The notes beneath the pieces were generated by a model that saw only the letters and a list, made by a program, of their open reading frames with translations, was not told the DNA's origin and did not search any database. 64,000 bases of DNA from Chiloscyllium plagiosum (lineage: Eukaryota), in NCBI RefSeq assembly GCF_004010195.1, contig NC_057719.1:35592064-35656063 (forward strand). The letters run 5' to 3'. A program made the position numbers and the translations under genes. Within the stretch, counting starts at the first letter, position 1, and each line of letters begins with the position of its first letter. Positions 1-64,000 of the stretch are shown piece after piece.

Positions 1-382
1 CTTTTCCAGCAATAAAGTTTCAACTTTGATCTCCAGCATCTGCAGATCTCACTTTCTCCTCGAAGATTTCAACCTACTGCGAATCCTCTTACAAGGATGC
101 CTTCCTTGAAGAAGCTCTCTGCCTCTCTCTACAAAGATTTCAGTGAGTCCCTCTCTCACTGCACACCCCAGGTCTATCACATTTCCAACTCCCCTCCTCC
201 AAGTCCCTCCTCCCTACCTTTTATCTTCTCCTGCTGAACACTCTCTGCTCATTCCTGAAGAAGGGCCTGTGCCCGAAACGTCGAATCTCCTGTTCCCTGG
301 ATGCTGCCTGACCTGCTGTGCTGTTCCAGCAATAAAGTTTCAACTTTGATCTCCAGCATCTGCAGACCTCACTTTCTCCTCC
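1..382 (+). mobile_element. Penelope-like element terminus (partial tandem repeat) containing a hammerhead motif
   Basis: A ~58-nt unit (ttccagcaataaagtttcaactttgatctccagcatctgcaga..ctcactttctcctc) occurs at ~4-61 and ~324-381. CTGAAGA...GAAACGTC at 255-282. Related sequence recurs at ~19645-19951, ~21990-22120 and ~24995-25090. Confidence 0.6.
251..286 (+). ncRNA. Minimal type I hammerhead ribozyme motif
   Basis: Stem I ATTC(251-254)/GAAT(283-286). Core CTGAAGA(255-261). Stem II GGGC-CTGT-GCCC(263-274). GAAA(275-278), a palindromic ACGT mini-stem III and a GUC triplet ending at 282. Confidence 0.65.
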
Positions 383-399
383 AAACAGTCTGAGCCTTA

Positions 400-2750
400 T
401 ACAGCCACAGCTGTACATCCCTGTTCTTTGATTGTAGCCGTCCTGAACTGAATGCTAACATTGCAGTTGCCTTCCTAACCACCATCTGATTCTGCATGTT
501 AACCTTAGGAGAATCCCAAACTAGGACTCCTAAGGCCCTTTGCATTTCAGATTTCCAAAGCCTTTCCCCATTAAAATGTCACCCCTTTTCTTCCAACTAA
601 AGTGCATAACCTCACACTTCCTCACATTATATTCCATCTACCACTTCTTTGCCCACTTTCCTAGCCTGTCCAAGTCGTTCTGCAGCCTCCCAGTTTCCTT
701 AACAATACCAGTCCTTTCACCTGTGTGTCATCTGCAAATTTATTAGCAAAGCCCTTAGCTACTTCATCCAAATTGTTAACATACATATATAACACGAACA
801 GCTCTAGTTTCAAAACTGACCTCTGCAGAACTCCACTACTCACCAGCTGCCACCCTGAAAAAGGCATCTTTATCCCCATTCTCTGTCTTCTGCCAGTGGG
901 CCAATCCTCTCAGTCAGTAACTTGCCCCTAACACCATGAGATCTTGTCTTATTTAGCTGCCTTCTGTGCATCATCTTGTCAAAGGCTTTTGAAATCAAAA
1001 CAGATCATGTCCTTTGGCTCGTTGTCTAACTTGTTCATTAACCATCTCAGAATTCCTCAGAAGACCTCCCCTTGATGGGGCCATGCTGCCTCAGCCTTAT
1101 TTTACCATGCACTTCCAAGTAACTTGCAATCGTATCCTTAATAATGGACTTCAAAATCTAACCAAGGTCAGGCTAGCTGGCCTATAATTTCCTGTTTTCT
1201 GCCTCCCTTCTTTCTCAAATAGGAGCGTTACACTAGCCATTTTCCTGTCTTCCATGACCCTCCTTGACTCTAGTGATTCCTGGAAGATCACTAATTCCTT
1301 CACAATCTTTTCAGTTATTTCCTTCAGAACTCTGGGGTGTAGTCCATCTGGTGCAGATGATTTAACCACCTCCAGTCCCTTTCAGCATCCCCAAGAACTT
1401 CTCCTTTGTAATGATAAGACCATAAGGCCATTCAGCCCATCCAGTCCACTCTGCCATTCAATCATGGCTGATGGGTATTTCAATGCCACTTACCCACACT
1501 CTTCCCGTATCCCTTAATATCTTGCAAGATTAAGAACTTATCAATCTCTACCTTGAAGACATTTAACGTCCCGGCCTCCATTACGCTCCGTGGCAGTGAA
1601 TTCCACAGGCCCACCACTCTTGCTGAAGAAATGTCTCCTCATTTCAGTTTTAAACTAATTCTAAGGCTGTGCCCAAGATCTGTTGTATCCCCACCTGAAG
1701 GAAACAATGATCACCACACTCACCTCTGTCTCCAACTATCTTGAAGTTCTGGTCTGCTGCTGGTGTCTTCCACCGTGAGGACTGATGCAAAGTTCCTATT
1801 TGGTCTCTCTACAGGTTTTTTAATCCTGTCCAATGTCCACTCTTGCCTTGCTTACCTTTTATAGGTCTAAAAAGCTCTTGCATTATTCTTTTATATTACT
1901 AGCTGGTTTAGTAATTTTATCCTCTCCCCATTATTCTTTTGTTTTAAAAAAAGGCTTCCCACCGATCTTCACCACACTATGCTTTTTCTTCTGCTTTTAT
2001 CCTGTCCCTGACTTCCCTGGTCAGCCATGGTTGCCTCATCCTTCCCTTCGTACGTTTCCTTTTCCTTGGAATGAATTTCTGTGCTTCCCAAACTACCCCA
2101 GAAACTCCTGCGGCTGCCACTATGCTGTCTTCCCTGTTAGGCTTCCCTTTCAATCAACCCTGGCCAGCTCCTCCCTCATATCTGTGTAGTCACCTTTACT
2201 TATTTGTAATATCATTATGTTTGATTCCAGCTGTTCTGTGTAAAACTGCAGGGTGATTTCTATCACATTATGGTCTCAGGTTCCTTCACCTTAAACTTCC
2301 TAATCATTTGTGCGTCATTACACATCACTAAATCCAGGATTGCCTGTTCCCTATTGGGCTCTAATGAAAGCCGCTCCCAAAAACAAAACCATCTCAGACA
2401 TTCCACAAATTTCTTTTCTTGAGCTATTACCAACCTGATTTTTTCCAGTCCATCTGCATGTTGAAATCCTCCATAATTATCATAATAGTGCCTTTCTAAC
2501 ATGCTATTTCTGGTTTATTTTCTGCCCAACATTCTTCTTAGAGATCTGCACCCAACTCCAATCAGGGTCTTTTTTCCTTTGTGGTTCCTCAACTCTACTC
2601 ACGCAAATTCTAATTCTTCCAACTCTTTCACTTCTTGGTATTGACTTAATTTCTTACAAACAAGACAACCTCGTCCAACCTTTCAATAGGAAGCTTATCC
2701 TTGGATATTTAGTTCCCAGCCCCAATGCCTTTATAGCCATGTCTGTGAAG
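400..2750 (-). mobile_element. Degenerate CR1-type LINE (EN/RT fragments) with a nested CR1 3' fragment at ~1415-1700
   Basis: Minus-strand fragments KFADDT, PDGLHPRVLKE, NYRPASLT and EPNREQAILDLV. Many stops and frameshifts. Confidence 0.8.
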
Positions 2751-3490
2751 TGCAATTTTCTAATATACATTTTCTAAATTGAGAACACTTCAGCAGATTA
2801 GTTATGGGACTGCAATGTCCTCACTTTTTTTTAAAAAACCATTTCATAGAATCATAGAATCCCTACAGTTTAGGCAGCAGTGCTAACCATCCAGCCACAT
2901 TTAGTCCTGGATATTTGCTACTCTTTAATGCATTTGATTTCCCTGCTTACATTAAATCCCTCATTTAGGGTGCTTGGAATGCTGACCTCTCTACCTCTAT
3001 AAATATTTGTGCAAAGTGGTTGTGCAGAACGGTCACTTTATTTTTTTATTTTCAGGGGTTTCTCTAAAGCAATTGCATAACAAGTGTTGATTTTAATATC
3101 CCTTGCAAGTTTATTTGAATATTTCTTTTTTGTAATTCTTGCCAACTGCTTGACACTATTCACATTTTTTCCACTTTGCATGACTTGTACTTTTCTTTTG
3201 CATTTTTGTTTTAGATTTTACTTTGTTTTGTGCTCTCTCTTACCTTTTGCCCATATCGTATTTGGCATGTAGAACTCTATGGCCATTTGATGTACACAAT
3301 GGTTTGTGTATCTTGCTCAATAAAGAACTTAACTCATACTCATCTTCTGTAAGCCTATTAACATACTTCCCATACATCCTGCAGTCAATGCATCTCATCA
3401 TTGAAGCCAGCCTTGTCCAAGTCTAAGTTTAATACTTAATTAGCTATTTCATCTTTCTATCCCTTTAACTGATCAATTTTGATATGCTTA

Positions 3491-3703
<213 letters not shown>

Positions 3704-6566
3704 CTACATATAAAAATTTAACAAATCAATTTTCGGAATGGATTACTTTATCTGTAGATATTAGTTCCTTTAATGTGGGAGAAATTGACCAATAAAGACA
3801 ACAGAAAGATCTAAAATTGCATCATCACCCTGTTTAGGTGAACTGCAGTTAAGTGTTGCTGTAATTCATTTTAAAACCCTGAGTAAACCATAAAGAAAAA
3901 TGTTTGCCACTCCAGTTTACAATGAATGTCAATCCTGCAATTAATTCAGCAGGTTTTTAGACATTAATAGGAATAGCGGAATCTGAAGTTAAGGAACCAG
4001 CAGCATGAGCCTGCTTCTCCGGAATCAAGGAAAGGGAAGTTAAGCACCATGCCACTGAAAAGATATGCTGATGGCTCTGAACCTTTGAAATGGGTGCAGG
4101 AGTGTTGCTCTGAGGCAGCATTCGCAAGGGCCTAATTGACAAGGACCAAGCCTGCCATTCCTAGGATGGAAAAGGGTGAAAGGTGAAGACCCATAAGGCC
4201 GAGATTTTCATTTTATTTAATGTTCACTCTCAACATTGGCAGTACTCAATTCTCCTCTCCAATATGTCATTTTCTCTCTCCAAACTAGGTCTACATTTTC
4301 CCTCTTACTTCAGGAAGTAGAAACTGGAGAAAATGCAGTTGATTAACTTCTTGAATGAAAATAATGATTTTTAAAAAACTATTGTAAAGATTATACTTTT
4401 TAAATTTTTGGTTTTTAATGCATGAAAAGCTTTTACATGACAAATGAAAAACTACATTTTTTCCCCCAAAAATCATGGGGTTAACTTTTACAGGAGTATG
4501 TATGTTACTTAAGGTACTAGAGTGGACTTGCCCCCGGAGACATTTGGTATCAAATACGAGCGAGCTTCTATATTTTTCTATTTCATATGAACAAAAATAA
4601 AACTTGAATAGGCTTTCAGCCCTTTGAGCTTGCTTCACACCACTTGGTAAAATCATTGCTGATCCAGTTGTGTGCTCATCTCAACTTTCATGGCTACCCT
4701 GCACACTCTCTGGCTCCTTCAATCAGGAATCTTATCCTTAAAAACATTCAATGATCCTTACCCCATTTTCCTGGATGAGAGCATTCCACAGACGAATGAC
4801 ATATTTTCAAAAAAAATCACCTGAATTCCATCTTAAATAGAAGACCCCTCTTTTTAAAACTGGGCCCCCACTTCTCGTCCCTCCTCAAAGGAAAAAGACA
4901 TCCTTGCAGTATCCAGCCAAGTTCCCTCAATTAACCCACCTGTATTCCTCTGCTGTTTTTTTTCCACTGTTTGCACTCTCACCTATTGTTGCGCCACAAG
5001 CAAATGTATTAATTCAAGTCAACAAAAATGAGAGACAATCTTATCAAAACTTGAAAGGATTTGGCACTACTGGAATCTAGGAGATTGGAGAGGAGCAAAT
5101 GGGGAATTCTATTGGTAGGATCAAAATGTTTAGGAAGGGAGCAGTGCTTGGTGGACAACTTTGACAGCATTCATTGTCTGAAGGAAGCAAATCTCACCCA
5201 GTGAAGAGACTGGGTGATGCAAAGGTTGGAGTTGCAGTGTTAGAAACAAAGCAAGATGTTCTCTGTAAGCTACTCTTCCAGACTTTATCCCATAAAGCAT
5301 TTCTCTTAGGACCTTTTACATTTCCTCACTCCAATGGAAGGAAAGTGCTAATCGACTGCAGTCGATCATTCTCAAACATGGAAAAATCAGATTATGGGGA
5401 AAATGTAAAAGTCAACTCACTCATTTTCTGGAGTGGCAGGAAAGACAGGTTAAAAGGGAGAATGGGTTGGGAAAGGAAAGAACATCAACACTAAATGGTG
5501 AAGATTCCTGAAATTAACACCATATAGAAACTCTGAAAATCCAATTCACAGGAGAACACACAAAGAGACAGAAATATGAAGGCCTCAAGTAATAGCTTGT
5601 ACCATATGGCAAGAGATTGGAAATAAAAAGATGTAAAACTAAATATTTTTCCTCTAGATGGTAGCGAGTTCACACACTGCCTTCTCATTATTGTATCTAA
5701 ACTCTACTTTTTTTTTGGGGGGTGGGGAAAGAGAACAGAGTCAGGTGTGGAGGAGGGAGAAAAGAATGAGAGACAGGAGAATTTCGGGAGTTTCAATTTA
5801 TATGTTACTTATATGACTCCATATAACTTGCACTTCTCCTTAGAGGAAGCATTGCAAATATTGGAAAATAGGAAGATAACTTTAAAAAAAAAGCAACAGG
5901 AGCCATTTCCAGAGATAGACAGACAAAGCCCCATTTCGTATCTATATTGCAATTCAACATGAATGGTCAATACTGACAGCAAAGTGGGGGAAAATAAAAC
6001 TGTCCAAACTCTAGCAATATTCATGCCTAAGTATATTAATTGATCTGCATTAGGTTTTAGGTTTTCAGCAGATGTTCATGTTCAAAGTCAAGAACTATAC
6101 CCAAAAATGAACCAATGCTACCAACCTGAACAACAAAAAATACCAACAGCTGATTAGAAATCACTTTGCTGAAATCAACATGCAAATCTAGTCTTTGGAT
6201 TGAACAACGGCACTTAGAAAGCTATAACCTAAGAAACTGTGCTCATTAAAGTATAGTTGAACAGTAACAGAAATCAAAATAGATTGAATTTGTTTACACA
6301 TCCTATACTACACATCTTGAAGTGTTTGAGAAGAGGATAGTTTAATAACTTGAATACTAAATCTGGATCAACATGTTATCTGAAACTTGGTTTTGCTTAA
6401 GCAGCAGAGTCTACATATTTAAGTCCATAAAAGATTGCTGTACTCTGGCACAAGAAGCCAACAAGCTCCAGGCTGCTTAAATTTTTTTTTAAAGTTTAGA
6501 AAATTCTTAACCTCAAACTAAAAACAGCTGAAGATTTGCACATTTAATCTATTTCAAATTACCTCA

Positions 6567-6884
<318 letters not shown>

Positions 6885-7119
6885 TTACTGGAAACATTGA
6901 GAATATTTAAATATATTGTATGGCACGGAGAACCTATTAAGAGAAACCACATACTGCCAATGTCCCATGACTTTTTTCATCACTTGGTCTGAGGCTTTAA
7001 GAGACTAAGGTTGAACAAACTTTTCCACTTGTGTTACTCAAAGGCCTTATTACTGAGTAGCAGTTGGTAGATATCTTCACGCTCCTTATTGTTATCATGC
7101 AATAACTTTGAAATTGAAA

Positions 7120-8150
7120 GATTAGAAATGGAAAGTGAGCCATTTAGCCCTTCAAGTCTGCTCCACCATTCAATATGATCATAGCTCATCATCCAATTCA
7201 GTGCCCTGATCCCACTTTCTCCATATACCCGTTGATCTCTTTCGGCCTAAGAACTAAATCTATTCCTTGAAAACATTCAAAATGTTTTAACATCAACTAG
7301 TTTCTGTGGCAAAGAATTCCATAGGTCCAGCACTCTCTTGGTGAAGATATTTCTCATCACTCCTAAATAGGCTACCTTAGATTGTGAACCCTGGTTCTGG
7401 ACTCAAGCATCAGGAACATCCCTCCTACAGTTATGCTGTTAGAATTTTATAGGTTGATTAGATTCCACCCCCACACCCCTCATTCTTCTAAACTCCAGTG
7501 AATCTTGTCCTCACCGAGGCCTGTCATTCAAGTATCAGCCTGGTAAATGTTTGATGCACTCCCTGCACAGCCAGAACATATTTCCTCAGATAAGTAGACA
7601 AGCTTCCAGGTGTGGTCTCGCCAAGGCACTGCACAACTGTAGTAAGACATCTCTGCTGCTAAATTTGAATCCTCTCACTATGAAGGTCAAATTACCATTG
7701 CCTTCTTCACCGCCTGTAAGATTACATCCAGCAACTGATGTACAAGATCATCCAGATCTCAATGCAACTCCTCCTTTCCAGAACTATCAATCACTATTCA
7801 GTGAATCTGCCTTCCTGTTTTGGTACCATAGTGGATAACCTCCCATTTATCCATATTATACTTCATGTGCCATGCATCGCCCACTGATAATTGTCCAAAC
7901 AACAGGGAAGCATCCCTGCAACCTCCTCAAAGCTTACTCTTTGACCTACTTGGTCTCATCTGCAAACTTGAAAACATTACACTTAGTCCCCTCATCTAAA
8001 TCATTAATATACTGTGGATAGCTGGTGCCCAAGCACTGACGACTGCAGTATCCTGCTAATCATTACTTGCTATCGGGAAGAACAGCTGTTTACTCCTACT
8101 CTATTCCTGTCTGCCAACCAGTTTTCTATCGGTGTCAGTACGCTACCACC
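7120..8150 (-). mobile_element. Old CR1-type LINE 3' fragment
   Basis: Reverse complement resembles the CR1 3' end (..atggtggagcagacttgaagggctaaatgg..) and RT tail (catctgcaaacttg = KFAD). Confidence 0.65.
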
Positions 8151-8215
8151 AGAGTTGGATTAGAGTTAACTTTAATTTACATCTAACGATTACATTGAAA
8201 ACCAACGGCAGACTA

Positions 8216-8536
<321 letters not shown>

Positions 8537-8823
8537 TTATGTCCATAAGATATATATTCAAACAAATACACAGGTTTGCTTTCCTAAAAGCAGATTAACC
8601 TACTTGCAAAATTAGTCTGCAAGTGCAGCGTTAACAATTACATAATTAATTCTAATGCAGTGCACTTTAGGTCAGAAAACAAATGTTACTAAATAAACAC
8701 AAATGAATGTACTGTATTTTATTCAAGTATGATAGGACTAATTGAAAATATATCCAATATTGAACTACAATATTGGTCAAATGAGACTAATTCATGTACA
8801 TTTATCAATCCAAAGCTTAGCAC

Positions 8824-8911
8824 CTGTTAGACTTCAGTCCATAATGTATGTCAGTGTTGATGTTGTAAGCTATGTGCTCCTTCTCCTCTTCCCCTTCATC
8901 TCCAACATCCT
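8824..8911 (-). CDS. DYNC1H1: DYNC1H1 exon 2 (88 nt; not in the ORF track)
   Basis: ttgacag|AG GAT GTT GGA...TCT AAC AG|gtgc encodes (E)[28 protein letters not shown](S). Phases join exons 1 and 3 in frame. Confidence 0.95.
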
Positions 8912-10399
8912 CTGTCAAGTAAACAATTGTTAAAGTGCATAAAACATAACAGTATTGATGGGGTAAATAATCAACAAATTTAACAACAATGTAACTCCTA
9001 AAATAATTTTCAGAGAAAAAAGTATGAGTTCTTTCATCATTTCTTGCTTTTCCCCCTCCAATTTATGCAAAAGCAGTAAACACATATCACTCAAAAGGTC
9101 ACAAGAACAGCTTGGATGGTTGTAGAGACAAAGTTCATCAAAGCAGCTTTCATTTACCACCTTGTGGCAAGCCAAAGGTCTGCAGTCACACACCCAAAAG
9201 AACATCTCTCCAACCAAAATAAGAGGGAAAAAGGACAAAATGAGGATTATGGGTACTTGACAGGAAACATCTATATTGTATCTGCAAGCCAAAACATTAA
9301 TTGAAAATGTTATGAGCAAGCAGTGTTTCTTGCTATAGGCATTCAAACAGAACTGCAAAGAAATGAGATTTCACTCCGCCCCAAAGGAGCTAAAATTTGC
9401 ATTAACCCTTAAGATTAAATTCTTTGCTATATGCGTTTAAAGAAAATTCAGATGTGAAAGAAATAAAAAGCACAATACCAAGTGCAATCACTGAAAATTT
9501 GTTGCTCCTCTATGGATTGGATGTTTGTTTTAAAATGACAGAGGACAAAGAATTGAGCCAATTCAAGAACACTGCAATGCAGATAAATTCTGACTGAAAG
9601 AGTGCTGGCTACAATAGAAATATTAAATATTATATATAAATCAGATAATAAATTCTTTAAAGCTAAATATAAATTAATTTGGTGCACTCCATATATCTAC
9701 AGAAAGAAACAAATGCAACATTTCATGTTGAACTATATGTAAATATCTCCAAACAATACTGCTGCATGAAAACAATTTACCATTTCTACTAACTGCAGTA
9801 GCTCTATTTCATGTCAGTTCCCACCATTTTGTTCCAAGTCTAAAGAGAGTAACCTTCTGACATTTTAAGATTAAGACTGCACTATAGGAAATCTACTCTA
9901 ATTTGTAAGACCGGGGTGGGGGATAATGTAGCTATTGAACAAGCATACACGAAACAGGGAAGAGAGATATTATTAAATTTAACAGCTTTGACCAAAATAA
10001 AGCTAACTTTTTTGAGATTTGTAATGGAAAATATCTATATACTGACTCAGTTCTTCATTAAGTGGAGTCAAACAAACATACATCTACGACCGTCAAATCA
10101 CAACTTTCCTTATATCAGAACCTTATCTGCAAGGCAATCGAAAATATTGTAACAGCACCAAAATATTGAGGGGGGGGGGGGGTGAAAGAGGACAGATCAT
10201 ATATTGCTAAAATTAAAAATAATTTCCAAATATAGCCGTTACCCAGAACTTGAAAATCACAGCAAAAAATGGGAGTAATAAGGTATTCAAAACGACACTA
10301 TTTTTTCTCTCCCCCTCCCGCCATGTAGAGATACTGCCTAATCTATTTGCTATAAGCTTTCCTAAACATCATTTGTTTTTAATTTCAGGCTGATTGCAC

Positions 10400-11300
10400 C
10401 CGCAGTATTTTATTTTTGGGCTGTCGCAGGAATGAGGAAAAACCCCAAGGGAAATCTTGCAGCTGAGCCGGGAGTAGTGGGCCTTCGATATTGACAGCCT
10501 TGTTGTCAGCTCCAGAGCTTCCTTCGTTCCACTTTTGTTTTAGGCTGTCGCTGCCGATTCATCAGGTGGGTCGTTCATGGACACAGCCGGCATTCAGTGT
10601 TGGGCTGGGGAGAAAAAGGCTGTTCTCCGAATGGGTGTGGCCGGCTTCGGCAGATCAGAGAAACCAGGATCCCGGTTGCTTCAGCGGCGGATCACCAAAC
10701 CTCACCTTTCAGAGTGGTCCTCTCCACCAGCACCGTGTGCATCTGGGGGTCGGAGAGGAATTTTTTCATCTGCTCCAGCGCACTCTTCTCCTCGAAGGCC
10801 ACCTCCAGGGCAGCCGGCGCCTCGCCGCCATCTTCCAGCAGCAACGGCACCAGTTTGCGAATGTGTTTCTGCAAAAGCGACACGTCGGCCACATTTTGCA
10901 CTGTCACTTCCAGGCCGGTGGTGCCGTCTTCGCCACCGCCACCGCCACCACCTCCTCCTCCTCCTCCTCCTCCACTTTCGGACATATTGCGATCCTTCTG
11001 TGATCCACCACCACCAGCTCCAAATGAACAGAAAGCAGCAACAACACCCAGACTAACTGAGACTAAGCGACCGCTGTGTCACGTGGCACTGCAGAGGTGA
11101 GGTAATGCAGCACCGCAATGCCCGCTGGGTGTTGTAGTTCGCCCCGGCGGCCAACAATGTCCAGTTGTCGCCAGCGCTGCAGATTTAAACTACAACTTCC
11201 AGGATGCATCGCCAGAACCAGGGGTATGCTGTTATTCTTTATCATCCTTTCCCCCTTTAACATGATTTTTTTCGCGACGATGCATCTGTTGTTTGCGTTT
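10400..11300 (-). promoter_or_regulatory. DYNC1H1: CpG island / promoter and 5'UTR of DYNC1H1
   Basis: Locally GC- and CpG-rich around exon 1. Contains an E-box GTCACGTG (11078-11085) and two ACTACA-extended ZNF143/Staf-like sites (11115-11138 minus, 11189-11212 plus). The TSS cannot be determined from sequence. Confidence 0.8.
10706..10985 (-). CDS. DYNC1H1: Cytoplasmic dynein 1 heavy chain 1, coding exon 1 (280 nt; start codon)
   Basis: Translates MSES(G14)[75 protein letters not shown], matching the recalled human N-terminus. Donor AAG|gtgag at 10705. Lies in a CpG island. Confidence 0.97.
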
Positions 11301-11729
11301 CCACTAAAATGCTTCGTTTGTCTGTATCAATTGCGAAAGAAAATTGGTTTATTTTTATCTTTTCATTTTCTTTCCCTTTCAAATTAATGTTTTTCAGTCT
11401 TGATCAAAATCGTTGAAAATATAGAAAATTTCAAAATGTTACAGTGATTTTACATCTTCGGTTCGAAAGTTAGAATCTTCTTGCTGACCAGTTATGCAAT
11501 GGCATCACGCAATATTCCATTTTGTGTTGTTGCAGGAATGAGGAAGATCCCCAAGGGAAATCTTGCAACTGATGTACGCAATTGCTAAACCAGACATTAT
11601 TAGGGAGGTTCTGCAGTTGTGATAGAAAGGGTCAGGTTGCGGGTTCCACGAGACGTAGCGACAGAAGTAATCCATTCGACCCATCGAGTTTCCTCACCAT
11701 TTAATGAGATTATGGCTGATTTAATTTAT

Positions 11730-11872
11730 TACTGCCCTTCAGGGAAGGAAACTTCCCATCTTTCCTTGGTCTGGTTTGATGAGAGTCAAGGCCCATAGCA
11801 ATGTGGTTGACTGTTGACTGCCCTCTGAAATGGCCTCTCAAGTCACTCAGTCCAAGGGCAATTAGGGATGCT
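11730..11872 (+). mobile_element. Deu-domain (SacSINE1-like) SINE fragment
   Basis: gggaaggaaac..ccatc..tggtctgg..cagcaatgtggttgactgttgactgccctctgaaatggcc..agggcaattagggatg resembles the recalled DeuSINE central domain. Reverse-strand relatives occur at ~42760-43160 and ~52830-53140. Confidence 0.55.
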
Positions 11873-12354
11873 CCCTAAAATGTTTCCATAAATGGAGATA
11901 GATGTTTCTGAGAAACAGTAATGTGTTTAAGTAAACTACTCTGGCTTAGACACTTTCTACTTTATTTGCAGTGATACAGGTTGTAACAACAATTATGACA
12001 TGCATTGTCTGCAACTTGATAAACCTCACCTTAAGTCTATAAAGTGCTCTACTAAATTATCCCTAAAATGAAACAAAGGCCAAAAACGAGTGAGGGGTCA
12101 ATACATTAGCATCACCCTCAAACTGAGGAGTTGTGGGTGACTTTTTGGTGATTGTAAGACCAAAAGGTGTAGACGTGGGCCATACAGCCAATCAAGTCAC
12201 TCTGCTATTCGATGAAGTCATGGTTGATCTGATCCTCAACTCCACTTTCATGCATTTTTCCCCATAACCTTCCCCATAACCTCACTGAATAAAAATCTCT
12301 CACTTTGAATATACTCCATGACTCATTAAGCCTCAACAGCTTTCTGTAGTAAAG

Positions 12355-15300
12355 AAGCTAGGTGGTAAATTGAAAAGCAGAACAGCTAAAAAAAAATGCT
12401 GTAATAATCTCTGGATTACTACCTGAGCCACGAGCTAATTGGCACAGGATCAATAAGATTGAGCAGGTAGACATATGGCTCAGAGATTGGTGTAGGAGAA
12501 ATGCATTTGAATTTATTGGACATTGGTACCAGTACTGGGGAAAAAGGGACCTATTCTGATAGGATGGTCTTCATCTGAACTGTGCTGCAAACAGAGTCCT
12601 AGTGAATTCTGTAACTAGGGCTGTCGAGAAGGCTTTAAACTAAATGATTGGTGAGCAGGGTTTAACTTTAGGGAAAATTAGAAAACCCGAATTAAAGGAG
12701 GAGGTGAAAGTACAGAACTCAGGAGGGGTTATTAAAATCTCCAGTACAGACATAAATAGGACAGAGTGTATGGAAAGGGTTAGCAATCAAACTTCAAGCA
12801 CACTGGACAAATACATGACAATGAGAAAAAGATTGGTTAATACAGGACTGAAGGCTTGCAGTATAAGGAATAAGATAAATGGGCTTGTAGCGCAGATCAA
12901 AATTGGCAAGTATGATGTGGTGGGCATTACAGAGACGTGGCTGCAAGAGGATCAGGATAGGGAGCTAAATATTCAAGGATATACATCCTATCAAAAAGAT
13001 AGGCAAGTGGGCAGACAGGGTGAGTTGTCTTATTAGTAAGAAACAAAATTAAATGGTGTTGAATCTGTGTGAGTAGAATTGAGGAACCGCAGAAGGTTAA
13101 AAAAAAGTTGAAATTACATACAGGCTTCCAAACAGTAGTCAGGAGCTGGGGCACAAAATACACCAGGGGATAGAAAAGATGTGTAGGAAAGGCAAAGTTA
13201 CAGTGACCATGGGAGATTTCAATATGCAGGTGGACTGGGAAAATCAGATTGGTAGTGGAGTGCAAGAAAAGGAATGTGTGGGATGTCTATAAGGTGGCTT
13301 TTTGGAGTAGCTTGTGGTGGAGCCCAATAGGGAACAAGCAATACTGGATTTAGTGTTGTGCAGTAAGGTAGACTTGACAAAGGAGCTTAAGGTGAAGGAA
13401 ACCTTAGAAGGCAATGATCATAATATGATTGAATTTACACTGCAATTTGAACGGGAGAAGATAGAATCCGAGGTAACAGTATTACAGCTAAATAAAAGCA
13501 ACTACAGAGGCATGAATGAGGAGCTGGGTAGAGTTGATTGGGAGAGGAACCTAGCAGCAAAGACAGTGGAACAGCAATGGCAGGAGTTTCTGGGAGTAAT
13601 TCAGGAGAGTCAGCAGAGATTCATCTCGAGGAAAAAGAAGCATGGTACAAGGAAGATAAGGTGACTATGGCTGACTAGGGAAGTCAGGGTTAGCATAAAT
13701 GCAAAAGAGAATGTATATAATCTGGTGAAGGACAGTGGGAAACCAGAAGATTGGGAAGCTTACAAAGACCAACAGAGGGCAACAAAAAAAGGAGGGAGAA
13801 GATTAAATATGAGGGTAAGCTAGTCAGTAATATATAGGAAGACTGTAAGAATTTCTTTAGAAATATAAAGAGCCCAAGAGAGGCAAAAGTGGACATTGGG
13901 CTGCTGGAAAATGAAGTTGGAGAGATAGAGAGGCAAAAGTGGACATTGGGCTGCTGGAAAATGAAGTTGGAGAGATAGTAGTAGGGATCAAGGAAATGGC
14001 TGAGGAATTGAATAATAACTTCACGTCAATCTTCACGGTGGAAGACACAAGTAATATCCCAAACATTCAAGAGAGTGAGGGGGCAGAGCTGAGTATGGTG
14101 GCCATCACCAAGGAGAAGGTGCTATAAAAACTGAATGGCCTCAAGGTAGATAAATAACCTGGACCAGATGGACTATACCCCAGAGTTCTTAGGGAGATAG
14201 TGGAGGCATTAATGATGATATTTCAGGAATCGCTACAATCAGGGAGGGTCACAGAGGACTGGAAAATCACTAACATGACACCTCTGTTTAAAAAGGGAGT
14301 ACGGCAAAATAGGGAAAATTACAGACCTGACCTCAGCCTGACCTCAGTCGTGGGTAAGATCCTGGAATCCATTGTGATTTCTAAGTTATGTAAGTTTATG
14401 GTAAAATAGGGCAAGATCAGCATGGTTTCATCAAGGAGAGATCATACTTGACAACTCTGATAAAATTCTTCGAGGAAGTAACAAGCAGGTTAGACCAAGG
14501 AGAGCCAATGCACGTCATCTACCTGGGCTTCAAGAAGGCCTTTGACAAGGTGCCGCATGGAGGCTACTGAGTAAGATAAGGGCTCATGGTGTTAGAGGCA
14601 AGGTGCTAGCATGGATAGAAGCTTGGCTGTCTGGCAGAAAGCAGAGAGTGGGGAAGAAAGGGTCCTTCTCAGGATGGCAGTCGGTGACAAGTGGTGTTCC
14701 ACAAGGCTCAGTGTTGGGACCACAACTTTTCACTTTACATATTAATGATCTAGATGAAGGAACTGAAGGCATTCTGGCTAAATTTACACATAATACAAAA
14801 ATAGATAGAGGGACTATTAGAATTGAGGAGTCAGGGAAGCTGCAGGAGGATTTGGGTAGGTTAGAGGCTTGGCAAAGAAAGGGCAGATGGAGTACAATGT
14901 GGGAAAATGTGAGGTCATGAACTTTGGTAGGAAGAATAGAGGCATGGACTGTTTTCTAAATGGGGAGAAAATTCAGAAATCTGAAGTGCAATGAGACTTG
15001 GGAGTTCTAGTCCAAGATTCTCTCGTGGTAAGCCTGCAGCCTGAGTCAGTGGTTAGGAAGGCAAATGCAAGGATGGCATTTATTTTGAGAGGACTTGAAT
15101 AAAAAGCAGGGATGTATTTCTGAGGCTTTATAAGACTCTGGTCAGATCCACATTTGGAGTATTGTGTGCACTTTTGGGCCCCATATCTCAGGAAGGATGT
15201 ACTGGCCCTAGAGCGTGTTCAGTGGAGCTTCACGGGAATAGTCCCAGGAATGAAAAGCTTAACATCTGAGTCTCTATTCGATGGAGTTTAGAAGGATAAG

Positions 15301-15670
15301 GGGGAATCTAATTGAAACATACAGAATACTGAATGGTCCGGACAGAGTATATGTTGGGAAGAAGTTTCCATTGGTAGGAGAGACCAGGACCCGAGAGAAC
15401 AGCCTCAGATTAAAGTGAAGACCTTTTACAATGGAGATAAGGAGAAACTTCTTCAGCCAGAGAGTAGTGAATCTTTGGAATTCATTGCCACAGAAGCCTG
15501 TGGAGGTCAGGTCATTGAGTATATATAAGACTGAGATAGATAGGTTCTTGAATATTAAGGGTACGGGAAGAAAGCGGGGAAAAGAGATTGAGAAACTTAT
15601 CAGTCATGATTGAATGGCGGAGCAGACTTGATGGGCTGAATGGCCTAATTTCTGCTCCTATGTCTTATGG
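12355..15670 (+). mobile_element. Long decayed CR1 LINE (ORF1 esterase C-terminus, ORF2 EN+RT, 3' end)
   Basis: ORF1 end with DGLHLN (12563-12580). ORF2 fragments GITETWL, AILDLVL, DHNMIEF and [14 protein letters not shown]. 3' end ..gggctgaatggcctaatttctgctcctatgtcttatgg. Confidence 0.9.
13879..13978 (+). repeat. Perfect 2 x 50 bp tandem duplication inside the CR1
   Basis: agaggcaaaagtggacattgggctgctggaaaatgaagttggagagatag occurs twice in tandem, period 50. Confidence 0.95.
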
Positions 15671-15709
15671 TATAAGTCCACACGTTCAATATGGTCTCTG
15701 AGAAACAAA

Positions 15710-16900
15710 TTGGGTGACTCCAAATTCTGAGATTGAGCCTTCTGCTTCTGGACTCTCCCACAAGGGAACACAATTTCTCCATATTTATCCTGTCAAGCCC
15801 TAAGTATCTTGTGTGTTTCAATAAAATCACCTCTCAACTCAACCCCAAATGAGTGTAGACCCAATATACTCAACATGTCCTCAAGAAAATCCTACTATTC
15901 CTGGTAACAACCCTGTAAACATGCCTCCAATGCTAGAGGATCTTTGCTTAGATGAGGGGACACAAGTATTCCAGATATAGTAAAAAATAATGCCTTATTA
16001 CCAATACTTCTCTATTTTGTACTCCATTCTCTTTGACATAAAGCCCTCTATTCCACACATTCTCTATTACCTATTGTACACTAACATTTTGTAATTAATG
16101 TACAAGGACTCCCAAATTCCTGTGCAGTTTTTCTATTTAAATAATATCTCCTCCATTCTTCTAATCAAAGTTATAACTTCACATTATCCCACATTATATT
16201 CCATCTGCCAAGTTTTGCCCACTTAATTAATCTGCCTATATCCCTCGACAGATTCCTCATCACTTGCATTCCACCTATTGTTGTGTCATCTGCATACTTT
16301 AGTAGTATAAGTAGTAGATAGAATATTCACATCCCTTATCCACGTAAGTATTGTGAATAGTTGTGGTCCCGGCACTGATCCATGTAGCTGTCTATTAGAT
16401 ACAGATCACCTGGAAGATGCCCACTTTATCCCAATTCTCCTTCATCTACTTGTTAGCCTATCCTCTATCCATGCTCATTTACATTACGCTCGGCATATGA
16501 TAAATAAATAACTCTAAATAATTAGCTGAATGTGTGGTACTTAATGAAGCCATGTGTCTGGAAATCAATAGATCCAATGATTCCAGTCTGTCATGTTTGT
16601 TACCTGTTCAAAGCTTTCTAATAAATTTATAATGCATGACTTCTGCCTTGTTAAATCAAGTTGACTGATTATATTACACATTTCTGAACACTCTGCTATT
16701 ACATTCTGTATAATATACTGTAACATGTTAAGCTAACTTGTCTATAATTACCTGATATTGTTTCCTTCGGTTTTGAATAAGAGTAAATCATTAGTAATTT
16801 TCCAATCCTCTGATACTTTTCTAGAGTTTAAGCATTCACTATCTCTGTAGCTATTTAACATCCTTAGATGTATCCCATCAGGTCCACTGGACTTATTGGC
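15710..16900 (-). mobile_element. Highly decayed CR1-type fragment
   Basis: Reverse complement shows CR1 3' and RT similarity (gtgtcatctgca; cccatcaggtccactggactt). Confidence 0.6.
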
Positions 16901-17240
16901 AAATGTTTTATGTACACAATGGAAATATGCAAAGGTAGGAGGCTAGGTGCTATTTGACTGAATCCATGTTTTTCACATAATAATCATGTTTGTGTGAGCT
17001 GAACTTAATGAGGATTGCATGGCAACACAATTTATTTGGTAATACATAGCATTGTTGAAACTGAATGCAACAGCACATGAATTATTGAGTTCAGAATACA
17101 ATGGTGCTGGATCTGGGTCACCAATATATGCTGCAAATATTAATTGTTTCCTTGGTGAACAGATGCCGCACAAAACATTCAGACACAAGATGAGTATTCA
17201 TGAAGCTGTGGTTAATATATGAGCATTGGTTGGTTAACAA

Positions 17241-19330
17241 ACATAGAGTCATAGAGATGTACAGTACAGAAACAGACCCTGCGGTCCAACTTGTCTATGC
17301 CAACCAGATATCCCAACCCAACCTAGTTCCATCTGCTAACATCTGGCACATATCCCTCCAACCCATATTCATATACGGATCCAGAATTCTTTTAAATGTT
17401 GTAATTGTACTAGCCTCCACCACTTCCTCTGGCAGTTCATTCCATATGCGTACCACCCTCTGTATGAAAAGTTGCCCCTTAGGTCTCTTTTATACCTTTT
17501 CCCTCTCACCCTAAACCTATGCCCTCTAGTTCTGGACTTCCCCACCCCACGGAAAAGACATTGTCTATTTATCCTATCCATTCTCTCATGATTTTATAAA
17601 CCTCTATAATGGTCACCCCTCCGCCTCCAACGCTCCAGGGAAAACAGCTCTAGCCTATTCAACCTCTCCCTATAGCTCAAATCCTCCAACCCTGGCAACA
17701 CACTTGTAAATCTTTTCTGAACCCTTTCAAGTTTCACAACACCTTTCTGATAGGAAGGAGACCAGAATTGCACACAATATTCCAACAGTGGCCTAACCAA
17801 TGTCCATTACAGCCGCAACATGACCTTCCAACTCCTGTACTCAGGACACCGACCAATAAAGGAAAGCATACTAAACGCCTTCTTCACTATCTATCTACCT
17901 GAGACTCCACTTTCAAGGAGCTATGAACCTGCACTCCAAGGTCTCTTTGTTCAGCAACACTCCCCAGGACCTTACCATTAAGTGTGTAAGTCCTACTAAG
18001 ATTTGCTTTCCCAAAATGCAGCATCTCGCATTTATCTAAATTAAACTCCATCTGCCACTTCTCAGCCCATTGACCTATCTTATCAAAATCCCCTTGTAAT
18101 CTGAGGTAACCTTCTTTGATGTCCACTACACCTCCAATTTTGGTGTCATCTGCAAACTAACTAACTATACCGCTTATGCTCGCATCCAAATTATTTATAT
18201 AAATGATGAAAAGTAGTGGACCCAGCACCGATCCTTGTGGCACTCCACTGGTCACAGGCCTTCAGTCTGAAAAACAACCCTCCACCACCACCTTCTGTTT
18301 TCTACCTTTGAGGCAGTTCTGTATCCAAATGGCTACTTCTCCCTGTATTCCATGAGATCTAACCTTGCTAACCAGTCTCCCATGGGGAACCTTGTCGAAC
18401 GCCTTACTGAAGTCCATATAAGTCACACCTACCACTCTGCCCTCATCAATCCTCTTTGTTACTTCTTCAAAAAACTCAATCAAGTTTGTGAGACATGATT
18501 TCCCACGCATGAAGTCCCCATGTTGACTATCCCTAATCAATCCTTGCCTTTCCAAATACATGTACATCCTATCCCTCAGGATTCCCTCCAACAACTTGCC
18601 CACCAACGTCAGGCTCACTGGTTTGTAGTTCCCTGGATTGTCCTTACCACCTTTCTTAAACAGTGGTACCACGTTAGCCAACCTCCAGTCTCCCGGCACC
18701 TCACCTGTGACTATCAATGATACAAATATCTCAGGAAGAAGCCCAGCAATCACTTCCCTAGCTTCCCACAGAGTTCTAGGGCACACCTGATCAGATCCTG
18801 GGGATTTATCCACCTTTATGTGTTTCAAGACATCCAGCACTTCCTCCTCTGTAATATGAACACTTTTCAAGATGTCACCATCTATTTCCCTACATTTTAT
18901 ATCTTCCATATCCTTTTCCACAGTAAACACTGATGCAAAATACTCGTTTCATATCTGTCCCATCTCCTGCAGCTCCACATAAAGGCTGCCTTGCCGATCT
19001 TTGAGGGGCCCTAGTCTCTCCCTAGTCACCCTTTTGTCCTTAATGTATTTGTAAAAACCTTTTGGATTCTCCTTAACTCTATTTGCCCAAAGTATCCCGT
19101 GTCCCCTTTTTGCCCTCCTGATTTCCCTCTTAAGAATACTCCTACTGCCTTGATACTCTTCTAAGGATTCACTCAATGTATCCTGTCTATACCTGACATA
19201 TGCTTCCTTCTTTTTCTTAACCAAACTCTCAATTTCTTTAGTCATCCAACATTCCCTCTACCTACCAGCCTTTCCTTTAACTCTAACAGGAATATACTTT
19301 CTCCAGACTCTTGTTATCTCATTTCTGAAG
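17241..19330 (-). mobile_element. Relatively young 5'-truncated CR1 LINE
   Basis: Long RT fragments (GKSCLTNLIEFFEEVT, YMDFSKAFDKVPH, VRPLLEYCVQFWSP) and a CTCTATGA tandem tail at the 3' end. Same family as 37420-38562. Confidence 0.92.
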
Positions 19331-19644
19331 GATGAAGGATGAAACATGAAACAAAGACTGGAGACATATAGAGCATTTTCCAAATTGGAGGCCATGACTA
19401 GCAGAATGCCACAAGGATCAGCATGAGATCTTCAGCTATTAACAATCTATATTCATGATTATTTAATCAAAGTGTTGAAGAATTATGTTTGCTGATGTCA
19501 CAGTTAGGTGTAAGAAGGATACAAAGAAGCTTCATTGACTCATTTAAAACTTAGTCCGACAATACGAAAGAAAAGACATATTTTGATGTTGTAAATCATG
19601 TCAATTTATTAAGAACAAAAATTATACTTAAACCAAAGTACTAC

Positions 19645-19951
19645 TGTCTTCTGGATTAGTGGTGCTGGAAGAGCACAGCAGTTCAGGCAGCATCCAAGGA
19701 GCTTCGAAATTGACGTTTCGGAGAGATAAGCTAGAGGAGGGTGGGAGTGGGGAGAAAGTAGCATAGAGTACAATGGGTGAGTGGGGGAGGGGATGAAGGT
19801 GATAGGTCAGGGAGGAGAGGGTGGAGTGGATAGGTGGAAAAGGAGATAGGCAGGTAGGACAAGTCCGGACAAGTCATGGGGACAGTGCTGAGCTGGAAGT
19901 TTGGAACTAGGGTGAGGTGGGGGAAGGGGAAATGAGGAAACTGTTGAAGTC
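19645..19951 (-). mobile_element. Penelope-like repeat terminus running into the gap
   Basis: gctggaagagcacagcagttcaggcagcatcc..gacgtttcg followed by a purine-rich body. It is the reverse complement of the family at 1-382. Confidence 0.6.
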
Positions 19952-20942
19952 NNNNNNNNNNNNNNNNNNNNNNNNNNNNNNNNNNNNNNNNNNNNNNNNN
20001 NNNNNNNNNNNNNNNNNNNNNNNNNNNNNNNNNNNNNNNNNNNNNNNNNNNNNNNNNNNNNNNNNNNNNNNNNNNNNNNNNNNNNNNNNNNNNNNNNNNN
20101 NNNNNNNNNNNNNNNNNNNNNNNNNNNNNNNNNNNNNNNNNNNNNNNNNNNNNNNNNNNNNNNNNNNNNNNNNNNNNNNNNNNNNNNNNNNNNNNNNNNN
20201 NNNNNNNNNNNNNNNNNNNNNNNNNNNNNNNNNNNNNNNNNNNNNNNNNNNNNNNNNNNNNNNNNNNNNNNNNNNNNNNNNNNNNNNNNNNNNNNNNNNN
20301 NNNNNNNNNNNNNNNNNNNNNNNNNNNNNNNNNNNNNNNNNNNNNNNNNNNNNNNNNNNNNNNNNNNNNNNNNNNNNNNNNNNNNNNNNNNNNNNNNNNN
20401 NNNNNNNNNNNNNNNNNNNNNNNNNNNNNNNNNNNNNNNNNNNNNNNNNNNNNNNNNNNNNNNNNNNNNNNNNNNNNNNNNNNNNNNNNNNNNNNNNNNN
20501 NNNNNNNNNNNNNNNNNNNNNNNNNNNNNNNNNNNNNNNNNNNNNNNNNNNNNNNNNNNNNNNNNNNNNNNNNNNNNNNNNNNNNNNNNNNNNNNNNNNN
20601 NNNNNNNNNNNNNNNNNNNNNNNNNNNNNNNNNNNNNNNNNNNNNNNNNNNNNNNNNNNNNNNNNNNNNNNNNNNNNNNNNNNNNNNNNNNNNNNNNNNN
20701 NNNNNNNNNNNNNNNNNNNNNNNNNNNNNNNNNNNNNNNNNNNNNNNNNNNNNNNNNNNNNNNNNNNNNNNNNNNNNNNNNNNNNNNNNNNNNNNNNNNN
20801 NNNNNNNNNNNNNNNNNNNNNNNNNNNNNNNNNNNNNNNNNNNNNNNNNNNNNNNNNNNNNNNNNNNNNNNNNNNNNNNNNNNNNNNNNNNNNNNNNNNN
20901 NNNNNNNNNNNNNNNNNNNNNNNNNNNNNNNNNNNNNNNNNN
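19952..20942. other. Assembly gap (991 N)
   Basis: Run of N. Confidence 1.
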
Positions 20943-21504
20943 AATCTTTATTCAAATTCCATCACCAGGAAGATAGGAAAACACCCGGGTGGCCAGTGAC
21001 AAGCACTGCCCTTCACATCAGAGGGCAGTGCTGTGTGATCAAAACAGTGAAGGGGAGGGTAGGGACTAAATCAAAATAGAATTGGAGGGAGAAATTATGC
21101 ACTCCACTCCCTGCGGCGCCCACCTCTCCCTGAACAACTCCAGGTTGTTGGTGGACACCGCGTGCTCCTTCTCCAAGGACACCCGGGCCCTAACGTAAAT
21201 CCCCTGTTTATTTCTTTTTCTTTTCTTTTTTTTTCCACAAAGTGCACGAATCTTTATTCAATTTCCATCGCCAGGAAGATAGGAAAAACACCCAGGTGGC
21301 CAGTGACAAACACTGCCCTTCACATCAAAGGGCAGTGCTGTGTGATCAAAACAGTGAAGGGGAGGGTAGGGACTAAATCAAAATAGAGTTGGAGGGAGAA
21401 ATGATGCACTCCACTCCCTGCGGCGCCCACCTCTCCCTGAACTCCTCCAGGGTGTTGGTCGACACCGCATGCTCCTTCACCAAGGACACCCGGGTCCTAA
21501 CGTA
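20943..21504 (-). mobile_element. Two tandem ~306-bp copies of a Tx1/L1-clade LINE 3' end
   Basis: Minus strand reads YVRARVSLEKEHAVSTNNLELFRERWAPQGVECIISPSNSILI*, followed by a 3'UTR with a hairpin, AATAAA and an A-rich tail. Period 306-307. Confidence 0.7.
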
Positions 21505-21689
21505 CTGTGACCTGTTATAAGCTGTTCAATATGCTTGACCCCACTCTTTTGCTTCAATGGCTTTATTGGTTTTCTACTCCATGTTTTGGAACTTTTCTTA
21601 CCAAGTCCACAGTTTTCAACCCTTGGGACTCTTTTGTTTCTCTGCAGTTAGGCCCTGTAAAGTCTGGCTGTTTAACTTTTAAAGGAAGT

Positions 21690-22410
21690 GGATATAGAGA
21701 TAAAAGGTTACTATCAGGACATCCACTAATAATCTTTAGTTTCTGGGAAGTCCCAGAGGATTGAAAACTGCCAAATGTTACACCCTCATACATAAATGGG
21801 GATGTGGGGGGATAAAAAAAACAGGTAAGTATAGGCCAGTTCATTTAATATCTGTTGTTGGGAAAATGTTAGACTCTACAGCATGCAATAGAGCATTTAA
21901 AAAAAATCATGCAGAGATAGCATGGCTTCATGAATGGGCAGTCATGCCTGACAAATTTATTACAGTTCTTTGAATAAGTCAAAACAAGATAAAGGAGAAA
22001 GTGAGGACTGCAGATGCTGGAGATCAGAGCTGAAAGTGTGTTACTGGAAAAGCGCAGCATGTCAGGCAGCATCCAAGGAACAGGAGAATCAACTTTTCGG
22101 GCATAAGTCCTTCTTCAGGATAAAGGACAACCAGGAGATGTAACAAATTTAGATTTCCAAAAGGCATCCAAAATGATATTGTACATTAGACTACTTAATA
22201 AGATCCAGTGGTGTTGGGAGTAATATGAGTATGGATGGAGGATTGGCTAAATAATAAAAGGCAGAGTTGGAATAACAGGGGCATTCTTCGGATGGCTACT
22301 TGTAATTAGTGGAGTCCCACAGGAATCTGTGCTGGGACCAAAATGATTTACAAGATATGTTAACCTATGATCTATATATTAACAATCAAAATTTGCAGAT
22401 GACAACTTTG
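21690..22410 (+). mobile_element. Decayed CR1 RT fragment interrupted by a Penelope-like short repeat (~21990-22120)
   Basis: YRPVHLISVVGKMLDS, ggagtcccacaggaatctgtgctgggacc and aaatttgcagatgac. Confidence 0.75.
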
Positions 22411-24344
22411 AACTATTTCAAACATTAAGAATAGTAAGAAAAACAGGCTTATATATAGCAGATTAAATATGATTCAGAAAAAACGTGACTTTTTTTAAAG
22501 GAAAAATGAGCACAGTTCTAGAGGGGATGCAAAAAAAGAATTCAAGGCATAAAAGAGGGCACAAAAAATTTCAGAATCTGCTAACACCACCCTTGCAGGC
22601 AGTCTTCAGGTAGGTTCCACTCGAGTCTGTTTGCAAGTTGATTAAAACTCAAGTCGGAACATAATGCAGGACAATGTAAATGAGTCATTTGTAAGTACAG
22701 GAAATATTCACATGCCAAAAATTGTACCCCCAAATGACATCGTGTTCCTATATACAAGCATTCATAAATCGGGACCCCGCGTATTTAAGAAACAGAATGA
22801 GACAACAAACAGGTATCATCTTTCTTTGGTTGTACTACTGTTAACATGTATTTCAATGTGTCAACCCTCCAAATATTGCCATTTAGCTCCATCTCAAACA
22901 GTTCCACTTGAAACTTCGGAATGCTGCACTTCATTGAGGATCAATATTGCATAATACTGAAGTTTCGATACTGCATTGCACTAAAAATTGTTGATTATGT
23001 TGAATCAGTCTGCGTACAGGTGTTTGAAATTGTTCGCGGCTTCAATTATATCACGTGGTCTGTTCTGTTTCAGTTTGAATCTCGTGCCTTGTCACTGGAC
23101 AGAAATCTGTGCGGACTGGTCGTTCTCCCACAGCTGGACCATTGGCATCTATTAGGTAGAAGATTTCAGAAAGTAGAGTGTGAATCTGCCAAGTGTATTG
23201 AATTGTTGATCATTTATACACTGTGAGACAATCACTTCGACTGTACTGTAGAATGCCACTTATTGACGTAGTTGCTCCTGTGTCTACGATTTTAGCTGTG
23301 TGTGTCATTCTGCCTTTTCAGGACATGCGATACCAATGCGGAAAGCCTGTCATTTTCTGAAATTTGGTTGATTCTCAACCTCACTTACGTATTTATTTTT
23401 GTGCATCATTTTAACTTTAGTTACTGCCAGTGTTGTGATGTTGTACTGAGTCATTTGTGTTTTGTTCTGTGATCTGCTTTGGCCTTTGGAACCACGTGCA
23501 AGCCGAATTTCCCTCGTCTCACGTCAAGAAATGCCGACAGCATTTTAGTAAGTAAACCCGTGACTGTTATTGATATTATTGGTTTGTTGCATTTTGCTGA
23601 TTACAGTAACAATCGTGACTGCACCTTAAGCATTAAATTGCTGTTGGCCTGCCTTCCTGTCCATCCTAAAGTAATAAAGACTTTCTCTTGCTCAAAAGAT
23701 CCTTCCTGAAGGTTTTTGTTGTGGAGGCAATGACTAACTCATTGAGCTTGACATTTCTCTTCAGAAATGTCACTTATTTTCCTGTTGCGCCATTTTAAAA
23801 AAAAATGGTGGATAGACTCATAGAGCATGTTATTCCTTAACTTCTTACCTTGGACAAGTTTTTGAGAAGCTTTGAAATTTTTTTTCTGGACCTTTCTGAC
23901 CATCTATGGAAAAACTTAATTCTGTAAAATACCACCTTGTCAATGGCAAGCAAGAGTTTGAGTTCTCAGGATTACCTAAAGTTTGGATCTGTGGAATAGA
24001 ACTGCATATGGTTTGAATAGTTACAGTTGTGAATTGTGTCACTGGATGTTCAATCCATAATTATGTTGGACTACAATTGGAATAAATAAACAGGTCAGTC
24101 AGACTAGCAGACTGACAGTAGTGGGGTAATGCCAGGATTAGTGCTTGTCCCAGCTATTCACAATCTATCAATTATTTGATTATAGGGACCAAATGTAGTA
24201 TTTCTATGTCTGCTAATGACAAAGTGAAGAAGGAATGGGAGTTATGAAGAAGATGCAGATGCCTCATGACATTGATAGTCTACCATGTTCTCACTCACTC
24301 AGCTGGAGTATAATGAGGAAAACTGAGAGGTTATCCATATTTAT

Positions 24345-26500
24345 ACAGTCAGTTGTACAACATGGAAACAGACTCTTCAGTTCAACTCATTCATGCTGGC
24401 CAGATATTCTAAATTAATCTAGGTGCATTTGTCAGCATTTGACCTGCATTCTCCCCGCCTCCCCCCCAGGCCTTGCAATTCATGTACCCATTCAGATGCC
24501 TTTTAAATGTTGCAATTGTGCCAGCCTCCACCAGTCCCTCTGGCAGCTGATTCCACACACAGACCGCTCTCTGCATGAAAATAATGCACCTCAGGTCCCT
24601 CTTAAAGCTTTCCCTGCTTATCTTAAATCTGTGCCCTCTAGTTTTAGTCTCCCCTAACCTGGGGAAAAGTCCTTGGCTATTCACCCTATCAATGCCTCTC
24701 AGGATTTTATAAACTTCTGTAAGGCCAGCCTCAGTCTCCAATGTTGATCGGAAAACAGCCTCAGCCTATTCAGCCTCTCCTTGAAGCTCAAACCCTCCAA
24801 CCCTAGCAACATTTCTTGTAAATCCTTTTGGAACCCTTTCAAGTTTCACAACATCCTTCCCGTAGCAGGGAGACCAGAAGTGAATGCAGTATTCCAAAAG
24901 TGGCCGAACTAAGGTCCTGCAACATGACATCCCAATTCCTATACTCCGTGCACTGGCCAATAAAGGCAAGTGTACCAAATGTCTTCATCATACTTGGAGA
25001 AAGTGAGGACTGCAGATGCATGAAGGGCTTTTGCCCAAAACATCGATTTTCCTGCTCCTCAGATACTGCCTGACCTGCTGTGCTTTTCCTTCATCACTAC
25101 TTGTCTACCTGCAACTCCACTTTCAGGGAACTATGAACTTATATCCCATGGTCTCCTTGCTTAGCAACATCTAAAATTTACAAATTGTACAAGTCCTGCT
25201 CTGATTTGCCTTACAAAAATGCAACATCTCACAGCTGTCCAAATTAAATCCACCTACCACTTCTTGACCCATCAGATCAAGGTCCTGTTGTACCCTGAGA
25301 TAACCTTCTTCACTGTTCACTATTCCAGCAACTTGGGATAATGTGCAAACTTACTGACCATACTTACACATTCAAATCATTTATATAAATGACAAAAAGC
25401 AGTGAGCCTAACACTGATCCTTGTGGCACAGACTTCCAGTCTGAAAAACAACCTTCAAGCCAGTTTTGTATCCAAATGGCTTGCTCTCGTTGAATTCCAT
25501 ATGATCTAACCTTGCTAACAAGTCCACCATGTGGAACCTTGTTGAACACCTTGCTGAAGTCCATATTAACAACATTCACTGCCTTCAATCTTTGTCACTT
25601 CTTCAAAAAACTCAATCAAGCTAGTGAGACACAATTTCCCATGCACAAAGCCATGTTGACAATCCCTGATCAGTCCTTGCTCTTCCAAATATATGTAAAT
25701 CCTGTCCCTCCAACAATTTACTCACCACTGACAACAGGCTCACTGGATTATACTTCCTGACTTTTCTTTACCACTTTTCTTAAAATAATAATCCCACATT
25801 TAGCCACCATCCAGTCATATGGCACTTCACCTATGTCTATCAATAATTTAAATATCTCAGGGGCCCAGTAATCATTTCTCTAGCTTACTACAAAGTTCTG
25901 GTGATCAGGTTCCAGAGATATATCTGCCTTTTTACATTTTAAGAAGTCCGGTACCACCATCTCTGTAATATGGGCATTTTTCAAGATATCGTTATTTATC
26001 ACCAAGTTCTCGAGTTTCCATATGCGGTACAGTGGCTCAGAGGTTAGCCCTACTGCCTCAGTGCTGTGAACCCAGAATAACCTCTGCCCGCTAGCGATTG
26101 TCTGTGTGAAGCTTGCACATTCAGTGTGTGTGGGTTACCTTTCGGTGCTCTGGTTTCCTCCCACAGTCCAGGGATGTGCAGGTTAGGTGGGTTAACATTG
26201 CAAATGCAGGGCTACAGGAATAGGACAGAGAGATGAGTCTGGTTGGGATGCTCTTTGGAGGGTCATTGTAGACCTGATGGCCGAATGGCCTGCTCCCGCA
26301 CTGTTGTGATTCTATGGTTCTCCACAGTAAATACTGATGCAAATTACTAGTTTAGTATCTCATCCATTTCCTGCAGTTCCACACACCAACAGTCTTGTTG
26401 ATCTTTTAAGGGGCCCCATTCTATCCCTTGTCAGTCTTTTGTCTGTAATCTATTTCTAGAATCTCTTTAGATTGTCCTTAATCCTATTTGGCAAAGCTAG
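24345..26500 (-). mobile_element. Decayed CR1 LINE with nested short repeats
   Basis: [32 protein letters not shown] and LVRPLLEYCIHFWSP on the minus strand. Confidence 0.85.
26024..26320 (+). mobile_element. tRNA-derived V-SINE (HE1-like) inserted in the CR1
   Basis: Head gcggtacagtggctcagaggttagc (A-box-like), V-domain-like ggtttcctcccacagtcca..gatgtgcaggttagg, and CR1-type tail ggccgaatggcct..gattctatg. Confidence 0.8.
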
Positions 26501-26749
26501 TTATTGAATGAATAAAAATGCAAAATATTTCTTAAATGCTGAGAGATTGGGAAGTGTTGATGTATAACAGGATCGTTGTCCTCAAGTCATTGAAAGTAAC
26601 ATTCAGGTAAACAATTAGGAAGGCAAATTGTACGTTGGCAGTTGTTGTTAGAGGACTTGACTGGAGGAGTAAATAAGTCTTGCTATAATTATAAGGATCT
26701 TTATTCAAACTACACCAGGAATACGGTGTACAATTTTGGTTGTCTTACT

Positions 26750-29236
26750 CGCCATACTCTGGTTTCAAACCTCCGCTGCCTTGCTGTCAGACCCATAAGT
26801 GGGAAAGGCTTCAGGAGTAAACCTCAAAATCCAGAGTTAGGGCCCTGAAGGCAGTTCATCATTATCTACAACCTCATTCTGGCAGCTCCTGTGATGGCTC
26901 TGGTACCAAACTGCTTTGCTGTTTCTTTGGATTAGCCGGTACCGTGGAGAACAGCTTGTTCCCCATATCGCACCACCTAGGCTTGCATCCTACTACCACT
27001 GCAGCTAGAGACGTCACTCCAGCCTCGCCCAACTAGCAACTGCCACCCCCCCTGTTAAGACATCACTAGATTAGCGTAGAGCATGATGCCAGGGGTTGCT
27101 CCTGATGGTGGGAGGGATTTTAAGATCCCACTGGACAGCTATCCCCATCTCAAGCTGGGCAGCCCCCAGCCACTAAGGTGCTGTCCTGCCACAATTTGCT
27201 CTCTGATTTGGTTCATGGGAATAGGAATTTCAGATTGCAATCACAGCGCCAAACAACAAGAGACCAGCTCTAAAACTGGGAAGTTGGGACATCTGGACAA
27301 TGATGACCGGCCTCCCAGAAAATCTCCAGGCCATCAGTGACTCTAGGAAATCAGCTGTCATAAATAACAAGCTCAAGAGACTCAATGTGGACATAGCCGC
27401 TCTCCAGGAAACAAGGTTAGCAATGGCAGGCTCACTTGAAAGGACTACCCTGTACACGTTTTACTGGCTGGGGAAGGGCGCTGATGAATCCAGAGAGCAC
27501 GGAGTCGGCTTCATAGTAAAGAACAGCCTGATGAACACAGTAGAACCAGGCAGCAATGGCTCAGAGCGACTCATGACTCATTGCCTCAACACCACCATAG
27601 GGCCAGTCATCCTGGTCAGCGTGCATGCCTCAACTCCGTTCTCTGCACTAGACACGAAGGACAAGTTCTACTACAATCTTGCATCCCTCATTAGCAACAT
27701 CCCTAGGAAGAAGCAACTTGTTTTTCTGGGTGATTTCAACAAGTGGGTGCAGACTATGACTTGTGCCCCTCTTGCCTTGGGCATTTTGGTGTGGGCAAAA
27801 TAAATGAGAACAGAGAGCGAGCTGTGCATTGCCAACTACTACTTCCAGACAAAGCCTCAGCACACAGTTTTCTGGAGACACTCATGCTCAAAGCATTGGC
27901 ACTAATTTGATCTGATGCTAGTTAGGTGCGCTGCCATCAAACACATTCTCCATGCACACACTTACCATAGTGCAGACTGTGAAACAGACCACTCCTTTAT
28001 TGTGTTACAAGATTAGGCTGCAACCGAAGAGATTCCATCGCACTAAGCAACAGAGGAACCCTCACATCAATGTCAGGAAGATGTCCCAGCCAGACCTTAT
28101 GCTGCAACGGTTCTCTTTTAAGAGAGAACTCAGTATCTTGCGACATGGAGACTCTGCCACAGAGAAGAGGGAAACCTTGCGGGATACCATGCACCAGACA
28201 TCCCTGGCTATCTTTGGGAAGAAGACCTGCAAGACCTGACTGGTTTGAAGCTAAGGCAACTGAGATGACCCCCATCATAGCAAAGCATGTTGCCCTAGCT
28301 GAATACAAGCTGTCAGCTAGTGGGAAGAACCTGCAGACTCTTGGGGCTGCCAGGAACAAGGTTCAGCAGACTGCCAAGCATTACACTAAGCAGTACTGGA
28401 CATAGCTAAGGGAGGAAATTCAAACGGCTGCTATAACGGGGACCATTAGGGGAATGTACAAAGGTATCAAGGCAGCACTAGGACCAGCTCAGAGCAAAAC
28501 AACCCCTCTCAAGTCCTCTACTGGGGCCAGCAGATGGAGAAGTGGATTGAATACTACCCTGATCTCTGTTCCAGAAAGTATGACCTTGCATGAGAACACA
28601 GCAAGGTCATTGACAGCCTGGCCTCAGATAAGGCCCCGGGTAGCAACGGGATTCCTCCTGATCTGATCAAGTGCTGCAAGAGTAGCTTATTGCTCCCATT
28701 GCATTAAGTCCTCTGTCATGGCTGGCAAGAAGGGGCTGTACTATATGCCATGAGGAATGCTAAGATCATTGCCCTCCACAAGAACAACTACAGAGGCATT
28801 TCTCTCCTCAACACTGTCGGGTCATTTTGACTCATTTGCAGAAACTGGCAGAACATGCAGACCCAGAGTCACATTGTGGCTTTTGAGCTCAAAGGTCAAC
28901 AGTAAACTTGATCTTCTCCATTCGCCAACTGCAGGAGAAGTGCAGAGAACATAAAATGCTTTCATTGACCTCACCAAGGTGTTTGACCGAGTCAGCAGAA
29001 ATGGCCTTTTCAAGGTTCTCCTGAAGATCAGCTGCCCACCAAAACTGCTGAGCATGATAGAATCCTTTCACAGCAGTTCTAGCAGATCAACGACCACATA
29101 CAAATGTGATCAGAATTGTCACTCCAGCATTTGTCTCTTCAGTCACAAGCGATGTTGCTTCAGGGAAGCAGAAAGCCAGAACGAGGATGCAACCCATGGT
29201 CAGCCATGACTGCAAGGGGCCTCACTCACTCACTCA
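26750..29236 (+). mobile_element. RTE-clade LINE, near 5'-complete, with an internal deletion in the RT
   Basis: EN motifs DIAALQETRL, GVGF, LGDFN and SADCETDH. RT FIDLTKVFD is then joined directly to a C-terminal CHS..LFSHKRC segment and a (CTCA)n tail. It interrupts a plus-strand CR1 remnant (~26500-26750, ~29240-29720). Confidence 0.85.
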
Positions 29237-29904
29237 TATCACCATAGAGGGAAAAAGGTTCACTAAACTAAACAATCACTGCTATTCCATGGACCAGTGA
29301 GCAGTGAGAGAGGAGACTGGGTCGATATTCTCAAGCATTTTGATGAATGAGGGTGATCTCATTAAAACATTTCAGACTTTACAAGGTTCTATAGAGTAGT
29401 TGCAAGTAGGATGTTTCCCCTGACTGGGGTAATATAGAAATAGCAGGTGCAGTCACACAATAAGAGGTAGGCCATTTACAACTGAGATGAAGAATCATCT
29501 TTTCAGGAAGAGGCTGGTGAATATTTGGAATTTCCTATCCATAGGGATCTGGAGGCTTGGTAATTGAGCATAATCAACAAAGATTGATAAATTTCTAGAT
29601 ATTTCCATCAAGGGACGCAAAGACATTGCAGGAAAATGGTGTTGAGGTCAATCGGCCATGATCTAGCTGAATAGTGGTGCAGGACTGATTTGTACAAAAG
29701 GCTTACTGCTGCTTCCACTTTGTGTTTCTACTACTACGTCTTACCTTAAATAAAACGGACATACATTTTCTATTTGTAACATTTAGATTAAAGAGAGTAA
29801 TCTATTTACTTTTGTATTCATAGTATTTTGGGCTTTTCACTATGAGAAAGGTCAGTGCAGATTGTCATAATTAGATTGAGATGAGGAATCTGAATTATTT
29901 GATT

Positions 29905-31690
29905 TAAAGTCAGAGATGTACAGCACGGAAACAGACCCTTCAGTCGAACTCGTCCATGCCGATCAAATAAGTCTAGTCCCATTTGCCAGCAGTTGGCCCT
30001 ATACCTCTAAACCTTTTCCTAATCATGTACCCATTCAGATACCTTTCAAATGTTATTGTCCCAGCCTTCACCACTTCCTTTGGAAGCTCATTCCGTACAT
30101 ACATCACCCTCTGTGTGAACAAGTTGCCCCTTAGGTTCCTTTTTAATTCTTTCCTATCACCTTAAACCTATGCCCTTTTGTTTTGGAAACCCCCACCCGA
30201 GGGAAAAGACCTTGTCTTTTTACCCTATCCATGTCCCTAATGATTTTATAAACCTCTATAAAGTCATCCCTCAGCCTCCAATGCTCCAGGGAAAATAGCC
30301 GCAGCCTGTTCAGCCTCCCCTATAGTTCAAACTGTCCAACCCTGGCAACATCCTTGTAAATCTTTTCTGAACTCTTTCAAGTTTCACAACATCCTTCCTA
30401 CAGAGAGAGACCAGAATTGAACGCAGTATTCCAAAAGTGGCCTAACCAATGTCCTGTACAGCCCCAACTCCTATATGCAGTGCACTGATCAATAAAGGAA
30501 AGCAGACCAAATGCCTTATTCACTATTCTACCTACCCGTGTCTCCACTTTCAAGGAATTACAAACAAGGAAGTATAGGAACAGGCCCATCGGCCCTCCAT
30601 GCCTGTGGTGACACATTTTGCCCTTCCATATTAAAAGTCTTCACTTACATGATCTGTATCCCTCTATTCCTTTCCAAATCATGAATTTGTCCAGGTGCTT
30701 CTTGAATCCTGCTATTGTGTCTGCTTCCACCATCACCTATAGCAGCACATTCCAGGCACTCACCATCACTTGTTAAAAACATGCCTTGCACATCTCTTCA
30801 ATTTCTCCCCCATCCCACTCTCGCAATTGAACTTGTGGCTCCCAGTAATTCAACCCTCCACCCTGGGAAAAAGCCTCATACTTTCCACTCTATCCATGCC
30901 ATTCACAATCTTTTAAACTTTTATCAAGTCACCCCTCAACCTCCTGCATTCCAGTGAAATCAAATCCAGTCTATCCAACCTTTCTTCATACCCGAAATCC
31001 CCCATACCAGGCGACATCCCAGTCAATCTTTTCTGTAACCTCTCCAAATCATTCACATCCTTCTAGTAGTGTGGTGACCTCACTGAAGTTCAATAAATCT
31101 GCAGCATAACCTGTCCATCCTTATACTCAATGCCCCTTCCAATGAAGGCAAGTCACAGGCCTTTTTTACTATCTTATCAACTTGCACTGCCACCTACAGT
31201 GATTTGTGGATCTAGATCTCTATGCACATCAATACACCGAAGGGCTCTGCCATTCGCTGTATATTTTCTACGTGTACTTGATCTTCAAAAATGCATCACC
31301 TCACGAGGTCTTCCAAGACCTTTGTTCAGCAACACTTCCCTGTACCTTACCAATAAGTGTGTAATTCCGGCCCTGATTTGCTTTTCCAAAACGCAGTAGC
31401 TCACATTTATGTAAATTAAATGCATCTGTCACTCCCTGGCCTATTGACCTATCCAAACAAGATCCCATTGTACGCTGAAATGACTTTCTTCGCTGTGTAC
31501 TATCATCACCAATTTTTATGTCATCTGCAAGCTTACTAACTATACTTATGTTCACATTCAAATCATTTATATAAATAACAAAAAGCAGTGGACCTAGCAC
31601 TGATCCTTGTGGCACACCACTGGTCACAGGCCTCCAGCTTGAAAAGCAACCCTCCACCACCACCACCCTCTTCTACCTTTTGAGCCAACA
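29905..31690 (-). mobile_element. CR1 LINE 3' part with a second CR1-type fragment nested at ~30560-31305
   Basis: [32 protein letters not shown], and a 3' end agagatgtacagcacggaaacagaccc. Confidence 0.85.
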
Positions 31691-32134
31691 TTTGTCCAAC
31701 TTGGTTTTGTTCGCTCAACTTAAAAAGGTCCAAAATGATAAAAGGAATACACAATAAACAGTAAATTAGAAACAAAAAATGTGACAAACATAAGCCCAGA
31801 ATGTTTTCACCAGAAGTTGAAATTGTGATGCAACGTACTACTGGAATGTTAAATCCACAGTTACATTGCTTAAATGAAATAGTAAGCAGAAACCAACTGA
31901 ACATTGGTCACTCTAGTTTACAGACTTTAATAGATAAAATTAATGTTATTTTAATTCTGTAACTGTAAAAGGTATTCTAAAATTCCAAACTGGATAAAAG
32001 TGGGTTAAAATCAAAAAAACATACTGTGTTTGAATAAACTCAAATTGTTGACTTTCAAAATTTTTACTCATGGCAAAGTTTTTGAAAGAAAAATATCTGT
32101 GCCATTTACCAACTTTTGGTAGTTACTAGGAAGT

Positions 32135-32140
32135 TTTATT
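32135..32140 (-). terminator. Candidate polyadenylation signal AATAAA of PPP2R5C
   Basis: Plus-strand TTTATT, with UGUA motifs immediately upstream on the transcript and U-rich sequence downstream. Confidence 0.55.
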
Positions 32141-32654
32141 CTGTACATAAGACCATTTTGTACAAAATATGAAATCTACTTTATTAGATATTACACTACT
32201 TAAAACAAAGTACAACATATGTACAATATTAAAATGAAGCCATTTATGTAGGTATCACACTAAAGGTCACTTGTCATATAACTGGACATTCTTCTTGTAC
32301 AGGGCTTTTTTTAAAAAAAGCAAATACAAATGAACTTAAAAGATGTCAATCAGAAAGCTGCTTTTAAAGAAAAACAGGCACCAGATCAAGCTTTCGAATT
32401 ACCTTTTCTTTAGACATTTAAGAATTTCTGTAACATATCAAACTGTTCACGCTGCTTCTAGGGTATCCATTTTGTGCTGGTTCATCTACAGAATGATCAA
32501 AAGACACTCTCAAGATGACTAAATTATGTCAGTATTCTAGAGTTTACATACCCTTTACTAAGTAATCATTTAGTTTTGAATTAAATTCTGTAATTAATGA
32601 ATTGACAACAAATCTCAATGTTCTCCACAGTAACTAGCACTATAATAAAAATTT

Positions 32655-32836
32655 AGTACTGCAGAAACTCAGTAAGTATGGTAGCATCTGTGGAGAAAGA
32701 AACAAAGTTAACATTTCGAAATTACTCTTCTTTGGAACTCTGTTACACTCTCCACAGATTCTGCCATTCCTGCTGAGTTTTTCCAGCACACTGATTTTAT
32801 TTCAGATCTCCAGCATCTGCTATATTTTGCTTTTAT
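32655..32836. repeat. Inverted-pair short repeat (Penelope-derived/SINE-like) within the putative PPP2R5C 3'UTR
   Basis: Arms 32665-32696 (aaactcagtaagtatggtagcatctgtggaga) and 32749-32780 (tctccacagattctgccattcctgctgagttt) are imperfect reverse complements. Confidence 0.65.
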
Positions 32837-34632
32837 TTACAATACTAGTATTTTAGTAACAGCCCAAGGAGGTGAAAATGACCACAACCACCTGCACATC
32901 ATCTAATTAAGCCAGATAGGACCGACCCTTTTTAATACAATACATTAATATGAAAACTCTCTCAATCATTCCAACAGAAAAAAGGTAATTCAAAGTTGTA
33001 ATTTGGTGAATGTCAATCTTGATCAATAGGCAAGTTAAAATAAGGGAAACTGCTAAAGATAGGATCATATTCTAAACTGTATACAAACAATATACACTTG
33101 CTAGTGGCCAAAATAAAATTACATTCCTTCTTGAACACTTCACACAAACATACTGAACACCCAAAACCAATGAATGAGAGATAAACTACTCGTAAGCAAG
33201 ATGGAAGTTCAAACAATGGTATGTAAATGAAACACAGCAAAAGCATGGAAGATGCCACATAGTAAAAGCACCCAAATGTTCGAAAAGGAAAGTTATTAGG
33301 GGCAGACTTCCATGATAACTGTTGAGAAGAAAAAACATGTAAAACAAAATAGATTTTCCAACATGCTTGAGCGAGATTATTTTAGCATTCACATTTCAAG
33401 TTAAACAGGAATTGCTTTCTGAAATTTGAATAAGTTTCTGCTGGGAGAACTTCCAAATTTTGATGTTTTTTCTTTACAGCCCTGAATACCTCTACAATTT
33501 TAAAATTCCTTTAGCATACTAGGCTCAGAATAAAATATTAAAGCAAGGTAAACAGAAGTTGAGAAGATAATTTAACTGAATGGTATTTGCAGATATTTTA
33601 CATGCACCATTTTGCAACACAAATCTGATGATCAGCGATAGATTATAACCATTTCCAAAACTTGATGCTAAAGTTACATAAGCTTGATCAAACAAGAGTT
33701 TCGATAACATACGCACACGCTTCTGTTTTTTTATCTGACCAGTTTCTGATCATATTCAGCTATTTCACACAGCTTACAACAGACATATATATCTTGGTGT
33801 TTCACATGCCTAGACCATCATAGCCTCATTCTAATGGGTGTTGTAAAATCTAATACACATTAAAGTATGTGTGACATTTTTAATTCCTGAAATCTGGTGA
33901 GCATGAAATTATGAGAGTGACAATTTTCCAGATCCATTCTCTACAAAGGATCTCAAAGTTCTTAGTTTTGAGGCAGAACAATTTCATAAAGTAGACCAGC
34001 AAACTGGCAAGACAGATTATAAAAATACCAGGAAAGTTACTCAAGAACATTAATACACGAGGAATGGATTAAAATAGCAAACCCTGAGAATTCTTGCCTC
34101 AGCCAATTCAGGACATTGAAGAGTTCTATCAGAACTGTTAATAATCATTTTGTGTAACATACATGAAGACAGACATGTAGAGAACTTTGACAAACCTTAC
34201 AAAAAACAAAATGCCAAAGTACCTAAATAAAAAGTTTAGATCTTAACCAATCCAGCAGGAATCAATAGTTATTTTATATATTAATGGGGAATTAGATCAG
34301 ACTTAGAATTTCAAGTTAGGAATTTATCTAAAGTTGAAATCCTGTGTTTCAAATGATGTGGTACTATTGTACGGATAAAAATCATGTCAATATTTTTAAT
34401 ATCCCCAAAACAATTTTTTTTCATGTAGTACATTAATATAATTTACTTTAAAAATCAGGAGGGTTCCTTCTTTTAAATAGTCAGATTTAGTGCAAGATGT
34501 TTAAAATGAGTCCAGCAACTGTTGACATTTACATTTATACTAATATATTTTTGGATGCAATCGTATCCTGGCTTGAATACATTCAATGCAGAAAATTGGT
34601 TTTAGTACTAAAAACACAGTCTGTGACTTCTC

Positions 34633-35594
34633 AGGAAGAAATTTAGACTCATTATCCCATTTATTTTCAAATACAGATGTAAATAAAAGGATAAATATAA
34701 ATGCTAAACAAATTTTATACAATGGCTCTGTGGACATGACGACTCTCAAATTTAGCTCCTTTTTTTTTAAAAACAGAGATTGTAGAAAGCACAATACCCT
34801 ATGTACCATTGTTTGAACTACCCAGACTTGACTTCATATGTGGTAAAGTTATTGCCTACAAACTGGATTCAAGAAAGCGTTGACTTAAATGTATAGCTGA
34901 TTGGTATGGCACAAAGCATAATAGCTTCTACAATAGACCAAGTTCAGAGAACAGCTTTATACAATATTCTTCTGTCGAAATAGCCTAATGCCCATCATGA
35001 GCAGATATAATTTCTTCAGCCCGGCGATGTGATTCCAAGGCTTTCACGGTGTAGATATCCTGAGGCAGTTCCGACTTGCGGCGCACAAGTGGACGATCCT
35101 TTCGAAGATCTTTCTGTGCCTGCAGAAAAGTAATGTTAATAATAGCTGCAACCAAAATAACTTTAGTTTTTGATTTGAAAAGATATGATTACAACAGTTT
35201 TTTAAACTTTACATTTCTGATTTAAATGATGGAAAGGTTATCGATCTGAAATGTAAACTATTCTCTCTTCACAGATGCGGCCTAACCTGCTGCATATTTC
35301 CAGAATTTTCTGCTCTCAGTAATTTAATTTTAAAGGAGTAAGTATTTATATCATGTTGATTTAAAAGCAATGTTTACCAAGACAGTAACTATTTTAACAT
35401 ATGTAGAACATATGTTTGAGATTGTTTTTGAGGAAGACATTTAGACTCACTATCCCATTTATTTTCAAATATAGGTTCAATAAAAAGATAAATGCCATAC
35501 AAATTTTTATAACTCAATGGTTCTCTGGACATCACAAACTTAATGTTGTAGACTGTAGAAAGCACAATACCCATGTTCTATTGTTTGAACTACC
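34633..35594 (+). repeat. Diverged direct repeat pair (34633-34822 and 35431-35594) bracketing the PPP2R5C terminal coding exon
   Basis: Three shared blocks in the same order: aggaaga.atttagactca.tatcccatttattttcaaata, tgtagaaagcacaatacc and attgtttgaactacc. Confidence 0.85.
34985..35119 (-). CDS. PPP2R5C: PPP2R5C terminal coding exon with stop codon
   Basis: [44 protein letters not shown] carries the RRKSELPQD motif. ctgcag acceptor, TAG at 34987-34985. Confidence 0.94.
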
Positions 35595-35604
35595 TGTCAA
35601 GACC

Positions 35605-37260
35605 ACCTAAGATTATTAAAAGACGTGGCAGCAAAGATAGGGAGTGGATTGATATGATATTCCAAATTGCCTAAGTTCTGGAACAGTTTCAGTGGTTTGG
35701 AAAAATGTTAATGCCTATTCAAAAAGGGAGTGAGGCAGAAAGTAGGACGTTACAGAGCATTTAGTTTACTATCTGTCTTTGAGAAATTGTTGGAATCCAT
35801 TATTAAGGGAGTAGTAATGGGACATTTGGAAAGTCAAAACATGATCCATAGCATTAGATTGGTTTTAAGGGTAAATCATGTTTCACTAATTTGCTAGAGT
35901 TCTTCAAAGATATTACAAACAAAGTGGATAAGGGGGCTCCTCCAGATGTAGTATATTTGGACTTCCAGAAGTTAATACACAAGTAATAAGAGGTTAATAA
36001 GAGGTTAATACACAAGGTAATACACAAAATGACCAGTCAGAGGAAGTAGTAGATGCAAGAACTGTTACAACATTTAAAAGACATTTGGAAAGGTACATTA
36101 ATATCAAAGGTTTAGAGAGATATTGGCCAAATGCAGGCAAATGGAACTAGCTTAGTTTGGGAAATCTGGTCAGCATAGGTGAGTTGGACCAAAAGGTCTG
36201 TTTCTCTGCTGTATGACTATAATAAGAGGCAATGTGTTAGCTTGGATACAGGATTAGCCAAGCAGAGTCAAGATAAATGGATATTTTTATGGCTTGCAAG
36301 ATGTAACTAGCCTGGTGCCACAGGGTTCAAGCCTTAGCTATTTACAATCTATATTAACGACTTGGATGCAAGGATAGAAAGTACTACAGTCAAATTTGCA
36401 GTTGACACCCAAACAGGTGAGATAGTAATTTGCAATGAAGAATTAAGAAATTTACAAATGCCCAGATGAATGAGCAACCAGTTTGCAGATGGAGTTTAAT
36501 ATAGATAAGAGAGATGTTATCAACTTTGGTCGGAATAAAAAGGCAACTTATTATTGAAATGGAGAGAAACTTCATTCATGCTTTATTACAGAAGAATCTG
36601 GGTATCCTTGTGCAAGAGACGCAGAAAGCTAGTAGGCAGATAATGAAACTCAGTTTATTAGGGCAAATGGAATTTTGGTATTGGTTGTCAAAAGAATGGA
36701 GAAAGAAAGTCGGGAAGTGTTAGTGCAATGGTTCAAGACATTGGTGAGACAACATCCAGAGTACGGTATATGGTTTTGGCCAGCTTACTTGAGGAAAGGT
36801 GCAATTGCATTAGAGGCAGTTCCAAGTTCATTAAATTCCAGAGATGAAAAGCCTGTCTTACAAGTATACACCTAACTGCTGAATCTCTCCTTGTGAGAGT
36901 TTAAAAGGATGAGGTGAGATCTAATTAAGGTACACAAGATGCAAAAAGGGACTGTAAAGTGCGATACAATCTACAAGAGGTCATAGTTTTAGACTAAGGG
37001 GTGGCAGATTTAAAAGACAGAGAGGAGGAAGAATTACTTCTTTCAAAGAGTTGTAAATCTGTGGAATTCACTACTAGAGCATGATGGATGTTAGTACACA
37101 AATTTAAGGAACAGATAGACAAAATGGGTAAAGGGTTGTGGGGAGTGGGCAGGAAAGTGGAGTTGAAGCTGAGATGAGATCGGTCACCATTGTATTAATT
37201 GGAGGAAACAGGCTTGAGGGGCTGAATAACCTACTTCCGCCCTAGTCCTAATGCTTTTTG
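35605..37260 (+). mobile_element. Old CR1 LINE RT/3' fragment
   Basis: ggtaaatcatgtttcactaatttgctagagttctt (GKSCFTNLLEFF), caaatttgcagttgacac and a CR1-like 3' end. Confidence 0.8.
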
Positions 37261-37419
37261 TACACAGAGCAAATTCTATTTTTATCCACTTGTGGCAAGA
37301 TCCCATGCAGGGCCAAATGGATTCAATAAAAATAAACCTTAGACTGCTCCAAATTTTCTGCAATTTTTTTAAATGGGATACAACACCTTCATTATTTTAA
37401 ATTTACACCATCATACCCT

Positions 37420-38562
37420 ATGGGAGACTGATTAGCAAGGTGAGATCTAGCGGAATACAGGGAGAACTAGCCATTTGGATACAGAACTGGCTCAAAGGTA
37501 GAAGACAGAGGGTGGTGGTGGAGGGTTGTTTTTCAAACTGGAGGCCTGTGACCAGTGGAGTGCCACAAGGATCGGTGCTGGGCCCTCTAATTTTTGTCAT
37601 TTACATAAATGATTTGGATGTGAGCATAAGAGGTACAGTTAGTAAGCTTGCAGATGACACCAAAATTGGAGGTGTAGTGGACAGCAAAGTGGGTTACCTC
37701 AGATTACAACAGGATCTGGACCAGATGGGCCAATGGGCTGAAAAGTGGCAGATGGTGTTTAATTCAGATAAATGAGAGATGCTGTATTTTGGAAAAGCAA
37801 ATCTTAGCAGGACTTATACACTTAATGGTAAGGTCCTAGGGAGTGTTGCTGAACAACCTTGGAGTGCAGGTTCATAGCTCCTTGAAAGTGGAGTTGCAGG
37901 TCGATAGGATAGTGAAGGCGACGTTTGGTATGCTTTTCTTTATTGGTCAGAGTATTGAGTACAGGAGTTGGGAGGTCATGTTGCGGCTGTACAGGACATT
38001 GGTTAGACCACTGTTGGAATATTGCGTGCAATTCTGGTCTCCTTCCTATTGGAAGGATGTTGTGAAACTTGAAAGGGTTCAGAAAAGATTTACAAGAATG
38101 TTGCCAGAGTCGGAGGATTTGAGCTATAGGGAGAGGCTGAACAGGCTGAGGCTGTTTTCCCTGGAGCGTAAGAGGCTGAGGGGTGACCTTATAGAGGTTT
38201 ACAAAATTATGAGAGGCATGGACAGGGTAAATAGGCAAAATCTTTTCCCTGGGGGCAGGGAGTCCAGAACTAGAGGGCATAGGTTTAGGGTGAGAGGAGA
38301 AAGATATAAATTAGACCTAAGGGGTAACTTTTTCCACACAGAGGGTGGTACATGTATGGAATGAGCTGCCAGAGGAAGTGGTGGAGGCTGGTACAATTGC
38401 AACATTTAAGAGGCTTTTGGATGGGTATATGAATAGGAAGGGTTTGGAGGGATATGGGCCGGGTACTGGCAGGTGGGACTAGATTGGGTTGGGATATCTG
38501 GTCAGCATGGACTGGTTGGACCGAACGGTCTGTTTCCATGCTGTACATCTCTATGACTCTAT
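37420..38562 (+). mobile_element. Young 5'-truncated CR1 LINE
   Basis: [31 protein letters not shown] and LVRPLLEYCVQFWSP, with tail ctctatgactctat. Confidence 0.92.
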
Positions 38563-38728
38563 AAGAGAAAAATGTTTAAATGAAACAATGAATCTGCAAA
38601 GTTAAACAGAAGAATTAAATCTGATAATTCAACAGTGATCAATTTAGAGTCTCATGAGGCTTGTATATAAATTTCTTTCATGACGTTCATAAGAAGCAAA
38701 GTAGTATCATTTTGTAGCCATCTTATAC

Positions 38729-38845
38729 CTGAGTTGCTTGATCTTCTACTGCCTTTCTGATCATCTGGATATCATCTATCAATGGACCATCTGTTTCCAT
38801 AGCAACTGGACTATTCAAGCTACTGGGTTCAATATAAAGCTGATA
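38729..38845 (-). CDS. PPP2R5C: PPP2R5C 117-nt frame-preserving exon (39 aa; homologous to the human B56-gamma3-specific insert)
   Basis: YQLYIEPSSLNSPVAMETDGPLIDDIQMIRKAVEDQATQ contains the recalled PVAMETDGPL motif. Phase 0/0, tttcag acceptor, gtata donor. Confidence 0.9.
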
Positions 38846-40347
38846 CTGAAAAATAAAATTTAAGTTTCATGTACAAATAAGCTGAAGTTTAATCTAAAAG
38901 TAAAAATGGATTAACAAATATCTAGAGAGATACCATATTTCAATTTGAAAACTAAGTGTGTCTCTGTCTGGATGCACAAAACATTCAAGAATTTACATTT
39001 GGTGCTACTTAAGTTTTAGTGGAAGAAAAATGCAAGTTTTGCTGAGGCACTAAACAAAGAAAAACCAAAGAGATGAATTCAGGTTTTATTAATGGCTGAC
39101 TGTTCAGAGATACAGTCATCTTGGATTAGCCAATCTTAGCTACTAAGAAACAATGATACAATTAGTCAAACCTGTATCCATATTTATATGATCATATTGT
39201 AAGGATAGAACAAAGCTCAACTGTGATGCCTTGATGCCAAACCTCCTCCAATATTTAGGGTCAATGATCACAGCTAAATAATTACCAGTTTAGATGTGCG
39301 TGGATGGACACTTGGGTGGGGTGTGCATGTGCGGTGGGTGGCTGTGCAGGGTAACATGCACAAGTCTGAGGGTGAATGTCAGGGGGAAGATATCAACATT
39401 GTCACCATAACACACAAAGACCCAATATCTAATGGAGAAAAGTGGCTTAAAACTCAATGGGCCCGATGGAGGAGAGATTTAGAAATAGGCTAATTGCCTT
39501 CTCAGCAACATATCAACACAGGGTTCATACTCAACAAAGAATTCGCATAAATACAGGGGAATGAAGAAAGTATTCCATTTCAAAATAGAAAAAGTGTAAA
39601 TATGCAGTTTAAAATTATCCTGAACTGACCAAAATGTGCTTAATATATACATTTCAATATACAAATAGAGCTTCACATACAAATAATGAGATAAATATCT
39701 AGAGAGATGGCATCTTTCACTGTTTACGTTTCCAACATGTAAATTTAAAACATCTGATATATAGCACAGATTACATAACATTTAACAATTTAAAACTCCC
39801 AGCGGTATATACAAAGTAGTCAATAGGAAAACATTCTCAGTGGAGTTGTGGTCCAGTATATCTAATTGGTACCGTCAGGCACTGGTGGTGCTTAAGCACC
39901 TATTTCTTGCCCTTTAAAATTGTGATATGCCAAGCATAAACCACAGTTCGGCTGACAATCAAGTTACTAGCTTTCCTTGCTGAGATATGCAGTTTATGAA
40001 CATGCACTACCACTTCTAAGAATGTGCCATCATTTTGGGCAGGATTATTCTAATGTAATGTTAAAAGATTAAATTGTACTCTCTCTCTGGACATTAATGT
40101 CATGTTAAGGGTTAAACTGTACTATCTTTTTCCAAGAAGCTGAACATTCTGTCGCACAGATAACATGCAGAATGTAGATGACTCTCCACACTTCATTTGG
40201 GCAGCCATTTACTACTATTTTACTGCAATTATTAAATTAAACCCTCATTCTATCCCATCCATTCAGAAATGCTTTCATAGCCATCCCCAGCCAATCAAAT
40301 TTGTTTGCGTGATCATTCCCCGATACTGAAGTACATCACACCTACAT

Positions 40348-40763
40348 TGTTGGGGGAAATAGCGGAACCAGAACTTGTTTTCAGAGCCGCTCTGATGCTA
40401 GGACGTCTAACACCTACATTGTCTTGGGCAATAACTGAGTCAGGAAATGGTTAGCATAATGATTCCCCAGGATTAGGGATTTCACATTATCTCAGAGGAT
40501 GACCTCATCCTACCACTGTACCTAGGGTAACGTGATTATTAGCAGGGGAATGGCCGCAGTACCTGTGAGCATTACCAACTGACCTACATAAAGGGGATAT
40601 GTTTCCTTTGTTCAGGGCCTCTTAGACTCGACTCTGCAAGCTTGCGAAGAGTGTCAAAGGGGTCACCTAGCTTGTATAGGGTTTAATAAACTTTAACTCT
40701 TTGCAGAAGTTGCTGTGTGCAAATTGCATCTAGTGTGTGAAACCTCAGGAAAAGAACCTAACA
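40348..40763 (+). mobile_element. Probable solo LTR
   Basis: Termini TGTTGGG...CCTAACA (6/7 inverted match, TG..CA), TATA-like TACATAAA at ~40586 and AATAAA at ~40685. GC-richer than its flanks. No clean TSD. Confidence 0.55.
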
Positions 40764-43700
40764 CTAAGTCTTGAATGGTTTGGTGCAAAGTTACTTATTG
40801 GACCAAGTTATGCACTTTACAGCTACCACACCTCAAACTTAAGTCACAAAAGGAGTATATTCAATAAGCTTCATATGCTAACCTTGTAAAGTAGGTAAAT
40901 GGATAACGTTGCACGAAGGCACTGATTTACATAAGTAACAGCAAGTTCCATGGCACGTTTTCCTTTCTTCATTCACACCATTTGGGTCCTATATGCTGCA
41001 ACTAATACTGAAAATCTTGCTCAAAGCAACTGTCATATCCCTTCAAAGTGGGATTTTATAGAAAAAATTATAATTTTTGGAAATCAGATAAAAAGTGAAA
41101 ATTACATTTATTCTTTGCAGTTACTTTAGAACTCAAATTGGTTAACTGATAAAGCTGGTAGCTCCCTTCCCCATTTAGGGCAGTAAAATTTACAGTGAAA
41201 TTCTAAAAGGTCACTGCATCTATTCTGAACTCAAGCCTACACAAAATATATTCATTTGAATTAATACGATCAAGCCTGATATACAACATCTTATGACATT
41301 GTTTTTATGCCTGATTTTATATGGATATCATTATGATCCCAGTTGATGCCAATATTGGAAAAGTCAGATCTTAAGAGTGAGATCTGGCTGAAAAAGTTTT
41401 ATTCTTTTTGGTTTTTAAGGTTAGTCACTGAGCAGTATTCACAAGAGGCTACTTCAAACAAAACGACAAAATTTTATTTTTCATAGAGAAAACAAACTAG
41501 ACCAACACTATACAGGAATTATTGAAACAAACTCTTTACAAATAGAGTACAAGACAAAAAGCTGACAAAATGGGATTTGATAATAGAAAAGACCAACTAC
41601 CAAAGTGCTAATTAACGTCACCATCACTGAGTTCAAGAAATCAGCTAGATTTCCCCTAAATAGGTTCTAGGAAGGATCATTGGTTAATGTCCATGTAGAC
41701 ATAGGATGGAGGTAGGGTGATATTTAGTTGTGATACCTTCATAAAATAGTGGCATTGGACACACATGTTAAAAACAACCACTTCAATTGATATTGGACGT
41801 TTTAAGTTTCCAAAGAGTGATACCAGCTTCTGGAACCATACCTGGTAGAGTTGGGGGATTTGGGAGGGAAAAGACAAGGTTTACGAGAATTAAAGCTCCT
41901 AATTCCTGTGCGTACTATTATTACTTGTACTGAATACAACTATCCACACTGGTTTAAGGGTTCCCATATTTGTCCTTTTCGGATACACAGGTGTGTGAAT
42001 AAAGATTGATTCCCAAGAACATACACTGGAAAGTGACAAAATGTCTACAGTATCTCCAATTTATCTTAGTCGTCACCAGAATTGAAACATTACCATTGCT
42101 TTTTTCCCCCACAGATGCAGCTAGACCTGCTGACTTTTCCCAGCAATTTGTTTTGTTTTAGATCTTCAGCATCTGCGGTTTTTTGTTTTAGATTTTTTAC
42201 ATCCCAACATATTTGCAAAGAAAATATTTTTGTTACCTTTTACATCTCTTAACTTTTTTTTTCTTCTCTATTCACTTATTGTGCTAAATGAACCAGTCAA
42301 ACTTATTTTCTGACTCAGAATTTACACAGCTTGTTTAAAATTCTTCAAATTTCGTCACTTAAGGAGTTGCAAATTGCCTGTAGAGGGCACCATGTCTTTC
42401 TAAGGTTCAGTGTGATGCAAATACATTCTAAGCCAGTTGGTCAGGTTGAAACAGAGACAAATATCTTTTTCTTGTGGAGAATGTTTACTGACTAAGTCCT
42501 ATCCCTCTTATCTCATATCCAGTGTCACAGATGCTTCCATCTGTATATGTTCAAACAATTAATATCCACATGAATCTAGCAATGATCACGCATTAACAAT
42601 GATTAATGGTGAATGTAATGAATGGGACTGTCCACAAAGTTCGACCCAATGTCACCATGGGATTGTTACTTCATGCCATAAAGTATGAGTGATTTTGAGC
42701 TGCAGTCTTACACGCATCAGCAATTGAATCAAAATTTTGAAAATACTCAAGTGATGTGGATGTTTCTGACAAGGGCAGCATTTGTTCCCCATCTCTAATG
42801 TCCCTTGATCTAACTGGCTTGCCACAATAAACAGCCAACAACATCACCGTGGACCTGAATTTATATATATTAGATAAAAAATTGTTGATTACTTTTTTTA
42901 CACAGAGGAAGAAGTTTGTGAACCAGATGGTTTTTCAGAACACTATGATAATTTCATGGTCACCATTAACAGTCTCATGTTTAATTCTAAATTTAGAAAT
43001 TGAATTTATTTGAAGCAAATAAGTATACTTAACCAACAAAAAAAGCCACTAAGCATTAATCAATTATAAACTAATCTGCAATTGAAATTCTGTTAAGTCC
43101 CTAAAACATGAGTCAAATGCTCTGGACATTATCTAATGACATTAACACTATGCCACAATTGCTCCTTTTGTAATTCTGCAATGTTGAGATTCAAAATTGA
43201 GAGAATAGATTAACTGACCATGTGGCAACAATTTCTGAATTCTTAAAAACACATCAAATGACTAAAGTTTCACCATATGCACTCTGAAGAGGCACACGTA
43301 TTTCCTAATTATAAGAGTTGCATGCTAAAATTGGGCATTTAGAGGTTACTACATTTTTAAAAATTATAAACGAAACTTTGTTATTTTACCCAAATGGATC
43401 TTGTGCATTTCAATACGCTTAGAAACAAATAACTTAACCACCTAAAGCTATAAAATATTCATCAGTTACAATCTAATACACAATGTTCCCCTTTAACAGA
43501 ACTGAATACAGCATTACCCAACTTCAAATGTTTTGTCCACCTTTGAACGTGACACTACAAAATACTTCTAGCAAAATATCAATGGATCATTACTAAAGGA
43601 ATTCACTCATTCATCTCTACTTGAGATTTTCATTTAATAAGAATTTCTCCTTTATAAATAATCCACAACAGGAGTATTTAAATAGCTCTACAACCCCTCT

Positions 43701-46469
43701 CCATCAAGCCCCATTCAGAGGTGCTTGACCCAGTGATTGAAATTTTATATAGTCTTGTTCTGGAGAGCTTTGATACATTTTTTAAATATCATGTTATTAA
43801 AAAAAAAATATCATAATTACAAACCACCTCATACCAGCTGATAAAGAAGTGGCATTGATGAATGTCATGGATACACAAAATAATATACAAGTACATTACA
43901 ACAGTGAAAACAATTCATTAGCAGTGAAGTGCTTTAGGATATTTCAAGATTGTGAAAGGCAATATACTAAATGCAAGTTCATTTATCCTCTTTTAGATAA
44001 CGAAAACACTATTTGCTGGCAAATACAGAGACTGGAACTGGAACTTGGGAACACAAGTAGGTTACTTGCTAGAGATAACAAGCTTTATACAACAAGATTG
44101 TACAGAAGATTACTCACATTTACTAAAAGGCATACAGCATAGTCCTGTTTTAAAATTATTTACCATAAAAATTGACTTATCCAGTAATTCTAATTAACCA
44201 TGAATGAGCAGGAGTAAATTACACCAAAAAGATAAATTTATCACTTATACACACCAGAATATTAACACATGACATGTACCTGCACGATTTACTGTCAAAT
44301 CTTTTATTCAGTAATGCATTGTGATCAATAATTATTAACAATTGAAAATTGAAAAATACACAAGCATGGGAAGATCTTGAAGTTAAAAAAGTTCATTCAA
44401 AGGGTTTGAGAAATTGAATTACAACATACTCTAAATGGAAAGGTTTATTGTAATTATCTATTTTTATTATACTACAATGAAAGATTGTACTGGTTCTGTA
44501 CATTGAACTATTTGGAATGTTCTAAGTTTACAAGGTAGCTTCCTTCAGCTCTGTACATGCCATTAGCAATAGTGCCAAAATCCATCTCTAAGGAGATCTT
44601 TGTTCCTGATGATTAAGACATTTCATTTGTTCAGTGGGCTAATTTAAAAATCACATGACATTTTTAAAAAAAATTGAAGTTTTGGTGCATTTTGATACAA
44701 GTGCCTACCTGGTTTTTGGAGACAGGGCACATGGACAGTTCCCAGGATGACCAGTTTTGAAAGGAACCCAGTGTCTGATGAAAGGAAGTCACTTATGAAG
44801 TTTGGTTAAAATAAAGCATTTTAGGATGGTCAGTATTTATGGACAAATAACCTTAAGTCAGGTAAAGCACAGGAAAAGAAATACATTAGATCTTCCTCTA
44901 CTTTTCCCAACAATGGAATTCAACTTCAACCTCAAAAGGGTGCATCTAAATGGTTGTCAGCATCCTTATCTCCCAAAGGATAACTGAAACTTTTATGTCA
45001 AATTACTGGTGTTTTGTTCTGTGGGCCAATGCCTACTAGCGGAGACTGGTCTAGTCAGTCTCTGGTATATTACACAGATAAAAAGAAGGAAAACCACTCT
45101 GACAGTTACTTTTAAAATGTACTAGTTAAGCATGATATATGCAGAGTTAATTCCACCATTCAGATCAAGCAAGATGTTTTTCTGAGGGATGGTAGTCATG
45201 CGGAGGAATGAATGGACAAAAGAAGAGAGAGAAACCTGCTTGGAGAAGAGTTACAAAGTCAGAAATCTCTCAGATATGGATAAGAAAAAGTTGAACATGT
45301 GCATTTGGAAAGGCCATTACCAATAACTCAGCAATTTACTATTGTTAAATTATTTACCAGATATACCAATGTTGGTCTTGTTGGGAGTAAAGTGGTTATA
45401 GAGGAAAAGATAGCTGCGCAGCATTAACATTCGCAGCTTGTCAGTCACTGTCAATTTCACTGACTCAGAAAATGATTGTCATTCTAGACACCGCTGCATG
45501 TTGCCCATATACCAGTTTTAGAGGATTAGAAAGAAAATCATATAGAATTCGGAGTAAAAAGGGAGTGCAGATTTATGCAAAAAGAAGTTCATCTTAAGGG
45601 TAGAGGTAGATGGTTGGATATAAGAAAAATATTTTGAAATTATCTATTTATACATCCTTACTTTAAGTGTTTTAAATAGTTCAGTAATTTTAGTAAATAA
45701 TAAACAGAAGCAACAATGTTGCAAATCTACCCAGTGTCTTTGGTGTGGAAATGCACTCCAAACAACTCAAACAACTTATCTTTATATGAGTTATAACACT
45801 AAGGACAGACTACAACTACAAGTACAGGAAGACATATTTTAAATGTATATTCCCATATAAATTAGGCGACATGGTAGCTTTCTGTGCATTTCCAAATTAA
45901 ATCTTGTGAGCTACCAGCAATTTTAAATGAAATGAATGAATTGACAGAGTTGATCAGATTAATCACACCTACAGCGACACTTGGTTGAAGTGCGTTGGGT
46001 TTGGGATAAGACTTGCCTCAAGTTGATTTTGGTGCCTGTTGCACTACCACAATTTTCATGGTTTGACACCAAACAAACAAAATAATTTGTGGATTTCTAA
46101 TAAATCTGGATAAATAATTGGAATTGAAGTACAGAAGTAGATATTTCAAGTTAAAAACAATTGTTCTGAATGTCTTTTAAAGAAAGTTGCAAAAGCTATT
46201 ATCAGATACAAGCACAAGCTTACAAAGATGACTCCAATTTATAAAGTTTGTAAAGCAATCCATTGCAAACTCATTTTCTGAATTTGATCGGACACGTACA
46301 ATTGACGTAGCCCTCACAGATAAACTATTTTTATAAGTAAATAATCAACTTAATATAATCCAAATTCTGCGCTAAAAACAAATAACTTTGAAAGCTTTTC
46401 AATACAGCACATTTCACCTTTATATATTGTTCTATGGAGAGTATCATAATAGTGATGGTATAAACGTAC

Positions 46470-46542
46470 CTGTGGATTTGCTTTTGCTAAATTCTCTATT
46501 TTGAGCCAAGCCTCTTCACGTTCTTTCAATTTTGCTTTCTCC
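46470..46542 (-). CDS. PPP2R5C: PPP2R5C exon (73 nt)
   Basis: [24 protein letters not shown], with tttag acceptor and gtacg donor. Confidence 0.94.
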
Positions 46543-48249
46543 CTAAACATTACAAAAGTGACAGTTTTGAGATACCTAAAGAAAATACTTTAATAGTTTG
46601 AACTCGCAATTATCTCAGACAGTGCATTAAAACAGCAATGGCAGTTTTGGTGGTATTGTCTTATCATCTGTGAAGTGAACACAGAGCTGTTCATCGTAAA
46701 ATGTAATAACAATGGAACCAAAGTAGTTTACAGTGCAGGTAGCCATCATATGGTTCTTTGTTACAGCCACCGAAAACTGACTTTCACCTATTTATGTTAG
46801 TTTTAAACGATGGCCCTTTCATGATTACCTCCCCAACCAGATGAAGCAATTCTGAAGAATCATATTGGACTTGAAACATGAATTTTCTTTCTCGCTTGAA
46901 AGATACTGCCAGACTTTCTTCACAAGTTTCTGTTTTATTTCAGATGAAACAGTGTTCCTCTATTCATTTTTAAAACCTGTCACAATTATAAAAGCTGTTT
47001 AATTTCCTTTTGTCTCATCAGTCTAAATGGTCATGAATTAAACCATAACTACAGATGGATAATTTTCAATCCTAGACTTTGCAATAATGAATCTACACTT
47101 CATTTAAATTATTGAACTTAACAACTCCAAATGTTTCTAGCTTCTATTACTTCATCTGCCTAGACTCCATTTCATAAAAAAAAATCTTTGAATATATAAA
47201 TTTAGTTCCTCATCCATATATGTCAGCAACATTTTACTGAGCATATGTTCTTGCTTCTCTTGTAATTTATTCCCTCATACTTACTCTTTTCAAATCAAAC
47301 TGCATCTGACACTATTCTACCATTAAACTAACATCTGTGTCTAGCTGATTAATTGTACAGTCCTGTTTGTTTTGAGTTTGAAACTGCAAATCATCTGTAT
47401 ATCATGAATGAAGAATACCAGGCCAGACTCTGGCCACTTCAAATCATTTTCCAGTTCAAATCACTTTCTAGTTTAACCACTAAATACCACAACGATCTGA
47501 ATATATAACTATATAATGATATACCACACCTCTTTGCTCTTGTTCTGGCTTACTGCTCTTTCCCCATGACTTTTTAAAACCTTTCTTTTTCAAATATTTA
47601 TTCAATACGGTTTTGAAAATAACAATTAAACTTGTTTCAACTACTCCTTCAGGCAGTGTATTCCTAATAATTCTCTACATAAAAAGAGTTCACAATCCCA
47701 CTTTTGCAGCATGCCAGGACTTTTCTGATGAGCTTTGCAAGGCACCTCCAAGAACCATTAAAGATCAGTTCAATACAAAACAGAGTCTGAAAGAATGAAG
47801 ACAAGCTAAGGAATGTGAACTAGACAACACTGTTAGAGGAGAAATACAAGACAATGTGTTACTAGCTAGGATCAATATGCTAACACAGACAGTACAGAAT
47901 AAATATATACCATGAGGTGGTAAAATAAAATGCCCACTTAAAAAAAATCTGATGCAGGAATTAAGGGTAAAATTAAATATCTGGCAAAGTACAGCAGCAT
48001 AAGATAAATATAAAACATAAAAGTAGGTAGGAAACTTAACAGGAAGGTTCATGCAGAATTTGATCATCAAGAAATTGAAAAGAAATGGAACTTGGCTTCA
48101 TTAATATACTTACAGTAAGCATGTTGAAAACGTAAAAACAGCAGAGGCAATGTGAAAGGAAGAAGTAGAATTGTTGGTTGAGGGTAGGCATTTAAATACT
48201 TGTAGTGTCCATACAAAAAGAAACAGAACTTTCAGGGAACAGTAACAGG

Positions 48250-49750
48250 ATGAGGGAACTAAAGGCAACACTACAGTTCCAGACTAACTGCATACGGAGA
48301 TATTTAATGTGTCAATGAACAAAACTATTCTTGTGTTGCATTAGAAAGAGGAGTAATACTTGTCTATTGGGGCAAGAAAGCTAACAAGTTTTGAAAGGAG
48401 ATTAAGACTGAAACCACAACTGCAGTAACTGACAGCAGCTTGTGCACCTTCAGCGACTTGATGAGCTGAAGTTGGAGATACATCAGTCAGTGGGAAAGGT
48501 ACATAGACACTTATTCAGGTAGACAATTATAATATTTTGGCTGGTAACAGTGCAAATGAGCAGGTGAAGTGTACAATGGAACAACTGTGTGCAATGGGAA
48601 AACCAGTTAAGAAACCCTGAGAAAAGGCACAGATGTTGAAAGAAGTCTGCGCAGATCTGAGTGTTTCTGGGACAGCACTAGCCTGACAGAGTTACAGCAC
48701 ACGTTGAGGAGGGGTTCTAGTTTCTGTATCCCTGGAGTTGGGATGAAGTTGTTTAATTGATCTTTTGAATTCCTCCTGTTGATTGACCAAGTACAGGATA
48801 CTAAAGGACTGCTCAGCAGAGAAGTAAATGATGAGAATGTACATACAGCGTTGACAAGGCTGTACAGTGTAAAACCTCAATCTTTGAAGTACAGGACCAT
48901 GTTATCTAGAATCCAAGGAAAGACTGGACTCCTGAGATCAGGAAAGAGGCAACCCATCAGGAAGGGCATTCAGCACAATTGAGAATTATATCTCGGAACG
49001 AAGAGGCAGATTACTGAAAAGTAAGCGCAGTCCAATCTTTGCTGCTATTACCTCCATGGTAAGGCTTCTGGTTGATCCTACGCATATCTATGGAGTGTGA
49101 CAGCCAACTGTGCACAGTCTTGCATAAACCTCATATCGCAACCCACTAGACAAAATAATGCATGTTGCTCCCTTCTCATCGTCGACTAAGGCCACTTTTC
49201 TGCTGCTTGGATTTTCTCATCGTTCGTCCCAACTACTAATTAAAAAAAGTGGCCTAACTAACTTTCAGGGCTGGTTTATGATTTCTAATAACACCTTGCA
49301 CTCATCCTTGAGCTATTCTCCACTCTCTTCTTTAGAGGAGACCCAGTCCTTCCAGTGAACCACTGCCTCGCCACACCTTCTGGGGTGATGGCTTGGTAAA
49401 TGAGTCGATAGCAGGTCATCACATGGAGTTAAGCCAGGTGTTCAAGACAGTTTCCACAAGGACAGACAGAAGCACTGAAAATACATACACTGACTAAATT
49501 ACAAGGATATTTTTCCAAAACCAGAACAAGATACAAGATGTGTGCGGTCCTTGACCCCACAGTCATCAAGTAGTGACCACATCTATATTGATAAAATCAA
49601 CAGCTGTGCGGCAGCAGAAAATAGTTCACAAAGGGGAGTTGCTTGAGGCCAGAGTCTGGTGATTGATATAGAGGCAAGCAGCTCACTCAGCAACACTGCA
49701 GAACCTTAAGTGCCAAAGTGTGTCAGAGCAAAGTTCAGTCGGATTACTCG
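48250..49750 (-). mobile_element. Very old RTE-like LINE remnant
   Basis: The reverse complement near 49350-49470 resembles the RTE endonuclease K-P..V.W..SG-HW region. Heavily decayed. Confidence 0.45.
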
Positions 49751-50872
49751 GCTTTTACTCATTCAAATTTAGAAGAACAGCTGATCATTTTGAAACAACA
49801 TTCTGAGAGACACTTGACAGAGCAGAAGTAGAGAGGATGTTTTCCTTTGTGAAGAAATATAGAACTAGAGGACAAAGTTTCAACATTGAAGTTGTCCAAT
49901 TTAAAATAGGGATTAGGAAGATTTTCTTGTTTGAGAGGGTGGCCAATATTTGGAATTTTCTTACAGAGCAAACAGTGAAGTTTCAGTCACTGAATATGCC
50001 CAAGATTGACTTGGATAGATTTTGATTAACAAGAAAGTCAATTGTTAATGGGGATGTGAGGGACCGGGGAAGAGGCAGGCAGGAAAGTGAAGTTAAGATT
50101 ACAATCAGATCAACCACGATCTTATTGAATGGCAGGCTCAGAAGGGTTAATTGCCTATTCCTGCTTTAATTTCATGTTATGGCAAAATAAGCACAAATGG
50201 GCAACTTCTGGCTTGTTCTCTGCTGAACTGAGCAATGCTGCATTTTTTTTTTATTTACTCAAGACCCAGTACCATCAAGTATAATGAGTGTCTAGTTCTG
50301 CTATGGTTACTGCCTCCATGGGCTCAGAAATCTGTAATTTAACAAGCTTCTAAATAATAGCAGAGAGCCACAAAGGCTCAGCTACAATAGTCATATAGTC
50401 TTTATTCCCTTCAAATATGGAAGTTGAAAGATGATCGCAGGAGCAAATCAACATCTCAGCTTATCGTCTAATTACTTCTCCGTCATTTACATTTTAGTAG
50501 GTCAGATACACTACTCCTGGAGCTCTCTTCAAACTTGTTTGAATGTGTATACTGTAGGGATACAGAACACTGGGGAAAGTGAAGACTGTTTTATCTGCTA
50601 ATATATACTTCATTTGCAGCTCTCATATGCTACATCTCCATAGTTTAGCTAAATTTTTATTTAAACAGGTGCAAATCTATATACTGAAATTGCTTATAAC
50701 GATAAGATAATCACAAACTTGTGAACTGCATATTGTTTGCTGGTTCACTCTCCACTAATTTATTTGTCCATTATTGTTTCTTGAATACAAATTTAGGCTA
50801 ATCACGTGCAAATATCTGAGACAACAATAGGTAATAGATAACTTTGTGGTAGAGTGAGATCTATGCACATTA

Positions 50873-51006
50873 CAGAACAACCTTGATTATCTGAACGTCG
50901 ATTATCCAAATTTTGGATTATCCGAACAAGATCTCAAGGTCCCGTAAAACTTTACCCAAACAAAATACTCTTCACCCGTCTTGTTCAGATAATCGAGGTT
51001 GTTCTG
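50873..51006. mobile_element. 134-bp Tc1/mariner-type MITE
   Basis: 24-bp TIRs cagaacaacct(t/c)gattatctgaac (23/24 match), flanked by TA on both sides. Confidence 0.9.
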
Positions 51007-51033
51007 TATATGCTGGACAGACACTTGAACTTA

Positions 51034-51210
<177 letters not shown>

Positions 51211-53277
51211 TTACAAAAACAGTGACTATATTGTGGAACTAGAAATAAAGTGCATAAAATGCATGTTAGTAAATATGAAGCTTAAAGTCATACTTCCTCC
51301 TACCCAAAGGAAATGCCTACCTTAATTGAAACTTGCATAACTTTATTAAGACTCAAGTTGGATAATTTTCACCTAAATCACCAAATATGAAACTGATGCA
51401 ATCAGATCAACCGCCTTTCTTTTTAAAAACACACTGCCCAATTTCGTTCATTGTTGAAGTCAATGAGAAGTAAAATCGGGCAAGTGGACAATTGAATAAT
51501 TACCTAATTTTTTTCCATCAGACAGGTTAAGTAAAAATTACCCCCAAGTTTCAGTTGAGAATACACTAAAATACAACATTTATAGTAACATTTAAAATAA
51601 CAATGTCATGCTTCTACAATAGCAATATCTTAGGATTCAATTTCCATTTATAATCATATGCAAGTTCAATTATAGGTAATGCACAGTAATATCTTCCCTT
51701 TTTGTGAAGATATGCTTTCAAAGTGATCTCTCAGACTTCGCTACACACAAGACAAGGAACGAATTACTTTAAATATATTTTAGAGTTTTACCATTGAACT
51801 TTTTCAAACAAATGCAAGTGACAGACCACAGGAACTAGTATTTCTGACAGAAAACCTTAAGGGTTTTCAAATTGCATACTTGCAAATTCAGGAACAAGCT
51901 TTAAAATACTGACAATTTTGAATGCATGCTGTGTGAACATGTTCTAAATACACATCTACAAGTAATAAAACTTAAAAAAAAGGATGCTGGAAATCTGAAA
52001 CACAAATAGGAAATGATGGATAAACTCAGCAGAGGTCTGGCTCTCCACAGATGCTGTCAGACCTGAGTTTTTCCAGCACATCCTGAACTTGCAAGTTTCT
52101 TTGAAACATTCTAATGTATAGAGGACCTATACTGCAAACACATACTTCAAAATGGCATTTAAGCCAATAATGTTGAATGCCTTACTATCAAATTAAATTG
52201 CACAGAGTGCAAGACAAATTGGATGGACAGCACAAAATCACCAGATTATACCAGGTTTAACAAGGTTAAGACTTATGAAGCCTGGTTGCAAAAAGTTGAT
52301 TTGTACATCTGTGTTCAGAAGGTTTGGGGTAATATAATTGACATGATAAAAGGATCTAATGAGACAAATATAAGAAAACATTTTTTCTAATGGGTAAATC
52401 AAGAACGTGCAGCAAAATTTTTAAGTCAGTCACATCATTCAGAAATGAAATGACAAAGAGAAATTTACAACTCACTTTCCAGAAGAATTTGGCTGCTGGA
52501 TCAATTGAAACTTACAAAACTGAAATCAATATATTGTTGGGGAGCGCATGAAGGAACATGGAGTCAGGCAGATGTTGGAGTTAAGGCCATAGATCAGCTT
52601 CGATCTAACTGGATGTGGAGCAAGTGCAAGCCAATTGATAGCCCACTTCTCTTCTCACATAGGTACAAAAGTGCTTTCAGCTTATTAATACAAAACATTT
52701 TTCAAAATTAAAAACATGTCTAATTGAATAATTAAAACATATGAAGTGTTCATGCTTCAAATTGCCCAAATTAAAACAAGAATTTTATTTTATGTGAATG
52801 CTTAATTTGATATTCTGTTTTTTGACTTTATTCTTTCATTGGATGTGGACATTATTGCTAAGGTCAGCATGTGTTGCCCATCCCTAACTGCACTCGAGGG
52901 TCAACCACATTGTTATGGGTGTTATTCAGAATACAGTAAGGATGACATTTTTTTCCCCTTTAGAACATGTGCAAAACAAACAGGCTGTTACAACAATGAT
53001 AGTTTCATGTTCATCATTACAGAGACGAGTTTTACAATTTCACTGACTGAATTTAAGATTCACCAACTGTCATGGTGTGATTTGAACTCAAGTCTCCAAA
53101 TCTCACTTAGGGACTCTTTAACTATCATAATAACACTATCCCTAGAGAAACATTCTTCCGGAATATTTGTGCTTTTCGTATTCTTCATACAACTACTTTA
53201 CATTCTAACTTATTGCAAAGGTTTTTTCTGCTTAAAGTTTATGGAAGGCCAAATACAATAATAGAACAATTCACTTA

Positions 53278-53406
<129 letters not shown>

Positions 53407-53622
53407 CTAGGTCAAAGAATATACATCAAGAAAATAAAAATAGTAAGACATTGCATGCAACTACAAAGAATTCAAGTGTTTTCATACAGAAGAAGCAATT
53501 TTTTTGTTATTATTTGATACAATCCATTGACAACTTTATAGTTTGGTCAGTACCATACTAGAGGTCTTAAAATAAAATGTACTATTGTGAAAACGTAATT
53601 ATTATCCAAATTCTCATTTTTA

Positions 53623-53808
<186 letters not shown>

Positions 53809-54812
53809 CTACAAAAGTCAAAATACTGTTGGAGCCATATACTCAAACTTTGAAGCATAACAAACAACTTAGAGAAGCCAATACAGTAAAAGTCCAGCTA
53901 TTGAATGATATAGTATAGCTATTAAACTAGTCAGTCAGTTTTTCAACCAATTGTGTATGCGTTGGTCATCAAACATTTATCTACTCTTGTCCCATTTCCA
54001 AGCACTTAGTCTACAGCCTTACATGCAATGCAGTTGTGTATTCATCATAATACTTTCAAATGTTCTGATGCTTCTTGTCGACACAACCCTTTCAGACACT
54101 TGAGCTTGAGACACTCATCACTCTCAGGATAAAAAATCCTAATCCTTAAAGTCTCAAACAGTTACATTATAACCTGTGTGCCTTTGCAGTTGGCACTTTG
54201 ATTAAAGGCAAGTATTCTTTATCCCTTTTTAAATAATTTATTCAACGGTCCTCTTGCTTTTAAATATCTGTGGACATGCACACCGAGGTCCCTTTGATCC
54301 TCTATTTTCCAGGGTACTACTATTCATCATGTACTCCTTTGTTTTGCTAGTATTCCCAAAGCGCACCACATCTCACCGTTCCAGATTAAGTTTAATTTGC
54401 CACTAGTCTGCCCAATTGACCAGCCTGTCCATATCGCAATATAAGGCTTGCCTCCTCACTATTTACTGCACCAGTTTGTGCCATCCATGAACATATTGAT
54501 CAAATCTACATTCATACACATTACAAAGAAGCCAGCACAAATTCTGCTGTATGCCACTGGATGCAGGTTGCCAGTTACAAAAACAATCTTTGATCACCCT
54601 CCATCCCCTGCCAGTAAGCCATTTTGGATGCAATTTGCCAAATTATCCTGGACACCATGGGCTCCTTATCTTCTTGACCAATCTCACATGTGACAACTTT
54701 CAAAGGCCTGACTGAAATCGACATAGATTACTTCAACTGCACTGCCCTCATGTAGTCACTTGTTCAAAACAATTCAAACAGTAAGGTATGATCTTTGTCT
54801 TTCAAAGCCATA

Positions 54813-55031
54813 CTGTCAGTTCTGCGATAACACGGTAGTTCAGTTCTCGTGCAATTCCGTGCTTTCAGAAAATTGCGTAATAGCAGCACCATTTAAACTA
54901 ATGGTGTCGGAATCATGTTATAACCAGTACATGCTTTAAAAGTTCACGCTATAGAAACAGTGTCCTCAATTTGTCAATTGCGTTATAGCGAATTTGCATT
55001 AACGAAATGCACGATATAGTAGAATGATCTG
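54813..55031. mobile_element. Degenerate TA-flanked MITE (Tc1/mariner-like) inserted in the CR1
   Basis: TA flanks and imperfect inverted termini. The host reads aaagcca[ta]ctgactatcc when the insert is removed. Confidence 0.6.
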
Positions 55032-55074
55032 TACTGACTATCCTTGATTCATCCCTGCCTCTCCAAGTGGAGAT

Positions 55075-55452
55075 CAATTCCACCTCTCAATTATTCTAAA
55101 TGTTTTTGGACATTCTGGAGGGAGGAAGCACGTTTCCGCTGATGGGAGAGTCCAGAACCAGAGGACATAGTTTAAAAAATAAGGGTTAGGCCATTTCGAA
55201 CAGAGTTGAGGAGGAACTTCTTCACCCAGAGATTGGTGGATATATGGAATGCTCTGCCCTAGAAGGCAGTGGAGACCAAGTCTCTGGATACTTTGAAGAA
55301 AGAGATGGATAGAGCTCTTAAAGATAGTGGAATCAAGGGTTATGGGGATAAGGCAGGAACAGGATACTGATTGTGGATGATCAGCTATGATCATAATGAA
55401 TGGTGGTGCTGGCTCGAAGGGCCAAATGGCCTACTCCTGCACCTATTGTCTA
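55075..55452 (+). mobile_element. CR1 3'-end fragment, opposite in orientation to its host
   Basis: gagtccagaaccagaggacatag..gaggaggaacttcttcacccaga..gaagggccaaatggcctactcctgcacctattgtcta. Confidence 0.85.
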
Positions 55453-55682
55453 CTGATGTTACACCCACAGGTCTATTGTTCCATCTATGACTCCTATCAC
55501 TCCTTTTTAAAAATGATATCATGTTAGCTCCCTTGCATCTCTTTCCTGCAGTCAGAGAGGATTTGAAACTTAATATCAGGACAAGTGCAATCTCCTCCCT
55601 TGCCTCACACAGGAGTCTGAGATACATCTCATCTGGCCCTGGCGATTTAACCAATTTTAAGGTCACTAAAATGCTAATAATT

Positions 55683-56894
55683 TTGGATGTAGGTTTGCTC
55701 ACTGAGCTGGAAGGTTAATTTTCAGATGTTTCGTCACCATACTAGGCAACATCATCAGTGAGCCTCTGAATGAAGCACTGGTGGCATGGCCCGCTTTCTA
55801 TTTTTGTGTTTTGGTTTCCAAGGGTTGATAATGTCATTTCCTGCTATGATCGAATATTGAACTACAGAAACAATCATCCTAACACCCACAAACAAAGCTG
55901 CATTAGAACATTGTTTCAATGAGTCACCACACACTGCAGCACAGAGGAACTACGCAGAGCAGAGGAAAATCACCTATACAGTGTAACTGGTATCCAATAA
56001 ACACAGTGTGCCGATTTCTCAGCAACAAACTCCAACAAGCAGACAAAACATGTCCAGAAACCCTAGCCACTCTCCCCTACATCAAAGATATCTCAGAAAT
56101 GACTGCGAGACTACTCAGCCCCCTTGGCATCATTGTAGCCCACAAGCCCACCAACACACTAAAACAGCAGCTTATGAACTTGAAAGACCCTATCAGACAA
56201 CAAGCAAAACTAATGTCATTTACAAAATACCTTGCACGAATCGCAACAAACACCACATTGGACAAACCAGGAAATATGAACATCAACTAGCCACTAAAAG
56301 ACACAACCCACTCTCACTAGTATCCTTACATACAGAAGAGGAAAGACACCACTTCGACTGGGACAACACATGCATCCTAGGACAAGCCAAACAGACACGC
56401 GCGAGAATTCCTAGAAGCATAGCATTCCAACTGGAACTCGATCAACAATCACATTGACTTGGATCCCATTTACCACCCCCTGAGAAAAAGAACAGGAAAC
56501 GACATCACCAACTCAAGGAAACCTAAACACATAAATAGAAAGTGGGTCATGCCACCGGCGCATCATCTGGAGGCTCACTGATGATGTCATTAAATATGGT
56601 GACGAAAACGAATTTGGTTAAGCAAAATGTGAAAGTCTCAGAAAGGATGAAATTCTTAAAATGTATCTAGGAGATTATCTTAAGACAGCACATAGAAATC
56701 CCAACAAGGGAGGGCTTGGTAACCAAGCTGGACAAACGGTAGAAATATTTGGTGGGGGTGCATTTCAGTGACAGTGACCATAATTCAGTAACATTTCAAG
56801 TAGCTACAAAAAAGGACAAAAATGACCTTCCAGCTCAGCGAGCAAACCTACATTTAGAACCTCAACCTGAGCTACAAATTTTCTCAAAAGTTCA
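55683..56894 (+). mobile_element. 5'-truncated Penelope-like retroelement (GIY-YIG endonuclease remnant) with an inverted 5' pseudo-LTR
   Basis: LPYIKDISEMTARLL..VAHKPTNTLKQQL, NVIYKIPC..HIGQT and FDWDNT.IL. 55683-55843 is an inverted copy of the 3' repeat (56493-56610 + 56819-56858). Candidate 9-bp TSD ctaataatt at 55674-55682 and 56895-56903. Confidence 0.88.
55722..55762 (-). ncRNA. Hammerhead ribozyme-like motif in the inverted Penelope repeat (slightly degenerate)
   Basis: Minus strand ctca-CTGATGA-t-GTTGCC-tagtat-GGTGAC-GAAA-ca-TC-tgaa. The sister copy at 56575-56610 (+) is interrupted right after GAAAACG. Confidence 0.55.
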
Positions 56895-57815
56895 CTAATA
56901 ATTCCTCCCTCTCCACTGTGATTTGTTCAAGGACATCATAGGTCTCCCCACTGATTTCAACAACTATATTATCCTTCTCTATAGTACTCTACATGTCTAT
57001 TTACTCCTTTAAAATCTCACCTACATCTTGCAGCTCCATACACAGTTTGTCACACTGCCTTCTAATAGGCCTGCCTCTTTCCTTGGTTATCCTCTTGCCC
57101 CTAACATTTTTGAGAGATGTCTTTGGTTCTTCTTTTGTTTTACCTGCCAATGTTTTTTCATACTCCTTTTTACTTTTATGAATTGTCATTTAAGTAAACT
57201 TTTACAATGTCAGTATGCCTCTAGAGCTTCCAGTATTTTGAACTCTCAGTATCTACAATAAACATCCCTTTTTTTCCCTCTATTCAATCCTGTACTATCC
57301 TTGACATTTAGGGTTCACTGTACTACACTCATTTTGAAAGGCTTCCACTCCTTTCATAGAATTTCCTGTACATTGCTGCTCCCAGTCCATTTTGGCCAGA
57401 TCCTGTCTCATCAGATTAAAACTGGCTTGCCTCAATTCAGAACCTTTACTTACATTTCATTTTTGTCCATCCTACTTGAAATGTTACTGAATTATGGTCA
57501 CTGTCACTGAAATGCATCCCCACCAATATTTCTACCGTTTGTCCGGTTTGTTTACCAAAAATTCAGTCGAGTACCGTGCCCTTGTTGAGATTTCTATGTG
57601 CTGACTTAAGATAAGCTCCAAAAAACATTTTAAGAATTCCATCCTTTCTGGGGAATCCAAGATGGCGGCAACCCAGCAAGTCTGAGTCTACAGTGCTCCT
57701 CCCAAGACTTGGGCAAAGTGGGTCACCCACCCCCACCACACTCACCAAATCATTTAAAATAGCTGTTTAATTAGTTGCTTAGTATTAAATTTAAACAATC
57801 TAATCTTCAGTAAAA

Positions 57816-58673
57816 ATGACTAAAGGGAAGGGAGCCCGCAGCTCTCAGCAAGCAGGAACTCCTCCCTCATCCTCTCCAGCTGCAGCTGAGGCGTGCGCAG
57901 CCGCCCCGGGGGACTTACCTACAGTGGCGTACCTCGTGGAAATCATCTCCAAACTGGATGCAAAGATCGACACATTTATTGAAGAATCCCGAAGTCGATG
58001 GGACTCACTCTCGGCCGCGCTGCAAAAGCACGACCGAGACATTAAGGATATCGAGCGCCGAGTCGGAGGGGCGGAGCTAAAGGCCGCAACCTCCGAAACT
58101 ACAGCGCAATCGGCCGTGGATCGGGTCCGGACTCTCAAACAGCGAGTCCAGATCTCAGAGAATCCTATTGATGACCTCGATAATCGAGGTCGTCGAAAAA
58201 ATATTCGTTTGCTGGGCCTTCCCGAACGGGAAGAGGAAGGCCAGCTTACAGCACTTCTCGAACAGTGGCTGCCACAGCTTTTAAATCTGGAGGCTGGATC
58301 AGGCCAGGTAAGGGTGGAATGGGCCTACCGGGTTGCAATACGCGGGCCCGGCTCGAACCAGCATCCCCGCCCGGTCCTGTTCCGGCTGCAGAGCTATAAG
58401 GAGAGGCAGATACTCCTAGAAGCCTCTAGAAATCTTGGAAAAGATTCCCAAGCCATGATCTATAAAGGATCCAAGATCATGTTATTCCAGGACTTTTCCC
58501 CAGCTCTGGTCCAAAAGAGGAAGGCATTCGATGAGGCGAAGTAGTGTTAAAGGGACTTAAATATTCAGTACTCCTTACGCTACCCGGCGACGCTACGCTT
58601 TAACCATGAAGGATCAGTGTATAACTTCGGATCGCTGGAAAAGGCTAAGGAATTTTTGGACTCGCTTAGATAA
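57816..58673 (+). pseudogene. L1 ORF1p (coiled coil, RRM, CTD) with two in-frame stops at 58542-58550
   Basis: LDNRGRRKNIRLLGLPE, HPRPVLFRL and FQDFSP. After TAG-TGT-TAA the frame continues to YSLRYPATLRF..AKEFLDSLR* (YPAKL-like motif). Confidence 0.9.
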
Positions 58674-59407
58674 ATTATAAGAGATAATGGATGTTGGTTT
58701 GCCTTCCCCGAACTGCGGTTTATATCCCCCCCTTTTCTTTTATTTTACCTTACTGCTTAATATTATCTTGGGGGGTGGGGAGAGGGATTTATTTATTTAT
58801 TCTCTATTTAACGATTTTCTCCTCCCCCCCTTGGGTTTTTTAAAATTATTCTATATATATAAGCCAGGGGGGTCCAACTAATGTTGGTGGGGGGAGGTGG
58901 TTACCTTATTCTATTTTACCTCTGTCTCTAGGAGCGGGGTTGTTTTCCCTTGTTATTTTGTATTATTAAATTTAATTATTATTTGTTGAGGTTGTAATTT
59001 TATAGTTATATATTTTATACATGGTGTTAACATTACCAAATATATCCAGGTGTTGGTGTGGGTGGGGTGGGGGTAGGGTGCTCACTGTTAACTCTAGTTT
59101 TGTAGTATTCTAGAATTTGTAGAATTCTCCTCATCCTATTGGGGACTGCCTGGGTCAAGGGTGGGGCACTGGTTGGGAGAGGATACGATGTACCTTTGGA
59201 AAGGAAGTGACACCCCCTGGGAACATGGGGGAAAATCTCCATTTAAATACGTTTTATATTTTTTTTATTATTTAGAAATAGTTTTTTATTATATTGTTGT
59301 GAGTGTATTCGAGAGCCTTTATTTTTGTGAATTTTATATGCTCTATGCTCGGGATGTTCTGGATAGGGTTTCCCCTCCTGAGGGGTCTCGGATTTGTCCG
59401 GACGATT

Positions 59408-62400
59408 ATGGTTGATCAGTCGGTTAAGTGGTGCACCTGGAATGTCACGGGGAGTAATTCGCCAATCAAAAGGAAGAAAATATCAAATCTCAAGAAAGAA
59501 AGAGTTGATATAGCTCTTCTACAGGAGACACACCTGTTGGATAAAGAACACTTGAAATTACGACAGGGTGGATTTGATCAGGCCTTTTTTTCTTCTTTTA
59601 GCTCAAAAAGTAGGGGAGTTGTTATTCTTATTCAGAAGAATTTCCCTTTCAAAATCCAAAATCAGATAAAAGATGAATCTGGACGATATATTCTGATTAA
59701 AGCCCTTATAAATGGAGAGGAATATGGGATTTTAAATTTGTACTGCCCTCCGACACACCCCTTTAAATTTATAACGGAAGCCTTCTCAAAATTGGTGGCT
59801 CTTGGTGCCCATCATACAATTATAGGAGGAGACTTTAATTGTATTATGGATCCGGAAATAGATAGGATTCCCAAGAGTACTGCAGGAGTATCTCCCAGAT
59901 CTCGACAATTGGTGGATCTGAATAAAGAATTAGGATTAGGAGATGTATGGAGATGTCTTCATCCACAGGGCAGAGATTTTTCTTTTTACTCCAATCCACA
60001 TAAATGTCATACCAGAATTGATATTTTTTTGCCCCCTTGATTTTTTTAAATTACATATCATCCTGTAAAATAGGTAGGATATCAATTTCCGACCACGCTG
60101 CTGTACATATGGAAATCAAGGCGAGGAACAACGGGACATCCCCTCGGCATTGGCGTATGGACCCCTTCCTGATGAAAGATGGTAAATTTTAAAGTACTTC
60201 TCTCAAGAATTTAAAACTTTTTTAGAAATTAATTTAGGTACGGCTGGCAACCCATCAATGATGTGGGAGACCATCAAAGCTTACGCGCGAGGTTTGATCA
60301 TCTCCTACTCAGTGACCCAGAAAAAATTAAAGGGAGAACAACAGCGTCTGCTCGAAGCTCGCTTAAAAGCAGCTGAAACAGCATACGCTCACAGACCTTC
60401 TATTATCAAATTGCAAAGGATTACGGCCCTTAGGACAGCTCTAACTACCACGCTTACCCAAACGACTAAGAGGGAAATATTATTTGCAAAAACAAAGGTT
60501 ATATGAATTTGGCGATAAACCTGGTAGATACTTAGCATTTCGTGCAAAGAAAAAAAGCCCCTCAAACTATCACGTCTATCAAGGAAAGTAAGGGTATTTT
60601 GACTCATGATCATAAAAAGATTAATACAATCTTTAGAAAATTTTATTCTGATTTATATAAATCGCAGGATTGTGAAGACAGGATCAGGAGGATGCAATCA
60701 TTTTTTAAAAATTTGACCTTTCTGGACCTAACTCCGGAACAGGTATCGGACTTAAATGCTCCCCTAACAGTCCAAGAAATACTTGACGCAATCAGGCAAA
60801 TTCAGAGCGGTAAGGCACCTGGCCCAGATGGCTTTCAAGCTGAATTCTATAAAGAATTTACAGGAATATTGGCTGGTCCACTTATGGACATGTATAACTA
60901 CGCATACAGTCAGGGTTGTCTCCCGCCTTTGCTGAAAGAGGCAAATATCTCTCTTATCCTTAAAAAAGGATCCAGAAGATTGTGCGTCATCCTTGCTAAA
61001 TGTAGATTTTAAAATCCTTTCTAAAACGTTAGCATTGAGACTAGAAAGGGTATTGCTACATATCATAAAGGAGGATCAGACGGGGTTTATTAAGGGCTGT
61101 AGATCATCCAATAATACTAGAAGGGTTTTGAATATGATTCAAGCCTGCCATCAGGGAAAGATACCAGGAGTAGTAGTCTCATTAGGCGCGGAAAAGGCAT
61201 TCGATAGGGTTGAATGGTCATATTTGTTTTACACATTGGAAAGGTTTGGCGTTGGAAAGGTGTTTACCAAATGGGTCTCAACATGGTATAGTGATCCCAA
61301 AGCAGTTGTGGTTACCAATGGATTAGGTTCGGATAGCTTCAGTATGGGTAGGGGTTGCCGTCAGGGATGTCCTCTCTCGCCATTGTTATTTACGCTAATA
61401 ATTGAACCACTCGCAGAAGCTATATGGGCTGATCCCAATATAACGGCCCCGAGGATTGCTACAGGTAAACATAAAATTACCCTTTATGCAGATGATGTTC
61501 TTCGATTCTTCAGTAATCCTCTGATGTCCGTAGCTCGCTTAATCCAAGTTATTAATACATTTAGCGCATTCTCAGGCTATAAAATTAATTTCTCAAAATC
61601 AGAGGCTATGCCAATGGGTGACCTTGCTATGATACCCCACTTAGTGACGGATCCCACTTTCCCTTTCGGTGGTCCCTGGAGGGTTTCTTATATTTAGGCA
61701 TTTTTATTACCCCAGTATTTGGTCAGTTATACAAGGCTAACTTTGTGCATTTATTGGAAAGGATAAGGCAGGGCCTCCAGCAATAGGGAGACCTTCCAAT
61801 TTCCTGGCTGGGTAGAATAGTACTAATTAAAATGAATGTCCTGCCCCGTCTCCTATACCCCATGAGAATGCTTCCGGTGATGCTGCCAAGACTGGCACTA
61901 CATAAATTATCTGGCTGGTTGGGTTCCTTTATCTGGAATCATAGACGACCCCTCATTAAGCTGAAGAAGCTACAGCTTCCACAGGCAAGGGGAGGATTGG
62001 ACTTCCCAGATTTTAGGAAATATCAGTTAAGTTCCCTATTAAGTTACATAGCTGATTGGGTCTTGTCTGATCCGCAATCAATTTGGCTGGACATCGAGGC
62101 TTCTCAAGTAAAATGCCCACTTATTAACCTTTTATCTTCAGACAAGAAGAAAATCATTATGGATCACTGTAAAAACCCTATAATACTAAACACAATTAAA
62201 GCTTGGAATATAATGTGGCAAAATGAGGACAACTCACATAAAACGTCCCCCTATGCGCCGATAGTGGGAGCATGGGGATTCCAACCGGGGTTTACAGATG
62301 CCATTTTTAAACTCTGGAGATCCAGGGGTATCTCATGTCTAGGGGACCTATTTAAAGATGGGGTCCTGATGTCTTTTGAACAGCTGCATCAGAAATTCGG

Positions 62401-63191
62401 ATTACCTAATGGAGACGTCTTTCGATACTTCCAAATTTGAGATTATATACAGAAGACGACTATGTTATTAGATAGTCTTTATAAATCAGATAGAGAATGT
62501 AGAGTACTACGACCAATGGGGGTATCTTCCGTCAGTACTATTTATCATTTAATACATGAAGAAGTATCAGGAGGTATGGACAATCTGCTTAAAACATGGG
62601 ATCAGGATTTGGGTCTAGAAATCTCTATAGAAACGTCCAAATAACATTTGGGAAAACGCCAGAAGAATCACCATCTGTAACAGAGCTCAGGCTATCCAGC
62701 TGAAGATACCTCATAGGGCCCATATAGCACCGGATCGATTGGCAAAATTTAAGGCAGGAGCATCTCCAATATGTCCCAAATGTAAAATTGAGGTGGACAC
62801 TCTTGTACACTGCCTATGGACCGGTCATAAGATCCGTAGATACTGGACTAAAGTAGCAATTACCCTGACAGAAATTTTAGGAACGGAAATTAAAGTGGAC
62901 CCTGTATCTCTCCTTTTGGGCTTTTCGAACTTACCCTCCCTGGATATGCATGGGAAGAGACTATTTTCTATTCTTTCTTTCTGTGCAAGGAAAAATATTT
63001 TGGTAAACAGGGTGGCTGAGGGCCCCCCTGGACTTTCAAATTGGCACAGATTAATTATGGAATGTATTCCCCTTGACTTCCTCACAAATATGGTGCACCG
63101 AAAGGCCGAATTATTTCATAAAATATGGCAGCCCTTCTGGAATTATATGAATACAGATATTTCGGCTATCCTAACAAGGGCTTTTATTTAA
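59408..63191 (+). pseudogene. L1 ORF2p (APE endonuclease, reverse transcriptase, Cys-rich C-terminus), frameshifted
   Basis: TWNV.G, LQETH, GGDFN, TRID, SDH, KAPGPDG, GCRQGCPLSPLLF, LYADD (61482-61496) and CPKC..HCLW, split over several frames. Confidence 0.93.
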
Positions 63192-64000
63192 TTGAGATTA
63201 TGAACCTGGCTGGTCCGGGGCCCCTTGGGAGAGGAATCCCGCACGAATACGGGTTTTGTTACATTTGATGTTAACACATTCCGAGCATGTATCTCACTAT
63301 CCAATTTCTGTGTTATCCATTGGTTTTTTTTTTCTTTCTATTATTTGAATAATGTAAGAGACTTAAATATACACTCTGGTTAGTTGTAGGTGAGATTAGT
63401 AGTTAGTTGAGTTTTGTATTTTTTTCTTTCTCGGTATTTTTCTTTTGTTAAATTTTGGTTATTATTTATTTAAGATTTAATTGTATATCAATGTTTGTAC
63501 TTGAGAGTTTTGTTTATTTTTGTAAACTTGTAAAAAATGTTAAATTTCTAATAAAAATATCTATTAAAAAAAAAGAATTCCATCCTTTCTGAGACTTTCA
63601 CATTCTGCGTAACCCAATTAGTATTGGGGAAGTTGAAATCCCGTATTATAACCACACCTGAAATTTGAATACATTTCTGCCTTTCTATCTCTGACTGTTT
63701 GGGGGTCCAAAGTACATTCCTATTAAGTGACTGCCCCCTTTTTTGATTTCAGGTTCATGTAGCATATAGCCTCATTTGAGGAATAATCTAAGGTATCACC
63801 CCTTTTTATTGTAGTAATTGACTCCTTGAACAATACTGCAACACCATCAATTCTTGTACATCTCTCCACATCTCATCGAAGATTTGGAATATTGAGTCTG
63901 CCCCTTCATTGACCATGTCTATGTGGCAGTAGTATCATCTCCCCATGTTTTAACCAGCACCCTCAACTCATCTGCCTTATGCACAACACCCTTTACAGTG

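What the first reader, a model, noticed from the sequence alone, without database searches (positions are those of the whole stretch)
251..286. Intact-looking minimal hammerhead ribozyme in a Penelope-like repeat in DYNC1H1 intron 5
Seen: all hammerhead core elements in order. These are CUGAAGA, a perfect 4-bp stem II (GGGC-CUGU-GCCC), GAAA, a 4-bp stem I (AUUC/GAAU) and a GUC cleavage triplet. Stem III is reduced to the palindrome ACGU. Known: Penelope-like retroelements carry such minimal type I hammerheads, which are proposed to cleave as dimers via the palindromic stem III. Inference: this abundant shark repeat family may spread self-cleaving RNA motifs genome-wide. This copy is antisense to DYNC1H1, so it would not cut the pre-mRNA.
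Basis: partly seen in the sequence, partly recalled or inferred. Interest (0 to 1): 0.7.

Follow-up and report, generated by a model that had tools for sequence, protein, structure and literature searches.

The report
Shark Penelope hammerhead in dynein intron
This is a real, well-formed copy of a tiny self-cutting RNA motif (a minimal hammerhead) already known from Penelope-like jumping genes; it lies on the strand opposite the dynein gene, so it is likely an ordinary leftover of a very common shark transposon that would not cut the gene's RNA.

Summary
Observation confirmed. The motif begins a ~131-nt terminal repeat whose last 62 nt recur 320 nt upstream. Between the two lie 26 codons 96% identical to a shark protein whose N-terminus is related to RT + GIY-YIG proteins. 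DYNC1H1 runs on the minus strand, so the motif is antisense in intron 5.

In 2,277 RNA reads of the family, variation concentrates at N7, loop II and CpGs. However, the 4-bp stem I is a minority state: position 285 is A in about 13% and T in 75% of reads, giving a U·U mismatch, and no majority compensating change was seen. Most copies begin near 251, not at the cut (282/283), and the reads show no cleavage step. Cleavage was not tested.

This is a new member of a known kind. The scan found the same thing before on other DNA (770 notes, at least 36 genomes). Low interest.

The parts
251..286 (+). Minimal type I hammerhead motif (stem I 251-254/283-286; core 255-261; extra A262; stem II 263-274; GAAA 275-278; palindrome 278-281; predicted cut 282/283)
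   Evidence: Sequence; fits the published descriptor; shuffle test
251..381 (+). Terminal repeat (pLTR-like unit, about 131 nt) that begins with the hammerhead; the most frequent dispersed form of the family
   Evidence: Read depth rises 3-fold at 250-254 and 210 reads have unrelated sequence before 251; loose ends behind 380/381; copy at 21993-22120 spans 253-380
174..250 (+). Pyrimidine-rich stretch upstream of the repeat, likely the element's 3' untranslated end; in other copies it continues upstream in different sequence from this locus
   Evidence: Loose ends before 174 in 92 and 98 contigs of runs X1, X4; one 510-nt contig in X18 matches 174-380 with 2 differences
1..62 (+). 3' part of a second, upstream terminal repeat (3 mismatches to 321-382); its 5' part and any hammerhead would lie outside the window
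63..174 (+). Leader plus first 26 codons (97-174) of the element's ORF, cut off by a deletion or template switch at 174/175
   Evidence: 25 of 26 residues identical to N-terminus of P0001; P0001 N-terminus related to RT/GIY-YIG proteins
3517..3703 (-). DYNC1H1 coding exon 5; intron 5 runs from 3516 past the left edge of the window
6609..6864 (-). DYNC1H1 coding exon 4
8319..8492 (-). DYNC1H1 coding exon 3
8824..8911 (-). DYNC1H1 coding exon 2
10706..10985 (-). DYNC1H1 coding exon 1
21993..22120 (-). Solo terminal repeat of the same family (87% identical); hammerhead decayed (stem II mismatch, palindrome broken)
24996..25089 (+). Family fragment: inverted tail (24996-25019) joined to a 5'-truncated hammerhead with G12 lost
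19663..19947 (-). Related 3' end next to an assembly gap; 5' half of the hammerhead missing

Best explanation
The motif is a minimal type I hammerhead at the start of a terminal repeat that likely belongs to an abundant shark Penelope-like retrotransposon, and this copy sits antisense in dynein intron 5, where it would not cut the pre-mRNA and likely has no host role. SHOWN: the motif; the repeat; the partial tandem (repeat end - ORF start - junction - 3' end - repeat); the orientation; the family's abundance and variation. INFERRED for the parent element: transcription likely starts at A251 (an initiator-like TCA+1TTCC; consensus recalled), so the hammerhead would be the first 36 nt of the RNA. 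Lacking a real stem III, one motif cannot fold a working core. Two motifs would pair through their ACGU palindromes and swap stem I strands, forming a double hammerhead that cuts after C282 slowly and probably only with protein help, as reported for the anole PLE. Most genomic stubs start near 251, so they were likely reverse-transcribed from uncut RNA. INFERRED for this locus: a dead insertion that lost nearly all of its ORF between codon 26 and the 3' end, from a minority sub-lineage whose stem I is fully paired.
For: Fits the published descriptor (stem I 3-7 bp, cuganga plus optional extra nt, stem II 3-7 bp, loop 3-10, gaaannuh) and consensus; the listed fugu, lamprey and Xenopus PLE motifs share the CGUC palindrome/cut segment. 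Extra nt between 9 and 10.1, G10.1-C11.1 and palindromic 15.2-16.2 are named as hallmarks. 2 of 300 shuffles. ORF start matches P0001 (Hemiscyllium ocellatum, 25 of 26) and P0002 (Chiloscyllium punctatum, 17 of 26). P0001 residues 1-163 find 96 proteins, among them P0039, P0050 and P0073 of 882-924 aa. Of 10 proteins scanned (9 hits plus P0002), 3 have GIY-YIG near the C-terminus, 2 have RVT_1, P0050 has both, 6 have no Pfam hit; P0001 vs P0050 E 1e-12. Abundance: 48,013 and 41,855 contigs laid in two runs. Raw RNA run X22 (2,277 reads laid): N7 29% changed, loop II positions 77%, 16% and 69%; CpG positions 7-13%; no row listed for C3, U4, G5, A6, G8, A9, A13, U16.1 or stem II 263-266/271-273 (17 lower-ranked rows were not shown). 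Depth step x3.2/x3.0 at 250-254 but x1.03-1.06 across 282/283. Inverted joints at 251 to 262-270 match the 5' inversions described for PLEs. Anole PLE hammerhead: no cleavage without protein, not needed for insertion, no RNA-seq ends at the cut.
Against: No full-length element was recovered: the link to RT/GIY-YIG is transitive through 26 residues and a ~30%-identity N-terminal domain, and a direct search for longer relatives found none at E<=0.001 among 637 candidates. No Rfam hit. Position 285 takes all four letters (A 13%, T 75%, C 10%, G 2%), so the third pair of stem I is not held in the family and the majority form fails the 3-bp minimum of the descriptor. A14 and A15.1 show A>G in 7.6-7.8% of reads, mostly in one direction. 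Stem I pairing probability is 0.22-0.38 in short contexts and 0.01 with the upstream 76 nt; the double hammerhead (-13.1) is weaker than two monomers (-14.2) and a mispaired dimer (-18.3) (no tertiary terms). The transcription start is inferred only from copy ends and a short motif. Low variation at core positions may partly reflect inheritance from few master elements.
Confidence: 0.85

Rival explanations
1. The locus is a nascent retrozyme-like unit: the deletion at 174/175 put two terminal repeats 320 nt apart, so a plus-strand transcript would carry two hammerheads that form the dimer in cis and release a 320-nt monomer that the parent PLE could mobilise.
For: Repeat spacing is exactly 320 nt with 3 mismatches in 62. 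Animal non-LTR retrozymes are 170-400-nt tandem units, average 363 bp in the one chondrichthyan sampled, and are proposed to derive from PLE pLTRs. This copy has the best-paired stem I in the window.
Against: The upstream hammerhead lies outside the window and was not seen. None of the 25 listed contig pieces bridges 174/175 (seven end, start or stop within a few bases of it) and loose ends at 174 show the ordinary upstream sequence, so nothing shows the junction is amplified, though most pieces were not displayed. Retrozymes mostly carry canonical type I motifs.
Confidence: 0.07
2. The motif descends from a hammerhead but no longer cuts in this family; it persists as a promoter-proximal or protein-binding hairpin (stem II), and the paired stem I of this copy is incidental.
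For: Majority form has a U·U mismatch in stem I and a double-hammerhead energy of only -6.7 kcal/mol. No cleavage signature in RNA reads. Hammerhead mutants do not affect anole PLE insertion in vitro, and Naiad PLEs spread without canonical hammerheads.
Against: The catalytic core letters, the extra nt and the palindrome are all kept, also in a second family with different stems (55716-55761 minus strand). Earlier scan notes report U6 fusions at the predicted cut in this genome (not tested here). Random-fragment reads from mostly decayed passenger copies are a weak test of cleavage.
Confidence: 0.25
3. The copy has been co-opted by the host, like the conserved intronic hammerheads of amniotes, to process an RNA at the DYNC1H1 locus.
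For: It is the only intact copy of four family copies in the window and lies in an essential gene.
Against: Antisense to the gene; minimal, monomer-incompetent form; near-identical to a sub-lineage found in another organism's run (2 differences in 207 nt), so intactness is explained by youth; sits among other dead repeats.
Confidence: 0.02
4. Chance resemblance to a hammerhead.
For: No Rfam hit; folding energy ordinary.
Against: 2 of 300 shuffles; exact fit to the published PLE descriptor at the expected place in a PLE-like repeat; variation pattern in reads; same architecture with different stems in a second family.
Confidence: 0.01

Closest known systems
Minimal hammerheads (min-HHR) in pLTRs of metazoan Penelope-like elements (Cervera & de la Pena 2014, PMC4209133; main text parts 1-2 of 4 read, two of three supplement files searched)
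   Same: Type I, no real helix III, palindromic 15.1-16.1, extra nt after A9, G10.1-C11.1, short helix I, mostly dispersed single motifs from truncated elements; low activity even as dimers.
   Different: No shark entry in the two supplement files searched (file 1 not searched). Stem II is 4 bp, at the short end. Most family copies have a U·U mismatch at the third pair of stem I.
Hammerhead of the anole Poseidon element PAc (PMC11167929; passages read)
   Same: Hammerhead in the pLTR just upstream of or over the ORF start; uncut RNA appears to be the template; no RNA-seq ends at the cut.
   Different: In PAc the ORF starts at stem II; here the matching ORF start lies about 35 nt beyond the end of the terminal repeat. 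Distant full-length relatives here carry a Cys-rich linker before the GIY-YIG domain, which the literature ties to Neptune/Nematis clades; clade not tested by a tree.
Animal non-LTR retrozymes (PMC7229834 and bioRxiv 10.64898/2026.07.22.740005; passages read)
   Same: Short hammerhead-bearing unit, 320-nt spacing of repeats, PLE origin proposed.
   Different: Only a partial two-unit arrangement is visible, second hammerhead unseen, motif minimal rather than canonical, no evidence of amplification or circular RNA.
D. virilis Penelope internal promoter (PMC2377424; passages read)
   Same: Initiator-type start inside the terminal repeat, downstream copy transcribed from upstream repeat.
   Different: Start site here is inferred from copy ends only; no intron was shown here.

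Membership tests
PLE minimal hammerhead (min-HHR) | Core CUGANGA and GAAANNUH | tested here: met
   255-261 and 275-282 vs descriptor
PLE minimal hammerhead (min-HHR) | Stem II 3-7 bp, loop 3-10 nt, G10.1-C11.1 | tested here: met
   4 bp, loop 4, G263-C274; pairing probability 0.91-0.99
PLE minimal hammerhead (min-HHR) | Stem I 3-7 bp | tested here: met
   Met for this copy (4 bp). Not met by the family majority (2 bp + U·U + 1 bp)
PLE minimal hammerhead (min-HHR) | Extra nucleotide between 9 and 10.1; palindromic helix III remnant | tested here: met
   A262; ACGU 278-281
PLE minimal hammerhead (min-HHR) | Conserved core and covarying stems across copies | tested here: inconclusive
   Core less variable than N7/loop II in reads (17 rows hidden; reads are not independent events). 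No compensatory change listed within the family; different stems with the same core in a second family. No genome-wide alignment possible
PLE minimal hammerhead (min-HHR) | Self-cleavage after H17 as a dimer | not testable with these tools
   Needs in vitro assay; reads show no step or pile-up at 282/283, a weak test
Rfam hammerhead families | Score above gathering threshold | tested here: not met
   No hit; so not filed under an Rfam family
Penelope-like element (endonuclease-positive) | Single ORF with RT and C-terminal GIY-YIG | tested here: inconclusive
   Only 26 codons remain at the locus; linked through P0001 to P0050 (RVT_1 + GIY-YIG), P0039, P0073. No full-length family member recovered
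Penelope-like element (endonuclease-positive) | Partial-tandem structure with pseudo-LTRs | tested here: met
   1-62 repeats 321-382 with ORF start following the upstream repeat; joints 381 to 63 in three runs
Penelope-like element (endonuclease-positive) | 5' truncation and 5' inversion of copies | tested here: met
   Opposite-strand joints at 250/251 to 262-270; inverted tail at 24996-25019
Penelope-like element (endonuclease-positive) | RT groups with PLE clade in a phylogeny | not tested
   No RT of this family available
Non-LTR retrozyme | Two or more tandem units each with a complete hammerhead | not testable with these tools
   Upstream unit runs off the window; no genome held
Non-LTR retrozyme | Amplified unit expressed as linear and circular RNA | tested here: inconclusive
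   No listed contig bridges the 174/175 junction (most pieces not displayed); circular RNA not testable

The most novel reading that the evidence does not exclude
The hammerhead is the first 36 nt of the element's transcript, and the family spreads mainly from uncut RNA. Its dominant lineage has opened the third pair of stem I, while the lineage at this locus keeps it closed. The two forms are a natural matched pair for testing whether dimer-dependent self-cleavage (which would remove the cap) brakes Penelope amplification rather than helping it.
Probability: 0.2. Interest if true: 0.5.

Novelty: new member of a known kind. Interest (0 to 1): 0.18.

Why it matters
The motif extends a published class to a shark family that the open-access searches did not show described, which is expected since fish, lamprey, coelacanth, frog and reptile PLEs have it. 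The role of PLE hammerheads is still open. The family offers something toward that question: copy ends at the motif's start rather than at the cut, and two stem I forms. This single antisense intronic copy adds little, and the scan has already logged the family-level points many times.

Tried and rejected
Whole-genome search: no genome held, so no copy number, consensus or covariation count. Rfam at gathering and E<=10: no hammerhead. 23-nt anchor pattern: 0 loci in viral contigs; 4 loci in metagenome contigs, all matching only about 25 nt in unrelated sequence, rejected as chance. Longer relatives of P0001 residues 1-165: none among 637 candidates. Pfam: no family for P0001 or the two ORF remnants at 55907-56457. 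No RNA holder listed on record as RNA. Run X23 laid 0 reads (no test); run X18 laid 1 contig. Contig depths are not copy numbers and were used only for direction. The 3-bp stem I called for the motif at 56578 is probably fortuitous because its 3' end is replaced. A strand-specific loss of reads upstream of the cut was looked for and not found (ratio of directions 1.22-1.53 upstream, 1.27-1.41 downstream); library strandedness is not confirmed. Lunse et al. (PMC5785218) is not held and was seen only as a title and a citation. Sequence look-up in earlier findings and the 'near' look-up returned nothing. Sequence upstream of the window could not be read, so the second hammerhead is untested. bioRxiv supplements and file 1 of PMC4209133 were not seen and may hold shark motifs.

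Full report
Observation. One addition: an unpaired A262 between A9 and G10.1, which Cervera & de la Pena name as a hallmark of PLE minimal hammerheads. The motif fits their RNAmotif descriptor and their consensus, and fugu, lamprey and Xenopus entries share its palindrome and cut segment. A descriptor with both stems >=4 bp hits once in the window, and only 2 of 300 shuffles give any hit; with stem I >=3 bp there are 3 hits versus a mean of 0.013. Against this, Rfam has no hit, the fold is not unusually stable (45 of 200 shuffles as good), and a sequence-only pattern is reached by 5 of 100 shuffles.

Host context. Five coding exons on the minus strand splice with GT/AG ends into an open frame of 328 codons. 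Exons 4 and 5 match cytoplasmic dynein 1 heavy chain 1. The motif lies about 3.2 kb into intron 5 and is antisense, so the pre-mRNA carries its reverse complement, which is not a hammerhead by the same descriptor (only the + strand hit at 255).

Anatomy of the insertion. Bases 1-62 repeat 321-382 with 3 mismatches, 320 nt apart. After the upstream repeat come a short leader and 26 codons (97-174) that match the N-terminus of P0001 from Hemiscyllium ocellatum at 25 of 26 and P0002 from Chiloscyllium punctatum at 17 of 26. P0001 residues 1-163 retrieve 96 proteins. I scanned 10 of the longer ones: three of 882-924 aa have a C-terminal GIY-YIG, two have RVT_1, P0050 has both, six have no Pfam hit; P0001 and P0050 align at E 1e-12. 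This is a transitive link; no full-length member of this family was recovered. At 174/175 the ORF start is joined to a pyrimidine-rich stretch that, in other copies, continues upstream in different sequence. The locus is therefore read as repeat end - ORF start - deletion or template switch - 3' end - repeat: a broken partial tandem of the kind described for PLEs. Whether the upstream repeat still has its own hammerhead cannot be seen.

The family. No genome is held. Twenty of 24 listed runs, from four coded organisms and 8 studies, hold at least half of the sampled words. Two runs lay 48,013 and 41,855 contigs on 63-390, so the family is very abundant; these are not copy numbers. The closest protein relatives are from carpet sharks and a ray. 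Three other family copies in the window have lost core or stem letters.

Variation across copies. In raw RNA run X22 (2,277 reads laid on 225-345, about 2% of the run read; 1,369 under 90% alike), the free position N7 differs in 253 of 880 reads. Loop II differs in 841 of 1095, 177 of 1098 and 765 of 1102. CpG positions 274, 275, 279, 280 and 282 differ in 7-13%. No row is listed for C3, U4, G5, A6, G8, A9, A13, U16.1 or the non-CpG stem II letters; 17 lower-ranked rows were hidden. This is the pattern expected of a constrained hammerhead in the master elements followed by neutral decay. Position 285 is T in 1181 of 1568 reads, C in 160, G in 25 and A in 202, and the same majority appears in DNA contigs, while 252 has no listed change. 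So most copies have a U·U mismatch in stem I and the 4-bp stem is a minority state. A14 and A15.1 show A>G in about 8%, mostly in one read direction. One contig from another organism matches 174-380 with 2 differences, so this copy's form is a shared, young sub-lineage rather than a private mutation (inference).

Where copies begin. Depth rises about 3-fold at 250-254 in both directions, and 210 reads carry unrelated sequence before 251; across 282/283 the step is 1.03-1.06 and no pile-up of read ends is listed. A251 sits in an initiator-like TCA+1TTCC (consensus recalled, not from a call); D. virilis Penelope has an initiator-type internal promoter. I infer that the RNA starts at 251 and that most stubs were copied from uncut RNA, in line with the anole PLE, where uncut RNA is the main template and cleavage needs the protein. 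Three of the four listed joints into 251 end in G, weakly consistent with the 'extra G from the cap' idea in earlier notes.

Mechanism. With only ACGU for stem III, a monomer cannot form the core. Two motifs would pair ACGU with ACGU and exchange stem I strands. By nearest-neighbour energies this double hammerhead scores -13.1 kcal/mol for this copy and -6.7 for the majority letter at 285, against -14.2 for two monomers and -18.3 for a mispaired dimer; stem I pairing probability falls to 0.01 with upstream sequence. Weak, assisted cleavage is therefore the most that is expected, matching published low activity of dimers and none for monomers. Cleavage itself was not tested.

Known or new. It works like, and by the testable sequence features this copy is, a PLE min-HHR; membership of the host repeat in the PLEs is well supported by structure and transitively by protein. 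Searches for hammerhead + Penelope + shark returned one review, where 'shark' refers only to the shape; two supplement files of the 2014 paper have no shark term. A 2026 preprint includes one chondrichthyan genome with hammerhead-bearing repeats and argues for a PLE origin (supplements closed). Papers were seen as follows: PMC4209133 parts 1-2 of 4 plus supplement searches; PMC11167929, PMC6765202, PMC2377424, PMC8557442, PMC6155905, PMC7229834 and the preprint as passages; PMC5785218 not held. The scan itself has 770 notes holding these words in at least 36 genomes and 2,410 fitting notes in this genome; several report the same start-site reading, which I had noted before the word look-up. 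These are AI notes and are not independent support.

Verdict. Real, correctly described, ordinary. New member of a known kind; interest 0.18.

Noticed in passing
window 55716-55761 (-) and 56575-56611 (+), around 55907-56457: A second hammerhead-bearing family: two oppositely oriented motifs with the same core, an extra U after A9 and a 6-7-bp stem II of different sequence, flanking a broken ORF with a GIY-YIG-like segment (weak match to P0050, E 0.003; no Pfam hit). Looks like an inverted-repeat PLE remnant.
   Followed up: partly
window 46845-46885 (+); related tails at 32757-32820 and 42114-42176: A third, decayed hammerhead-like repeat start and two short tails weakly similar to the finding's repeat.
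   Followed up: no
joints 284 to 251 in runs X1 and X4: Contigs with a head-to-tail duplication of the hammerhead itself (36-nt period, two letters between), a natural closely spaced pair of motifs somewhere in the genome.
   Followed up: no
window 50-65 and 370-381: The repeat ends in a CTCAC plus pyrimidine run followed, in the upstream copy, by AAG at 63-65; it resembles a branch point and splice acceptor ahead of the ORF (consensus recalled). Penelope has an intron in its 5' leader.
   Followed up: no
window 392-1371, 14144-15138, 17243-18876, 24341-25990, 29912-31687, 37416-38564: Several fragments of reverse-transcriptase-coding LINE-like repeats (CR1-like by recalled motifs); the finding's repeat abuts one at 382-392.
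   Followed up: no
window 57804-63191 (+): Near full-length L1-like element with ORF1-like frame and frameshifted endonuclease/RT frames (family name from recalled motifs).
   Followed up: no
window 19952-20942: Assembly gap of about 990 N beside a PLE-like 3' end and a 256-nt tandem duplication (20943-21197 vs 21249-21504, 94%).
   Followed up: no
protein P0001: Annotated 'mucin-2-like' in Hemiscyllium ocellatum but its N-terminal 160 residues are related to RT/GIY-YIG retroelement proteins; probably a mis-named transposon ORF.
   Followed up: partly
window 10932-10979 (-): DYNC1H1 exon 1 encodes a run of 14 glycines near the N-terminus.
   Followed up: no
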